From a virus, in IMG/VR virus record IMGVR_UViG_3300005827_000051, positions 1 through 32,903 of that record: a stretch of DNA of 32,903 nucleotides. One strand, given 5' to 3'. How positions within the stretch are numbered: the first letter of the stretch is position 1; every line of letters begins with the position of its first letter. A program made the position numbers and the translations under genes. Positions 1 to 32,903 of the stretch are shown here, piece after piece. The notes beneath the pieces are model-generated. The model searched no databases and had not been told where the DNA came from. It worked only from the letters and a program-made list of their open reading frames with translations.

Positions 1-120
1 CGATAAATGCAGTTCGCTCCATTTTACCTCGCTGCGTCTTTGACAAGGTTAAATGTGAGAGAGGTATTGATGCCATTGCGCAATATCGTCGCAAATGGGA
101 TGATGAGCGAAAAGTTTATC
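1..120. repeat. Terminal direct repeat, read as a circular-assembly overlap (identical to 32784..32903)
   Basis: I compared the two 120-nt strings end to end and they are identical. The offset is 32,783 bp. The repeat lies inside the terL reading frame, which stays in frame across it. Confidence 0.97.
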
Positions 121-254
121 AAGATAGGCCATTACATGACTGGACAAGTCATGCTGTGGATGCGTTTGATGGAATGGCACGGTCTGTTAATAAGATAATA
201 AATAATGACGAGTGGAGTAAGCCGCTCAACTATCCAAAAGTAAGGTACGCATAA
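1..254 (+). CDS. terL: Terminase large subunit, C-terminal segment. It continues 31712..32903 across the circular junction; the unique part is 121..254.
   Basis: Codons in phase 3,6,9... continue the frame of 31712..32903 (...AINAVRSILPRCVFDKVKCERGIDAIAQYRRKWDDERKVYQDRPLHDWTSHAVDAFDGMARSV...) to TAA at 252-254. The joined length is 1326 nt, exactly 442 codons. The listed ORF 7..198 is a different frame. Confidence 0.85.
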   Translation, partial: INAVRSILPRCVFDKVKCERGIDAIAQYRRKWDDERKVYQDRPLHDWTSHAVDAFDGMARSVNKIINNDEWSKPLNYPKVRYA

Positions 255-255
255 C

Positions 256-2247
256 GTGAAAATAACGGACGATCAAGTCAAAGTAATTACTGATTTTGCC
301 ATTGAGGATTCCATTGCGTATATGGGAGGAAAACTATCTAATGAACGAGCAAAGGCAGAATATTATTATCTTGGTGAGCCGCGGGATGATTTAATTCCTC
401 CAGAAAATGACACACGTTCTAAATTCATTTCTATGGATGTCGCCGACACCATCGAATGGATGTTACCGGCATTAATAAAGATATTTACTGCTAGCGATAA
501 TGTGGTTGAGTTTTCTCCTCAAGGACCAGGAGATGAAGATAAGGCTAAGCAAGCAACAGATTATATAAACTACATATTTTATCGCAAAAATCCTGGGTTT
601 AATATTCTCTATACTTGGTTTAAAGACGCGCTCTTGCAAAAGGTTGGTATATTAAAGGTATTTTGGGATAATGAGAAAGAAGAAGCAAGAGAAGAATACC
701 ATGGTATTTCAGATCAAGAAATGGCTATGTTGCTTGAAGACGATGGCGTTGAACCTATTCAGCATTCGGCCAGTATAAATGATGATGGCATATCTGAATC
801 TCACGATATTGTCGTTAAAAACAATCGTAACAAAGGACGTCTTCGCGTTGAGCCGGTTCCTCCTGAAGAGTTTTTGATTGATCGTCGAGCAAAGTCAATT
901 GCTGACGCTAGTTTTGTTGGACACAAACTGATAAAAACATTAAGTGAGCTGAAAGCGTCTGGCTATAAAAATGTTAACAGCATAACAAGTTACGACGATG
1001 CTTATGCCAATCAAGAAGCGATTGCTCGCAATTCAAAAGATGAGGCTGGACCAATCACTTATAATGACTCAGATAATGACCCATCTCAACGGGTCGTCTC
1101 TCTTATTGAGTGCTACATAAAGATAGATTATAACGGAGACGGAATCGCCGAATGGCGGAAGATTGTCCGTGCCGGTAATGCCATATTGGAAAATGTGGAA
1201 TGCGACGGGCCGCCATTCGTCTCTATTACACCTATCCCGCTTCCTCACCGCTTCTTTGGGTTATCTGTTGCCGATCTTACTTTAAGCTCGCAGAGAATAA
1301 AGACAAATATCAGCCGAGCAATTCTAGATGGATTGCAGTACAACTTGAATTCTCGTGTTTATGCCGTGAAAAATCAGGTTGTTATAGAAGATTTGTTAAC
1401 TAGCCGTCCAGGTGGAATTGTACGGGTTGATAATCCGCTTGCTGTTGGGTCATTGCAAGAAGGTAAAGGAGATATCGCTGCCGGTCTATCTGTTATGGAA
1501 TACATGGAGACAGCGAAAGAAAACAGAACAGGTTGGACGCGTTATTCGCAAGGGACATCGGCAGATGCGCTTAATCAAACTGCCACAGGCGTTAATATTA
1601 TCACTAACAGGAGTGATATGCGCGTCGAGCTGATTGCTAGGGTATTTGCAGAGACTGGCGTCAAAGATTTGTTCTTGTTAATACTTAAATTAATCACTCA
1701 ACATCAAGATAGAGCCGCCACCATTAGATTAAATGGTCAATGGATAGATATTGACCCTAGAGAATGGGAGAACCAATTTGATCTTGTTGTCAATGTCGGT
1801 CTTGGTACTGGAAATAAAGATCAGATAGCTAATCATATAATGCAATTGCTTCAGGTGCAAAAGGAAGTTTTCCCTCTTGGCATTGTGTCTCCTCAGAATC
1901 TTTTTAATACCATCTCTAAGCTGGCAGAAAATTTAGGCCTCAAGCAGCCTGACATTTATTTGACTGACCCATCGTCACAACAGCAACGAGTGGAACAACA
2001 GGAACAAGCGCCTGACCCAAAGTTATTGGAGCAACAAGCAAAACAACAATACGATATGCAAAAGCTAGAGCTTGAAAAGCAAAAAGCAATAGCTCAGCTT
2101 GAATTGGAAAAAGAGAAGATTGAACTAGATAGAGAAAAATTTCTCTCTCAAATGGCATTAGAAAGAGAAAAATTAGATTTAGAGCGTGAAAAAATGAGAT
2201 TTGATGTCATGCTTGATAGAGAAAACATTTTAGCAAATCTCGAATGA
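256..2247 (+). CDS. Portal protein
   Basis: 663-aa ORF starting (GTG 256) one base after the terL stop. Size and position are typical of a portal. The C-terminal ~90 aa form a Q/E/K-rich coiled coil (QQQRVEQQEQ...LELEKQKAIAQLELEKEKIELDREK), reminiscent of P22-type portal barrel extensions. The start codon is uncertain. Confidence 0.8.
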   Translation: MKITDDQVKVITDFAIEDSIAYMGGKLSNERAKAEYYYLGEPRDDLIPPENDTRSKFISMDVADTIEWMLPALIKIFTASDNVVEFSPQGPGDEDKAKQATDYINYIFYRKNPGFNILYTWFKDALLQKVGILKVFWDNEKEEAREEYHGISDQEMAMLLEDDGVEPIQHSASINDDGISESHDIVVKNNRNKGRLRVEPVPPEEFLIDRRAKSIADASFVGHKLIKTLSELKASGYKNVNSITSYDDAYANQEAIARNSKDEAGPITYNDSDNDPSQRVVSLIECYIKIDYNGDGIAEWRKIVRAGNAILENVECDGPPFVSITPIPLPHRFFGLSVADLTLSSQRIKTNISRAILDGLQYNLNSRVYAVKNQVVIEDLLTSRPGGIVRVDNPLAVGSLQEGKGDIAAGLSVMEYMETAKENRTGWTRYSQGTSADALNQTATGVNIITNRSDMRVELIARVFAETGVKDLFLLILKLITQHQDRAATIRLNGQWIDIDPREWENQFDLVVNVGLGTGNKDQIANHIMQLLQVQKEVFPLGIVSPQNLFNTISKLAENLGLKQPDIYLTDPSSQQQRVEQQEQAPDPKLLEQQAKQQYDMQKLELEKQKAIAQLELEKEKIELDREKFLSQMALEREKLDLEREKMRFDVMLDRENILANLE

Positions 2248-2552
2248 GAATCACAATGGATGAAACAGATACTTTAGAAGTAGAAATTGCCCGCGCAGAA
2301 GACGTCAAGAAGATTGTTGAAAACGTGTATTTTCAACAGGCTTTTGATCAAATTCGTGAAGGGTTTATGGATCAATGGAACCAGTCTGATAAACAAGATA
2401 GAGAAGGAAGAGAAAGAATATGGCTAGCAGTAAAATTGCTGCAAAACATCAAAGCGGCTCTGATTCAGCACATAGAAACGGGAGAAATGGCGAAGATGCA
2501 ACTAGCGCAGAAACAGTCCGCTTTGCAGAAAATGAAGAATGTGTTCAGGTAG
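2244..2552 (+). CDS. Hypothetical head-module protein (102 aa)
   Basis: ATGA start/stop overlap with the portal gene. Helical, charged composition. No family recognised. Confidence 0.6.
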   Translation: MRITMDETDTLEVEIARAEDVKKIVENVYFQQAFDQIREGFMDQWNQSDKQDREGRERIWLAVKLLQNIKAALIQHIETGEMAKMQLAQKQSALQKMKNVFR

Positions 2553-2575
2553 AAAGAAAAAAAGAGAGTGCCGGA

Positions 2576-3007
2576 ATGCTTGGGACAATCAGCGATATGA
2601 TTTACGGTGAACAAAAAGAAAAAGTGACTATTTGTACAAAAAAAGAAACACCTATCACTTGGGAAACTTATTTCCCATTTATTAGAGAGTATCTGGCTAA
2701 GATATATGATTGTTTTTTGGACGATAAAAGCGATGTAGGTGTAAAATATGGCGGTGAAAAAGTTAGTATGGTATTCGTTCCTTTTAAATACTTTCCAGCT
2801 GATGTTTTTACCTTTGGCACTTGTAGCTGCCATATCAGGACATGGGATTGGCTTTTTGATAGCTTTGGAATAAAATCACCGTTTGAAACACAAATAGGAT
2901 TTAGAACAAGCTCCATTCTTAATGTCCATGTGTATGATATTGTCGGCGAGTGTCTTGTTCCTAAAGAAAGCTTTAATCTTAACGAAGTAACAACACGGTT
3001 TAAATAA
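2576..3007 (+). CDS. Hypothetical protein (143 aa), AT-rich insert between portal-associated and scaffold genes
   Basis: Internal ATG 2576 of the listed ORF 2420..3007, preceded by a purine-rich stretch (aaagagagtgccgga). Globular-looking composition (MLGTISDMIYGEQKEK...WETYFPFIREYLAKIYD...). It ends 1 nt before the scaffold ATG. Competing minus-strand ORFs look like low-complexity artefacts. Confidence 0.5.
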   Translation: MLGTISDMIYGEQKEKVTICTKKETPITWETYFPFIREYLAKIYDCFLDDKSDVGVKYGGEKVSMVFVPFKYFPADVFTFGTCSCHIRTWDWLFDSFGIKSPFETQIGFRTSSILNVHVYDIVGECLVPKESFNLNEVTTRFK

Positions 3008-3008
3008 A

Positions 3009-3977
3009 ATGATTGAAGATAGTATTGATAATAGTGAGCATGTAGGAGAAGAAACTCCTAATAGTGATAGTATTATTAATACTATCTCTGATGTTTTGAG
3101 AGATAACAAAGAAAGTGTTGAGCCAGACGAAACAGGAACGCGCGAAGAGGGAGCCGAGAATCACGACAGTGAGGAAGGCCAACCTGAAGTAGCCACACAA
3201 GACACAGACCCTGAGGAAACCCCTGAGCCGCTGCTGACTGTAAAGTTTAATGGCGAAGAAAGACAGGTTAAGCAAAGCGAGCTAATCGCGCATTATCAGA
3301 AGAGCCAAGGCGTGGCTCCTAAATTTGAGGAACTTGCCGCTCAACGACATGCGGCCGAAGCCGAAAGAGCTCAACTTGCTCAGGCAATCGAAGCTTATCA
3401 AAATCAGCTGCAAAATGTGATGCAGTCTTTGCAGCCAGATTGGGGGAAGCTTGCCAGTGATGACCCTGCTGAATATGTTAGGCAGCGTCATATCTATGAA
3501 AACTGGCAAAACCAATTATATGAAGCAGAACAGACTAAAGCGTCTCTTGCTGAGCAGCAAAAATTGGAGTGGCAGCAAGGTATGCAGCAGCGTATTGCTG
3601 ACGAGCATAACGCGCTGCTTTCTGCCATACCAGAGTGGAAAGACGAATCCAAAGCTAAGGAAGAGCAGAGTTCTATCCGTAGCTATCTGAGATCACTTGG
3701 CTATCCTGATGACACCATAGGGAATATTGCTGACCACAGAGAAGTTTTGCTCGCCAGGAAAGCCATGATGTACGACAACATGGTGAAAGAGAAATCTGTT
3801 GCTGCCAAAAATTTGGCGAAGAAAATCGAGAAGTTGCCCCCTGTCAAGGTAGAAAAGCCTGGCAGCGCTGGTGATTTATCAAAGGATAGCACATCACAAT
3901 CCATGCGCCGCTTGACTGAAACAGGAAGCGTGAACGATGCGGCGAGGGTCTTGTTTGATATGTTTAACAAAAGTTAA
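3009..3977 (+). CDS. Scaffolding protein (putative)
   Basis: 322 aa located between portal and capsid genes. Highly acidic, unstructured-looking N-terminus followed by long Q/E/A-rich helices (AERAQLAQAIEAYQNQLQNVMQSLQ...). Call is by position and composition. Confidence 0.65.
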   Translation: MIEDSIDNSEHVGEETPNSDSIINTISDVLRDNKESVEPDETGTREEGAENHDSEEGQPEVATQDTDPEETPEPLLTVKFNGEERQVKQSELIAHYQKSQGVAPKFEELAAQRHAAEAERAQLAQAIEAYQNQLQNVMQSLQPDWGKLASDDPAEYVRQRHIYENWQNQLYEAEQTKASLAEQQKLEWQQGMQQRIADEHNALLSAIPEWKDESKAKEEQSSIRSYLRSLGYPDDTIGNIADHREVLLARKAMMYDNMVKEKSVAAKNLAKKIEKLPPVKVEKPGSAGDLSKDSTSQSMRRLTETGSVNDAARVLFDMFNKS

Positions 3978-3992
3978 TAGCGAGATGATTTC

Positions 3993-4916
3993 ATGACAGT
4001 CCCTACTAATACATTTATCACGACAAGCGGCGTGATTAACCGCGAAGATCTCAGCAATATTGTCTATCGTATTTCTCCCACAGAGACTCCGTTTCTTAGT
4101 CGTTGCGCGAAAGCAAAAGCGACTAATGTGCTTCACGAATGGACAACGGACACTTTAGCGGCGGCGGCAAATAACGCTAACGTTGAAGGAGACAATAGTA
4201 CCGCTGGGGCGATAAGCCCAGGTGTCCGTCTTAACAATAAAGCACAGATCAGCAAGAAAGTTGTTAGTATTTCTGGCACTCAGCAGCGCGTAACCAGCGC
4301 AGGTAATCTTTATACGATGTCAACTCAAATGGCAAAAAGCATGCTTGAGCTGAAACGTGATATGGAGTTTGCGCTGACACAGAACACCCAAATTGGTTCT
4401 GGCACTCGACAAACTCGAGGACTAGAAGGGTGGATTGCTACCAACAACAATATGGGCGCTGGCGGGGCAGCGCCAAACCCGATTACCGACACGGCTCCTA
4501 CGGATGGAACAGCTCGCACATTCACCGAGACTATGCTTAAGGATGTTATCCAGAAATGTTGGGTGGCTGGCGGAAGTCCTAATGTGATTATGTGCGGAGG
4601 GCTTCAAAAACAAGCTTTTATCACCTTCAACTCAGGCGGAACTCGGTTCACGGATGCGCCTACTAAGAAATGGGTGAGCGCTATTGATGTGTACGTGAGC
4701 GATTTCGGCACCTTGGAAGTCATTCCTAACAGATTCCAGCGCGCTCGCACGGCGTTTATTTTAGAAATGGACAAATGGGCTGTGGCGTATCTTCGTTCGT
4801 TTGAAGTTGCGGATTTAGCTAAAACAGGAGATTCTGACGCCAAACAAATCGTGGTTGAGTACACGCTTGAGGCGCGTAATGAGGCTTCGTCTGGAGCCGT
4901 TAGAGATTTGTCGTAA
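3993..4916 (+). CDS. Major capsid protein (HK97-fold, DUF5309-like family)
   Basis: 307 aa. The N-terminal pattern REDLSNIVYRISPTETPFLSRC...ATNVLHEWTTDTL is what I recall for the DUF5309 / SU10-type capsid family. It follows the scaffold gene and is followed by a hairpin terminator. Confidence 0.85.
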   Translation: MTVPTNTFITTSGVINREDLSNIVYRISPTETPFLSRCAKAKATNVLHEWTTDTLAAAANNANVEGDNSTAGAISPGVRLNNKAQISKKVVSISGTQQRVTSAGNLYTMSTQMAKSMLELKRDMEFALTQNTQIGSGTRQTRGLEGWIATNNNMGAGGAAPNPITDTAPTDGTARTFTETMLKDVIQKCWVAGGSPNVIMCGGLQKQAFITFNSGGTRFTDAPTKKWVSAIDVYVSDFGTLEVIPNRFQRARTAFILEMDKWAVAYLRSFEVADLAKTGDSDAKQIVVEYTLEARNEASSGAVRDLS

Positions 4917-4938
4917 TAATAAATTATTATTTAATATG

Positions 4939-4968
4939 CTCCCCAAGGTATTATCTTTGGGGAGTTTA
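4939..4968 (+). terminator. Rho-independent terminator-like hairpin after the capsid gene
   Basis: A 10-bp stem, ctccccaagg (4939-4948) / cctttggggag region (4955-4964, one G-U pair), a 6-nt loop, then TTT. The U-tract is short. Confidence 0.55.
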
Positions 4969-4981
4969 AAAGGATTTTAAA

Positions 4982-5308
4982 ATGGCTACTTTAGACGCTA
5001 TTACAGTTTGCAATGGTAATATGTTAACTGGTACGGTTAATGCCGGTTCTGCTAAAGAATTAGCACCAGTTAGCCCAGAAACAATTTTATTGAAAAATGC
5101 AGCTGGAGATACTTCTTTATATTGCAGATTTTCAGCTACTGGAATACTTTTGGCTTCTTTAGATATTGGAACTGCAGCCGCCGGAACTTTTGTAGTGATG
5201 CCAAACGAGAGTGTTAATGTATATACTAAAGATGTCAATGCGATAGAGCTATCAAACCCAGGAGCATCTACGGTGACTTATTTTATTGTTCCTCTAGATT
5301 GTGATTGA
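4982..5308 (+). CDS. Small virion-module protein, paralog A (possible head decoration protein)
   Basis: 108 aa. Clearly aligned with the next ORF (A..VCN.N.L...P.SP...L...AG....Y.RFS.TG...G.F..MPNES..VYT.....L.N.....Y..PLD.D). Confidence 0.7.
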   Translation: MATLDAITVCNGNMLTGTVNAGSAKELAPVSPETILLKNAAGDTSLYCRFSATGILLASLDIGTAAAGTFVVMPNESVNVYTKDVNAIELSNPGASTVTYFIVPLDCD

Positions 5309-5314
5309 GTATAT

Positions 5315-5665
5315 ATGGCATACTTAAATGCGGCGTCAGTTTGTAATTCAAATATTCTATTTGTTGAATTTATTCATGATGATGATCCAGAATTTAATAT
5401 ATTGCCAGCATCTCCAGACCAAAGCGTTTTAATCAGCGCAGCTGGAACAATTCCTGCTTATTCTCGCTTTTCGTCAACTGGTTTGTGTGATATTACATTG
5501 TGTGATTATAGGGATGGCGGAGGGGATTGGCATGATGCAGGGAATTTCATATTAATGCCAAATGAAAGTTTAGTTGTATACACATTAAATATTAAGGCAT
5601 TAAAATTATTTAATACAAACAATATAGATATGAAAGTTTATATTTCTCCATTGGATACAGATTAA
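5315..5665 (+). CDS. Small virion-module protein, paralog B
   Basis: 116 aa tandem paralog of 4982..5308 (shared motifs VCN, RFSxTG, MPNES.VVYT, PLDxD). Confidence 0.7.
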   Translation: MAYLNAASVCNSNILFVEFIHDDDPEFNILPASPDQSVLISAAGTIPAYSRFSSTGLCDITLCDYRDGGGDWHDAGNFILMPNESLVVYTLNIKALKLFNTNNIDMKVYISPLDTD

Positions 5666-5958
5666 TGTCTTCTCTAGAAACAAAAATACATGGCCTTGCT
5701 GATGGAGGTATTGTTTTTGAGAGCACTCAAGATTGTAATCCTGTTATAGAAGATATATTAGAATTAAGAGAAGATAAATCAAATTATTCCGGCAAGGATA
5801 TGCATCACGTAGCTAGAATTCCTTTTGTTATTATTGAACAGTATCTCAATAACAATAATATTCAATACGAAGAATTTATGCGTGATAAAACACATATAAA
5901 AAATATACTTAATGACCCAGCGCTATCGGCATTTAGAATTTGGCAAGGAAGAGTATGA
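5665..5958 (+). CDS. Hypothetical virion-module protein (97 aa)
   Basis: Start overlaps the stop of the previous ORF, and there is an ATGA overlap with the next gene. No family recognised. Confidence 0.6.
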   Translation: MSSLETKIHGLADGGIVFESTQDCNPVIEDILELREDKSNYSGKDMHHVARIPFVIIEQYLNNNNIQYEEFMRDKTHIKNILNDPALSAFRIWQGRV

Positions 5959-6587
5959 GCATATCGAATTATCCAGAGTTGAAATCGGCTATATCTAACT
6001 GGTTAGCCAGAGGGGATCTGGATAATATTGTCAGCGATCTTGTCACGCTAGCTGAGGCGCGGATAAACAATGATGTTCGTACCAGGCAAATGGAAGCGAT
6101 CGTCACTATTGATCCGGTTTCTTTGTCCCCCATAGAAAGCGCGTTAGAAATCCCTGATAATTTTATGGAGCTAAAGCAAATCATTGTCACCAGCAATGAT
6201 ATGGAATGCTTGTTGAAATATATCGACGAGTCAAGTGCTGCGCTGTATTTGAATAATACGAGTGTTCCTATCTTTTTTTCCAGAAGAGGAGACTATTTTC
6301 TATTAGTTCCGAATCCAGATTCGGCAGAATATACATATTCTTTGTATTACTATGCCAGAATACCCGCTTTATCGGATAATAATGTCACTAACTGGTTGTT
6401 AACTAACAACCCTAATATTTATCTTTATGCTAGCTTGTTAGAAGCCTCCCCATATTTAAAGGATGATGCTCGTATTGATGTATGGCTAACGGCTTACATC
6501 AATGCTGTGGAAAAATTAAACGCAGCAGATCTAAATAGTAAATACCCTTCTTCTGATCTCAGAATACGAGGGGATGTGATATTTTGA
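5955..6587 (+). CDS. Head-tail adaptor-like protein (putative)
   Basis: ATG 5955 overlaps the upstream TGA (ATGA). The N-terminus MSISNYPELKSAISNWLARGDLDNIVSDLVTLAEARINNDVR matches a pattern I recall from adaptor or head-completion proteins of BPP-1/F116-like podoviruses. Call is from memory only. Confidence 0.55.
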   Translation: MSISNYPELKSAISNWLARGDLDNIVSDLVTLAEARINNDVRTRQMEAIVTIDPVSLSPIESALEIPDNFMELKQIIVTSNDMECLLKYIDESSAALYLNNTSVPIFFSRRGDYFLLVPNPDSAEYTYSLYYYARIPALSDNNVTNWLLTNNPNIYLYASLLEASPYLKDDARIDVWLTAYINAVEKLNAADLNSKYPSSDLRIRGDVIF

Positions 6588-8020
6588 TACCCTTGATCGG
6601 ATTTGCTCCAGATATGGATCCTATGACCCCTGGCGTCCTAACGGATTGTCACAATATCATTCCTACTCTTAACGGATTTAAATCTGGACCTTCTCTATCG
6701 ACAGTTGGGATTCCTTCGTTGTCATTCCCCTGTATTGGCGCCTCTCTTGTCGTGCAACTAGATAATGAGAGAAGGATATTCGCTGGCACTAGCACGAGAA
6801 TATACGAGCTGACTGGAACGACATGGACGAATAGGTCGAAGAGTGGTGGCTATACTCCAGGAGCCGAAAATAGATGGCGGTTTTGCCAGTTTGGCAATGT
6901 GACGATCGCCACAAATCAAACCGACAAGATACAATTCTTACAGGCCGGGGGTGGGGCGTTTGCGGATATCGCCGACGCGCCTATTGCCAAGATCGTCTTA
7001 GTTGCCAGTGGATTTGTCATGGCGTTTTCGATTGGTTCGGATACGCAAAGCTGGGCGTGTTCTGGCCTGTATAACTATAACACGTGGACGCCGAGTCAAG
7101 CGACGCAAGCGGCAACAGGACAAATTGTTGATTCCCCCGGTGACATTAGAGCAGCAAAAGCGTTAGGCAATAGCGTGGTCGTCTACAAAGAACGATCTAT
7201 GTACCTTGGAACCTATGTCGGCCCTCCTGTTATATGGCAATGGGAACAAATATCCTCTGATATAGGAGCAGTCGGACCGGAGGCCGTGGTTAATATTGGA
7301 ACAGAGCATATTTTTATTGGCTCTGATGATTTCTGGGTGTTTGATGGTTCTCGGCCGGTTGCTTTTAATCAGCCTATTAAAAACTGGTTTTTTAGTAATA
7401 GCAGTCGGTTATATAGATCAAGAGCAAATGGTTATTATGATAGATTTAATAATCTAATCTATTTTTATTATTGCTCAGTAGATTCTGGAGGCGATTTAGA
7501 TTCGTGCATTGTTTACAACACAAAAACTAAGTTATGGGGTCGATCTGATAGAAAGATACAAGCACCGTTAGAGTTCACGACGATAGGGATGATTTATGAT
7601 GAATTGGGAGATGTCTATAATGAGTATGATGATATCCCTAATTTCGCTTATGATAGTGATAGATGGTATTTTGGTGGATATACGGCAGCGATATTTGACG
7701 ATCAAAACCAATTAATGTTTTTGGATGGGATAGGTTCTGATTCTTATATAGAGACATGGGATATCGGAGATGATAGCCAATATTCTACGCTATTGGAAGT
7801 TCGCCCTAGATTCACCATATACCCTGCAACAGCCTATATGCAGCAACTGTACAAAAACAATTCTGGTTCCGAATTATTTGGCGGTCCTTTTTCTAATTTG
7901 AACGATGGAAAATTCGATACGAGATGGTCGTCCAGATGGCATAAGACTAGGATGTATTTCTCAGGTGATGTCGAGCTGAGTGCGATTAAATTCACGATTT
8001 CTCCTGACGGGAAAAGATAA
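6584..8020 (+). CDS. Virion structural protein (putative tail-tube/nozzle, beta-rich)
   Basis: 478 aa with a TTG start overlapping the upstream stop (TTGA) and GAGGGGA upstream. The N-terminal pattern GFAPDMDPMTPGVLTDCHNIIP is recalled from podovirus structural proteins. W/Y/G-rich, beta-propeller-like composition. Confidence 0.55.
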   Translation: MIPLIGFAPDMDPMTPGVLTDCHNIIPTLNGFKSGPSLSTVGIPSLSFPCIGASLVVQLDNERRIFAGTSTRIYELTGTTWTNRSKSGGYTPGAENRWRFCQFGNVTIATNQTDKIQFLQAGGGAFADIADAPIAKIVLVASGFVMAFSIGSDTQSWACSGLYNYNTWTPSQATQAATGQIVDSPGDIRAAKALGNSVVVYKERSMYLGTYVGPPVIWQWEQISSDIGAVGPEAVVNIGTEHIFIGSDDFWVFDGSRPVAFNQPIKNWFFSNSSRLYRSRANGYYDRFNNLIYFYYCSVDSGGDLDSCIVYNTKTKLWGRSDRKIQAPLEFTTIGMIYDELGDVYNEYDDIPNFAYDSDRWYFGGYTAAIFDDQNQLMFLDGIGSDSYIETWDIGDDSQYSTLLEVRPRFTIYPATAYMQQLYKNNSGSELFGGPFSNLNDGKFDTRWSSRWHKTRMYFSGDVELSAIKFTISPDGKR

Positions 8021-8175
8021 TGAAATCTAATCTAGACCCTAGATTTCCCATTCAAGGGAGCCAAGATTACGACAGAAGAATGTATCTTAGGCTTAATGAA
8101 TTATTCAGAGAAGTATTTAAAGAAATCGATAAATTAGAGACTCGTGTAAAAAATTTAGAGAATAAAAAGCCGTAA
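8020..8175 (+). CDS. Small ORF (51 aa), translationally coupled
   Basis: Not in the supplied track because it is under 60 aa. ATG 8020 shares a base with the upstream TAA (TAATG). Product is MKSNLDPRFPIQGSQDYDRRMYLRLNELFREVFKEIDKLETRVKNLENKKP, ending at TAA 8173-8175. Confidence 0.45.
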   Translation: MKSNLDPRFPIQGSQDYDRRMYLRLNELFREVFKEIDKLETRVKNLENKKP

Positions 8176-8205
8176 TATTATACGTTTTTATCGGAAAGAA
8201 TCATT

Positions 8206-9162
8206 ATGGGACTACTGGGTAGTATTGGAAAGATATTTGGCGGTGGAGGTTCAAATAATTCAACGCAGACCATGGAACAGCGTATGAACCCCACGGCACA
8301 GCGTCTTTACAATCAATATGCGAGCCGCGCTGAACAGCTGTCAAATCAACCATACGCACCTTATAGCGGGCAACGATTTGCGCCGTTCTCAACCGATCAA
8401 AATAACGCCTTTAATATGGCTAGAACCGCTGCGCAAAATGGTATTGGTGATATCAGTGCGGCCAGGGGAAATCTTAACAAAACGTTGCAAGGTGGATTTT
8501 TTAACCAAAATTTTGGCGTTAATCCGTTGCTTGGCATTAACAACCCTTATTTGCAGCAGGCTATTAACTATGCGCATGGGGATGTATCTAGAGAGTTTGA
8601 CAATAGAATTAATCCATCTACCGATGCTACTTTTGCTAGATCAGGCGCTTTTGGCGGATCAGCATGGCGCCAAGCACAAGCTGAGAATGAGCGTATGCGA
8701 GCCCATGAACTAGGCCGCATAAGTAGCGGTATGCGCATGCAAGATTATGGCACACAACAGCAATTGTATGAGAATGCGTTAAATCGCTCTCAGCACGGAT
8801 TTGAATCAGAGCGCGGCAGACAAATGCAAGCGGCGGCTATGGCGCCCCAATTATCTCAGGCAGAGTTTGCGAGAGCGCAAGCGCAGATGGGGTTTGGAGA
8901 CGTTCAGAGACAGCATCAGCAAGCGATGCTCGACCAGATGTATAACGATTGGTTAGAGCAGAGACAATATCCAGAAAGACAGTTAGGACTATTAGGTAAC
9001 GGCATTAGTCTTGGCAATGGCTCGAGTTCGTCTACAGCAACTGGCCCTAGCCAAAAAGGCAGCCCACTGGCAGGAGCAGTCGGTGGCGCGCTCGCTGGCA
9101 GTAATTTTGGCCCATGGGGTGCGGCAATAGGCGGTGGTCTTGGCCTATTAAGCGGAATGTAA
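8206..9162 (+). CDS. Internal virion / ejection-type protein (putative)
   Basis: 318 aa. Q/N/R-rich with a Gly-rich hydrophobic C-terminus (GAVGGALAGSNFGPWGAAIGGGLGLLSGM). First of three consecutive large genes between the tube-like protein and the fibres, the usual podovirus internal-protein position. Confidence 0.55.
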   Translation: MGLLGSIGKIFGGGGSNNSTQTMEQRMNPTAQRLYNQYASRAEQLSNQPYAPYSGQRFAPFSTDQNNAFNMARTAAQNGIGDISAARGNLNKTLQGGFFNQNFGVNPLLGINNPYLQQAINYAHGDVSREFDNRINPSTDATFARSGAFGGSAWRQAQAENERMRAHELGRISSGMRMQDYGTQQQLYENALNRSQHGFESERGRQMQAAAMAPQLSQAEFARAQAQMGFGDVQRQHQQAMLDQMYNDWLEQRQYPERQLGLLGNGISLGNGSSSSTATGPSQKGSPLAGAVGGALAGSNFGPWGAAIGGGLGLLSGM

Positions 9163-9171
9163 GGTGACATT

Positions 9172-10512
9172 ATGGGATTGCTAGACACTTTCGGAGTTAA
9201 CGATGAAGATAGAGGTGGCCTTAACTACGGGCTACTGAATGCTGGACTGCATATCCTTGCGAATAACAAAGGGAAAGCAGGCCCTACGATTGCCAATGGG
9301 TTGCTGCAGGGTATTAGTAGCTATCAAGGATATCAGAAGCAAAAACTGTTAGATGAAATAAACAAAATGAAAGCAGATGAATTAAAGACTGCTATTCAAA
9401 ATATGAGAGAATTTCAAACCGCTTTGAAACGTAGAGATACAACGCGGCAAGTGAGATCAGGATTTAATCAGCAGCCTATTCCTCCTGCGATGAATGGTGG
9501 TGGATTTTCTGGCTCTTGGTTTGGTGGTCAGATGTCTTCTCCACAAATGGAATCAATGGCGGCGAATCCTATACAGCAACAGTTGCAAGTTACTGATGTC
9601 CAGAGTGGAGTTCCTAAGCATGATGGGATAGATAGCAATCAGGATTACTACAATTGGTTATTAGAACAGTCTCAGTCAAATCCTTATGCGCTGGAACATC
9701 TGAAAAAATATACAGATGTTATGCCGAACTACTCTAAGGTAAGTTACGAGACATTAGGTGATAATAATACGGTAAATAAGGTAGTAACTGATCAGTTTGG
9801 CAATCCAAAAATGATATCTGTGCCGGTAGCAGAAGACCTTAACCAGGTTAATCTTGGCGGTAAGGTTGACTTGATTGGCAAGAAAACAGGAAAAACAAAA
9901 CGTTCTATGTCAGTTGGAATGACGCCTTATCAAGAGCAAAGCTTAGGATTGCAGCGACAAAGAGAAAATAGAATTGCGAGTGGTGGTGGAATGAATGGTA
10001 TGGCTGCTAAATCATTGCCCACTAAACCAGATAAACCATTGAATGAAGGGCAATCTAACGCCACATCATTTGCTGGCAGGATGGCTTCTGCTAGCAAAAT
10101 TTTAGATAAATTTGGATACGATAATTATCCAACTTTCAGTAAGTCTATTGCCGGAGGATTAACAAATTTTCTTGCGACAGAAGAAGGGCAAATGGCTAGG
10201 CAGGCAGAAGATAATTGGATAACCGCTTTACTACGGAAAGATTCCGGTGCTGCCGTTCCACAAAAAGAATTAGATCAATATAGGAATCAATATTTCCCAA
10301 CAATTGGCGATTCTCCTCGCGTAATAAAGCAGAAGTCAGAAGCTAGAAAAGTTGCTGAGCGCGCAATGCAAGTGTCTGCTGGTCAAGGTGCTGCACGCAT
10401 AGATAGTATTGTGAATGGAGCGCCAGAAATAGGGGTTGTCATTGATGGTCATCGCTATGTTGGAGGCAATCCAGCAACACCTAGTAGCTGGGTAAAGGAA
10501 ACGAGCAGATGA
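9172..10512 (+). CDS. Internal virion / ejection-type protein (putative)
   Basis: 446 aa. Its N-terminus MGLLDTFG... resembles that of the preceding gene (MGLLGSIG...). Call is positional. Confidence 0.55.
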   Translation: MGLLDTFGVNDEDRGGLNYGLLNAGLHILANNKGKAGPTIANGLLQGISSYQGYQKQKLLDEINKMKADELKTAIQNMREFQTALKRRDTTRQVRSGFNQQPIPPAMNGGGFSGSWFGGQMSSPQMESMAANPIQQQLQVTDVQSGVPKHDGIDSNQDYYNWLLEQSQSNPYALEHLKKYTDVMPNYSKVSYETLGDNNTVNKVVTDQFGNPKMISVPVAEDLNQVNLGGKVDLIGKKTGKTKRSMSVGMTPYQEQSLGLQRQRENRIASGGGMNGMAAKSLPTKPDKPLNEGQSNATSFAGRMASASKILDKFGYDNYPTFSKSIAGGLTNFLATEEGQMARQAEDNWITALLRKDSGAAVPQKELDQYRNQYFPTIGDSPRVIKQKSEARKVAERAMQVSAGQGAARIDSIVNGAPEIGVVIDGHRYVGGNPATPSSWVKETSR

Positions 10513-12212
10513 AAGGTCCGTGGGAAAGATACCAATCTTCTGAGCCCTCTCAAGAAGGGCCATGGACAAGGTATCAGTCTATTGAAAGCATCGAAGATAA
10601 TCGTCATCCAATAACTAAGCTAGCAGCTGGCGATACCACTGCAATAAAAAACTTTGGGAAAGGGTTTGTTAGAGGTATTAAAGACCCAATTGATGCTACA
10701 AATTACACTTTTTCTTTTGGCGATAGAGCTAGAAGAGTATCAAAAGAAAATGATGCATCAGAAGCACAATACCAGGCTGAGACTCCTGGAAGCTTTGCTG
10801 CTGGAGCCGGTAGATTTGTTGGTAATGTTGTACCTTTTTCTGCTGCTGCCCGTGCTCTTAATGCTATATCTTTAATACCGCGATCCCCGGCTATATTACG
10901 TGCCGCAGCATCTTCTATAGGAGAGACATTTTCTCCAAAAGTTGCCGCGGTTGCTAAAGGGGCGCCCATCAAACAAAAATTAAAGTCCTATATTGGCAAG
11001 CCTGCGTTAGAAGGAGCTCTATTTTCAGAAGCAATCAATAATAAAACTGACAATCATGACATCATAAACTCCATGCTATTTGGAGCTTTTGGAGGTGTTG
11101 GCGGCCAAGCCTTATCTAAAGGGCTAGGAGCTGGTGGCCCAAGACCGCTAACTGAATTAGACAAAAAGAATATTGATTTCATCAATGCAGGCTACACTAT
11201 TCCCCCTTCTAGTGGAAGAAATCCTTTTATCGGCAGTTTGCTAGAAAAAATGATTGGCAAGAATGAATTAGCAAATAAAGCAATTTTAAAAAACATAGAA
11301 GTAACAAATGCATTGGCAAGAAAAGGAATTGGATTGCCTGCTGACAAGGCAAATAACGTAATTATGCCAGCAGACATTGCAGCAGCCGAGCAAGGTCCGG
11401 CTGCTGTTTATAATGCTATTAGAAATATAGATCACCCAATTTCTCTTAACGATGGATTTAACGTTACTAGGAAAAAAATGCAAGCAGAGTATTTGGCAAA
11501 AGTACAAAATACGCCATCTGCTCGAGATTCCTATATAGAAACCGTTCTGTTTAAAGATTTACCAAAAAACAAAAAATATTCTTCTTCTGAATTGTTAGAT
11601 TTGATCAGAGGTTACAGATTTAAGTCTAACTTAAACTACAAAAGCTTGGACCCTTCAAAACGATATGCCGCAGAGCAAGAAAAGGCGATGGCCAATAGCA
11701 TAGAAAATCTGATTGATACCTCTGTATCTAAATCATCTCCTAGCGCCGTAAAGGATTTAAGAAAAGCTAGGGCTGATTTTGCAAAGATATTTAGCCTAGA
11801 AAAGGCGTTGAACGAAACAACTGGCAATGTGGATGCTTCAAATTTAGCTAGGCAGTATGCTAAAGGTGTGCCTATGACTGGCGAGCTAAAAACAATTGCT
11901 GAATTTGGTAGATCTCATCCTAAATATGTACTCCCTAATATGGCAGCGCACTCTGCTGTAAATATAGACAATTTAGCCGGTCTTGGCGCTGGAGGACTTG
12001 GGTTATATAATAATGGCATAATAGGCGGATTGAAAGGTGCCATGCTAGCAGCTGCTCGGCCTTCTGCTAGAAGCATAGTTACTTCTCCATGGTTTCAAAA
12101 ATCATTTGTTAGGCCAAAAGATAAGTACAATTTATTTTCTAAAATAAAAGGTGGTTTGGCAGAAGAGTTTCTTGGTAATGGCCGAGGCGGATTGCTTTAT
12201 ACAGAAGAATAG
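10509..12212 (+). CDS. Internal virion / ejection-type protein (putative)
   Basis: 567 aa with an ATGA overlap to the upstream gene. Ala/Gly-rich hydrophobic patches. Call is positional only. Confidence 0.5.
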   Translation: MKGPWERYQSSEPSQEGPWTRYQSIESIEDNRHPITKLAAGDTTAIKNFGKGFVRGIKDPIDATNYTFSFGDRARRVSKENDASEAQYQAETPGSFAAGAGRFVGNVVPFSAAARALNAISLIPRSPAILRAAASSIGETFSPKVAAVAKGAPIKQKLKSYIGKPALEGALFSEAINNKTDNHDIINSMLFGAFGGVGGQALSKGLGAGGPRPLTELDKKNIDFINAGYTIPPSSGRNPFIGSLLEKMIGKNELANKAILKNIEVTNALARKGIGLPADKANNVIMPADIAAAEQGPAAVYNAIRNIDHPISLNDGFNVTRKKMQAEYLAKVQNTPSARDSYIETVLFKDLPKNKKYSSSELLDLIRGYRFKSNLNYKSLDPSKRYAAEQEKAMANSIENLIDTSVSKSSPSAVKDLRKARADFAKIFSLEKALNETTGNVDASNLARQYAKGVPMTGELKTIAEFGRSHPKYVLPNMAAHSAVNIDNLAGLGAGGLGLYNNGIIGGLKGAMLAAARPSARSIVTSPWFQKSFVRPKDKYNLFSKIKGGLAEEFLGNGRGGLLYTEE

Positions 12213-12226
12213 TGTTGCCGGATCGG

Positions 12227-12496
12227 CTAGTAATAGCCACATTTGTCTGGCGTAGAGTCATCTGTATTAATTTCTTTCTCTAGTTTTTTTTGCCCATAAA
12301 AGCCATCATCATCAAACCATATTTCTTTAATATAAACATAGAGCCAAAATAAAAATAAATAAACAAACCAATTATCAATATCAAAAGAATACGTTACTGC
12401 ATAGCATATAGCCGTCATTATTAGCGTGCACAATAAAATTGTGGCTATTTTTTTGAAAATACGAATAATCTCATATAATACGCTATCTGTTTGCAT
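12227..12496 (-). CDS. Small membrane protein on the opposite strand (cargo gene in the tail module)
   Basis: 89 aa with two hydrophobic helices (IATILLCTLIMTAICYAVTY; WFVYLFLFWLYVYI) and an acidic tail. AGAGGG lies 9 nt upstream of the ATG. Very AT-rich. It is the only minus-strand gene within about 19 kb of + strand structural genes. Confidence 0.6.
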   Translation of the reverse strand: MQTDSVLYEIIRIFKKIATILLCTLIMTAICYAVTYSFDIDNWFVYLFLFWLYVYIKEIWFDDDGFYGQKKLEKEINTDDSTPDKCGYY

Positions 12497-12543
12497 TTTA
12501 TATATAGCCCTCTATTTTGTATGAGATAATTATGTTTTAAAAA

Positions 12544-13206
12544 ATGCGAGCTAAAATTTTAGGTCTTATCATGCCAATACCAAACAGCATTACAGACATT
12601 TCGATAGATGAGTCTTTGAATTATCCCAAAGGAACCGATGCCATTGGCTCGACTCTAGATAACTATCTTAGGTCAACCCAAGCTATTTTGAAACAAATGT
12701 TTGTTCGTGGCGCTGACCTTACTTGCGGTGCCACGCTGACGATTCCAGAAGTCGGTGCATATTTTGTCGTGACTGGAACTGGTACAGTTCAAGTTATAAG
12801 CAATTGTTTTTCTGGGAAAATGATTGTTCTTAGGTTTGGTGCTGGGGTGATCATCCAGAATGGATCAGGGTTAATTTTGCCGGGCGGAGCGAATATAACC
12901 ACATTAGCCAATGACTGTATCATTTTCGTTAATGAATCGACGAATGTGTGGCGATGTATTGATTACCTACGCTCTGATGGCAATACTCCTGTCCCATGTT
13001 TGCCGCTCTCTGGTGGCACATTAACTGGCCAGCTAACCCTCGCTGCGAATGGTGTTAATCCATTGAATGCCGTAACAGTGCAGCAATTGAGCGCTGGCAT
13101 CTCTACCGGCATCTCTACGGCGTTTGGCACTCCACCTTCAATAGGTGCAATTTTCATCACACAATGGGATGCCAGGATGAGCCAACGGTTTACTTTTGAA
13201 TTTTAG
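12544..13206 (+). CDS. Tail fibre / receptor-binding protein (putative)
   Basis: 220 aa. Contains the fibre-typical motif LPLSGGTLTGQLTL and an N-terminal anchor-like segment. The start could be ATG 12574 instead. Confidence 0.55.
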   Translation: MRAKILGLIMPIPNSITDISIDESLNYPKGTDAIGSTLDNYLRSTQAILKQMFVRGADLTCGATLTIPEVGAYFVVTGTGTVQVISNCFSGKMIVLRFGAGVIIQNGSGLILPGGANITTLANDCIIFVNESTNVWRCIDYLRSDGNTPVPCLPLSGGTLTGQLTLAANGVNPLNAVTVQQLSAGISTGISTAFGTPPSIGAIFITQWDARMSQRFTFEF

Positions 13207-13211
13207 CCATT

Positions 13212-14072
13212 ATGCCCAATACTTTCATTGACGGTCAAAAAGTAAAACGCTGGTGGGTAAATGGCCAAGAGGTAAAGAAAGCGTATATTGACGGTCAGCT
13301 GTGCTTTCAAAAAGAAGCCGTCGTATATGTTACCCAATCTGACTTGAATTACAACCCAAACACTCTTCAAGACGCTATGAGAGCAGCTAATGGTGGTGTG
13401 TTAAACAATGGCACATTTAGAATTGTCGTTAATCCAGGAGTCGTGATAGTAGGCCATAATTTTGCTGATGCGCCATTTATCTTTCACGGGATATTCAATT
13501 ATAAGGTAACGGTAGAGAACTATGGCACCGTTCTTGGAATGGGCGGCAATGGCGGATATGGTGGTGGTTACAATGCCGCTGGGATACAAGCGGGTTTTGC
13601 AGGTAAAAATGGCATTCTCGTAGCGGGCGCTGGCTCTGAAGTCATTATAGATAACCAAGGCGTTATCGGTGGAGGTGGCGGAGGTGGCGGAGGTTGTTAC
13701 GTTTGGTGGGAAGGAAACGGCTGCGATTCTGGCGCAAATTCTTGGGGTGGCGCTGGAGGTGCCCCGTTTGGCGTAGGAGCATGGGCGGCGTATCACTGTT
13801 CGCCGAAAAGCCCAGATGCGACTTACGACGTGTCAGGGATTGGCACTAAAATACCGAGTCCTTGGAGCCATACGCCTACTGGCGGAGGTGATGGTGGCCT
13901 GTGGGGACAAAGCGGGTTAGCGGGCAGCGGTTCTGCTGACCTCAGCTTTCAATTCCCACACGGGACGATTTCCACCACTAGCGGGGGGAACCCTGGTGCA
14001 GCGGTTCTTTTAACAGGGGGCGCATCCGTTAGCTTGATCAACCGAGGCACCTTGTATGGCGATGCACCTTAA
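13212..14072 (+). CDS. Glycine-rich tail-fibre-associated protein
   Basis: 286 aa. The N-terminus has a repeated DGQxVKK motif. The centre and C-terminus are Gly-rich (GGNGGYGGGYN..., a run of nine Gly, GGAGGAPFG, GGGDGGLWG). Locally GC-rich. Confidence 0.6.
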   Translation: MPNTFIDGQKVKRWWVNGQEVKKAYIDGQLCFQKEAVVYVTQSDLNYNPNTLQDAMRAANGGVLNNGTFRIVVNPGVVIVGHNFADAPFIFHGIFNYKVTVENYGTVLGMGGNGGYGGGYNAAGIQAGFAGKNGILVAGAGSEVIIDNQGVIGGGGGGGGGCYVWWEGNGCDSGANSWGGAGGAPFGVGAWAAYHCSPKSPDATYDVSGIGTKIPSPWSHTPTGGGDGGLWGQSGLAGSGSADLSFQFPHGTISTTSGGNPGAAVLLTGGASVSLINRGTLYGDAP

Positions 14073-14086
14073 TTATTGGATGAATT

Positions 14087-14377
14087 ATGTCTGTTGTTGA
14101 CGATAAAGATTTTCATGAGCTAAAGAATAAGTTAAGCGATAGGATCATAGATAAAGAGAGAAAGATAGATGAGTTAGATAGAAATATAAAAGAATTAATG
14201 GAGTGCTTTGAAGAAATTAAAGGTAAATTATTAAATCCACATGAAAAACAAAAAATATTAAATGGCAATACTATTAGAGCATGCGTATTAGCAATACTAC
14301 TGCTAGTTAGCTCTGTAAAATTAGATGCTCATCTAATCGAAAAAATAGAAAAGATATTAGAAGTAATAATAAAATGA
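14087..14377 (+). CDS. Hypothetical coiled-coil protein (96 aa)
   Basis: Charged coiled coil followed by one weakly hydrophobic segment (ACVLAILLLVSSV). ATGA overlap with the endolysin gene. Very AT-rich. Confidence 0.5.
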   Translation: MSVVDDKDFHELKNKLSDRIIDKERKIDELDRNIKELMECFEEIKGKLLNPHEKQKILNGNTIRACVLAILLLVSSVKLDAHLIEKIEKILEVIIK

Positions 14378-14955
14378 TTAACAACAAACTCAAACAAAAA
14401 GACTATGACAACGCAGCTCAACTGCTTGGTTGCGATTTCTTAACAATAAAAGCTATCTGTGCCGTGGAGTCAAATGGTAGAGGATTTAATCCTGACGGCT
14501 CTCCTGTTACTTTGTTCGAAGGACATAAGTTTTATAAATACACAAATGGCAAATACTCTGATGTCGCACCTGATTTATGCTATCCAAAGTGGACAAAGCA
14601 ATTTTACGGTAAGACCTGGAAAGAAGAGCAGAGCAGATTAGACAGAGCTATTGCGCTAGATAGAAACGCAGCTTATCTATCAACATCTTGGGGAATGTTT
14701 CAAATCATGGGGTTTAATTATTCCTACTGTGGCTTTAAAGCAGTCGAAGACTTTGTTAGCAAGATAAAAGAGTCTGAAGGGTGTCAGTTGGAGGCTTTCT
14801 GTCGGTTTGTTATCGCGATTGGTGCCGACGATGAATTGAGGAATAAAGATTGGGCTGCATTTGCTAGATTATACAATGGTCCGCAATATGCTAAAAATGA
14901 CTACGATAATAAATTATGCCGATCTTATGCAAAAGCAATAGCCAATGAGGCGTAA
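14374..14955 (+). CDS. Endolysin, N-acetylmuramidase family (PF11860/DUF3380-like)
   Basis: Motifs AVESNGRGF, LFEGHKFYKYT, WGMFQIMGFNY and DWAAFARLYNGPQYAKNDYDNKL match my recollection of the PF11860 muramidase domain. No signal or SAR sequence. Confidence 0.85.
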   Translation: MINNKLKQKDYDNAAQLLGCDFLTIKAICAVESNGRGFNPDGSPVTLFEGHKFYKYTNGKYSDVAPDLCYPKWTKQFYGKTWKEEQSRLDRAIALDRNAAYLSTSWGMFQIMGFNYSYCGFKAVEDFVSKIKESEGCQLEAFCRFVIAIGADDELRNKDWAAFARLYNGPQYAKNDYDNKLCRSYAKAIANEA

Positions 14956-14957
14956 CT

Positions 14958-17258
14958 ATGAAGTTTACTCCTGGGTATACCGACCCATTTATTTCTCCTG
15001 TTAGCGGGAGATTATCCGATCCTGCGCAACTTCCAGATTTACCAGATGGAGAATTATGGATCGGTAATGTGGATAACCAGGCTACTGCTCAACAGCATAT
15101 AGCTGTAAGCAACTTACCAAGCCTCGCAGAAAATAAAATATGGTATGGCAGTGATACCAATACTCCGATAGAAAAAGAAATCATTGGTGGAGATGGGATA
15201 TCGGTAACTCCTATTTTAGGAGACCTAACGATATCTCTTTCTACGCAACTGAGAAACTTAAACGATCTTGATACAGTGGGTATTGTGACACTAACTACTG
15301 CTGGGGTAGATACAAGTACATTTACAAATAGATTATTGTCTGCTGGTACTGGTATAACCATCACAAATGGTGACGGTGTTAGCGGTAATCCTACTATTTC
15401 CGCTATTAACTTAGGCACTGTAACATCTGTTGGCGTAACTGGATCTACTGGGCTATCCGTTTCAGGATCACCCATTACCTCATCTGGGACTATCTCACTA
15501 ACACTAGGAACTGAGTTACAGGGGTTATCTACATTATCATCGAATGGGCTTGTCGCCAGAACAGCATCAGGAACCTACGCGTCTAGAACTTTAACCGCAG
15601 GTACAGGAATATCGATAACAAATGGAGACGGGGTTAGTGGTAATCCGACCATCAGTGGTAACACTGGAACGGTGACATCGATAGACATAACTGGTTCTAC
15701 TGGATTAAGTGTTTCTGGCTCGCCGATCACCACTTCGGGGACAATATCTTTAACCCTAGGAACTCAACTACAAGGGTTGTCTGGATTATCCGCAAATGGA
15801 GTGATAGCAAGAACAGCGTCAGGAGCTTATTCTTCAAGAACCATCACCGCTGGAACGGGAATAACTGTTACTAACGGGGACGGTGTTTCAGGCAATCCAA
15901 CGTGCGCCGTGAGCACTTCTGGAGTAACAGCTGGTAGTTATACCACAGCGAATATTACAGTAGACGCGACAGGAAGATTAACTAGCGCTTCCAGTGGTGG
16001 ATCGGGAACCTATGTTGCCGTTGGGACCAATACGTTTGCCTCATCTGGTAGTAGTGATTATGTCACATTTAATAATACAACCACATCAGCTACCGGTACA
16101 TTCCTAGCATTCCAAAAGAATGGAACGACTTTAGCTGAATACGGTATTAATCCCTCAGCTACAGCAGCTTTATTGAAATCCGTAAACAGCGCTCCTTTTT
16201 ATGTATACAGCGCAGGATTATTATCTCTTCAAGGAACTACAGTTAATATACAAACTGCGGCATCTCCTCTTACCGATACTTCTTTATCTATTGATGCCAG
16301 CTACAATGTAACCGTACCACGTGGAGATTTAACTGTTACGCTAGGTAATACTACAGTAGGTAATAATCTTACAGTAGGAAATAATGTTACGGCAAGCGGA
16401 AGCGTTACTTCTGCGGGGTTAACATCTAGTCAGCAGGCTATAATAGGAACAAGCTCTGGTGTAAGTGCAGGAATGACTCTTATTTTAAAATCAAGTGCTT
16501 ATAGAAATATCAAATTAGACGGATACTACAGTGGTTCTAGTTTTTATGAAGCCTACATAGACGCAGCTAGTTCATTTTCTTATCTGCAATCTGGTATAGA
16601 TAGTATGACGAATAGAAATAATAAGCAGTCATTAGTAATAGAAAGTAATGCTACTAACGAGGTTAGTTGGATGGCTATGAATGGTGATTACATCCAATTT
16701 GTCAATCCATTTGATGATTTAGGTATTGTATTCACTGACCAGGATACTGGTAACGGAAATACATATGTGTGTTATATTTCTAGTTCAGGTACCGTAGTTT
16801 CAAGCTCAATAAATAAAAAGTTTAGTATTAGGAAAAAAGAACATAAAAATTATTTAGATAGAATTAACCAATTAAACGTTTATAGCTATGCATATAGACA
16901 CTCTATTAATGAGTCAGATTCAGAAGAAAAGAAAGCTAGAAAGTACTTTAAAAATAAGAAACTACAAGTTGGGTTAATAGCTGAAGAAGTAGAGCAGTTA
17001 TTTGAAAATTGTACTGACAAAACAAAATTCATTGAGGTGAGCAATAGCAATAAAACTGAGTTTGAAACTTTAACAGATTTATACATTCCTAGCGTCGATG
17101 AAGAAGAATACTTGAATAAGAAAAACAAAAATAGAGATGGTCCAGGTATAAAATACGATACTATGTTATGTTATACTATATTAGCTCTGCAGGAGTTATC
17201 TAGAAAAGTTGATGATTTATTAAAGGAAAGTAACAATGGCGTACATACCCAATCGTAA
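14958..17258 (+). CDS. Tail fibre with internal tandem repeats and a C-terminal S74-type intramolecular chaperone domain
   Basis: 766 aa. The C-terminus (~16815..17258) has FSIRKKEH..YLDRINQLNVYSYAY...QVGLIAEEVEQLFEN...LCYTILALQELSRKVDDL, the pattern of endosialidase-chaperone (Peptidase_S74) domains. Confidence 0.85.
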   Translation: MKFTPGYTDPFISPVSGRLSDPAQLPDLPDGELWIGNVDNQATAQQHIAVSNLPSLAENKIWYGSDTNTPIEKEIIGGDGISVTPILGDLTISLSTQLRNLNDLDTVGIVTLTTAGVDTSTFTNRLLSAGTGITITNGDGVSGNPTISAINLGTVTSVGVTGSTGLSVSGSPITSSGTISLTLGTELQGLSTLSSNGLVARTASGTYASRTLTAGTGISITNGDGVSGNPTISGNTGTVTSIDITGSTGLSVSGSPITTSGTISLTLGTQLQGLSGLSANGVIARTASGAYSSRTITAGTGITVTNGDGVSGNPTCAVSTSGVTAGSYTTANITVDATGRLTSASSGGSGTYVAVGTNTFASSGSSDYVTFNNTTTSATGTFLAFQKNGTTLAEYGINPSATAALLKSVNSAPFYVYSAGLLSLQGTTVNIQTAASPLTDTSLSIDASYNVTVPRGDLTVTLGNTTVGNNLTVGNNVTASGSVTSAGLTSSQQAIIGTSSGVSAGMTLILKSSAYRNIKLDGYYSGSSFYEAYIDAASSFSYLQSGIDSMTNRNNKQSLVIESNATNEVSWMAMNGDYIQFVNPFDDLGIVFTDQDTGNGNTYVCYISSSGTVVSSSINKKFSIRKKEHKNYLDRINQLNVYSYAYRHSINESDSEEKKARKYFKNKKLQVGLIAEEVEQLFENCTDKTKFIEVSNSNKTEFETLTDLYIPSVDEEEYLNKKNKNRDGPGIKYDTMLCYTILALQELSRKVDDLLKESNNGVHTQS
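15339..15910 (+). repeat. Tandem coding repeat (~252-255 nt, about 2.3 copies) within the tail fibre
   Basis: AGTGI(T/S)ITNGDGVSGNPTIS...GTVTS..(V/I)TGSTGLSVSGSPIT(S/T)SGTISLTLGT(E/Q)LQGLS.LS.NG..ARTASG.Y.SRT occurs twice in full, starting near 15339 and 15594, and a third copy starts near 15843. Confidence 0.85.
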
Positions 17259-17445
17259 AGGTCTAAAAGAATTAGCTGGTTTTAATGTTGATACTCAATT
17301 TTGCCAGCAATTAGGAACGCGTGTTTTTAATCCAAATGAAGACGGTCAGTCGTATCAAGACCTATGCCGTGATTTTCGTGACGTTGTGGCTGATTCTATT
17401 GATGATCTGAATCGTATCGCACAACTAATCCCTGTTTTTAAATAA
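17236..17445 (+). CDS. Hypothetical protein (69 aa)
   Basis: Overlaps the last 23 nt of the fibre gene and is followed by a hairpin. No family recognised. Confidence 0.45.
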   Translation: MAYIPNRKGLKELAGFNVDTQFCQQLGTRVFNPNEDGQSYQDLCRDFRDVVADSIDDLNRIAQLIPVFK

Positions 17446-17452
17446 ACATTAT

Positions 17453-17480
17453 CCTCCGCAAATGAATTTACTTGCGGAGG
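17453..17480. terminator. 9-bp hairpin (possible terminator)
   Basis: cctccgcaa (17453-17461) pairs with ttgcggagg (17472-17480) around a 10-nt loop. There is no clear U-tract on either strand. Confidence 0.35.
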
Positions 17481-17491
17481 CGTAAACCATT

Positions 17492-17833
17492 ATGACAATT
17501 AATTTTGTTTTATTTAAAATGAGTTCGTCAAAAGATATTGACGACACGGAAACAGTTATACTGTCAGCTGCCAATACATGTATATTGGATAGCATTTGCT
17601 TGTCTAACCAAACAAATAATGCTATGGCTATTGATATAGCCATTCGTCGCACAGGTCCAGAAACCTTTATCTTCAAGAAAAATTTGATTCTTGATTCATT
17701 TGAAACAAAAGATGCTTTATTAGATTTAACCGTTACATTGGAGCCTAACGACGAATTAGTCGTTAACTCTGACTTTTCTACCAGCCTATTTAGTACTTTT
17801 GTTTCTTACCGAGAGCTGACTGAGTTACCGTAA
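17492..17833 (+). CDS. Hypothetical protein (113 aa)
   Basis: Beta-rich small protein. LEPNDELVVNS faintly echoes the MPNES.VVYT motif of 4982/5315. Confidence 0.5.
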   Translation: MTINFVLFKMSSSKDIDDTETVILSAANTCILDSICLSNQTNNAMAIDIAIRRTGPETFIFKKNLILDSFETKDALLDLTVTLEPNDELVVNSDFSTSLFSTFVSYRELTELP

Positions 17834-17834
17834 T

Positions 17835-18020
17835 ATGAACTTTAAAGCAATTTCAGCATGGCTATTTAGCGCTCTTGTTTCGATAATGGCGTTTTTGTTT
17901 TTCCAAGTAAATATTAGGATTTCCAATATAGAAGAAAAGTTAAATGATATTGAGAATAAAGTTATTATTAATAGCGACAATATAAGAGAGATAGAGAAAG
18001 AATTAATTAAAATTCAATAG
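17835..18020 (+). CDS. Small membrane protein (N-terminal TM plus coiled coil), possibly a holin-associated factor
   Basis: 61 aa with a TM segment ISAWLFSALVSIMAFLFFQV followed by a charged helix. It lies immediately upstream of the holin-like gene. Confidence 0.45.
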   Translation: MNFKAISAWLFSALVSIMAFLFFQVNIRISNIEEKLNDIENKVIINSDNIREIEKELIKIQ

Positions 18021-18023
18021 AAT

Positions 18024-18254
18024 ATGCAAGCAAGAAAAATTAATATAAAAAAAGAGTTTAAGTATGTGCTATTTGGTGATGATGATCAAAAGACGTCCAC
18101 ATTTCATTTCATCGCTATAATAGCATTTATTGTGGCTATTGCATTAGAAATCTATTCGGTAGTGGCTCAAGTTAGATTCGATTTTATAGGCTATGGCATA
18201 GGAATTGGAGCTATCGTCTCTGGGCTTGGAATAGGCAAAAAGTTGGATAAGTAA
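18024..18254 (+). CDS. Holin (putative, two TM segments)
   Basis: 76 aa. Two hydrophobic helices (FHFIAIIAFIVAIALEIYSVV; IGYGIGIGAIVSGLGIG) and a charged C-terminus KKLDK. It lies directly upstream of the spanin genes (TAATG junction). Confidence 0.6.
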   Translation: MQARKINIKKEFKYVLFGDDDQKTSTFHFIAIIAFIVAIALEIYSVVAQVRFDFIGYGIGIGAIVSGLGIGKKLDK

Positions 18255-18685
18255 TGTTATCAAAAATTGGGTTGTTAATATCTTTTTTTATAGTCGGAAT
18301 GATGGCTGGATATTTCTATGGTAAAAGCGTTGAGAGTAAAAATCTTGATGTGTTTAAAGACACTATTCAGCAACAGTTCCTTGCTCAATTGGCCGAAAAA
18401 GAATTGATGGTTGATAACCAAATTAAAGTGACTGAGAAAACGAATGTTACCCATCAAAAAGCTATTAGCGATATCCGGGAGTATTATGCTGGCCTCCTGC
18501 GCCAGCGCGCCACTGCCAATACCCAATGTCGTGTGCCCACCGTTTCCAACACCGCCCCATCAATTGATGCAATCCCCGCCGACGCTATACCTATTGCCGC
18601 CGACTGCGCAGAAACCACAAGACAGCTAGTAGATTTGCAGGGGTGGATAGTAGAGCAACAAGCATTACTTGAAAAAGTTGAATAG
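18254..18685 (+). CDS. i-spanin (Rz-like)
   Basis: 143 aa with an N-terminal TM (IGLLISFFIVGMMAGYFYG) and a periplasmic coiled coil. It contains an embedded lipoprotein ORF in the +1 frame. Confidence 0.75.
   Translation: MLSKIGLLISFFIVGMMAGYFYGKSVESKNLDVFKDTIQQQFLAQLAEKELMVDNQIKVTEKTNVTHQKAISDIREYYAGLLRQRATANTQCRVPTVSNTAPSIDAIPADAIPIAADCAETTRQLVDLQGWIVEQQALLEKVE
18444..18629 (+). CDS. o-spanin (Rz1-like), fully embedded in the i-spanin gene
   Basis: 61 aa. Lipobox LAS|C (MLPIKKLLAISGSIMLASC). The mature peptide is short and very Pro-rich (PLPIPNVVCPPFPTPP...) with one further Cys. This is the classic embedded Rz/Rz1 architecture. Confidence 0.8.
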   Translation: MLPIKKLLAISGSIMLASCASAPLPIPNVVCPPFPTPPHQLMQSPPTLYLLPPTAQKPQDS

Positions 18686-19138
18686 CTGCAAAGCTATTGG
18701 CATTGCTACTATTAATAAAGACAGGATAGCTGTTGCGGCGTACATCCTATGAGATAATTTAAGAACGACATTTTCTAGCCTGTCGAACCTAACGTCTACC
18801 TTATCAAATCTATAGTCCATTTCTTGCTTAAGCGAATCGATTCGCTTATCTATAGAATCGACTCGCTTATCCAACGAATCAACTCGATGAGTAAGAACAT
18901 CTAATTTTTTGTCGATAGCACTAACCTTTTGGTCTAAACAGTCTATCTTTTCCTCGACCTTGGTTATCTTTTTGTCATGGCTGTCCTGCGTCGACAACAT
19001 TCTTCCTTGTGTTTCTCTTATCGTAATAAGCTGCTGCAGCAAGAAAACAGAAGGCTGCTCGCTATAGTCATTTCTGTGGCGCGAATGGCTACTCTTTGGG
19101 TTAGGTTTCGTGGTAGGTTCAGTCATGTTTTGTCCCAA
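18665..19138 (-). CDS. Tail-anchored coiled-coil protein with heptad tandem repeats (attP-adjacent cargo gene)
   Basis: 157 aa. Basic, disordered N-terminus. Repeats VDSLDKR/VDSIDKR/IDSLKQE/MDYRFDK/VDVRFDR. A single C-terminal TM (AATAILSLLIVAMPIALQLF). The architecture resembles XhlA-type or Bdr-type proteins, but this is an analogy only. It overlaps the i-spanin 3' end convergently by 21 nt. Confidence 0.7.
   Translation of the reverse strand: MGQNMTEPTTKPNPKSSHSRHRNDYSEQPSVFLLQQLITIRETQGRMLSTQDSHDKKITKVEEKIDCLDQKVSAIDKKLDVLTHRVDSLDKRVDSIDKRIDSLKQEMDYRFDKVDVRFDRLENVVLKLSHRMYAATAILSLLIVAMPIALQLFNFFK
18829..18848. repeat. 20-bp perfect palindrome taagcgaatcgattcgctta
   Basis: Verified base by base. 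It lies in the repeat-coding part of 18665..19138 (DKRIDSLK). Confidence 0.9.
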
Positions 19139-19280
19139 TGACTCGAGGAAATTGATGCCGAATGGACTATTGTAGACTAAATAAGGATAGAATGAAAACT
19201 TAGGCTTGGAGATTGTTCATCTCTCAGCCCACATAAATCCCGCAGTGTACTTTGTAATGTGTTGTTTTATATATAAATCA

Positions 19281-19298
19281 TGGTGCCCGAGACCGGAA
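19281..19298 (-). other. tRNA 3'-end-like segment (candidate attP core)
   Basis: The minus strand reads TTCCGGTCTCGGGCACCA, which is consistent with the end of a T-loop, a T-stem 3' strand, a 7-nt acceptor strand, a discriminator A and CCA. Upstream sequence does not fold into a full tRNA, so this is at most a fragment. Confidence 0.3.
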
Positions 19299-19339
19299 AC
19301 TTTCGGTTAATTTGTGTTTTTCTCATAAATCTCCATTTG

Positions 19340-19394
19340 TGCCAATAAAACCCATTATCTAATTGAAGATAAAGAAGAATTTATTGCCAATAAA
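19340..19394. repeat. Direct repeats tgccaataaa (19340-19349 and 19385-19394), candidate integrase arm-type sites
   Basis: Two exact 10-bp copies 45 bp apart, in the int-proximal non-coding region. Confidence 0.4.
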
Positions 19395-19470
19395 GGTTGA
19401 GAAACCCCATTGTGTTTTGTGTTAATATAGCGAGACTTTGCTCATCATCCCCCAAAAATCCCCCACAAAC

Positions 19471-20448
19471 ATGGCTTCATTTAAAAAATCAACTTCAGGA
19501 TGGCGTGCTCAGATTGAGCGGCTGGGCATCAGGAAATCAAAAACCTTTCCAACTAAGGCTGCTGCTCAAGCATGGGCCACTAAAGAAGAGGCGGCTATTC
19601 TTGCTGGAGCGCGAGGGGAAATCCCACATCACTCTCTACGCGAAGCACTGGATCGATACGCACGAGAAGTCTCTCCATCAAAACGCGGGGTAAGGTGGGA
19701 GATTATTAGGCTCGCTTCTTTTGCTAGAACGATGCCATTTGCCGACCAGTGGCTGCACCGAATAACGCCAAATGATATTGGACAATGGCGCGATTTAAGA
19801 CTCGTTGTCGTTAAGCGTTCCAGCGTTAGGCGTGATTTTAACCTGCTTAAAGCTGTTTTTAATCGGGCGATTAAAGAATGGCGTTGGCTAGAATCAAGTC
19901 CAATGAGAGATGTTGCCATGCCGGATGATGAAAAGCCAAGAACTCGTCGCATACACTGGCGAGAGGTATTGGCTATTTGCCGTGCTTTAGGCTACAAAGA
20001 TGGGGAGGTTGAGACGAAGTCTCAGGAAGTGGCTCTGGCTTTCCTGCTTTCCCTTAGAACCGCCATGAGGGCTGGCGAGATACTAAGCTTGTCTGACACT
20101 ACGGTTGACCTGGAAAGGCGCGTAGCTATGCTATGCGACACCAAGAATGGTGATGATCGCACCGTTCCGCTAACGAAGCGTGCAGCACGGCTACTGCGAT
20201 CGGTATCGGGAAGAGGCAAATTATTTTCAGTTAACAATGCCACTCGCGACGCTTTATTTCGCAGAGCTTGCCGAAAGGCAGGTGTGCTAGACCTGCACTT
20301 TCATGACGCAAGAGCTGAAGCATTAACCAGGCTTTCTCGTCGAGTTGATGTGATGACGTTAGCACGCATTAGTGGACATCGTGACTTGAAGATTTTGATG
20401 CAGACTTACTACCGCGAGACCGCGGAACAGATTGCCGCTCGCCTCTGA
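19471..20448 (+). CDS. int: Tyrosine integrase
   Basis: 325 aa from ATG 19471; the listed ORF starts 33 nt earlier at a non-ATG codon. Catalytic-domain motifs are LRTAMRAGEIL (Arg), HFHDARAEALTRL (H-x-x-R) and GHRDLKILMQTYY (His...Tyr). Confidence 0.9.
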   Translation: MASFKKSTSGWRAQIERLGIRKSKTFPTKAAAQAWATKEEAAILAGARGEIPHHSLREALDRYAREVSPSKRGVRWEIIRLASFARTMPFADQWLHRITPNDIGQWRDLRLVVVKRSSVRRDFNLLKAVFNRAIKEWRWLESSPMRDVAMPDDEKPRTRRIHWREVLAICRALGYKDGEVETKSQEVALAFLLSLRTAMRAGEILSLSDTTVDLERRVAMLCDTKNGDDRTVPLTKRAARLLRSVSGRGKLFSVNNATRDALFRRACRKAGVLDLHFHDARAEALTRLSRRVDVMTLARISGHRDLKILMQTYYRETAEQIAARL

Positions 20449-20623
20449 GCCGCTGTACGCGCAGCCATTCGTCAATCTCTTCGCGCAACCAACGTCGCGT
20501 TCTTGCCGAGAAATTTAGGGCAGGCGTAGGGAAGTCTGGATGCTTGACCAAATGATCTCTGACGTATGTATAGGTTAGCCCTGTCAAATTGGCGATATCT
20601 TGGGTGGAAATATAGTTGCTCAT
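20369..20623 (-). CDS. xis: Excisionase / AlpA-like HTH protein
   Basis: ATG 20623 (Met18 of the listed ORF). MSNYISTQDIANLTGLTYTYVRDHLVKHPDFPTPALNFSARTRRWLREEIDEWL fits the AlpA/excisionase HTH pattern (...FP.P......R.W...E...W). It is the last gene of the leftward operon, and its 3' 80 nt overlap the int 3' end. Confidence 0.6.
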   Translation of the reverse strand: MSNYISTQDIANLTGLTYTYVRDHLVKHPDFPTPALNFSARTRRWLREEIDEWLRVQRLRGERQSVPRSRGSKSASKSSSHDVH

Positions 20624-20657
20624 TCGTATTTCTTTCTGTTGACAACAGTAACTAGAC

Positions 20658-21125
20658 CTAAAACGGAATATCACTCTCTAACTCTTCGTATGGCAGACTA
20701 TCTTTATCGGCATACGAAGCTTTCCTCGCCGGGGGCAGTGGCGTCGGCTCCACTGGAGCACGCTTATCGACTGGCCCAGTATCCGCTGACTTACCACCCA
20801 ACATCTGCATCCTGTCTACCCTAATCTGAACCATGCTTTTCTTCTCTCCAGTATTCTGGTCTTGCCATTCATTGGTTCTAATCGATCCTTCGACATAGAC
20901 TAGAGAGCCTTTTTTTAGATACTTTTCCGCCGTCTCTCCTACTTTTCCAAAAAAGATAAGACGGTGCCATTCTGTAGATTCCTGTTTATTTCCTGTCTGC
21001 TTATCTGACCATGATTCTGAAGTGGCTAAGCTAGCACTAACTATTTTGCTTCCATTTTGCATTTCTCTGACTTCAGGGTCTTTCCCTAGATGACCCACTA
21101 GAATGACTTTGTTTACGCTTGGCAT
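20658..21125 (-). CDS. ssb: Single-stranded DNA-binding protein
   Basis: The OB-fold N-terminus VNKVILVGHLGKDPEVR...TEWHRLIFFGK..AEKYLKKGSLVYVEGSIRTNEW, a Pro/Gly-rich linker and the acidic tip ESDIPF are canonical bacterial-type SSB features. Confidence 0.95.
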   Translation of the reverse strand: MPSVNKVILVGHLGKDPEVREMQNGSKIVSASLATSESWSDKQTGNKQESTEWHRLIFFGKVGETAEKYLKKGSLVYVEGSIRTNEWQDQNTGEKKSMVQIRVDRMQMLGGKSADTGPVDKRAPVEPTPLPPARKASYADKDSLPYEELESDIPF

Positions 21126-21126
21126 A

Positions 21127-21444
21127 TTATTTACCTATCAGAAACTCTTCCTTGCTACGTCCATTAGCGATAAGCTCTTTCATCCATTTTGGCATTAGCC
21201 CGCGGCCAGACCATGTTAGCTGGTGGTTCTCTGGATGTCGGTACTTGGGCAATACCTGTTCGGCAGCTTTTTTAAATAGCTTTTCCAGGTTGATATCAAA
21301 CTCTGCAGCAAGAGCAATGATTCTTTTTCTAGCGTCTTTTCGTAGGGTTTTCCTCAATCCCTCAATTTCGTCCTCTATCTCATTTTTCTTCATGATAAGC
21401 TCAGCTAATTCCATCGGAAAAATATCGCTGTTAGTGGGTTGCAT
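21127..21444 (-). CDS. H-NS family DNA-binding protein
   Basis: Probable ATG 21444 (AAAGG 8 nt upstream); the listed GTG 21459 is an alternative. N-terminal coiled coil. The C-terminal KYRHPENHQLTWSGRGLMPKWMKELIANGRSKEEFLI carries the H-NS DNA-binding signature (TW(S/T)G(R/Q)GR.P.W ... (D/E)FLI). Confidence 0.8.
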   Translation of the reverse strand: MQPTNSDIFPMELAELIMKKNEIEDEIEGLRKTLRKDARKRIIALAAEFDINLEKLFKKAAEQVLPKYRHPENHQLTWSGRGLMPKWMKELIANGRSKEEFLIGK

Positions 21445-21470
21445 TAAGTTACCTTTCACAGGGTGATGGT

Positions 21471-21498
21471 ATTATAAAATTTGGTTACTCAAATCCAA
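21471..21498 (-). promoter_or_regulatory. Sigma70-like promoter in front of the H-NS-like gene
   Basis: The minus strand reads TTGGAT - 16 nt - TATAAT (-10 at 21476..21471, -35 at 21498..21493), about 25 nt upstream of ATG 21444. Confidence 0.45.
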
Positions 21499-21604
21499 GC
21501 CTGCTGGTTCTAGCGATAAAGTGACATCCTCTTTTAAGTGTTTGGCTATTGAGCCAGTAACGGCATTGTGGGCCATATGACTGCGCGTGACCGTAACAAA
21601 AACA

Positions 21605-21625
21605 CAGCCCCCTTCGTTGAGGCTG
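21605..21625 (-). terminator. Weak terminator-like hairpin between the DUF2829 and H-NS-like genes
   Basis: The minus strand reads cagcc-(11 nt)-ggctg followed by tgtttttgtt. An alternative 6-bp hairpin gttgag/ctcaac lies at 21616-21631. Confidence 0.3.
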
Positions 21626-21653
21626 CTCAACGCAATGGTGGTGTACTACATGA

Positions 21654-21968
21654 TTAGCAATAGGTTTCTAGCATTTTGGCGAAGTACCCCGACAGTTTAT
21701 CTTCTAAGCTTTCTTCGGCTTCTTTCTCTGACCTATTATCTTCATTGCCAGTTATTAGACTGGTTATAAGCCAATCGTCTGCCAGCAAATCTGTTTGCGA
21801 TGCCAGCCAAGGCACTAATTTCTTATCTGCCGTGTACATGCAGATATATGGCAATTGATCTTCAAGAAGCGGGGTGAGCAAAAAGATATACATATCCTTA
21901 CCATTCCATCCTTCGCGGGCCAGATGTCTCCCTTTTTTCAAAAATCCAAGTGCTTCACTGAAATTCAT
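21654..21968 (-). CDS. DUF2829 domain protein (Tad2-like candidate)
   Basis: MNFSEALGFLKKGRHLAREGWNGKDMYIFL...PYICMYTADKKLVPWLASQTDLLADDWLI matches the DUF2829 pattern as I recall it (M.F.EAL..LK.G....R.GWNGK.M.......PWL.SQ.D.LA.DW). It also has a ~35-aa acidic C-terminal extension. Confidence 0.75.
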   Translation of the reverse strand: MNFSEALGFLKKGRHLAREGWNGKDMYIFLLTPLLEDQLPYICMYTADKKLVPWLASQTDLLADDWLITSLITGNEDNRSEKEAEESLEDKLSGYFAKMLETYC

Positions 21969-21995
21969 TTTTCTCCCCTATTTTGTTAAAGTTCG

Positions 21996-22826
21996 TTATT
22001 TTATTCTAACGCTAAAGTAGTCAATGCCTTTTTCTCTAAAAGGCTCTAAATCAACATTAGGCAAATAGCCCTCTTTTACTTTTTTCCAGTTTATATTTCC
22101 TGATCGATGTAGCTTATTTACAATAACTTTGCTCCCTTGAGAGTATTTTCCTTGAACAAGTGATGTTAACGTCTCTTTTGCCCTATCTGCCTTTTCTTGT
22201 GCTAGTTTTAACAGATCAATTGCTTTGATATAGTCTCCCTCGGCCTTTGCCCATTCTTTATCGGTTCTTTCTCCAATAGTCGGCCAAAATTCATCCCAGG
22301 CTAATTTAATCTTATCCCAGCTTGTTTTGTCAGGGAAAACATCAACAGCTAGTCCATTGCAAGCCTCAGCATCCCACACCCATAATGTCGCTTTGTCTGC
22401 GCCAGTGACCATTAACTGATGTTGAATTTGCATAAAATCATCTGGCCTTACGGTGTCTACTAAAGCAATCCTCCACCGCTCACTATCTTTGCCTTTAAAT
22501 GGGACTTTCACTTCTAAGATTCTTTTATTATCTAGGCTAATTCCATCGAGACTGCAGCTGTACGTGCCATCGCTAAACACCGCCTGGCGCATAAGCTCAA
22601 ATTCATCTTCAAAAGCAGCTCTAGCTTCTTGTTCTTTATCACAGCCTTTTTGCATCGCGATATTAATAACTTGCTGTTGACCAAGCTTTGCTTTTCTCAC
22701 ATCGTTAACAGTCATGTAAGGCGATAGCTTCATAATGGCGGGTGTTTCTGATGCGTTTCTCAGCTCTTGCCTAGCTAGCAGCCATTTATCAGACCCTTGC
22801 TCTAGCATTAATTCTTTAGCTGTCAT
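21996..22826 (-). CDS. YqaJ-type (lambda Exo-like) recombination exonuclease
   Basis: EQGSDKWLLARQELRNASETPAIM, then SLDGIS...ILEVKVP (a PD-(D/E)XK D...E.K motif). It is coupled to the upstream Erf gene by a 4-nt overlap. There is a ~100-aa C-terminal extension. Confidence 0.85.
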   Translation of the reverse strand: MTAKELMLEQGSDKWLLARQELRNASETPAIMKLSPYMTVNDVRKAKLGQQQVINIAMQKGCDKEQEARAAFEDEFELMRQAVFSDGTYSCSLDGISLDNKRILEVKVPFKGKDSERWRIALVDTVRPDDFMQIQHQLMVTGADKATLWVWDAEACNGLAVDVFPDKTSWDKIKLAWDEFWPTIGERTDKEWAKAEGDYIKAIDLLKLAQEKADRAKETLTSLVQGKYSQGSKVIVNKLHRSGNINWKKVKEGYLPNVDLEPFREKGIDYFSVRIK

Positions 22827-23446
22827 GCCGCCACCTCTTCAAGAGTTGGCGCCGTCTTTTTCTTTTCTAAAGACCTGACTATCCTTTGGTATTCAGATTG
22901 CGGTATTTTACCTAGCGAATCTGTCTTATAGTGATTTAATAAATTATCTACGCTAGAGTTTGTTTCTTGAATTAGAGCTTTAATATTTTCTATCTCATTA
23001 TTAGTAAGCATTTTCACAGACACTTCGTGCGTTATTTGGTCTGCGTCGTTGTCACCCTCTGTTGGAATGGCGAACGCTTGAATGATGGCGTACTTATAAG
23101 CGGCTGACATTGCCTTGTTGGTGGCTTTATCTGCTGAGTCCATCGCCTCACCATAGGTACGAACGGTATGTTTTGAACCATCCTCGCTGCTCACAAAGTC
23201 AAACTCTGCCTCTACAGTCACATAGAACAGCCCGTGGCCTGATTTAGTTTGCCTCTCGCAGCTTTCCCTGGATAGCATTCTCGGAAGAATGCATAGCCCA
23301 TACTGGCCAAGCAAAGGTGATATAGCGTTATAAACATCGTCTATCCCTCTGAACTGATAGCCTTGCTGTGCATTCTTTCTATCCTTTGCAATCCCTGTTT
23401 TTGCTATCTGCGTCTGAATTTCGTTAATGGCTTTGTAAACTTTCAT
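22823..23446 (-). CDS. erf: Erf-family single-strand annealing protein
   Basis: ATG 23446 (GAGGA 7 nt upstream, TAATG coupling to the upstream ORF). QGYQFRGIDDVYNAISPLL...GEAMDSADKATNKAMSAAYKYAIIQAFAIPTEG is the ERF-family signature. Confidence 0.85.
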   Translation of the reverse strand: MKVYKAINEIQTQIAKTGIAKDRKNAQQGYQFRGIDDVYNAISPLLGQYGLCILPRMLSRESCERQTKSGHGLFYVTVEAEFDFVSSEDGSKHTVRTYGEAMDSADKATNKAMSAAYKYAIIQAFAIPTEGDNDADQITHEVSVKMLTNNEIENIKALIQETNSSVDNLLNHYKTDSLGKIPQSEYQRIVRSLEKKKTAPTLEEVAA

Positions 23447-23694
23447 TATTTTGTCCTCGAGATTTTTTCTGGTGTGATACAAACAATATCGTTGCCAGCT
23501 AAAATAAGCTCATAACTACCATCTCTCTTGTTGCGGCAATTTCTTCTGGTTTTAGCCAGCTCTTCGTCATAATCCATTGATCCGACAACACCAAGACAGC
23601 AGATTATGAATAAGGCAGCTACCACTGGTTTTAACCAAGCATGTCTCTTTAATGAGACATGCTTTCTCTGACGGTTTGTTATGAGGATGTTCAT
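23446..23694 (-). CDS. Small membrane-anchored protein (82 aa)
   Basis: Basic N-terminus followed by the hydrophobic segment WLKPVVAALFIICCLGVVG. No family recognised. Confidence 0.5.
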   Translation of the reverse strand: MNILITNRQRKHVSLKRHAWLKPVVAALFIICCLGVVGSMDYDEELAKTRRNCRNKRDGSYELILAGNDIVCITPEKISRTK

Positions 23695-23695
23695 A

Positions 23696-24052
23696 TTAAT
23701 TGGCCTGTATATGTTTTATCGCCAAATTAAGAATGTCGGTGCCTGATAGGTCTGCGCCTGAAAAATCCACATTAGCCATTTTGCACCCATACAAGCGCGC
23801 TCCACGCAAATTTGCGCCACGGAAACAGGCTCCTCTTAAGTCAGATCCTCTTAAATCTGAGCCGCTTAAATCTGCTCCTGAGAAATCAGCTCCCACAAGA
23901 TTAGCCCAAATAATATATTGATTGCTTAAGTTGGCATTTGCTAAACTGACTCCTTTGTTTACTGTTTTCTCTACCGTTTTTACAAGAGAATTAAACTCTT
24001 GTTCATGTTTAAATATGTATTTCTTTGCGATGCTTTTGATGGAAATATTCAT
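23696..24052 (-). CDS. Pentapeptide-repeat protein
   Basis: 118 aa. About 15 consecutive A(D/N)LXX-type pentapeptides (ANLSN..ANLVGADFSGADLSGSDLRGSDLRGACFRGANLRGARLYGCKMANVDFSGADLSGTDI). Confidence 0.9.
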   Translation of the reverse strand: MNISIKSIAKKYIFKHEQEFNSLVKTVEKTVNKGVSLANANLSNQYIIWANLVGADFSGADLSGSDLRGSDLRGACFRGANLRGARLYGCKMANVDFSGADLSGTDILNLAIKHIQAN

Positions 24053-24294
24053 GCATCCTTCTCACGTCCTTTAAACCGATAAACCGCTGGATCGGTATTA
24101 GCCTTCAAAACCTCTTTCTCTATGTCAGTCGTTAAAACACCGATCTTGCTTGTGAGCTTATTCAGCTCATTGACCAGAAAAAGCACCTCGTCATTTGATG
24201 TTCTAATGTTGCTAATTAGCGTTTCTATTCTGTGAGCCGCATACAGCGACATCCCATGAGATTCACGCAGCAATTCTTTTAATGTTTCGCACAT
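24049..24294 (-). CDS. Hypothetical early protein (81 aa)
   Basis: ATG 24294 lies 1 nt after the upstream stop, so the listed longer start would overlap the upstream gene. Helical composition. Confidence 0.5.
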   Translation of the reverse strand: MCETLKELLRESHGMSLYAAHRIETLISNIRTSNDEVLFLVNELNKLTSKIGVLTTDIEKEVLKANTDPAVYRFKGREKDA

Positions 24295-24295
24295 A

Positions 24296-24523
24296 TTAAT
24301 CGTTTCCACATAGAGAGTTATTTGCCCGACTGTCGATAAGATCATCAAATGTTCTTTTTAACGCATAGCGCACGTGCTCTTTGTGGTCATTACGATGGCA
24401 ATGATTAAGAATTAACATCGCTAACCCATAAGCGTTACCAATAGCTAGTCCACCGTCTTCATACATGTTCAGTCGTGCGGCGATTTCTTTTAAAGAAACA
24501 TGCGGTTTATTCTCAGCGTTCAT
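24296..24523 (-). CDS. Hypothetical early protein (75 aa)
   Basis: Internal ATG 24523 preceded by GGAG (GGAGACTGTAATG). MNAENKPHVSLKEIAARLN... might contain an HTH. Confidence 0.5.
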   Translation of the reverse strand: MNAENKPHVSLKEIAARLNMYEDGGLAIGNAYGLAMLILNHCHRNDHKEHVRYALKRTFDDLIDSRANNSLCGND

Positions 24524-24899
24524 TACAGTCTCCATAGTTGTCACCTGCGGCCCAATCATTGTGTTCGTCAGTTAGCTGATCAATGAGTTGTTCGTAAATC
24601 CAGTCATGGTCATTTTTCGTTAACCCAAGCACCATTTCTTCATTGGCATACTGGTACTCCATTACGTCGATAGAGCCATTAGCCTTGTTGTCATCAAACC
24701 CGACGTAGATCGATACGCCTCTTTTGTCGAAAAATATCTCGCGCCATTCCAGAGGTTTTTGGCGCCATACACTGTCATCGTTAGCAGGCTTAGCCGAGAA
24801 AGACTGAATAATTGCGTCCGCTATCCGCTCGGCTCTTGCTTGCTCATCAGCTTTGGTTAGTCTCTCAAAAACCGCAGGGTGTTGAATGGCTTGGGTCAT
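24513..24899 (-). CDS. Acidic hypothetical early protein (128 aa)
   Basis: AAGGAG lies upstream of ATG 24899. By my count it has roughly twice as many Asp/Glu as Lys/Arg, concentrated in the C-terminal half. Confidence 0.6.
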   Translation of the reverse strand: MTQAIQHPAVFERLTKADEQARAERIADAIIQSFSAKPANDDSVWRQKPLEWREIFFDKRGVSIYVGFDDNKANGSIDVMEYQYANEEMVLGLTKNDHDWIYEQLIDQLTDEHNDWAAGDNYGDCNER

Positions 24900-24903
24900 T
24901 TGG

Positions 24904-25077
24904 CTACTCCTTAATCGCTGATTGATTGCGCTCTGTTGTTATGCTTTCCTCTAACGTGCGCAGGGTTTGTAACGCTTCGTTGGCTGCCCCGGATAAATCC
25001 ATGACTCCTCTATCAAGGAGCTGGAGAATATAAATAATCTCGCTTCGCGCCAATCCCATCGGTGTTAAGTCGTTCAT
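24904..25077 (-). CDS. Small ORF (57 aa), first gene of the leftward early operon
   Basis: Not in the track. Product is MNDLTPMGLARSEIIYILQLLDRGVMDLSGAANEALQTLRTLEESITTERNQSAIKE. Its stop is 4 nt before the next ATG. It lies about 25 nt downstream of a good promoter. The RBS is weak. Confidence 0.45.
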   Translation of the reverse strand: MNDLTPMGLARSEIIYILQLLDRGVMDLSGAANEALQTLRTLEESITTERNQSAIKE

Positions 25078-25106
25078 GTCGGTGGCCTTGTGGGGAGGGT
25101 TAGGTA

Positions 25107-25135
25107 AATATAAGGCATAGACTGATTTATATCAA
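25107..25135 (-). promoter_or_regulatory. PL-like sigma70 promoter for the leftward early operon
   Basis: The minus strand reads TTGATA - 17 nt - TATATT (-35 at 25135..25130, -10 at 25112..25107). An ~85% AT tract lies upstream (25125-25200). Confidence 0.5.
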
Positions 25136-25456
25136 TAAAAAATTTATTTATTTTTATATTTTTAGCTGTTTTATAGTTATATTATTGATTATATTGCCTT
25201 ATTACCCTGTCTCAAAAACGCACTCCCGCCACATCGTCTGCCATGTGGCAAAACCGCGAATACTTAAGAAAAAATGATTGAGAGAGCGAAGAACATTATT
25301 TGTTTAGAGGAATATAGCTATGGCAAATGTCGCAAACTGGCGGCACGCTGAAATTTTCGGTGAATGCGGATTGATAGGTGCGGGCTATTTACTGGCATGT
25401 ATGAAAGAGTTATGATGATATGCGCTATCTTTCATAATTAGAAAACTTTGCTATAT

Positions 25457-26638
25457 ATGGACCCTAGAACAAACCCTTATGCGCCAGGAGCGGGATCTAT
25501 CCCCCCAGAATTGGCTGGGAGAGAAGAGATTATTGAGAAAGCGGCGATTGCGCTTGATCGATTTAGAAGCGGTTTATCTGCGCGAAGCTTGCTATTAATA
25601 GGCCTTCGCGGCGTAGGTAAGACCGTGCTTCTTACGCGCATATCTCAAGAAACAGAAGCGAGAGGGTTCATTACTGTTTCTATTGAGGCACCTGAAAAAC
25701 GCTCGTTGCCGGCTCTGCTAATACCGTCCTTACGCACCTCATTATTTAAGTTAGATGCAATATCAGCCACGGGAAACTTGGCAAAAAAAGCCATGCAAGT
25801 TCTCGGGGGATTTGTCCAAGCGATGAAAGTAAAGTATGGGGACATCGAGTTTAGTGTCGATCTTGGTAGTGAGCCTGGTGTGGCTGATTCTGGTGACTTA
25901 GAGCATGATTTAATTAACTTATTTTTGGAAGTCGGGAAAGCGGCAAAAGAGAAGAATACGGCAGTGGTTTTTTTTATTGATGAGCTACAGTACGTAGCAG
26001 AAGAGCAATTTGCTTCTCTTATTACAGCGTTACATAGCTGCGCACAGCAGCAGCTTCCTGTTGCGCTTGTTGGGGCTGGTTTGCCTCAATTGGCCGGGAA
26101 AGCGGGCAATGCTAAATCCTATGCCGAGCGTTTGTTCGAATACCCAGAAATTGGTCCATTAACCAAAGAGGCGGCAAGAGGGGCTATTGTTGTTCCAGTA
26201 AGTAAATTAGGGGTGAATTATGAAGATGACGCGATTGAAGAAATTATTCGCAGAACGCATGCGTACCCTTATTTTTTGCAAGAATGGGGGAAGCATAGCT
26301 GGGACCATGCTCGCTATTCGATTATCACTAAAAGCGACGTAGAGATGGCTAGTGAAATAGCTATACATAGCTTAGATGCTAGTTTTTTCCGCGTAAGGTT
26401 TGATCGGCTAACGCCAGGAGAAAAAAAATACTTGCACGCAATGGCAAAGTTGGGACCTGGGCCACATCGTTCTGGAGATATATCCTCATTATTAAAAAAA
26501 GAAGTTCAGAGTGTTGCTCCGACTAGATCATCCTTAATAAAAAAGGGGATGATTTATAGTCCAGCTCACGGAGATAATAGCTTTACCGTTCCTTTGTTTG
26601 ACGAGTATATGAGAAGAGCGATACCAGACGAAAAATAA
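25457..26638 (+). CDS. P-loop NTPase (ORC/Cdc6-like or STAND-type 'archaeal ATPase' fold) with a C-terminal winged-helix-like domain
   Basis: Walker A GLRGVGKT (25601-25624). Walker B-like VVFFIDELQY. N-terminal lead-in NPYAPGAGSIPPELAGREE. C-terminal LTPGEKKYLHAMAKLG..SGDISSLL..SVAPTRSSLIKKGMIYSP..G..FTVPLF. Start is ATG 25457, or TTG 25448 as listed. Confidence 0.8.
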   Translation: MDPRTNPYAPGAGSIPPELAGREEIIEKAAIALDRFRSGLSARSLLLIGLRGVGKTVLLTRISQETEARGFITVSIEAPEKRSLPALLIPSLRTSLFKLDAISATGNLAKKAMQVLGGFVQAMKVKYGDIEFSVDLGSEPGVADSGDLEHDLINLFLEVGKAAKEKNTAVVFFIDELQYVAEEQFASLITALHSCAQQQLPVALVGAGLPQLAGKAGNAKSYAERLFEYPEIGPLTKEAARGAIVVPVSKLGVNYEDDAIEEIIRRTHAYPYFLQEWGKHSWDHARYSIITKSDVEMASEIAIHSLDASFFRVRFDRLTPGEKKYLHAMAKLGPGPHRSGDISSLLKKEVQSVAPTRSSLIKKGMIYSPAHGDNSFTVPLFDEYMRRAIPDEK

Positions 26639-26837
26639 CTTTAGTGCACTTGACATCCTCCCCGCCATGAAGGACTGGGTGTACGGCACACTGGATAAAT
26701 TAAGCGCGGAAAAGTGATGGAAAACGATAGAACACAATACAACACAGGCATTCTTGTTGGTATCGTATACGGCATCGCCAGTTACCATCCCACCTAACGC
26801 TTATCTATGCTATAATTTTGGCTGTCTGGCTGGCTGT

Positions 26838-27140
26838 TTATTTGCACTTGATATATATCTCTCCTTGTATAAGATTTGGATGTCCGGCAATGGGGGTCAC
26901 TGTTTTATCAGGGGGGCTAGCGCCACCCCCAAGAAATTCATAGCCTTTTGTCCCGCAAATTTCGCCAGCCTTTGCATAACAATCTGCGAACGTTAGTAGC
27001 CGCCCTTTGGGGCTGTATCCTGTACATCCAATGTGATAGCCAACAGAGCCGTCTGGCAAATTAATGGGGCGAAGGAAGACTCCACATCCGGCTAAGATGA
27101 TTGGGATTGATGCTATTGCTATTAATTTAACGCGCTTCAC
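26838..27140 (-). CDS. Small Cys-rich lipoprotein downstream of the repressor gene
   Basis: GTG start. The signal peptide MKRVKLIAIASIPIILAG|C has a lipobox. The mature ~82 aa contain 5 Cys. It lies 28 nt downstream of the repressor stop on the same strand. Confidence 0.6.
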   Translation of the reverse strand: MKRVKLIAIASIPIILAGCGVFLRPINLPDGSVGYHIGCTGYSPKGRLLTFADCYAKAGEICGTKGYEFLGGGASPPDKTVTPIAGHPNLIQGEIYIKCK

Positions 27141-27168
27141 TTATCTTTTTTCCATTAAAAGTTTTTGA

Positions 27169-27657
27169 CTAAGCAGATCTAGCGCGACCAGAGGGACCAG
27201 AGGGACCAGAGGGACCAGAGGGACCAGAGGGACCAGAGGGACCAGAGGGACCAGAGGGACCAGAGGGACCAGATTGGTTGGCAAGCATTTGCTCCAGTAG
27301 ATGTTTGTTCTCAAGTTGTTTTTTTCTAACATAAGAAAAAATTTCTTTTGCTTGATATTCTGGTAATCCTCTGATAATGGAATAAATTTCATATAATTTA
27401 TCTGTCATGCTCAGACCTTCGTCTTTTGGATCAGCGCCAAATTTATCCTCATCTATCCCCCAGTGTTCCATATTTACCACATCAGAAAAGTATCTAAAAA
27501 CATCAAACAGGTGTTTCTTGCTTATTTTCCCGTATTTCACCCAGCCGTAAACAGACTGAGGGGCGATATTAAAATGCCTAGCCAAATCAACCTGGCCAAT
27601 CCCCTTCATGGTCATGGCTTCTCTAAGGGCCATCCCAAGCTCACCTCCAGATTTCAT
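27169..27657 (-). CDS. CI-like HTH (XRE-family) repressor with a C-terminal (Gly-Pro-Ser)n tail
   Basis: AGGAG lies 7 nt upstream of ATG 27657. HTH is MKGIGQVDLARHFNIAPQSVYGWVKYG. It is divergent from a Cro-like gene. It has no S24 peptidase-like C-terminal domain and ends ...NQSGPSGPS(GPS)nGRARSA. Confidence 0.8.
   Translation of the reverse strand: MKSGGELGMALREAMTMKGIGQVDLARHFNIAPQSVYGWVKYGKISKKHLFDVFRYFSDVVNMEHWGIDEDKFGADPKDEGLSMTDKLYEIYSIIRGLPEYQAKEIFSYVRKKQLENKHLLEQMLANQSGPSGPSGPSGPSGPSGPSGPSGPSGPSGRARSA
27185..27274. repeat. Perfect 9-bp tandem repeat (ggaccagag x8, plus one 1-mismatch unit at each end)
   Basis: Counted directly: cgaccagag (27185-27193), eight exact ggaccagag units (27194-27265), ggaccagat (27266-27274). 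It encodes Ser-Gly-Pro repeats on the minus strand. Confidence 0.97.
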
Positions 27658-27718
27658 GGCCAGCTCCTTTCTTAATGTTACTATTTTTCCTGATTACATG
27701 TTTAAAATTGATGCACAC

Positions 27719-27747
27719 ATAATAACAATAATATGAATATCAGTCAA
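27719..27747 (-). promoter_or_regulatory. Near-consensus sigma70 promoter for the repressor operon
   Basis: The minus strand reads TTGACT - 17 nt - TATTAT (-35 at 27747..27742, -10 at 27724..27719), about 60 nt upstream of ATG 27657. Confidence 0.55.
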
Positions 27748-27819
27748 TGGCTGACATATCTATATAGGCTTAGTACGGAACAAACTAATATTATAAAATA
27801 TAAGCCATCGCCTGTTTTA

Positions 27820-27828
27820 TGGTATAGT
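27820..27828 (+). promoter_or_regulatory. Possible extended -10 (TGgTATAGT) of a PR-like promoter
   Basis: TG at 27820-27821 and TATAGT at 27823-27828, about 37 nt upstream of the Cro-like ATG. There is no good -35. Confidence 0.3.
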
Positions 27829-27864
27829 TTTGATTGTGAGTTTACATGCGGCTGAGGTTTTTCG

Positions 27865-28161
27865 ATGAGAGATCGTGCAATGCTTCTTATCTCAATATTT
27901 GGCAACCAAAGAAGATTGGCCATTGCTTTGGGCGTGAGTTCTCAGACTGTAAATGATTGGGTTTTAGGAAAGCGGAGAGTGCCCCCATCGAAAGCCGTTG
28001 CAATCGAACGTCTCACCAACGGCCTGGTTGTCCGAGAAGAGTTAGTCAGTAACTGGGAAGACTTTTGGCCTGAGCTGGTTGCACTCAACCGTCTAGCTCA
28101 GAAAGAACGTGAGCCTACCCATCATGTTCCACCGATCGACACATTGCCATCACGTGTCTAA
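27865..28161 (+). CDS. Cro / YdaS-like HTH regulator
   Basis: GAGG lies 7 nt upstream. IFGNQRRLAIALGVSSQTVNDWVLGKRRVPPSKAVAIERLTNGLVVREEL matches the YdaS/Cro-type pattern. It is divergent from the repressor. Confidence 0.75.
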   Translation: MRDRAMLLISIFGNQRRLAIALGVSSQTVNDWVLGKRRVPPSKAVAIERLTNGLVVREELVSNWEDFWPELVALNRLAQKEREPTHHVPPIDTLPSRV

Positions 28162-28190
28162 GAAGTGCTGGTTTAGCGACATGAGTGGTT

Positions 28191-28219
28191 TCTAGCCGCA
28201 GATTGCGGCTGCGGCTAGA
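28191..28219. terminator. GC-rich 11-bp hairpin between convergent genes (terminator-like, no U-tract)
   Basis: tctagccgcag (28191-28201) pairs with ctgcggctaga (28209-28219) around a 7-nt loop. Confidence 0.4.
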
Positions 28220-28274
28220 GATGTTTAACTACAGGAATAATTGAATAATTATCGAGTTTCTAGGGAAGATATTT

Positions 28275-28532
28275 TTATTTTTGCGGATAGTGTTTGTTTA
28301 GCAGGTCTGCTAGTGATTGGAGATTAATGGCAGTTTTTTTTGCTTCATCTGTATCTCTTATATTAAATATTTTTTCTTGAATTGCTCTGTCTGCCGAGTT
28401 GTCAGCAAGTATTTGAGCATTCAATATGCCTTCACGATGAAGGGTGAATATTAAGTCAAATATTAAGTCAAATAAGATTCTTAAAGTTGAGTCATAAGAG
28501 GATGATTTTTTCTTAAAGATATTAAAGTTCAT
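28275..28532 (-). CDS. Hypothetical protein (85 aa) on the opposite strand within the rightward early region
   Basis: AT-rich. It contains a 12-bp tandem duplication encoding FDLIFDLIF. No family recognised. Confidence 0.5.
   Translation of the reverse strand: MNFNIFKKKSSSYDSTLRILFDLIFDLIFTLHREGILNAQILADNSADRAIQEKIFNIRDTDEAKKTAINLQSLADLLNKHYPQK
28447..28474. repeat. 12-bp tandem duplication aatattaagtca x2.3
   Basis: Units at 28447-28458 and 28459-28470 are identical, and 28471-28474 begins a third. Confidence 0.9.
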
Positions 28533-28731
28533 GAGCGCACCTTTTTTGGTGTTGTTCGTTGAGGGACTAACAATTTCTCAGGAATGTGTGCGCTCGTCAA
28601 ATTTTTTGTGTTAAGTAGGAATATTATAATGAGCAATACTGGACACAAGATGAATCGCAAACAGGCTAAAGAATTATTTAAATCTGGCCGAATATCGACA
28701 TTAATGTTGCTCTGCTCTTGCGGTTTAAGCG

Positions 28732-29715
28732 ATGACTAACCAACTCACCCCGCCAGATTGTCGTTTGACCGATTTCCCGTATATGCCGGTAGATATACGA
28801 CGATTGCTCAACTCGGATACATGGCTGCTTGCAAACGACTCAGAGAGGTCGGCGGCCATGTGCTTATGGCTGGAAAGCTGGCATCAAGTGCCAGCTGCCA
28901 GCATTCCCAATAACGATAAGGTGCTAGCTGCTTTATCAAAGGCTGCCAACAAGTGGTCAAAGGTAAAAGATCAAGCATTACGCGGTTGGGTAGATGGTGG
29001 GGATGGTCGATTGTATCACCCTGTCGTGGCTGAAAAGGCACTTGAATCATTCATTGAAAAGCTACTATCCGGTCTATCAGGAACCAAGGGCAACGAGAAG
29101 AGGTGGGGAGTGAAGATAGATACTAGCGATCTTATTTCCCAACTTTCTGATGCGGTGTCTCGCCTAAAAGCGCTGTCCCCAAATTCAAAATATTTAACCA
29201 ACAGAGTACTAAAATATATTGACCATCGGAATCGCCCCCCGATCGCCACCCCACTCCAATCGGAATCCCATTCGGTCGCAATAGACAATGACAATATACT
29301 CTCTACAGAGACTACGTCTCTTCCGAGAGTGGTGCGCGCGACAGACGAGTCGCCCCCCGATTTTGACGAACCTACCCCAATCCCTGACGACTTCAAGCCA
29401 GACCGACAGGCGCAGAGCAGCGCTATGTCGATGAAACTGGACATCGAGTTTGAGCGAGAACGGTTCATGGCTCACTACCAGGCTAGGCCAAACGAAAAGC
29501 GCAATGGCATGCAAGCTTGGCAAGCACAGTTTCGAAAGTGGCTTTGCGACCAGAAACAGTACACCGCTGACCGCGAAAAGGTAACAGCGGCAAGAGTTTC
29601 AGCTGCCGATAAAAAGAAATTTAACCCGCTGGATTACCTAGAGGAGCAGCACCGTGGATACCCAGACCGCACCGATAGCGAGCCTATCGACATCACGCCT
29701 CAGTGCATGGCTTGA
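28732..29715 (+). CDS. DUF1376 (YdaU-like) phage replication protein
   Basis: The N-terminus DFPYMPVDIRRLLNSDTWLLANDSERSAAMCLWLESWHQVPAASIPNNDKVLAALS fits the DUF1376 pattern. It occupies the position of an O-like initiator, upstream of the P-like gene. Confidence 0.7.
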   Translation: MTNQLTPPDCRLTDFPYMPVDIRRLLNSDTWLLANDSERSAAMCLWLESWHQVPAASIPNNDKVLAALSKAANKWSKVKDQALRGWVDGGDGRLYHPVVAEKALESFIEKLLSGLSGTKGNEKRWGVKIDTSDLISQLSDAVSRLKALSPNSKYLTNRVLKYIDHRNRPPIATPLQSESHSVAIDNDNILSTETTSLPRVVRATDESPPDFDEPTPIPDDFKPDRQAQSSAMSMKLDIEFERERFMAHYQARPNEKRNGMQAWQAQFRKWLCDQKQYTADREKVTAARVSAADKKKFNPLDYLEEQHRGYPDRTDSEPIDITPQCMA

Positions 29716-29743
29716 CCCTCATCCATCGTTGAATGGGCTGTCG

Positions 29744-30355
29744 ATGATTGACCATCTGTTCAAGCGGTTGCAGGGCCTTTATGCTCACAAATGGATGTCA
29801 GCGTTTCCTGACGCGAAGTCGATTAAAAATTGGCGTGATGTGTGGGCTGAAGCCTTTGTTGACGAAGAGATTACGCTAGCTGAAATCAAGGCTGGGCTGA
29901 CAGCCTGCCTAACCAAGTTCTCGTGGCCGCCAAGTCTTCCTGAGTTCCTGTCGGTTTGCCGACCAGACAGCAAGCCTCAGTCCCCAGAGGTGTTGTTCCA
30001 CCGTGCCGTTCGTGAGATGGAGAAGCGACGAGCGTTCAAGGAGCAGGACTGGCCAAGCCGTGGCGTTTTCTGGGCAGCAGCGGCGCTGGGAGATGACTTG
30101 CTCAACGTTCCCTACAAAGCCCTAGCGGCTAGGTGGGAAGCCTTGCTGATGGAGTTTGACAAGGGTTCGGTAGACATTCCGATGGTCGACAAGTCCAGAG
30201 CATTACCAGCGAAGACAGCGGCTGAGAGTCGAAGCGATGCCAAGGAAAAAATTCGGGTGCTGAAGGATTTGCTGACGAGAAATCCACACCTAACCTCTAG
30301 GAAGGTGGCAAAGATACCGATTGCTGACACGATACGGCACAAAGGAGACATTTAA
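29744..30355 (+). CDS. Lambda P-like replication protein (helicase loader)
   Basis: ATG 29744 (the listed ORF starts at 29654, overlapping the upstream gene). FKRLQGLY..KW...FPD.....WRDVWAEAF.DEEITLAEIKAGL...L.KFSWPPSLPEFLSVCR aligns by eye with lambda P (FSQLLATFP...RRQWVLAF.ENGIT.EQVNAGM...PFLPSPGQFVAWCR). Confidence 0.6.
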   Translation: MIDHLFKRLQGLYAHKWMSAFPDAKSIKNWRDVWAEAFVDEEITLAEIKAGLTACLTKFSWPPSLPEFLSVCRPDSKPQSPEVLFHRAVREMEKRRAFKEQDWPSRGVFWAAAALGDDLLNVPYKALAARWEALLMEFDKGSVDIPMVDKSRALPAKTAAESRSDAKEKIRVLKDLLTRNPHLTSRKVAKIPIADTIRHKGDI

Positions 30356-30599
30356 TTGTGGAATTAATGCCTGAGTATACGTTTGGTAGTAAAAACGCAA
30401 TATCGAGCGACTGCGTGGGAGACGGGCAAATCAACGTCTCAGCTATTTGTCCTGGTGGGCGAAGAGCAAGTCATCATGCCGGGGCATATGCATTCTTACC
30501 CACGAGGAGTAGCCAACATTCATTGTGTGCGACAAACGTAGTGATACCGATAGAGTCGCGGTGGATTTGAAAAGAGATATTTTAAATAGGAAATGAAAA

Positions 30600-30857
30600 A
30601 TGAAAGTCAAAAGAAAGACCCCATCTTCTGCCGTCCAGTTTACAGGCGAAAACGCGCAGGAAATATTAAAAAAATATCACGAAGCTGCTTGTTGCTTACA
30701 GCTAAAGGATGGTGAGCTTTGTAATTATGACGGGGGGGTATACGGGATATCGGATGGAGACTGGCTAGTGTTTGAAGAGACATCCTATGAGCCGGAATAC
30801 AGGGCATCAATTTTTGATGAGGAGGATTTTGGCGCGCTATTTGAGATTGTCGAATGA
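30600..30857 (+). CDS. Hypothetical protein (85 aa)
   Basis: A purine-rich stretch (aataggaaatgaaaaa) lies upstream. ATGA overlap with the resolvase gene. It contains a G7 run at 30732-30738. Confidence 0.55.
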   Translation: MKVKRKTPSSAVQFTGENAQEILKKYHEAACCLQLKDGELCNYDGGVYGISDGDWLVFEETSYEPEYRASIFDEEDFGALFEIVE

Positions 30858-31330
30858 ACACAACCATCCTATCTCTTGACCTAGGCACTCAAACCGGCTG
30901 GGCATTGCTCGATAAAGACGGCCAGATCACCAGCGGCACTCAGTCATTTAAGCCTCAGAGGTTTGAAGGTGGTGGAATGAGATATCTGCGATTTAAAAAT
31001 TGGCTGAGAGAATTAAAGCAATCGGTTGGTGAAATTAATTCTGTGTATTTTGAGGAAGTCAGACGACATTCAGCCGTGGACGCTGCTCATGTGTATGGTG
31101 GATTAATGGCAACATTGACTATTTGGTGCGAGCATCACAGCATTCCATATATTGGCATTCCAGTTAGCACTATTAAGAAGCACGCTACAGGAAAAGGCAA
31201 TGCGAATAAAGAGGCGATGATTATGTCAGCTAAGAAAGCGGGATATTTCCCAGAGGATGATAATGAAGCAGATGCTATATGTTTGTTATTATATGCGCAA
31301 CTTGAATTACTCAGTGAAACAGCGGCATAA
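30854..31330 (+). CDS. RuvC-like Holliday junction resolvase
   Basis: ILSLDLGTQTGWALL (first catalytic Asp), YFEEV, and DDNEADAICLLLYA (C-terminal acidic motif). 158 aa, typical of phage RuvC-family resolvases. Confidence 0.8.
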   Translation: MNTTILSLDLGTQTGWALLDKDGQITSGTQSFKPQRFEGGGMRYLRFKNWLRELKQSVGEINSVYFEEVRRHSAVDAAHVYGGLMATLTIWCEHHSIPYIGIPVSTIKKHATGKGNANKEAMIMSAKKAGYFPEDDNEADAICLLLYAQLELLSETAA

Positions 31331-31338
31331 TATACGTT

Positions 31339-31734
31339 ATGAGAAAAGAGCCTTTTGGACGGCCGACCAAATATAGGCCAGAGCTTTGTGATGTGGTTAT
31401 TCAGCTTGGAAGAGATGGATACTCTAAAGCTGAGATGGCTGAACATCTTGATGTGGAGCGTCATACGCTTGATTATTGGGCGAAAGAAAATATTGACTTT
31501 TCTACCGCCTTAACGCGTGCGAGGGATTATTCTTTGGCTTGGTGGGAAAGAATTGCTAGGTTAAATATCATCACAAAAAAAGGGGAAACATTTAATTCCG
31601 CCTCATGGTCACGCTCCATGTCTGCTCGATTCCCAGATGATTATCGAGAGAAGTCAATTACTGCGACAGCAGAGAGTGGCGACCAAAAGATGGAAGTCAT
31701 TATTAAATCGTATGCAGACTATCCTACCGAATAA
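31339..31734 (+). CDS. terS: Terminase small subunit
   Basis: GRPTKYRPELCDVVIQLGRDGYSKAEMAEHLDVERHTLDYWAKENIDFSTALTRARDYSLAWWE is the HTH-type TerS N-terminal pattern. It lies directly upstream of, and overlaps, terL. Confidence 0.75.
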   Translation: MRKEPFGRPTKYRPELCDVVIQLGRDGYSKAEMAEHLDVERHTLDYWAKENIDFSTALTRARDYSLAWWERIARLNIITKKGETFNSASWSRSMSARFPDDYREKSITATAESGDQKMEVIIKSYADYPTE

Positions 31735-32903
31735 TTGGAACCCAAGGGGTTATCAAATATCCGCTTGGCAAGCATTAGAACGCGGCATTAAAAGAGCTTT
31801 GTTAATTTGGCATCGTCGGGCAGGCAAGGATGATTTATGCCTTCACTGGACGGCAACGCAGGCCTTGAAGCGAGTCGGTACCTATTGGCACATGTTGCCC
31901 AAGGCGTCGCAAGGCCGGAAAGCCGTGTGGAATGCGGTGAACCCGGCGACGGGAAAGCGTCGAATTGACGAAGCATTTCCTATTGCGCTACGCAAAAGAA
32001 CTCTCGAAAACGAGATGTTTATTGAATTCATCAATGGTAGCACGTGGCAGCTGGTAGGAAGCGATAGTTTTGATCGTCTGGTTGGCAGTCCACCAATAGG
32101 CATTACGGCCTCAGAGTGGGCGTTAGCAGACCCGAAAGCATGGGCGTATTTACGGCCTATCCTTCGTGAGAACAAAGGATGGGCTGTTTTCATTACCACG
32201 CCTCGTGGACGCAATCACTGCTACAGGATGTTTGAAGAGGCGCAGAAAGATGACGATTGGTTCGTACAAAAGCTCACGGCATTTGATACCGGCACGCTGT
32301 CTCACGTCGAGCTGGAAAAAGAGAGGCAGGAGTACATCAGAGAATATGGCACAGATGATGGCGATTCGTTATTCCGTCAGGAATATCTCTGCGATTTTGA
32401 TGCAGCGTTAGTGGGAACGTATTTCTCGAAACAAATTAGCGATGCCACAAGCCAGAAAAGAATCACGGAGGTTCCTTATGACCCAAGGATTCTTGTTAAT
32501 ACTAGCTGGGATTTAGGCGTTTCCGATTCAACCGCTATTTGGTTTTGGCAAGTTTCAGGGCAGCAAATTAGAATAATTGATTATCTTGAAAACTCTGGTC
32601 AAACATTATCTTGGTATGCTGAACAACTCCGCGGCAAATCATATAGCTATGGCGATCATTATCTTCCGCATGATGTCGAAATATTAGATATGAGTGCAGT
32701 TGGAGGAATGAGTCGCAAAGAAACATTAAACTCTCTTGGAGTAAGAGTTAGCGTTGTCCCACGAGTTAAAGATAAATCAGAAGCGATAAATGCAGTTCGC
32801 TCCATTTTACCTCGCTGCGTCTTTGACAAGGTTAAATGTGAGAGAGGTATTGATGCCATTGCGCAATATCGTCGCAAATGGGATGATGAGCGAAAAGTTT
32901 ATC
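31712..32903 (+). CDS. terL: Terminase large subunit, N-terminal and central part. The ORF is open at the window end and continues at 121..254.
   Basis: ATG 31712. Product: MQTILPNNWNPRGYQISAWQALERGIKRALLIWHRRAGKDD (Walker A-like)...VFITTPRGRNH...FRQEYLCDF...WDLGVSDSTAIWFWQ (nuclease domain). There is no stop before the end of the window. Confidence 0.9.
   Translation, partial: MQTILPNNWNPRGYQISAWQALERGIKRALLIWHRRAGKDDLCLHWTATQALKRVGTYWHMLPKASQGRKAVWNAVNPATGKRRIDEAFPIALRKRTLENEMFIEFINGSTWQLVGSDSFDRLVGSPPIGITASEWALADPKAWAYLRPILRENKGWAVFITTPRGRNHCYRMFEEAQKDDDWFVQKLTAFDTGTLSHVELEKERQEYIREYGTDDGDSLFRQEYLCDFDAALVGTYFSKQISDATSQKRITEVPYDPRILVNTSWDLGVSDSTAIWFWQVSGQQIRIIDYLENSGQTLSWYAEQLRGKSYSYGDHYLPHDVEILDMSAVGGMSRKETLNSLGVRVSVVPRVKDKSEAINAVRSILPRCVFDKVKCERGIDAIAQYRRKWDDERKVY
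32784..32903. repeat. Second copy of the terminal overlap (identical to 1..120)
   Basis: See the feature at 1..120. Confidence 0.97.

Follow-up and report, generated by a model that had tools for sequence, protein, structure and literature searches.

Genomic context of the Tad2-like gene

The window analysed here, 32,903 bp in length, is a complete IMG/VR virus record (100% complete by CheckV), and its GC content over the whole record is 42.3%. An identical 120-bp repeat is found at the two ends of the record (1-120 and 32784-32903), consistent with a genome that is terminally redundant or was assembled as a circle. The gene under study and the regulatory elements around it are listed below.

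21654..21968, minus strand: Tad2-like gene, 104 codons plus a TAA stop (ORF list, PF11195 match and PDB sequence matches)
21973..21978 (21978-21973), minus strand: Shine-Dalgarno-like GGGGAG, 4 nt before the ATG of the Tad2-like gene (direct sequence reading)
25107..25215, minus strand: two sigma-70-like promoters, TTGAGA-16-TATAAT and TTGATA-17-TATATT (consensus scan only)
21604..21626 (21626-21604), minus strand: terminator-like hairpin, then GTTTTTGTT, 28 nt past the stop of the Tad2-like gene (pattern scan)

The ORF at 21654-21968 on the minus strand starts with ATG and encodes a product of 104 aa, hereafter the window protein. The ATG start is supported by the MNFSEAL-type N-terminus, which the window protein has in common with its relatives. 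The gene is the final member of a tightly packed leftward (early) gene string, in which three small ORFs are followed by the genes for a pentapeptide-repeat protein, an 82-aa ORF, Erf, a YqaJ-type exonuclease and, last, the Tad2-like protein. Both sigma-70-like promoters (~25.1-25.2 kb) stand at the head of this string, whose packing is taken from the ORF map. Downstream of the Tad2-like gene lie the hairpin, a TTGGAT-16-TATAAT element and then the H-NS-like, SSB and Xis-like genes; the TTGGAT-16-TATAAT element precedes the H-NS-like gene, and the integrase gene converges on this group of three. The first-pass annotation had placed the gene between the recombination genes and a terminator-like/promoter pair, and this position is borne out, with the YqaJ-type exonuclease and Erf upstream and the hairpin followed by TTGGAT-16-TATAAT downstream. 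The hairpin itself is a pattern match only: the region holds 4 terminator-like sites against 4.1 expected in shuffles, and the fold at 21604-21626 is no better than that of shuffled sequence (z -0.42). It is thus a weak candidate for the end of the early leftward transcript.

Several neighbours deserve brief description. The three small early ORFs of 128, 87 and 99 aa that head the leftward operon (24049-24899, minus strand) had no counterpart in PHROG at an E-value limit of 0.001. The pentapeptide-repeat protein (23696-24052, minus strand) matches PF00805 with an E value of 1e-35, and the product of the H-NS-like gene (21127-21459, minus strand) matches the H-NS C-terminal domain PF00816 with an E value of 8e-18; together with the Tad2-like gene, these two may form a loose host-manipulation or counter-defence group around the recombination module. 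Between the Tad2-like and H-NS-like genes, a 52-aa ORF with a TTG start (21472-21630, minus strand) extends over the terminator-like hairpin; neither Pfam nor PHROG yielded a match to it, and it is unlikely to be a gene. When 12 neighbour proteins were compared by tblastn with 102-103 related loci, none was found within 4 kb at E up to 1e-5. The lack of shared neighbours at the related loci implies that the Tad2-like gene moves as a single cassette, as is expected of counter-defence genes.

Sequence and predicted structure of the Tad2 core

Tad2 proteins are small, phage-encoded sponges for the alarm signal of Thoeris, a bacterial defence system. Residues 1-68 of the window protein match PF11195, the Tad2-like family (formerly DUF2829), with an E value of 4.6e-24 and 85.2 bits (85.4 in a repeat run); the curated cut-off of this profile is 25 bits, and profile positions 1-72 of 73 are covered. 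The region concerned is the following.

21765..21968, minus strand: Tad2 core domain, residues 1-68 (Pfam match, AlphaFold2 model and VIA-align)

The first-pass annotation had recognised DUF2829 from two motifs and had advised an HMM search. Both motifs are present, GWNGK at residues 20-24 and PWLASQTDLLADDW at residues 53-66, and the profile score of 85.2 against the cut-off of 25 bits confirms the assignment. The sole PDB sequence matches are Tad2 proteins, namely SptTad2, HgmTad2/AcrIIA7, SPO1 Tad2 and ModTad2, with E values from 5e-15 to 2e-10. In the AlphaFold2 model, built on 99 sequences, residues 1-70 have block-mean pLDDT values of 86-97, and the modelled core consists of a helix (residues 3-11) followed by five strands, giving a small antiparallel beta-sheet as in Tad2. 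The best 24 Foldseek matches of the model are all Tad2 chains. Superposition by VIA-align on all solved Tad2 proteins (8v3e, 8smf, 8wjd and 8kbj) gave Z scores of 12.0-12.5 and rmsd values of 1.6-2.0 Å, with 70 residues aligned; an unrelated chain came next with Z 5.9. The family is large: a phmmer search of 1.84 billion representatives returned 4737 of them at an E-value limit of 0.001. The closest relatives, found among 5.8 billion clusters, are 66-68% identical over the core. Both the sequence matches and the model indicate a genuine, ordinary Tad2-family gene.

Comparison with characterised Tad2 proteins

The founding Thoeris anti-defence 2 sponge, SPO1 Tad2 (Gp34.65; 8SME, 8SMF, 8SMG and 8WJE), is a small stand-alone phage protein like the window protein. 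The two superpose with a Z score of 12.2 and an rmsd of 2.0 Å over 70 residues, are 47-49% identical over the aligned positions, and share the gcADPR contacts W, N, T, D, W, S, T and D. They differ in the segment between beta2 and beta3, where SPO1 Tad2 has a 24-residue insertion with helix alpha2 and the window protein has ~8 residues, and at the C-terminus, where only the window protein bears a tail. In addition, SPO1 is a lytic Bacillus phage, whereas the window phage is temperate and probably infects a proteobacterium. HgmTad2 (AcrIIA7; 8KBI-8KBM) and SptTad2 (8WJD) scored highest in the PDB sequence search (E 5e-15 and 1e-14, respectively) and share the pocket residues W21, N22, G23, M, V, W, L, S, T and D with the window protein; however, their 41-residue insertion domain, which binds cGG or cGAMP, is absent from the window protein, as are its contacts. 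The best structural match is ModTad2/MoTad2 from a Myroides odoratus prophage (8V3E and 9EIB; Z 12.5, rmsd 1.7 Å). This prophage-encoded Tad2 has WTPSVSD where the window protein has WLASQTD; it binds His-ADPR (the type II signal) and not the type I signal, and it takes up cUMP in a second pocket.

Another instructive counterpart is Tad2_71, an IMG/VR protein tested by Hadary et al. 2025 (bioRxiv 10.1101/2025.08.24.671296). It shares 46% identity with the window protein and likewise has GWNGK and PWLASQTD; in both, the beta2-beta3 loop is short and there is no insertion domain. Tad2_71 departs from the window protein in its loop, which is of the PDEHSKM type and longer by 2 residues, and in having a 9-residue insert ahead of the PW motif and an 8-residue N-terminal extension; it lacks the acidic tail. 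Tad2_71 binds 3'cADPR and N7-cADPR and blocks Thoeris types I, II and IV (bioRxiv 10.1101/2025.08.24.671296).

The putative gcADPR pocket

The ligand pocket was mapped by projecting PDB sequence alignments onto the contacts published for SPO1 Tad2 and HgmTad2. In SPO1 Tad2, W25, N26, W73 and D79 hold 1''-3' gcADPR, the adenine lies near T78, I63 and T65, and waters are contacted via D67, H71 and S76 (Yirmiya et al., bioRxiv 10.1101/2023.05.01.538930). In HgmTad2, the gcADPR contacts are W21, N22, G23, M76, A78, V84, W87, L88, S90, T92 and D93, and gcADPR binding is markedly reduced by the substitutions W21A/N22A and S90A/T92A/D93A (Li et al., bioRxiv 10.1101/2023.11.15.567273). The corresponding putative pocket residues of the window protein are W21, N22, G23, M44, T46, D48, V52, W54, L55, S57, T59 and D60. 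Ten of the 11 HgmTad2 contacts are identical (A78 is replaced by T46), as are 8 of the 10 SPO1 Tad2 contacts (H71 is replaced by V52 and I63 by M44), so that the comparison with characterised Tad2 proteins proposed in the first-pass annotation comes out in favour of a conserved pocket. The SPO1 residues W25, N26, I63, T65, D67, W73, S76, T78 and D79 correspond, in this order, to W21, N22, M44, T46, D48, W54, S57, T59 and D60. The replacement of H71, which makes a water-mediated contact, by V52 counts against the sponge interpretation. Across the window protein and 98 relatives, the pocket residues are invariant or nearly so, and R18, W21, N22, P53, W54, S57, T59, D60 and W66 are invariant in all 99 aligned sequences.

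This conservation also bears on whether the DUF2829 domain might serve some purpose other than as a sponge, either as an anti-CRISPR or in connection with the adjacent recombination genes. AcrIIA7, a DUF2829 protein, was first named as an anti-CRISPR, and the Tad2-like gene lies directly after exo and erf. On the other hand, AcrIIA7 is the sponge HgmTad2 and had no anti-Cas9 activity on re-test (bioRxiv 10.1101/2023.11.15.567273); 0 of 102 related loci have a homologue of any neighbour within 4 kb, which argues against a functional linkage to the recombination genes; and the ligand-pocket residues are conserved among the 99 sequences. A non-sponge role is therefore scarcely credible.

Loss of the insertion and the second pocket

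21849..21878, minus strand: vestigial insertion loop between beta2 and beta3, approximately residues 31-40 (split alignments to PDB Tad2 sequences)

The insertion that follows beta2 comprises residues 36-59 in SPO1 Tad2 (24 residues) and residues 32-72 in HgmTad2 (41 residues) (bioRxiv 10.1101/2023.11.15.567273), and in the window protein it is cut down to ~8 residues. In the split alignment, window residues 30 to 39 correspond to SptTad2 residues 33 to 68. The distance from W21 to W54 is 33 residues in the window protein; most close relatives have 35, and values as high as 64 occur among the rest. The gcADPR sponges SPO1 Tad2 and HgmTad2 are homotetramers of two V-shaped dimers with two inter-protomer pockets. 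In SPO1 Tad2, this dimer is formed by helix alpha2, part of the insertion; alpha2 is missing from the window protein, and a tetramer is therefore not assured. The gcADPR pocket of SPO1 Tad2, however, sits between non-dimeric protomers joined along alpha1 and not in the insertion, so that it could persist where the insertion is lost.

The second pocket is a different matter. It is built by the insertion between beta2 and beta5, lies at the intra-dimer interface, and is occupied by cGG or cGAMP in HgmTad2 and SptTad2 and by cUMP in MoTad2. The first-pass annotation had offered, besides an anti-Thoeris role, a broader signal sponge acting on CBASS or Pycsar signals, and family precedent exists for a dual sponge that would also take CBASS cyclic dinucleotides or Pycsar cUMP/cCMP, since HgmTad2, SptTad2 and SaTad2 bind cGG or cGAMP and MoTad2 and Tad2_70 block Pycsar. 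Nevertheless, the second pocket needs a long insertion where the window protein has ~8 residues, and by alignment the HgmTad2 cyclic dinucleotide contacts R31, S47, F70 and N85 have no counterpart in the window protein. Even SPO1 Tad2, whose insertion is of intermediate length, gave no detectable band shift with other cyclic nucleotides (bioRxiv 10.1101/2023.11.15.567273). With the insertion domain essentially absent, the broader reading finds no support, and a dual sponge that also takes CBASS or Pycsar signals is very improbable.

It was also considered whether a C-terminal extension compensates for a short loop. At least 15 residues after W66 are present in 7 of 26 short-loop relatives and in 44 of 225 other relatives (Fisher p 0.44); there is no link between the two features, and compensation was rejected.

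The acidic C-terminal tail

21657..21764, minus strand: C-terminal tail, residues 69-104 (sequence and AlphaFold2 model)

The extra acidic tail described in the first-pass annotation is real: residues 69-104 (36 residues) carry a net charge of -5 and include 7 Glu. In the model, a disordered linker (residues 73-78) leads into a predicted helix (residues 78-103), with pLDDT values of 49-70. Searches for relatives of the tail found none among 5.8 billion clusters; with phmmer, no further protein among 1.84 billion representatives scored below E 1e-21, and such extensions as could be aligned were heterogeneous. Tail peptide patterns had zero matches in IMG/VR and GTDB genomes, and the ESM Atlas search with the tail returned generic single-helix matches only. 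The hydrophobic moment of the tail helix, 0.34, was reached by 5.7% of shuffles, and its amphipathicity is not significant. Judged by sequence comparison, the acidic C-terminal helix is an addition that only this phage has.

Having some C-terminal extension is nevertheless common in the family. Approximately 20% of 251 relatives have at least 15 residues after W66, and the sequences of these extensions are mutually unrelated. Relatives P0013, P0129, P0188, P0145, P0219 and others bear C-terminal extensions of 15 to 179 residues, and P0145 and P0188 have a longer conserved C-terminal domain in common. A net negative charge was found in 37 of 48 C-terminal but also in 59 of 86 N-terminal extensions, and the relatives had been selected for their resemblance to a query that is itself acidic. 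For both reasons, we do not regard acidic tails as characteristic of the family.

A tandem TAATAA occurs at 21757-21752 on the minus strand, one base out of frame in codons 71-73 of the Tad2-like gene; it may be the footprint of a tail-creating frameshift, or it may be a chance occurrence in AT-rich DNA. The corresponding explanation of the tail is that it is an accident, in which a 1-nt frameshift, real or introduced in assembly, carried the reading frame past the ancestral stop into former 3' untranslated sequence, leaving the 70-residue core as the working protein. In frame, the TAATAA would end the protein at W66+4, and many of the closest relatives stop 3-5 residues past W66. It is also in keeping with an accident that the tail has no homologue in any database searched, that its pLDDT is only 49-70, and that an open stretch of ~34 codons at 42% GC would arise by chance in ~12% of cases by our estimate. 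Against this, the in-frame codon-usage score of the tail, 9.2, is in the typical range for coding frames of this phage: it stands at the 32nd percentile of the real coding windows and exceeds 99.4% of open out-of-frame windows, although 27% of open intergenic windows match it. Moreover, off-frame stops are frequent in AT-rich DNA, and ~20% of relatives bear genuine C-terminal extensions, mostly acidic. On balance, an accidental origin of the tail is doubtful, if conceivable.

A further proposal is that the acidic helix is a functional module that replaces alpha2 for oligomerisation, caps the ligand pocket or binds a second host target, which would constitute a new Tad2 architecture; this is rather improbable. 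The tail is probably dispensable for binding, and it could interfere with assembly of the window protein.

Predicted ligand specificity and mechanism

The specificity of the window protein may be approached through Table S2 of Hadary et al. 2025 (bioRxiv 10.1101/2025.08.24.671296). Six Tad2 proteins in this table have GWNGK together with W-x-x-SQ(T/A)D, namely SPO1 Tad2, HgmTad2, Tad2_70, Tad2_71, Tad2_82 and Tad2_83, and all six blocked type I Thoeris. The members with S-x-(G/S)-D, MoTad2, Tad2_68 and Tad2_76, blocked type II and have no validated type I inhibition, and several homologues that inhibited nothing tested in the screen are without the canonical motifs (bioRxiv 10.1101/2025.08.24.671296). 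The relationship between motif and specificity is our own reading of Table S2 and is not a claim of Hadary et al. Under this rule, a type I (3'cADPR) sponge is predicted. From its motifs, and by analogy with the six type I blockers, the window protein is a predicted 3'cADPR (1''-3' gcADPR) sponge; by analogy with Tad2_71, it is possibly active on types II and IV too.

This analogy leads to the question of a Thoeris sponge of other or wider specificity, which would take His-ADPR (type II) and/or N7-cADPR (type IV), with or instead of 3'cADPR. The window protein is 46% identical to Tad2_71, which blocks types I, II and IV and shares with it GWNGK, PWLASQTD and the short beta2-beta3 loop, and the short-looped Tad2_79 blocks types I and IV. 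However, the 9-residue insert before the PW motif of Tad2_71 is absent from the window protein, the type II-specific members have S-x-(G/S)-D and not SQTD, and the determinant of N7-cADPR binding has no published form that can be mapped onto the window protein. Such a shift or widening of specificity is a possibility to be held in mind, although we regard it as the less likely course.

The preferred explanation of the locus is a sponge for the type I Thoeris signal. The family, the fold, the contact residues, the lack of the second-pocket insertion and the position in the early operon are shown by the present analysis. Since the gcADPR contacts are conserved, the gene is best read as encoding a candidate anti-Thoeris sponge of a temperate phage; the HMM match, the sequence matches to solved Tad2 proteins and the predicted fold lend further support to this suggestion, already made in the first-pass annotation. 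Mechanistically, a minimal Tad2-family sponge would be expressed early from the leftward operon of the temperate phage. The protein would form oligomers, most likely via helix alpha1, and the inter-subunit pockets would bind and sequester 3'cADPR, the type I Thoeris signal. Consequently, the ThsA effector would stay inactive and the phage would replicate. What we infer in this scheme is how the protein oligomerises, which ligand it binds and how it affects defence. Taken as a whole, a minimal Tad2 sponge for the type I Thoeris signal, made early, is the probable explanation, and we hold it with good confidence.

Host and biological implications

No match to phages was found by megablast with 6 kb of the record. 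At the protein level, the portal is 35-40% identical to portals of freshwater, marine and proteobacterial podoviruses, the SSB shares 50% identity with SSBs encoded on Pseudomonas plasmids, and the H-NS-like protein is 32% identical to those of Acinetobacter and Ralstonia phages. These similarities point loosely to aquatic or proteobacterial phages, and the host probably belongs to Pseudomonadota.

The Tad2-like gene adds one more predicted anti-Thoeris sponge, from an uncultured temperate podovirus-like phage, and the presence of the predicted sponge suggests that the host lineage employs TIR/Thoeris signalling. Apart from its 36-residue acidic tail, the gene is ordinary. With a core of ~70 residues and almost no insertion, its product represents a natural near-minimal Tad2, and it would thus be well suited to testing whether a gcADPR pocket can form from the core by itself.

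Follow-up and report, generated by a model that had tools for sequence, protein, structure and literature searches.

The gene at positions 25,457–26,638 of the window (the whole stretch of 32,903 nucleotides that was analysed) belongs, judged by sequence comparison, to a huge family of ATPases in bacteria and was captured by the phage. A conserved palindromic cis-element travels with this family. The original prediction had missed both the family and the element. We favour, with somewhat better than even confidence, the explanation that the gene encodes a captured, self-contained, ATP-dependent DNA-binding switch, which is carried as cargo in the phage immunity region and controls itself at least through its own promoter.

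A stand-alone ATPase with a predicted winged helix

The open reading frame encodes 393 amino acids from an ATG, or 396 from an in-frame TTG at 25,448. The ATG at 25,457 was taken as the start, because the N-terminus MDPxxNPYxPGAG is kept from that ATG in 88 homologous loci. The gene contains the following features:

25,457–26,638, plus strand, stop codon included: coding sequence of a solitary ORC/Cdc6–STAND-like AAA+ ATPase with a predicted C-terminal winged helix (open reading frame, Pfam, AF2)
25,601–25,624, plus strand: Walker A motif GLRGVGKT, residues 49–56 (sequence reading)
25,964–25,993, plus strand: Walker B motif VVFFIDELQY, residues 170–179 (sequence reading)
26,408–26,590, plus strand: winged-helix domain, putatively DNA-binding, approximately residues 318–378 (AF2 secondary structure)

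The frame of about 393 amino acids and the Walker A and Walker B-like motifs described originally are intact, and the motifs are conserved. In an alignment of 81 sequences reaching down to 37% identity, G49, G52, G54, K55 and D175 are invariant across the family and E176 is at least 90% conserved. GLRGVGKT conforms to the pattern GxxGxGK[ST], and FFIDE at residues 171–176 to the AAA+ Walker B pattern hhhhDE. R225 in AKSYAERLF, also at least 90% conserved, lies at the expected place of box VII (arginine finger) and has a putative role across subunits. Overall, the phage protein retains 169 of the 173 positions that are at least 90% conserved in the family, including all catalytic motifs; among the four altered positions is P289 (99% conserved), which is replaced by I. 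The winged helix departs from the family consensus at H327 (usually R) and S343 (usually A). An A8 run at 26,421–26,428, which had been pointed out before, is present and encodes the variable stretch GEKKY. The G+C content of the gene is about 0.45, compared with about 0.42 for the rest of the phage, which suggests a long residence under selection. Its DNA is only 65–71% identical to the bacterial copies.

The AF2 model (pLDDT 94) shows an alpha-beta-alpha AAA+ base, a helical lid and a C-terminal winged helix, which consists of helices 320–331, 339–346 and 350–362 and a beta-hairpin at 365–376. The model confirms the C-terminal winged helix that had been proposed from the letters, and one relative gave a weak MarR_2 match over the same region. 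The best Foldseek matches of the model were the DNA-bound archaeal Orc1/Cdc6 structures 2qby_A and 2v1u_A. The Foldseek probability was 1.00 for these two as well as for 1fnn_A, 2qen and 2fna, and the highest TM-scores (0.57–0.67) were obtained with 2qen and 2fna. The Pfam profile AAA_16 (PF13191) was covered over its whole length with 61 bits against a cut-off of 32.6, which assigns the protein to this superfamily. Pfam, AF2 and Foldseek all support the fold class first suggested, an ORC/STAND-like P-loop ATPase with a winged helix–turn–helix (wHTH).

Narrower assignments were not obtained. The orc1/cdc6 family profile (TIGR02928) scored 25.4 bits against a cut-off of 181.3, over the N-terminal P-loop region only, and the protein is not a member of that family. 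The STAND profiles remained under their cut-off of about 27 bits (nSTAND1 19.9, nSTAND6 21.1, NACHT 11.4), and ATPase_2 scored 18 bits against 33. In the model, the 393 amino acids are all taken up by ATPase, lid and wHTH, and neither sensor repeats nor an effector domain are predicted. What we take to be a STAND-like TxGYPYF(L)Q stands in place of the ORC sensor-2 GDAR motif. Sequence searches for solved homologs matched nothing beyond the ORC4/Cdc6 P-loop region, and that weakly, a viral fold library returned generic AAA+ matches only, and no functional name was obtained from PADLOC, NCBIfam or PHROGs. Orthology to an IstB/TniB/DnaC-type helper, named originally as a case that would speak against a defence role, was not borne out: the matches to DnaI and Hda were weak (E about 0.005), and neither a transposase nor a helicase recurs as a neighbour of the ATPase gene.

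Relatives of the gene are widespread in bacteria

A word-index search retrieved more than 8000 relatives of the ATPase. At 50% identity and E<=1e-30 they form 958 clusters, nearly all with proteins of 385–405 amino acids. Identities of 59–79% connect the phage protein to Beta-, Gamma- and Alphaproteobacteria, Bdellovibrionota, CPR, Planctomycetota, Acidobacteriota, Chloroflexota and others. The family is also present on 119 plasmids and is seldom seen in phages. A megablast search of 50,697 phage records with the region gave no match, and tblastn gave a single one, 38% identical, on an unannotated 5.9-kb contig. Complete E. coli genomes contain no DNA-level relative of the gene, and our literature search found no paper on the family.

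No recurrent partner gene was found beside the ATPase gene among 88 loci. The flanks are tight, with medians of 120 bp upstream and 42 bp downstream, and the 112 immediate neighbours fall into 106 Pfam families, mostly metabolic or housekeeping. The position is syntenic within lineages; lipA and an ABC transporter flank the gene in the Thiobacillus lineage, and an oligopeptidase and exonuclease III do so in Methylophilaceae. On Pandoraea pPO70-3 and Clavibacter pCI3 it adjoins parA/parB. DNA homology between family loci ends at the stop codon, and these loci carry no conserved downstream element or terminal repeat of the kind expected of a transposon-like unit. Distant relatives showed no informative domain fusions, only an apparent LeuA_dimer gene-call merger and unannotated N-terminal extensions.

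A phased palindrome adjoins the start codon of family genes

A palindrome of ~60–66 bp with helically phased half-sites lies beside the start codon of family genes and is overlapped by promoter-like hexamers. Its consensus is TATA-N6-GTTAY-N5-GTTAY-[A/T-rich]-RTAAC-N5-RTAAC-N6-TATAT-ATG, with the dyad centre at −30. All four TTA/TAA half-sites were matched in 68 of 88 loci, compared with 1 of 88 shuffles. Across the dyad, 70.7% of cells pair, compared with 36–45% when the partners are slid; the element is imperfect, as ~30% of cells are unpaired. Covariation between the arms scored 0.221 against 0.151 after shuffling, a difference that is confounded by shared ancestry and possibly reflects one or two events. 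The same limit applies to a link between half-site spacing and residue 353 in the recognition helix, where Leu353 accompanies a 9-bp spacing in 15 of 15 loci and other residues a 10-bp spacing in 44 of 48.

The palindrome recurs in relatives that are 33–38% identical, and 28 of 47 distant loci exceeded the 95th percentile of random windows. Plasmid copies of 33–53% identity also have long start-adjacent palindromes, the sequence of which is lineage-specific. Hexamers resembling a −10 element are found at −47 in 18 of 37 fixed-register loci, and TTGACA-like hexamers at −70/−71 in 8 of them. In A/T-rich hosts, the layout is one of inverted boxes around an A/T-rich centre, similar to an ORB-DUE-ORB arrangement. 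In GC-rich relatives, the centre measures 4–5 nt and an A/T-rich unwinding region is absent. A search of IMG/VR with the array pattern returned five unrelated palindromes, none with the ATPase gene.

We rejected an identity with integron attC sites; the element lies upstream of the gene and is inherited with it, the loci lie outside cassette arrays, and a comparison by eye showed that GTTAY does not fit GTTRRRY. The palindrome may instead work as a hairpin in RNA or DNA, or have some role other than that of an operator. An RNA hairpin seems less probable, since the left arm contains the best promoter-like hexamers and would then go untranscribed.

The phage copy occupies an immunity-region slot and has lost most of the palindrome

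The surroundings of the phage gene contain the following features:

25,107–25,215, minus strand: two PL-like promoters, 25,215 to 25,188 (11/12 matches to consensus) and 25,135 to 25,107, with operator-like repeats (promoter scan)
25,224–25,253, minus strand: terminator-like hairpin and T-run between the ATPase promoter region and PL (terminator scan)
25,388–25,416, plus strand: sigma-70-like promoter of the ATPase gene, TTTACT-17-TATGAT (promoter scan)
25,398–25,456, no strand assigned: palindrome remnant, eroded or remodelled (alignment to family loci)
26,838–27,657, minus strand: repressor operon with the repressor gene (27,169–27,657) and a small lipoprotein gene (26,838–27,140) (open reading frames, profiles)

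As had been stated, the ATPase gene is alone on the plus strand and antiparallel to both neighbours (24,904–25,077 and 26,838–27,140, minus strand). In this temperate, integrating lambdoid phage, it lies between the PL/OL-like elements and the repressor gene, which is the position of lambdoid immunity-region cargo. The operator-like repeats D3, D11 and I2 pair 25,106–25,194 with 27,719–27,823 (PR/PRM region), and the repressor coordinates make the distance of ~2.5 kb originally given between PL and the repressor start roughly right. The repressor (phrog_8, HTH_28) has a C-terminal (GPS)n tail encoded by a 9-bp tandem repeat and lacks an S24 autocleavage domain; the lipoprotein belongs to phrog_5685. 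Elsewhere in the window we found genes for a portal, an integrase, ERF/YqaJ recombination proteins, an SSB and a DUF1376 plus lambda-P type replication pair, in agreement, as regards replication and recombination, with the earlier statement that recognisable core genes are present elsewhere in the genome. The ATPase is presumably dispensable for core phage functions.

The proposal of a lambdoid cargo position is strengthened by two further prophages, L090 and L089, in which an ATPase ~60% identical to that of the phage occupies the same slot. Both share the order early-left operon, ATPase (plus strand), repressor (minus strand) and replication genes, and L090 reads SSB ... ATPase ... HTH+S24 repressor ... 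DUF1376.

In the phage copy, the canonical palindrome is largely lost, and the proposed cis-target is weakest at this very locus. The outer arms are retained (TATGAAAGAGTTAT ... AAACTTTGCTATAT) and the inner half-sites are replaced. A 9-bp dyad is left, formed by TATGAAAGA (25,400–25,408) and TCTTTCATA (25,428–25,436). The half-site score of 10/12 falls inside the range of shuffled controls, and the hairpin z-score of the upstream region is −0.54, compared with −2.2 to −8.9 at homologous loci. As elsewhere in the family, the −10 hexamer of the promoter overlaps a GTTAT half-site. The window contains no second copy of the family half-site array, and no known RNA families were detected in 24,900–27,900. 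The terminator-like site at 25,224–25,253 is a pattern match only, as such sites are no more frequent in the region than in shuffles. A 31-aa frame at 25,320–25,415, listed originally as a possible upstream gene, exists mechanically and is probably spurious; it overlies the ATPase promoter-like site and the left arm of the family element, and the upstream DNA is non-homologous between loci.

A proposed mechanism and its alternatives

In the explanation we favour, the protein would be a functional AAA+ ATPase of the ORC/Cdc6–STAND branch that stands alone, built from base, lid and winged helix and free of effector or sensor domains. The cassette would comprise its own promoter, the ~60–66 bp palindrome with two to three phased half-sites per arm at the start codon, and the coding sequence, and may move between chromosomes, plasmids and occasionally prophages. 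Several subunits would bind the phased half-sites cooperatively and sequence-specifically through the winged helix in an ATP-dependent manner, perhaps in a mode similar to that of Orc1 on ORB elements or STAND regulators on box arrays, and would thereby control at least the gene's own promoter. The phage copy would be host-type cargo, transcribed from its own sigma-70-like promoter outside the core phage modules. We infer from the anatomy of the locus and from comparative data that the protein oligomerises, binds the palindrome and regulates itself; it would also be expressed in lysogens and may cause a phenotype in the host. The erosion of most of the family palindrome in the phage suggests that this copy was uncoupled from self-control or re-specified.

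The original prediction had suggested a defence or abortive-infection module, with an unusual lysis–lysogeny regulator as the alternative. In the former, a single-gene anti-phage, anti-plasmid or superinfection-exclusion system expressed from the prophage, the ATPase would sense or bind invading DNA, for example at origin-like repeats, and block replication or trigger growth arrest. We regard this as possible but doubtful. The cargo slot is occupied in three prophages, the gene runs against the phage operons and has a promoter-like site of its own, and horizontal spread has taken the family into chromosomes, plasmids and phages. ATPases of the ORC/Cdc6 clade and of the STAND type are often found in conflict systems (PMC10853773), and a few homologs neighbour McrBC, a type I methyltransferase, Fic or mad2/3/8-like proteins. 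However, PADLOC gave no significant match; the best in PADLOC-DB v2, mad8 (E=1.4e-7), was partial and covered only residues 45–217 in the P-loop region, and all others had E-values of at least 0.005, in keeping with the earlier remark that the ATPase was not recognised as any named defence family. No clustering with defence genes was seen in a small sample limited to flanking genes, where few of the 112 immediate neighbours matched a defence model and no such model matched more than 2 of them. These neighbours are overwhelmingly housekeeping (106 Pfam families), and the gene is syntenic within bacterial families. The protein lacks an effector domain and informative fusions, its sequence is strongly conserved across phyla (59–79% identity) rather than diversified, and among sequenced phages the gene is seldom met (one distant match in 50,697 records). 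The defence reading is left without positive evidence.

Self-regulation alone is insufficient to explain the strong conservation of the protein. A broader reading, which we hold only tentatively, is that the family constitutes an undescribed self-contained unit, a solitary ORC-like ATPase that spreads across bacterial phyla with its multi-site palindrome and recognises and acts on DNA of a particular architecture, either as a new effector-less mode of replicon interference or immunity or as a selfish origin-like element. Temperate phages would repeatedly take this unit into the immunity region and re-wire its control.

A role as a lysis–lysogeny or induction regulator, in which an Orc1-like sensor relays DNA damage or another signal to phage promoters, appears unlikely. 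As the repressor, an HTH with a (GPS)n tail, lacks the S24 domain, some other induction input is needed, and the gene has the OL region on one side and the OR region on the other. Its remodelled upstream element and the altered wHTH residues H327 and S343 would also suit a phage-specific regulator, and precedents exist in SNJ2 Orf8 (PMC10123103) and Sulfolobus Orc1-2 (PMC9738581). On the other hand, most family members reside outside prophages in housekeeping contexts, which indicates that the function of the family is not phage regulation. In L090, the ATPase is found beside a normal HTH+S24 repressor; in the window, the family half-site array does not recur elsewhere, and an Orf7-like partner was not identified.

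We consider it very unlikely that the protein is an ORC-like initiator or maintenance factor that, with the palindrome as its origin or centromere, forms a mini-replicon, selfish origin or plasmid maintenance unit, of which the phage copy would be a remnant or auxiliary. The top solved structures are Orc1/Cdc6 bound to origin DNA, the inverted phased repeats around an A/T-rich centre resemble ORB-DUE-ORB, parA/parB adjoin the gene on Pandoraea pPO70-3 and Clavibacter pCI3, and the cassette is solitary and mobile. Against this, the protein scores 25 bits where orc1/cdc6 demands 181, the chromosomal copies sit between housekeeping genes, and the 4–5 nt centres of GC-rich relatives offer no A/T-rich region for unwinding. 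The phage itself encodes an integrase and a replication pair of its own (DUF1376 and lambda-P type), and the copy in the window lacks the palindrome. We know of no helicase partner for the family. Least credible is a passenger without a current phage role, picked up by illegitimate recombination and slowly decaying, with the loss of the control element as the first step: the eroded hallmark palindrome, the four altered conserved positions (including 99%-conserved P289 to I) and the mere 65–71% DNA identity to bacterial copies agree with it, but the frame is intact and full-length with 169 of 173 conserved positions and all catalytic motifs, a promoter-like site is retained, the G+C content (about 0.45) is near that of the phage (about 0.42), and the gene has been retained at the same position in independent prophages.

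Significance and comparison with known systems

To our knowledge, bacterial ORC/Cdc6-type proteins have no well-defined role outside multi-gene conflict systems and transposon helpers. A single-gene family with the ORC fold that spans hundreds to thousands of lineages and is accompanied by a conserved, co-varying cis-element is a concrete candidate for a protein–DNA pair. Knowing what this pair does would give a function to a large group of proteins that at present carry only the label 'ATP-binding protein' and would show why temperate phages and plasmids acquire the gene. Annotators should list the phage gene under captured accessory cargo and assign it neither a core function nor a named defence system.

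The immunity-region cargo genes rexAB and sieB of lambdoid phages occupy the interval from PL/OL to the repressor gene, and rexAB shares its transcript with cI. The ATPase gene has this position too and is presumably likewise dispensable for core phage functions. It has no sequence or fold relationship to these genes and, unlike rexAB, runs opposite to the repressor gene from a promoter-like site of its own.

Archaeal Orc1/Cdc6 proteins (2qby, 2v1u, 1fnn) have the same base, lid and winged helix as the model (Foldseek E 4e-11 to 1e-9). They also share a box-VII-like ...ER(L/F) stretch with the ATPase family, and in both cases the gene adjoins inverted repeat arrays. In contrast to Orc1/Cdc6, with which sequence identity is ~15%, the ATPase family is bacterial, solitary and horizontally spread, and the phage carrying it has its own replication genes. 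PAB2304 (2qen) and SSO1545 (2fna), of the PF01637 type, are likewise stand-alone proteins of ~350–400 amino acids with a C-terminal wHTH-like domain, but belong to a different sequence family; we know of no description of a conserved palindrome for them.

Two ORC-fold AAA+ proteins with wHTH domains act as sequence-specific regulators and not as initiators. Orc1-2 of Sulfolobus is a damage-linked transcription regulator (PMC9738581), and Orf8 of the temperate haloarchaeal virus SNJ2 is encoded in the lysogeny-control region of that virus (PMC10123103). Both are archaeal and have no detectable specific sequence relationship to the phage ATPase. SNJ2 Orf8 acts within the three-gene module Orf4/7/8, whereas the phage ATPase is solitary and its relatives are mostly non-viral. 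Compared with MalT-type STAND factors, the phage ATPase has no sensor repeats, effector or LuxR-type HTH and comprises only 393 amino acids, but its proposed action may resemble that of MalT-type factors and of nSTAND1 and nSTAND6, in which an oligomerising NTPase is combined with DNA binding at box arrays.

The ATPase gene and its place in the phage genome

The ATPase gene was read together with its promoter-like sites and neighbouring genes.

Features of the ATPase region and selected genes elsewhere in the window
19438–20448: tyrosine integrase, elsewhere in the window
21127–21459, minus: H-NS C-terminal-domain protein, leftward early operon
21654–21968, minus: Tad2-like (Thoeris anti-defence 2) gene, leftward early operon
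21996–22826, minus: YqaJ-type exonuclease, left of the ATPase
22823–23482, minus: ERF annealing protein, left of the ATPase
23696–24052, minus: pentapeptide-repeat protein, left of the ATPase, leftward early operon
25135→25107 and 25215→25188, minus: strong leftward promoter-like sites (promoter scan)
25388–25416, plus: promoter-like site TTTACT-17-TATGAT (promoter scan)
25457–26638, plus: ATPase, uninterrupted ORF of 393 codons with ATG start; Walker A GLRGVGKT at residues 49–56, Walker B VVFFIDELQY at residues 170–179
26838–27140, minus: small lipoprotein (phrog_5685, function unknown), right of the ATPase
27169–27657, minus: HTH repressor with (GPS)n tail, right of the ATPase
27865–28161, plus: Cro/YdaS-like protein, right of the ATPase
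28732–29715, plus: DUF1376 replication protein, right of the ATPase
29654–30355, plus: lambda-P-like loader, right of the ATPase

The original prediction of an ORF of about 393 amino acids with Walker A and B-like motifs was borne out: G49, G52, G54, K55 and D175 never vary, and E176 hardly does, among 81 aligned sequences reaching down to 37% identity. The start at 25457 is secure, since the N-terminal motif MDPxxNPYxPGAG..PPELAGR is conserved from that ATG across 88 homologous loci. The gene does stand alone on the plus strand, flanked on both sides by minus-strand genes, and the A8 run noted within it is real (26421–26428), falling in a variable stretch. A possible 31-aa ORF at 25320–25415 exists as a reading frame but found no support as a gene, overlapping both the ATPase promoter-like site and the conserved upstream element.

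Operator-like repeats are common to 25106–25194 (PL-like) and 27719–27823 (PR/PRM-like), for example AAATATAAGGCATAGACTGATTTAT matched by AAATATAAGCCATCGCCTGTTTTAT, or a 22-nt inverted pair; they probably serve the phage repressor as OL and OR. Together with the leftward promoter-like sites and the gene content, these repeats bear out the siting originally proposed: the ATPase lies in an integrating lambdoid phage, with PL/OL on one side and the repressor operon on the other. An SSB and an SU10-type portal are encoded elsewhere in the window, and the remaining minus-strand genes to the left of the ATPase are small unknown proteins. The Tad2-like, H-NS-like and pentapeptide-repeat genes look like candidate counter-defence or host-takeover cargo. 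The ATPase gene bears no G+C island signature (about 0.45 versus about 0.42).

About ten tandem perfect 9-bp units (AGAGGGACC) at 27181–27279 lie inside the repressor gene, encoding a collagen-like (GPS)n at the C-terminus; the repeat length could be variable, and a (VPL)n ORF at 27141–27392 results when the other frame is read. An S24 peptidase domain is absent from the repressor. Co-transcription with the repressor is probable for the lipoprotein gene, which lies directly downstream on the same strand, placed like a classical lysogen-expressed exclusion gene. Just upstream of PL, the minus strand has a terminator-like hairpin with a T-run (25224–25253), which could end transcripts that leave the repressor operon and run antisense through the ATPase gene; the interval from the lipoprotein gene to the ATPase stop codon gave no terminator-like match.

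Distribution and neighbourhoods of the ATPase family

A word-index search returned more than 8000 relatives, the best 120 clusters being all 74–79% identical and 392–396 aa long, save one 435-aa entry. Among 1.84 billion cluster representatives, searched exhaustively, 7403 matched at E ≤ 0.001 and 958 had E ≤ 1e-30, almost always end-to-end and with a length of 385–405 aa; the rare longer relatives have N-terminal extensions that bear no annotation or, with LeuA_dimer, probably stem from merged gene calls. In one-genome-per-species data, relatives 59–79% identical to the phage ATPase occur in Gallionella, Sideroxydans, Methylophilaceae, Thiobacillus, Bdellovibrionota, Elusimicrobia, Deltaproteobacteria, several CPR lineages, Kuenenia and other Planctomycetota, Rickettsiales, Coxiella, Alphaproteobacteria, Acidobacteriaceae, Chloroflexota, Gemmatimonadota, Spirochaetes and Flavobacteriales. 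Identity is out of step with taxonomy, Bdellovibrionota and CPR copies being closer to the phage protein than Alpha- and Gammaproteobacterial ones, a pattern that suggests horizontal transfer combined with strong purifying selection. Plasmids carry the family too, in 119 records (Rhodococcus, Arthrobacter, Clavibacter, Sphingobium and Legionella among them), as do 49 IMG/VR contigs, many near provirus ends, while 50,697 sequenced phage records held a single relative, 38% identical. Database labels read only 'ATP-binding protein' or 'AAA family ATPase'.

No neighbour gene recurs across the 88 loci. The 112 immediate neighbours represent 106 Pfam families, among them DXP synthase, PheS, release factor, DNA polymerase A, 2-oxoacid dehydrogenase and ABC transporters, with defence-type matches only scattered. 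The flanking gaps have medians of 120 bp (upstream) and 42 bp (downstream), and nothing is conserved after the stop codon. On plasmids, the homologues sit amid accessory and maintenance genes, twice adjoining parA/parB, which hints at a link with plasmid maintenance regions. Chromosomal placements were read from complete or long assemblies; their flanking pairs are lineage-specific, so that the gene is syntenic within bacterial families and placed differently between them.

Placements of ATPase homologues
Thiobacillus lineage: between lipA and an ABC transporter
Methylophilus sp. 5: between aceF and a radical-SAM gene
Other Methylophilaceae: between oligopeptidase A and exonuclease III
Pandoraea plasmid pPO70-3 (L101), 4385–7176: adjoining, and divergent from, a parA/parB-like pair
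Clavibacter plasmid pCI3 (L108), 1–2582: just downstream of a parA/parB-like pair

A palindrome beside the start codon

Upstream of the start codon, 37 loci share in fixed register from the ATG the consensus TATA..aAAgTTAttaTaAGTTAtt.tTTTTt.aTAAccTata.TAAc.Tt..TATAT-ATG, a palindrome with its dyad centre at -30, each arm consisting of two TTA half-sites plus TATA at about 10-bp spacing. This is a new observation, and a literature search found no paper on the family or its palindrome. Perfect matches at all four half-sites occur in 68 of 88 loci and in just 1 of 88 shuffled controls. In a 43-sequence alignment, 70.7% of dyad cells are paired, compared with 36–45% when partners are slid; the covariation score of 0.221 (0.151 in shuffles) was reached by none of 500 shuffles. 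With some 30% of cells unpaired, the element is an imperfect dyad, not a strict stem.

Relatives of 33–53% identity again carry long start-adjacent palindromes, with half-sites differing by lineage (TTATA in Legionella, TATAG in Pandoraea, GAGAC in Clavibacter, TCTAC in Tomitella) and arms of 28 nt in a Paenarthrobacter relative; among 47 distant loci, 28 lie above the 95th percentile set by random windows. Single-strand folding z-scores of family palindromes range from -2.2 to -8.9. Half-site spacing tracks the predicted recognition-helix residue 353: Leu353 accompanies 9 bp at 15/15 loci and other residues 10 bp at 44/48 (Fisher p = 3e-11, a figure that ignores shared ancestry), which looks like protein–operator co-evolution. 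The subfamily with Leu-Gly or Leu-Ala at 353–354 and 9-bp spacing includes L054, L058, L059, L062, L063, L066, L067, L074 and L081, among others.

On the simplest reading, the palindrome would be an operator for several subunits of the gene's own product; if protein specificity drifts, its arms are expected to change together. It may instead act as a hairpin or cruciform. Hexamers resembling a -10 element overlap it at -47 in 18 of 37 loci, TTGACA-like hexamers lie at -70/-71 in 8 of 37, and proteobacterial copies have no Shine-Dalgarno sequence.

The canonical palindrome is missing from the planctomycete copies, which are about 65% identical (L037, L038, L039, L045 (Kuenenia) and L034), and likewise from the phage copies of this window, of L089 and of L091, which indicates that it was lost or replaced several times. 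A different palindrome (GAGTTACTCACTGTTATTT...TAACAGTGAGTAACT), probably the operator of an unrelated phage regulator, is common to three IMG/VR contigs (L103, 1750–1788; L104, 10013–10051; L107, 9880–9918) and has no ATPase homologue nearby.

Departure of the phage copy from the family

The phage protein keeps 169 of 173 positions that are at least 90% conserved in the family, the exceptions being V248, I289 (P in 99%) and two winged-helix positions, H327 (usually R) and S343 (usually A). Its gene retains the TATATATG start context. In its palindrome the outer arms are kept and the inner sites replaced, leaving a 9-bp dyad (TATGAAAGA / TCTTTCATA); the half-site score of 10/12 lies inside the shuffled range and the hairpin z-score is -0.54. 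DNA identity to bacterial copies is 65–71%, confined to the CDS and at most 59 nt upstream, so capture by the phage was not recent. Two further prophages carry an ATPase of about 60% identity in the same immunity-region slot, and L090 retains the canonical palindrome.

Gene order in the two prophages
L090: SSB ... ATPase (plus) ... HTH+S24 repressor (minus) ... DUF1376
L089: AAA_24 ... ATPase (plus) ... MASE1 ... rightward genes

A putative DNA-binding switch

On balance we lean towards a model in which the ATPase would be an oligomerising switch that binds specific DNA sequences in an ATP-dependent manner and controls at least its own promoter. The phage would have captured the gene as accessory cargo, driven by its own promoter and partly uncoupled from ancestral control. 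This leaning concerns the mechanism; the purpose of the switch is left to the readings that follow. The phage gene alone is moderately interesting cargo; more surprising is the cassette architecture seen throughout the family.

Both a defence module and a lysis–lysogeny regulator had been proposed originally. A defence or exclusion role is possible though rather unlikely: the immunity-region slot, the mobility of the family and the record of its ORC-type clade in conflict systems (PMC10853773) fit, while the housekeeping neighbourhoods of homologues, the extreme sequence conservation and an ATPase without an effector speak against it. PADLOC was negative, which counts against defence too and led us to reject assignment to any of its systems, in keeping with the original view, in which the ATPase was recognised as no named defence family. 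Regulation of induction or lysogeny, which would suit a repressor devoid of an S24 domain and has archaeal-virus precedent (PMC10123103, PMC9738581), is less probable still, the family being mostly non-viral. We consider a role in origin function or maintenance improbable: the ORB-like palindrome layout and adjoining par genes are set against chromosomal contexts, GC-rich relatives whose centres are not A/T-rich, and the replication genes that the phage itself carries. A decaying passenger is the least credible, the ORF being intact and conserved.

Fold and relation to known ATPases

Both sequence and fold place the ATPase in the AAA_16/Orc1-like superfamily. Its Pfam AAA_16 score is 61 bits (cut-off 32.6), and AAA_22, AAA_14 and DUF815 also exceed their cut-offs; nSTAND1, nSTAND6, ATPase_2, ORC-CDC6-like and BrxC_BrxD fall below theirs. 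An AlphaFold2 model built on 81 diverse relatives (pLDDT 94, pTM 0.91) consists of an AAA+ alpha-beta-alpha base, in which two helices are inserted after strand 2, a helical lid and a C-terminal winged helix. Conserved AKSYAERLF we take, from our own alignment reading, to be a putative box VII with a candidate arginine finger, and TxGYPYFLQEWG presumably resembles the STAND 'GxP' motif more than the ORC sensor-2 motif.

Sequence searches against solved structures detected only the P-loop region of ORC4/Cdc6, and at 25 bits versus 181 on the orc1/cdc6 family model a bona fide Orc1/Cdc6 was rejected. A canonical STAND NTPase was also rejected on the nSTAND1 and nSTAND6 scores, and an IstB/TniB/DnaC helper on weak hits to DnaI and Hda (E about 0.005) and the lack of any recurrent transposase or helicase neighbour. 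The top Foldseek PDB matches to the model are DNA-bound archaeal Orc1/Cdc6 (2qby_A, 4e-11; 2v1u_A), along with yeast, fly and human ORC subunits and Cdc6; with the AAA_16 score and the model, they make 'ORC/STAND-like P-loop ATPase-wHTH' a fair description. The best global superposition on the model is given by two archaeal ATPases of unknown function, 2qen and 2fna (TM 0.57–0.67).

What the first reader, a model, noticed from the sequence alone, without database searches (positions are those of the whole stretch)
27169..27657. CI-like repressor ends in a collagen-like (Gly-Pro-Ser)9-10 tract encoded by a perfect, in-frame 9-bp tandem repeat and lacks an S24 domain
Seen in sequence:
- Eight exact copies of ggaccagag, plus two 1-mismatch flanking units (27185-27274), encode ...SGPSGPSGPS... 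at the extreme C-terminus of the 162-aa HTH repressor.
- Because the unit is 9 bp, replication slippage changes the tract length without breaking the frame, making it a built-in length-variable module.
- The perfection of the repeat suggests recent or ongoing expansion and contraction.

Established knowledge:
- Gly-X-Y triplets are the collagen motif. In phages they are normally found in fibres, not in regulators.
- Classical CI repressors carry a LexA/S24-like autocleavage and dimerisation domain, for which I see no motif here.

Inference:
- The tract may act as an oligomerisation or spacer element, as a degradation or induction tag, or as a hypervariable contingency locus that tunes immunity.
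Basis: partly seen in the sequence, partly recalled or inferred. Interest (0 to 1): 0.66.

Follow-up and report, generated by a model that had tools for sequence, protein, structure and literature searches.

The report
Phage repressor with repeat-made Gly-Pro-Ser tail
A prophage repressor of the RacR type ends in a floppy Gly-Pro-Ser tail made by ten copies of a 9-base repeat; no relative has such a tail, but it is most likely a recent DNA-slippage product acting as a spacer, not a collagen helix.

Summary
Positions 27186-27273 hold a perfect 9-bp array of 9.8 copies. It lies in frame at the 3' end of a 162-aa gene (27169-27657, minus strand) and encodes S(GPS)9-GRARSA.

The gene is the repressor of a lambdoid-style immunity region in a novel temperate phage. 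It has a strong Shine-Dalgarno site and is transcribed divergently from a YdaS/P22-Cro-like gene. It is not a truncated lambda CI. It belongs to the RacR-like class: a five-helix HTH domain, a roughly 19-aa linker and a short helical C-module, with no S24 domain. Most relatives also lack S24, so that part of the finding is ordinary.

The Gly-Pro-Ser tail is unusual. None of 239 relatives examined carries a Gly-X-Y run or a comparable tandem peptide repeat. The two relatives that align over nearly the full length end about where the array begins.

The array looks young and slippage-made:
- all units are identical;
- it uses the phage's rarest proline codon nine times;
- its GC is 66% against 39% for the rest of the gene.

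It sits between the helical module and a terminal basic-Ala motif (GRARSA) that recurs in the family. AlphaFold2 gives it no secondary structure. At 30 residues without hydroxyproline it is too short for a stable triple helix.

No close relative was found, so copy-number variation could not be tested. Function is unproven.

The parts
27169..27657 (-). Repressor gene, 162 aa plus TAG stop. It is a RacR-like, non-S24 prophage repressor.
   Evidence: ORF. NCBIfam RacR model NF049929 E=1.5e-18 over aa 1-95. tblastn hits to 'Rac prophage repressor' and 'CI repressor' genes of phages. 604 relatives in the exhaustive search.
27460..27657 (-). N-terminal five-helix HTH DNA-binding domain (aa 1-66).
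   Evidence: AF2 helices 4-18, 22-29, 33-42, 47-56 and 63-66 with pLDDT about 97. This is the conserved core of the family. Foldseek matches XRE-type HTH proteins with target-normalised TM 0.6-0.7.
27403..27459 (-). Inter-domain linker (aa 67-85).
   Evidence: pLDDT 60-70 and no secondary structure. It matches the 18-aa linker described for RacR (PMC9638921).
27274..27402 (-). C-terminal two-helix module (aa 86-128), presumed oligomerisation domain.
   Evidence: AF2 helices 86-96 and 100-128 with pLDDT about 95. It aligns with the C-terminal part of P0023, which ends 6 residues later, and P0021. P0021's C-part hits the DicA C-terminus.
27186..27273 (-). Perfect 9-bp minisatellite. Units are GGACCAGAG on + and TCTGGTCCC in the mRNA. 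It encodes (Ser-Gly-Pro)9.
   Evidence: TRF 9.8 copies at 100%. Exact-unit count. CCC is the rarest Pro codon, and array GC is 66% against 39% for the rest of the gene. No secondary structure and pLDDT 55-60 in AF2.
27172..27189 (-). Terminal hexapeptide GRARSA, a basic-Ala C-terminal motif shared with part of the family.
   Evidence: The strict motif is at the terminus in 21/196 short relatives, against 0.4% of internal 6-mers. It occurs in 13/142 tail clusters. Mean net charge of the last 10 aa is +1.85 against -0.22.
27658..27864 (.). Divergent regulatory region between the repressor and cro-like genes. It holds a promoter-like site for the repressor (TTGACT-17-TATTAT, 27747..27719, minus strand) and two imperfect inverted repeats.
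   Evidence: Operators were not defined.
27865..28161 (+). Cro/YdaS-like lytic regulator, transcribed divergently.
   Evidence: Pfam YdaS_toxin 9.6e-17 and P22_Cro 1.6e-12. PHROG transcriptional repressor.
26838..27140 (-). Lipoprotein gene 28 nt downstream of the repressor on the same strand, probably co-transcribed in the lysogen.
   Evidence: ORF with an LAGC lipobox. PHROG 5685, 9.4e-10. No terminator-like site between the two genes.

Best explanation
**What it is.** The gene encodes the lysogeny repressor of a novel temperate phage. It is of the RacR-like, non-S24 class. The protein has an N-terminal HTH domain (aa 1-66), a flexible linker (67-85), a two-helix C-module (86-128) and an intrinsically disordered tail.

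**How the tail arose.** The tail was lengthened recently by replication slippage of a 9-bp unit. This produced (Gly-Pro-Ser)9, inserted between the helical module and the ancestral terminus ...SGRARSA. Because the unit is a multiple of three, gains and losses of units keep the frame, so the array is tolerated.

**What the tail does (inferred).** The tract is a flexible, proline-rich spacer and not a collagen triple helix. Its main effect is to move the family-typical basic-Ala C-terminus further from the folded core. That terminus resembles ClpX C-terminal degrons, so tract length could modestly change repressor turnover. It may equally be near-neutral.

**Shown here:** the anatomy, the family assignment, the uniqueness of the tail among relatives, and the signs that the array is young.

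**Inferred, not shown:** slippage as the origin, disorder of the tail, and any role in protein turnover.
For: Array and ORF:
- The array and the open reading frame are confirmed.

Family and context:
- RacR model E=1.5e-18 over aa 1-95.
- 32% identity over 137 aa to a phage 'Rac prophage repressor' that is also divergent from cro- and cII-like genes.
- The neighbouring gene is YdaS/Cro-like and divergent.
- The window carries integrase, Erf, a RecE-like exonuclease, replication genes and a portal, so it is a temperate phage.

Architecture:
- The AF2 model matches the published RacR layout of alpha1-5, an 18-aa linker and a C-domain (PMC9638921).

The tail is an add-on:
- The relatives that align over nearly the full length, P0023 (128 aa) and P0021 (137 aa), end within 4-6 residues of where the array starts.
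- 0 of 239 relatives has 4 or more Gly-X-Y triplets or a tandem peptide repeat of three or more exact units beyond four trivial dipeptide triplets such as AIAIAI.
- Only the query hits Pfam Collagen among 150 family members.
- A profile built to reward 'N-domain plus GPS tail' found nothing above 100 bits in 5.8 billion clusters.

The array is young:
- All interior units are identical.
- CCC makes up 9% of Pro codons in 16 large ORFs, yet is used 9 times in the array.
- Array GC is 66% against 39% for the rest of the gene.

The tail is disordered:
- AF2 gives no secondary structure and pLDDT 55-60.

Conserved terminus:
- GRARSA fits a motif enriched about 27-fold at family C-termini.
- It resembles ClpX C-motif-2 tags such as RAKKVA and HARKVA (PMC9775585).
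Against: - No close relative was found, so neither slippage-driven variation nor the ancestral repeat-free state was observed directly.
- The basic-Ala motif is present in only 11% (strict) to 27% (loose) of short relatives, and its function is untested in any of them.
- A monomer AF2 model cannot exclude an inter-chain triple helix.
- Ten uninterrupted Gly-X-Y triplets with Pro at every X directly follow a long helix. That layout is also how nucleated collagen domains are arranged.
- An assembly error in copy number cannot be excluded without reads.
Confidence: 0.6

Rival explanations
1. Selected contingency locus. The array is a slippage-tunable spacer that sets the distance between the folded repressor and a C-terminal protease tag (GRARSA). 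Copy-number changes would then heritably alter repressor half-life, and with it spontaneous induction and immunity strength.
For: - The in-frame perfect array is suited to length change.
- It lies exactly between the helical module and a terminus that fits a family-recurrent basic-Ala motif.
- That motif resembles ClpX C-motif-1 and C-motif-2 tags.
- Non-S24 repressors need some route of inactivation other than RecA-stimulated self-cleavage (established knowledge).
- A variable repeat inside a putative phage repressor gene has a precedent: the Liberibacter locus CLIBASIA_01645, with 0-21 copies of a 7-bp unit (PMC6901247).
Against: - No population or relative data exist.
- The degron assignment rests on resemblance only.
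- Relatives manage with non-repetitive tails.
- The rare codon and foreign GC content fit an accident as well as they fit selection.
Confidence: 0.17
2. True collagen-like triple helix. The helix 100-128 nucleates trimerisation, and the (GPS)9-GRA tract zips into a short triple helix. This would bundle repressor units into higher oligomers for cooperative operator binding or DNA looping.
For: - Ten uninterrupted Gly-X-Y triplets with Pro at every X.
- A sub-threshold Pfam Collagen hit and PHROG tail-fibre hits over aa 102-159.
- The tract abuts a confidently predicted long helix.
Against: - The tract is only 30 residues and has no hydroxyproline.
- Hyp-free bacterial collagen fragments of 75-237 residues melt at 23.5-35.6 C, and stability falls with shorter length (PMC7824840).
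- From memory of the Brodsky host-guest scale, Ser at the Y position is among the less favourable residues.
- The Pfam score is below the gathering cutoff.
- HTH repressors act as dimers or as multiples of dimers.
- No relative has such a tract.
- The heptad pattern of helix 100-128 is weak (own reading of the sequence).
Confidence: 0.07
3. The repeat acts at the nucleic-acid level, as a cis element or RNA structure affecting the downstream lipoprotein gene. Alternatively, it is an assembly artefact of copy number.
For: - The array lies in the 3' end of the repressor cistron, about 45 nt upstream of the lipoprotein start codon.
- Short-read assemblers can mis-size arrays (general knowledge).
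Against: - ssDNA and RNA folds are no better than shuffles (z = +1.08 and -0.01).
- There is no Rfam match.
- A 9-bp spacing is out of helical phase for a protein-binding array.
- The array is exactly in frame, and a family-typical terminus is preserved after it. That argues for a real coding sequence.
Confidence: 0.05

Closest known systems
RacR, repressor of the E. coli Rac prophage (NCBIfam NF049929), and RacR-like 'CI repressors' of Pseudomonas, Klebsiella and Escherichia phages
   Same: - Homologous N-terminal alpha1-5 HTH domain (E=1.5e-18).
- Linker plus short helical C-part.
- No S24 domain.
- Divergent from a YdaS/Cro-like gene.
- Similar length, about 130-180 aa.
   Different: - Scores 67.5 bits against the 200-bit equivalog cutoff.
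- The C-terminal module is not the enterobacterial alpha6-8 domain.
- There is no YdaT/CII-like gene after cro.
- It carries the (GPS)9 tail, which no RacR-like protein examined has.
Lambda CI / LexA-type repressors (HTH plus Peptidase_S24)
   Same: - Same position and presumed role in the immunity region.
- 23 of 150 proteins sharing this N-domain do carry an S24 domain.
   Different: There is no S24 domain, no room for one, and no self-cleavage module. Inactivation must go through another route, such as an antirepressor or proteolysis (inference).
Variable-number repeat in a putative phage repressor gene: 'Ca. Liberibacter asiaticus' CLIBASIA_01645
   Same: A short tandem repeat lies inside a gene annotated as a phage repressor. 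Copy number there varies from 0 to 21 between strains and is attributed to strand slippage (PMC6901247).
   Different: That unit is 7 bp, so changes shift the frame and truncate the protein. Here the unit is 9 bp, so the frame is kept and only tail length would change. Variation is documented there and is untested here.
Prokaryotic and phage collagen-like proteins (Scl1/2, Lcl, prophage tail fibres)
   Same: - Gly-X-Y periodicity encoded by tandem DNA repeats.
- The same 9-mer array occurs in collagen-like fibre ORFs of viral contigs.
   Different: - Those proteins are secreted or virion-borne.
- They have tracts of tens to hundreds of triplets with a trimerisation domain.
- This tract has 10 triplets at the end of a cytoplasmic DNA-binding protein.
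C-terminal ClpX degrons: C-motif-1 (xAA) and C-motif-2 (for example YbaQ RAKKVA, PaaA HARKVA)
   Same: The terminal GRARSA, and family ends such as KKRRAA and RKQRAA, have basic residues followed by small residues and Ala at the free C-terminus.
   Different: This is resemblance only. No degradation data exist for any member of this family.

Membership tests
RacR (NCBIfam NF049929 equivalog) | Whole-protein score above the curated cutoff of 200 bits | tested here: not met
   67.5 bits, covering aa 1-95 and model positions 1-103 of 150. A bona fide phage RacR scores 242 bits in the same call.
RacR-like repressors (broad family sharing the N-domain) | Homologous alpha1-5 HTH N-terminal domain | tested here: met
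   E=1.5e-18 to the RacR model. 604 relatives found by exhaustive phmmer. The consensus ...YFSDVVGPEHWG is shared. AF2 shows five helices at pLDDT about 97.
RacR-like repressors (broad family sharing the N-domain) | Divergent pairing with a YdaS/Cro-like gene in a prophage immunity region | tested here: met
   27865-28161 (+) hits YdaS_toxin at 9.6e-17 and P22_Cro at 1.6e-12. Phage context.
RacR-like repressors (broad family sharing the N-domain) | YdaT/CII-like gene downstream of the cro-like gene | tested here: not met
   The largest + strand ORF between 28162 and 28731 is 51 aa, so none approaches the 140-aa cII-like gene of the Rac-type phage. The next large + strand gene is the DUF1376 replication gene.
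Lambda CI / LexA-type repressors | C-terminal Peptidase_S24 self-cleavage domain | tested here: not met
   No PF00717 hit at E<=0.1. 23 of 150 relatives do have the domain, so the test can detect it.
Collagen-like proteins (Pfam PF01391) | Uninterrupted Gly-X-Y repeats | tested here: met
   10 triplets, (GPS)9 plus GRA.
Collagen-like proteins (Pfam PF01391) | Score above the Pfam gathering threshold | tested here: not met
   20.3 bits against 27.2.
Collagen-like proteins (Pfam PF01391) | Tract long enough, or stabilised enough, to form a triple helix, with a trimerisation module | not testable with these tools
   The tract is only 30 residues and Hyp-free. Literature values for Hyp-free tracts of 75 or more residues are 23.5-35.6 C. 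Only a monomer AF2 model was possible.
Coding variable-number repeat / contingency locus | Near-perfect tandem array of many units inside a gene, with unit length a multiple of 3 | tested here: met
   9.8 copies at 100% identity, 9-bp unit, in frame.
Coding variable-number repeat / contingency locus | Copy number differs between relatives or within a population | not testable with these tools
   No close relative was found in phage records, E. coli genomes, GTDB genomes, IMG/VR, JGI metagenomes or the protein collections.
ClpX C-terminal degron | C-terminal xAA, or a basic cluster followed by a small residue and Ala | tested here: inconclusive
   GRARSA fits a motif enriched at family termini and resembles listed C-motif-2 tags. 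There is no functional test.

The most novel reading that the evidence does not exclude
The 9-bp array is a selected 'length dial' in a phage lysis-lysogeny switch. Slippage would change the spacer between the folded RacR-like repressor and its C-terminal basic-Ala protease tag. Repressor half-life, and hence spontaneous induction rate or immunity, would then vary heritably within a lysogen population. This would be a contingency locus acting through protein turnover instead of on/off frameshifting.
Probability: 0.12. Interest if true: 0.7.

Novelty: new variant of a known kind. Interest (0 to 1): 0.36.

Why it matters
If the tract is only a tolerated slippage product, the finding is a curiosity. 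It shows that the disordered C-terminal tail of RacR-type repressors can absorb a 27-residue insertion.

It would matter more if tract length changes repressor stability. That would be a simple, mutable mechanism for tuning prophage induction. It would also point to proteolysis through a conserved basic-Ala C-terminus as the still unknown inactivation route for the large RacR-like class of repressors that lack S24. That terminal motif, seen across the family, is the most testable lead from this work.

Tried and rejected
Searches for close relatives, to compare copy number. All were empty:
- megablast against phage records and E. coli genomes;
- word-indexed protein search with aa 1-128;
- back-translated scans of GTDB genomes, IMG/VR and JGI metagenomes;
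- exact-protein look-ups for the repressor and the cro-like protein;
- scans with the cro-like protein and the lipoprotein.

Other leads that went nowhere:
- The two IMG/VR loci L001 and L002 were spurious. L001 was read and is a primase-like ORF sharing only KKQLENKH; L002 gave an identical match but could not be opened.
- The same DNA array in viral contigs lies in collagen-like fibre ORFs or in unrelated ORFs, never in a regulator.
- A full-length protein search returned only six collagen-like secreted or fibre proteins.
- No collagen-like fibre gene in this window could have donated the repeat.
- Hairpin or RNA-structure roles were rejected. There is no Rfam family and no tRNA.
- Structure searches gave only weak generic XRE-HTH, SinR, DicA and CI matches. 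There is no solved homologue by sequence.
- Operators in the intergenic region were not resolved. Only two imperfect inverted repeats were found.
- A multimer prediction of the tail was not possible with the tools.

Full report
**1. The observation**

Tandem Repeats Finder reports a period-9 array at 27186-27273 with 9.8 copies and 100% matches, score 176. Every other array in the 32.9-kb window has at most 3.4 copies.

There are eight exact GGACCAGAG units at 27194-27265. They are flanked by two units with one mismatch each, at 27185-27193 and 27266-27274. The window has 13 matches with at most one mismatch, against 3.5 expected, and none of 100 shuffles reached 13.

The minus-strand ORF 27169..27657 is 162 aa and reads ...EQMLANQ-S-(GPS)9-GRARSA-stop. 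That makes ten uninterrupted Gly-X-Y triplets. It is the only such run in a long open frame of the window apart from a Gly-rich virion protein. AAGGAG lies 6 nt upstream of the ATG (read). The N-terminus, MKSGGELGMAL, matches the family consensus MLTGxELGxAL from residue 1. The gene call is therefore sound.

**2. The genomic setting**

The window is a temperate phage or prophage. It carries:
- a portal gene (256-2247), a scaffold gene and virion protein genes;
- a tyrosine integrase (19438-20448);
- a leftward early operon with Erf and a RecE-like exonuclease;
- rightward replication genes, DUF1376 and a P-like helicase loader.

The repressor gene is transcribed divergently from a 98-aa gene at 27865-28161. 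That gene hits YdaS_toxin at 9.6e-17 and P22_Cro at 1.6e-12. This is the classical immunity-region layout.

The phage itself is novel. No DNA match was found in 50,697 phage records or in E. coli genomes. The portal protein is at most about 41% identical to any phage record.

**3. The protein family**

The best annotated relatives are a 'Rac prophage repressor' of Escherichia phage vB_EcoS-683R6 and 'CI repressor' genes of Pseudomonas phages. The Escherichia protein is 158 aa and 32% identical over 137 aa. It is also divergent from cro- and cII-like genes.

NCBIfam's RacR model matches aa 1-95 at E=1.5e-18. The score is 67.5 bits against a cutoff of 200, so this is a homologue of the RacR N-domain and not a RacR equivalog.

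An exhaustive phmmer search of 1.84 billion representative proteins gave 604 relatives at E<=0.001. None exceeded 56% identity, and most aligned only over aa 1-75.

Among the 150 best relatives, 23 carry Peptidase_S24 and the rest are short proteins without it. Lacking S24 is therefore the majority state of this family and not an anomaly.

The AlphaFold2 model has mean pLDDT 84.5 and shows:
- five helices at aa 4-66, pLDDT about 97;
- a linker at 67-85, pLDDT 60-70;
- two helices at 86-96 and 100-128, pLDDT about 95;
- a tail at 129-162 with no secondary structure, pLDDT 55-60.

This is the architecture published for RacR: alpha1-5, an 18-aa unstructured linker and a lineage-specific helical C-domain (PMC9638921). 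Jobling's reading of RacR/YdaS/YdaT as CI/Cro/CII analogues fits the position of the gene here (PMC5917428). Structure searches gave only weak, generic matches to XRE-HTH, SinR, DicA and CI-like proteins.

**4. The tail is a lineage-specific add-on**

The relatives that align over nearly the full length are P0023 (128 aa, 38% identity over aa 1-122) and P0021 (137 aa). Both terminate 4-6 residues after the position where the array starts.

None of the 150 best exhaustive hits has four or more Gly-X-Y triplets, and their only tandem peptide repeats are four trivial dipeptide triplets such as AIAIAI.

I then built a profile that rewards 'family N-domain plus (GPS)9' and searched 5.8 billion protein clusters.
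- The best score was 100 bits, which is the N-domain alone.
- None of the 120 listed proteins carries Pfam Collagen.
- None of the 89 new sequences has four or more Gly-X-Y triplets or a tandem peptide repeat.

The full-length protein as query returned only six collagen-like secreted or fibre proteins and no HTH protein. The same DNA array, as three or more units, occurs in five IMG/VR contigs. There it sits in collagen-like fibre ORFs or in unrelated ORFs, never in a regulator. Within the reach of these searches, the tail is unique.

**5. Signs of a recent, DNA-level origin**

- All interior units are identical, including third codon positions.
- The proline codon used nine times, CCC, is the rarest in this phage: 24 of 269 Pro codons (9%) in 16 large ORFs. 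It is absent from the rest of the repressor gene.
- The array is 66% GC against 39% for the rest of the gene.

This pattern is what amplification of one unit by slipped-strand mispairing would produce. It is not what codon-by-codon selection would produce (inference from established knowledge of repeat dynamics). The array has no unusual single-strand DNA or RNA structure (z = +1.08 and -0.01). There is no Rfam match.

**6. What lies after the array**

The six residues after the repeat, GRARSA, are not arbitrary. I examined 196 short family members of 110-200 aa.
- The last ten residues have mean net charge +1.85, and 60% are at or above +2. Other windows downstream of the HTH domain average -0.22, with 13% at or above +2.
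- The last residue is Ala in 54 proteins. The last dipeptide is AA in 26 and SA in 10.
- A strict motif requires at least two K/R/H at positions -6 to -3, A/S/V at -2 and A at -1. It occurs at 21 of 196 termini, against 0.4% of internal hexamers. It is spread over 13 of 142 clusters of otherwise dissimilar tails. GRARSA satisfies it.
- Typical ends are ...KKRRAA, ...RKQRAA, ...KAKSAA and ...RRARKSA.

The array therefore sits between the helical module and a retained, family-typical terminus. These ends resemble ClpX C-terminal recognition signals. C-motif-1 includes LAA, NAA, PAA and EAA. C-motif-2 includes RRKKAI, RAKKVA of the HTH protein YbaQ, and HARKVA (PMC9775585 Table 2; PMC12723719). 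This is resemblance only, and nothing has been tested.

**7. Is it a collagen helix?**

Probably not.
- The Pfam Collagen score is below threshold.
- The tract is 30 residues and bacteria do not make hydroxyproline.
- Hyp-free bacterial collagen fragments of 75-237 residues melt at only 23.5-35.6 C, and stability decreases with decreasing length (PMC7824840).
- From memory, Ser at the Y position is an unfavourable guest residue in the Brodsky host-guest scale.
- The protein is a cytoplasmic DNA-binding protein whose relatives function without such a tract.

A monomer model cannot formally exclude an inter-chain helix, so this reading is kept as a rival at low probability.

**8. Most likely mechanism**

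Shown:
- This is a RacR-like, non-S24 repressor.
- Its tail contains a unique, perfect, in-frame minisatellite.
- The minisatellite lies between the helical C-module and a conserved-type terminus.

Inferred:
- The array arose recently by slippage.
- It is a flexible Pro-rich spacer, up to about 9 nm if fully extended.
- It is tolerated because this family's tail is disordered and variable in length anyway.
- Any effect is quantitative. It could change how the basic-Ala terminus is presented, for example to a protease or to DNA.

Whether copy number actually varies could not be tested, because no close relative was found in any collection. A documented precedent for a slippage-variable repeat inside a putative phage repressor gene is the 7-bp repeat of Liberibacter CLIBASIA_01645, with 0-21 copies. 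That repeat shifts the frame, whereas this one cannot (PMC6901247).

**9. Verdict**

The 'no S24' element is ordinary for this family. The 'collagen' label applies to the sequence pattern only. The repeat-made tail is real and apparently unique, but it has no demonstrated function and no comparative data.

I file it as a new variant of a known kind, a RacR-like repressor carrying a coding minisatellite, with moderate-to-low interest. The family-wide basic-Ala terminus is the lead most worth following.

Noticed in passing
Family of RacR-like repressors (proteins P0001-P0245); query residues 157-162 = window 27172-27189 (-): Short members of this repressor family often end in a basic cluster followed by Ala or Ser-Ala, for example KKRRAA, RKQRAA and RRARKSA. 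The motif is about 27-fold enriched at the terminus relative to internal positions, and it occurs across unrelated tail sequences. It resembles ClpX C-terminal degrons, which suggests an untested proteolytic route for inactivating these non-S24 repressors.
   Followed up: partly
window 25448-26638 (+): A 396-aa AAA_16 / STAND-like ATPase lies between the leftward early operon and the immunity region, on the opposite strand. Pfam AAA_16 scores 2.7e-16 and there is a weak PADLOC hit to mad8 at 1.5e-07. It may be a prophage-borne defence or moron gene.
   Followed up: partly
window 26838-27140 (-): A 100-aa lipoprotein gene with an LAGC lipobox starts 28 nt after the repressor stop codon on the same strand. 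No terminator-like site lies between them. It is probably expressed with the repressor in lysogens, as a possible superinfection-exclusion or conversion function. It matches PHROG 5685, of unknown function.
   Followed up: partly
window 28162-28731: There is no CII/YdaT-like gene between the cro-like gene and the replication gene. The largest ORF there is an 85-aa minus-strand ORF at 28275-28532.
   Followed up: no
window 13212-14072 (+), especially 13659-13694: A glycine-rich 286-aa protein in the virion module contains a run of nine consecutive Gly residues within GVIGGGGGGGGG, encoded partly by a GGAGGTGGC repeat. The local GC of 0.505 is above the window's typical 0.33-0.47.
   Followed up: no
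window 18833-18886: A 21-bp tandem repeat (CGAATCGACTCGCTTATCCAA, 2.6 copies) lies about 550 bp upstream of the integrase gene. It could hold integrase arm-type binding sites in attP.
   Followed up: no
L005 1076-1192 (IMGVR_UViG_3300032325_000788, 123-kb contig): An unrelated ORF on a large viral contig ends in a (PSG)13-type tract encoded by the same 9-mer family. This shows that the repeat arises independently in non-collagen proteins.
   Followed up: no
whole window: The phage is only distantly related to anything in the phage record collection. Portal identity is at most about 41%, with the best matches in freshwater Caudoviricetes, Pelagibacter phage HTVC106P and Vibrio podophages. No host could be assigned, and no tRNA gene is present.
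   Followed up: partly
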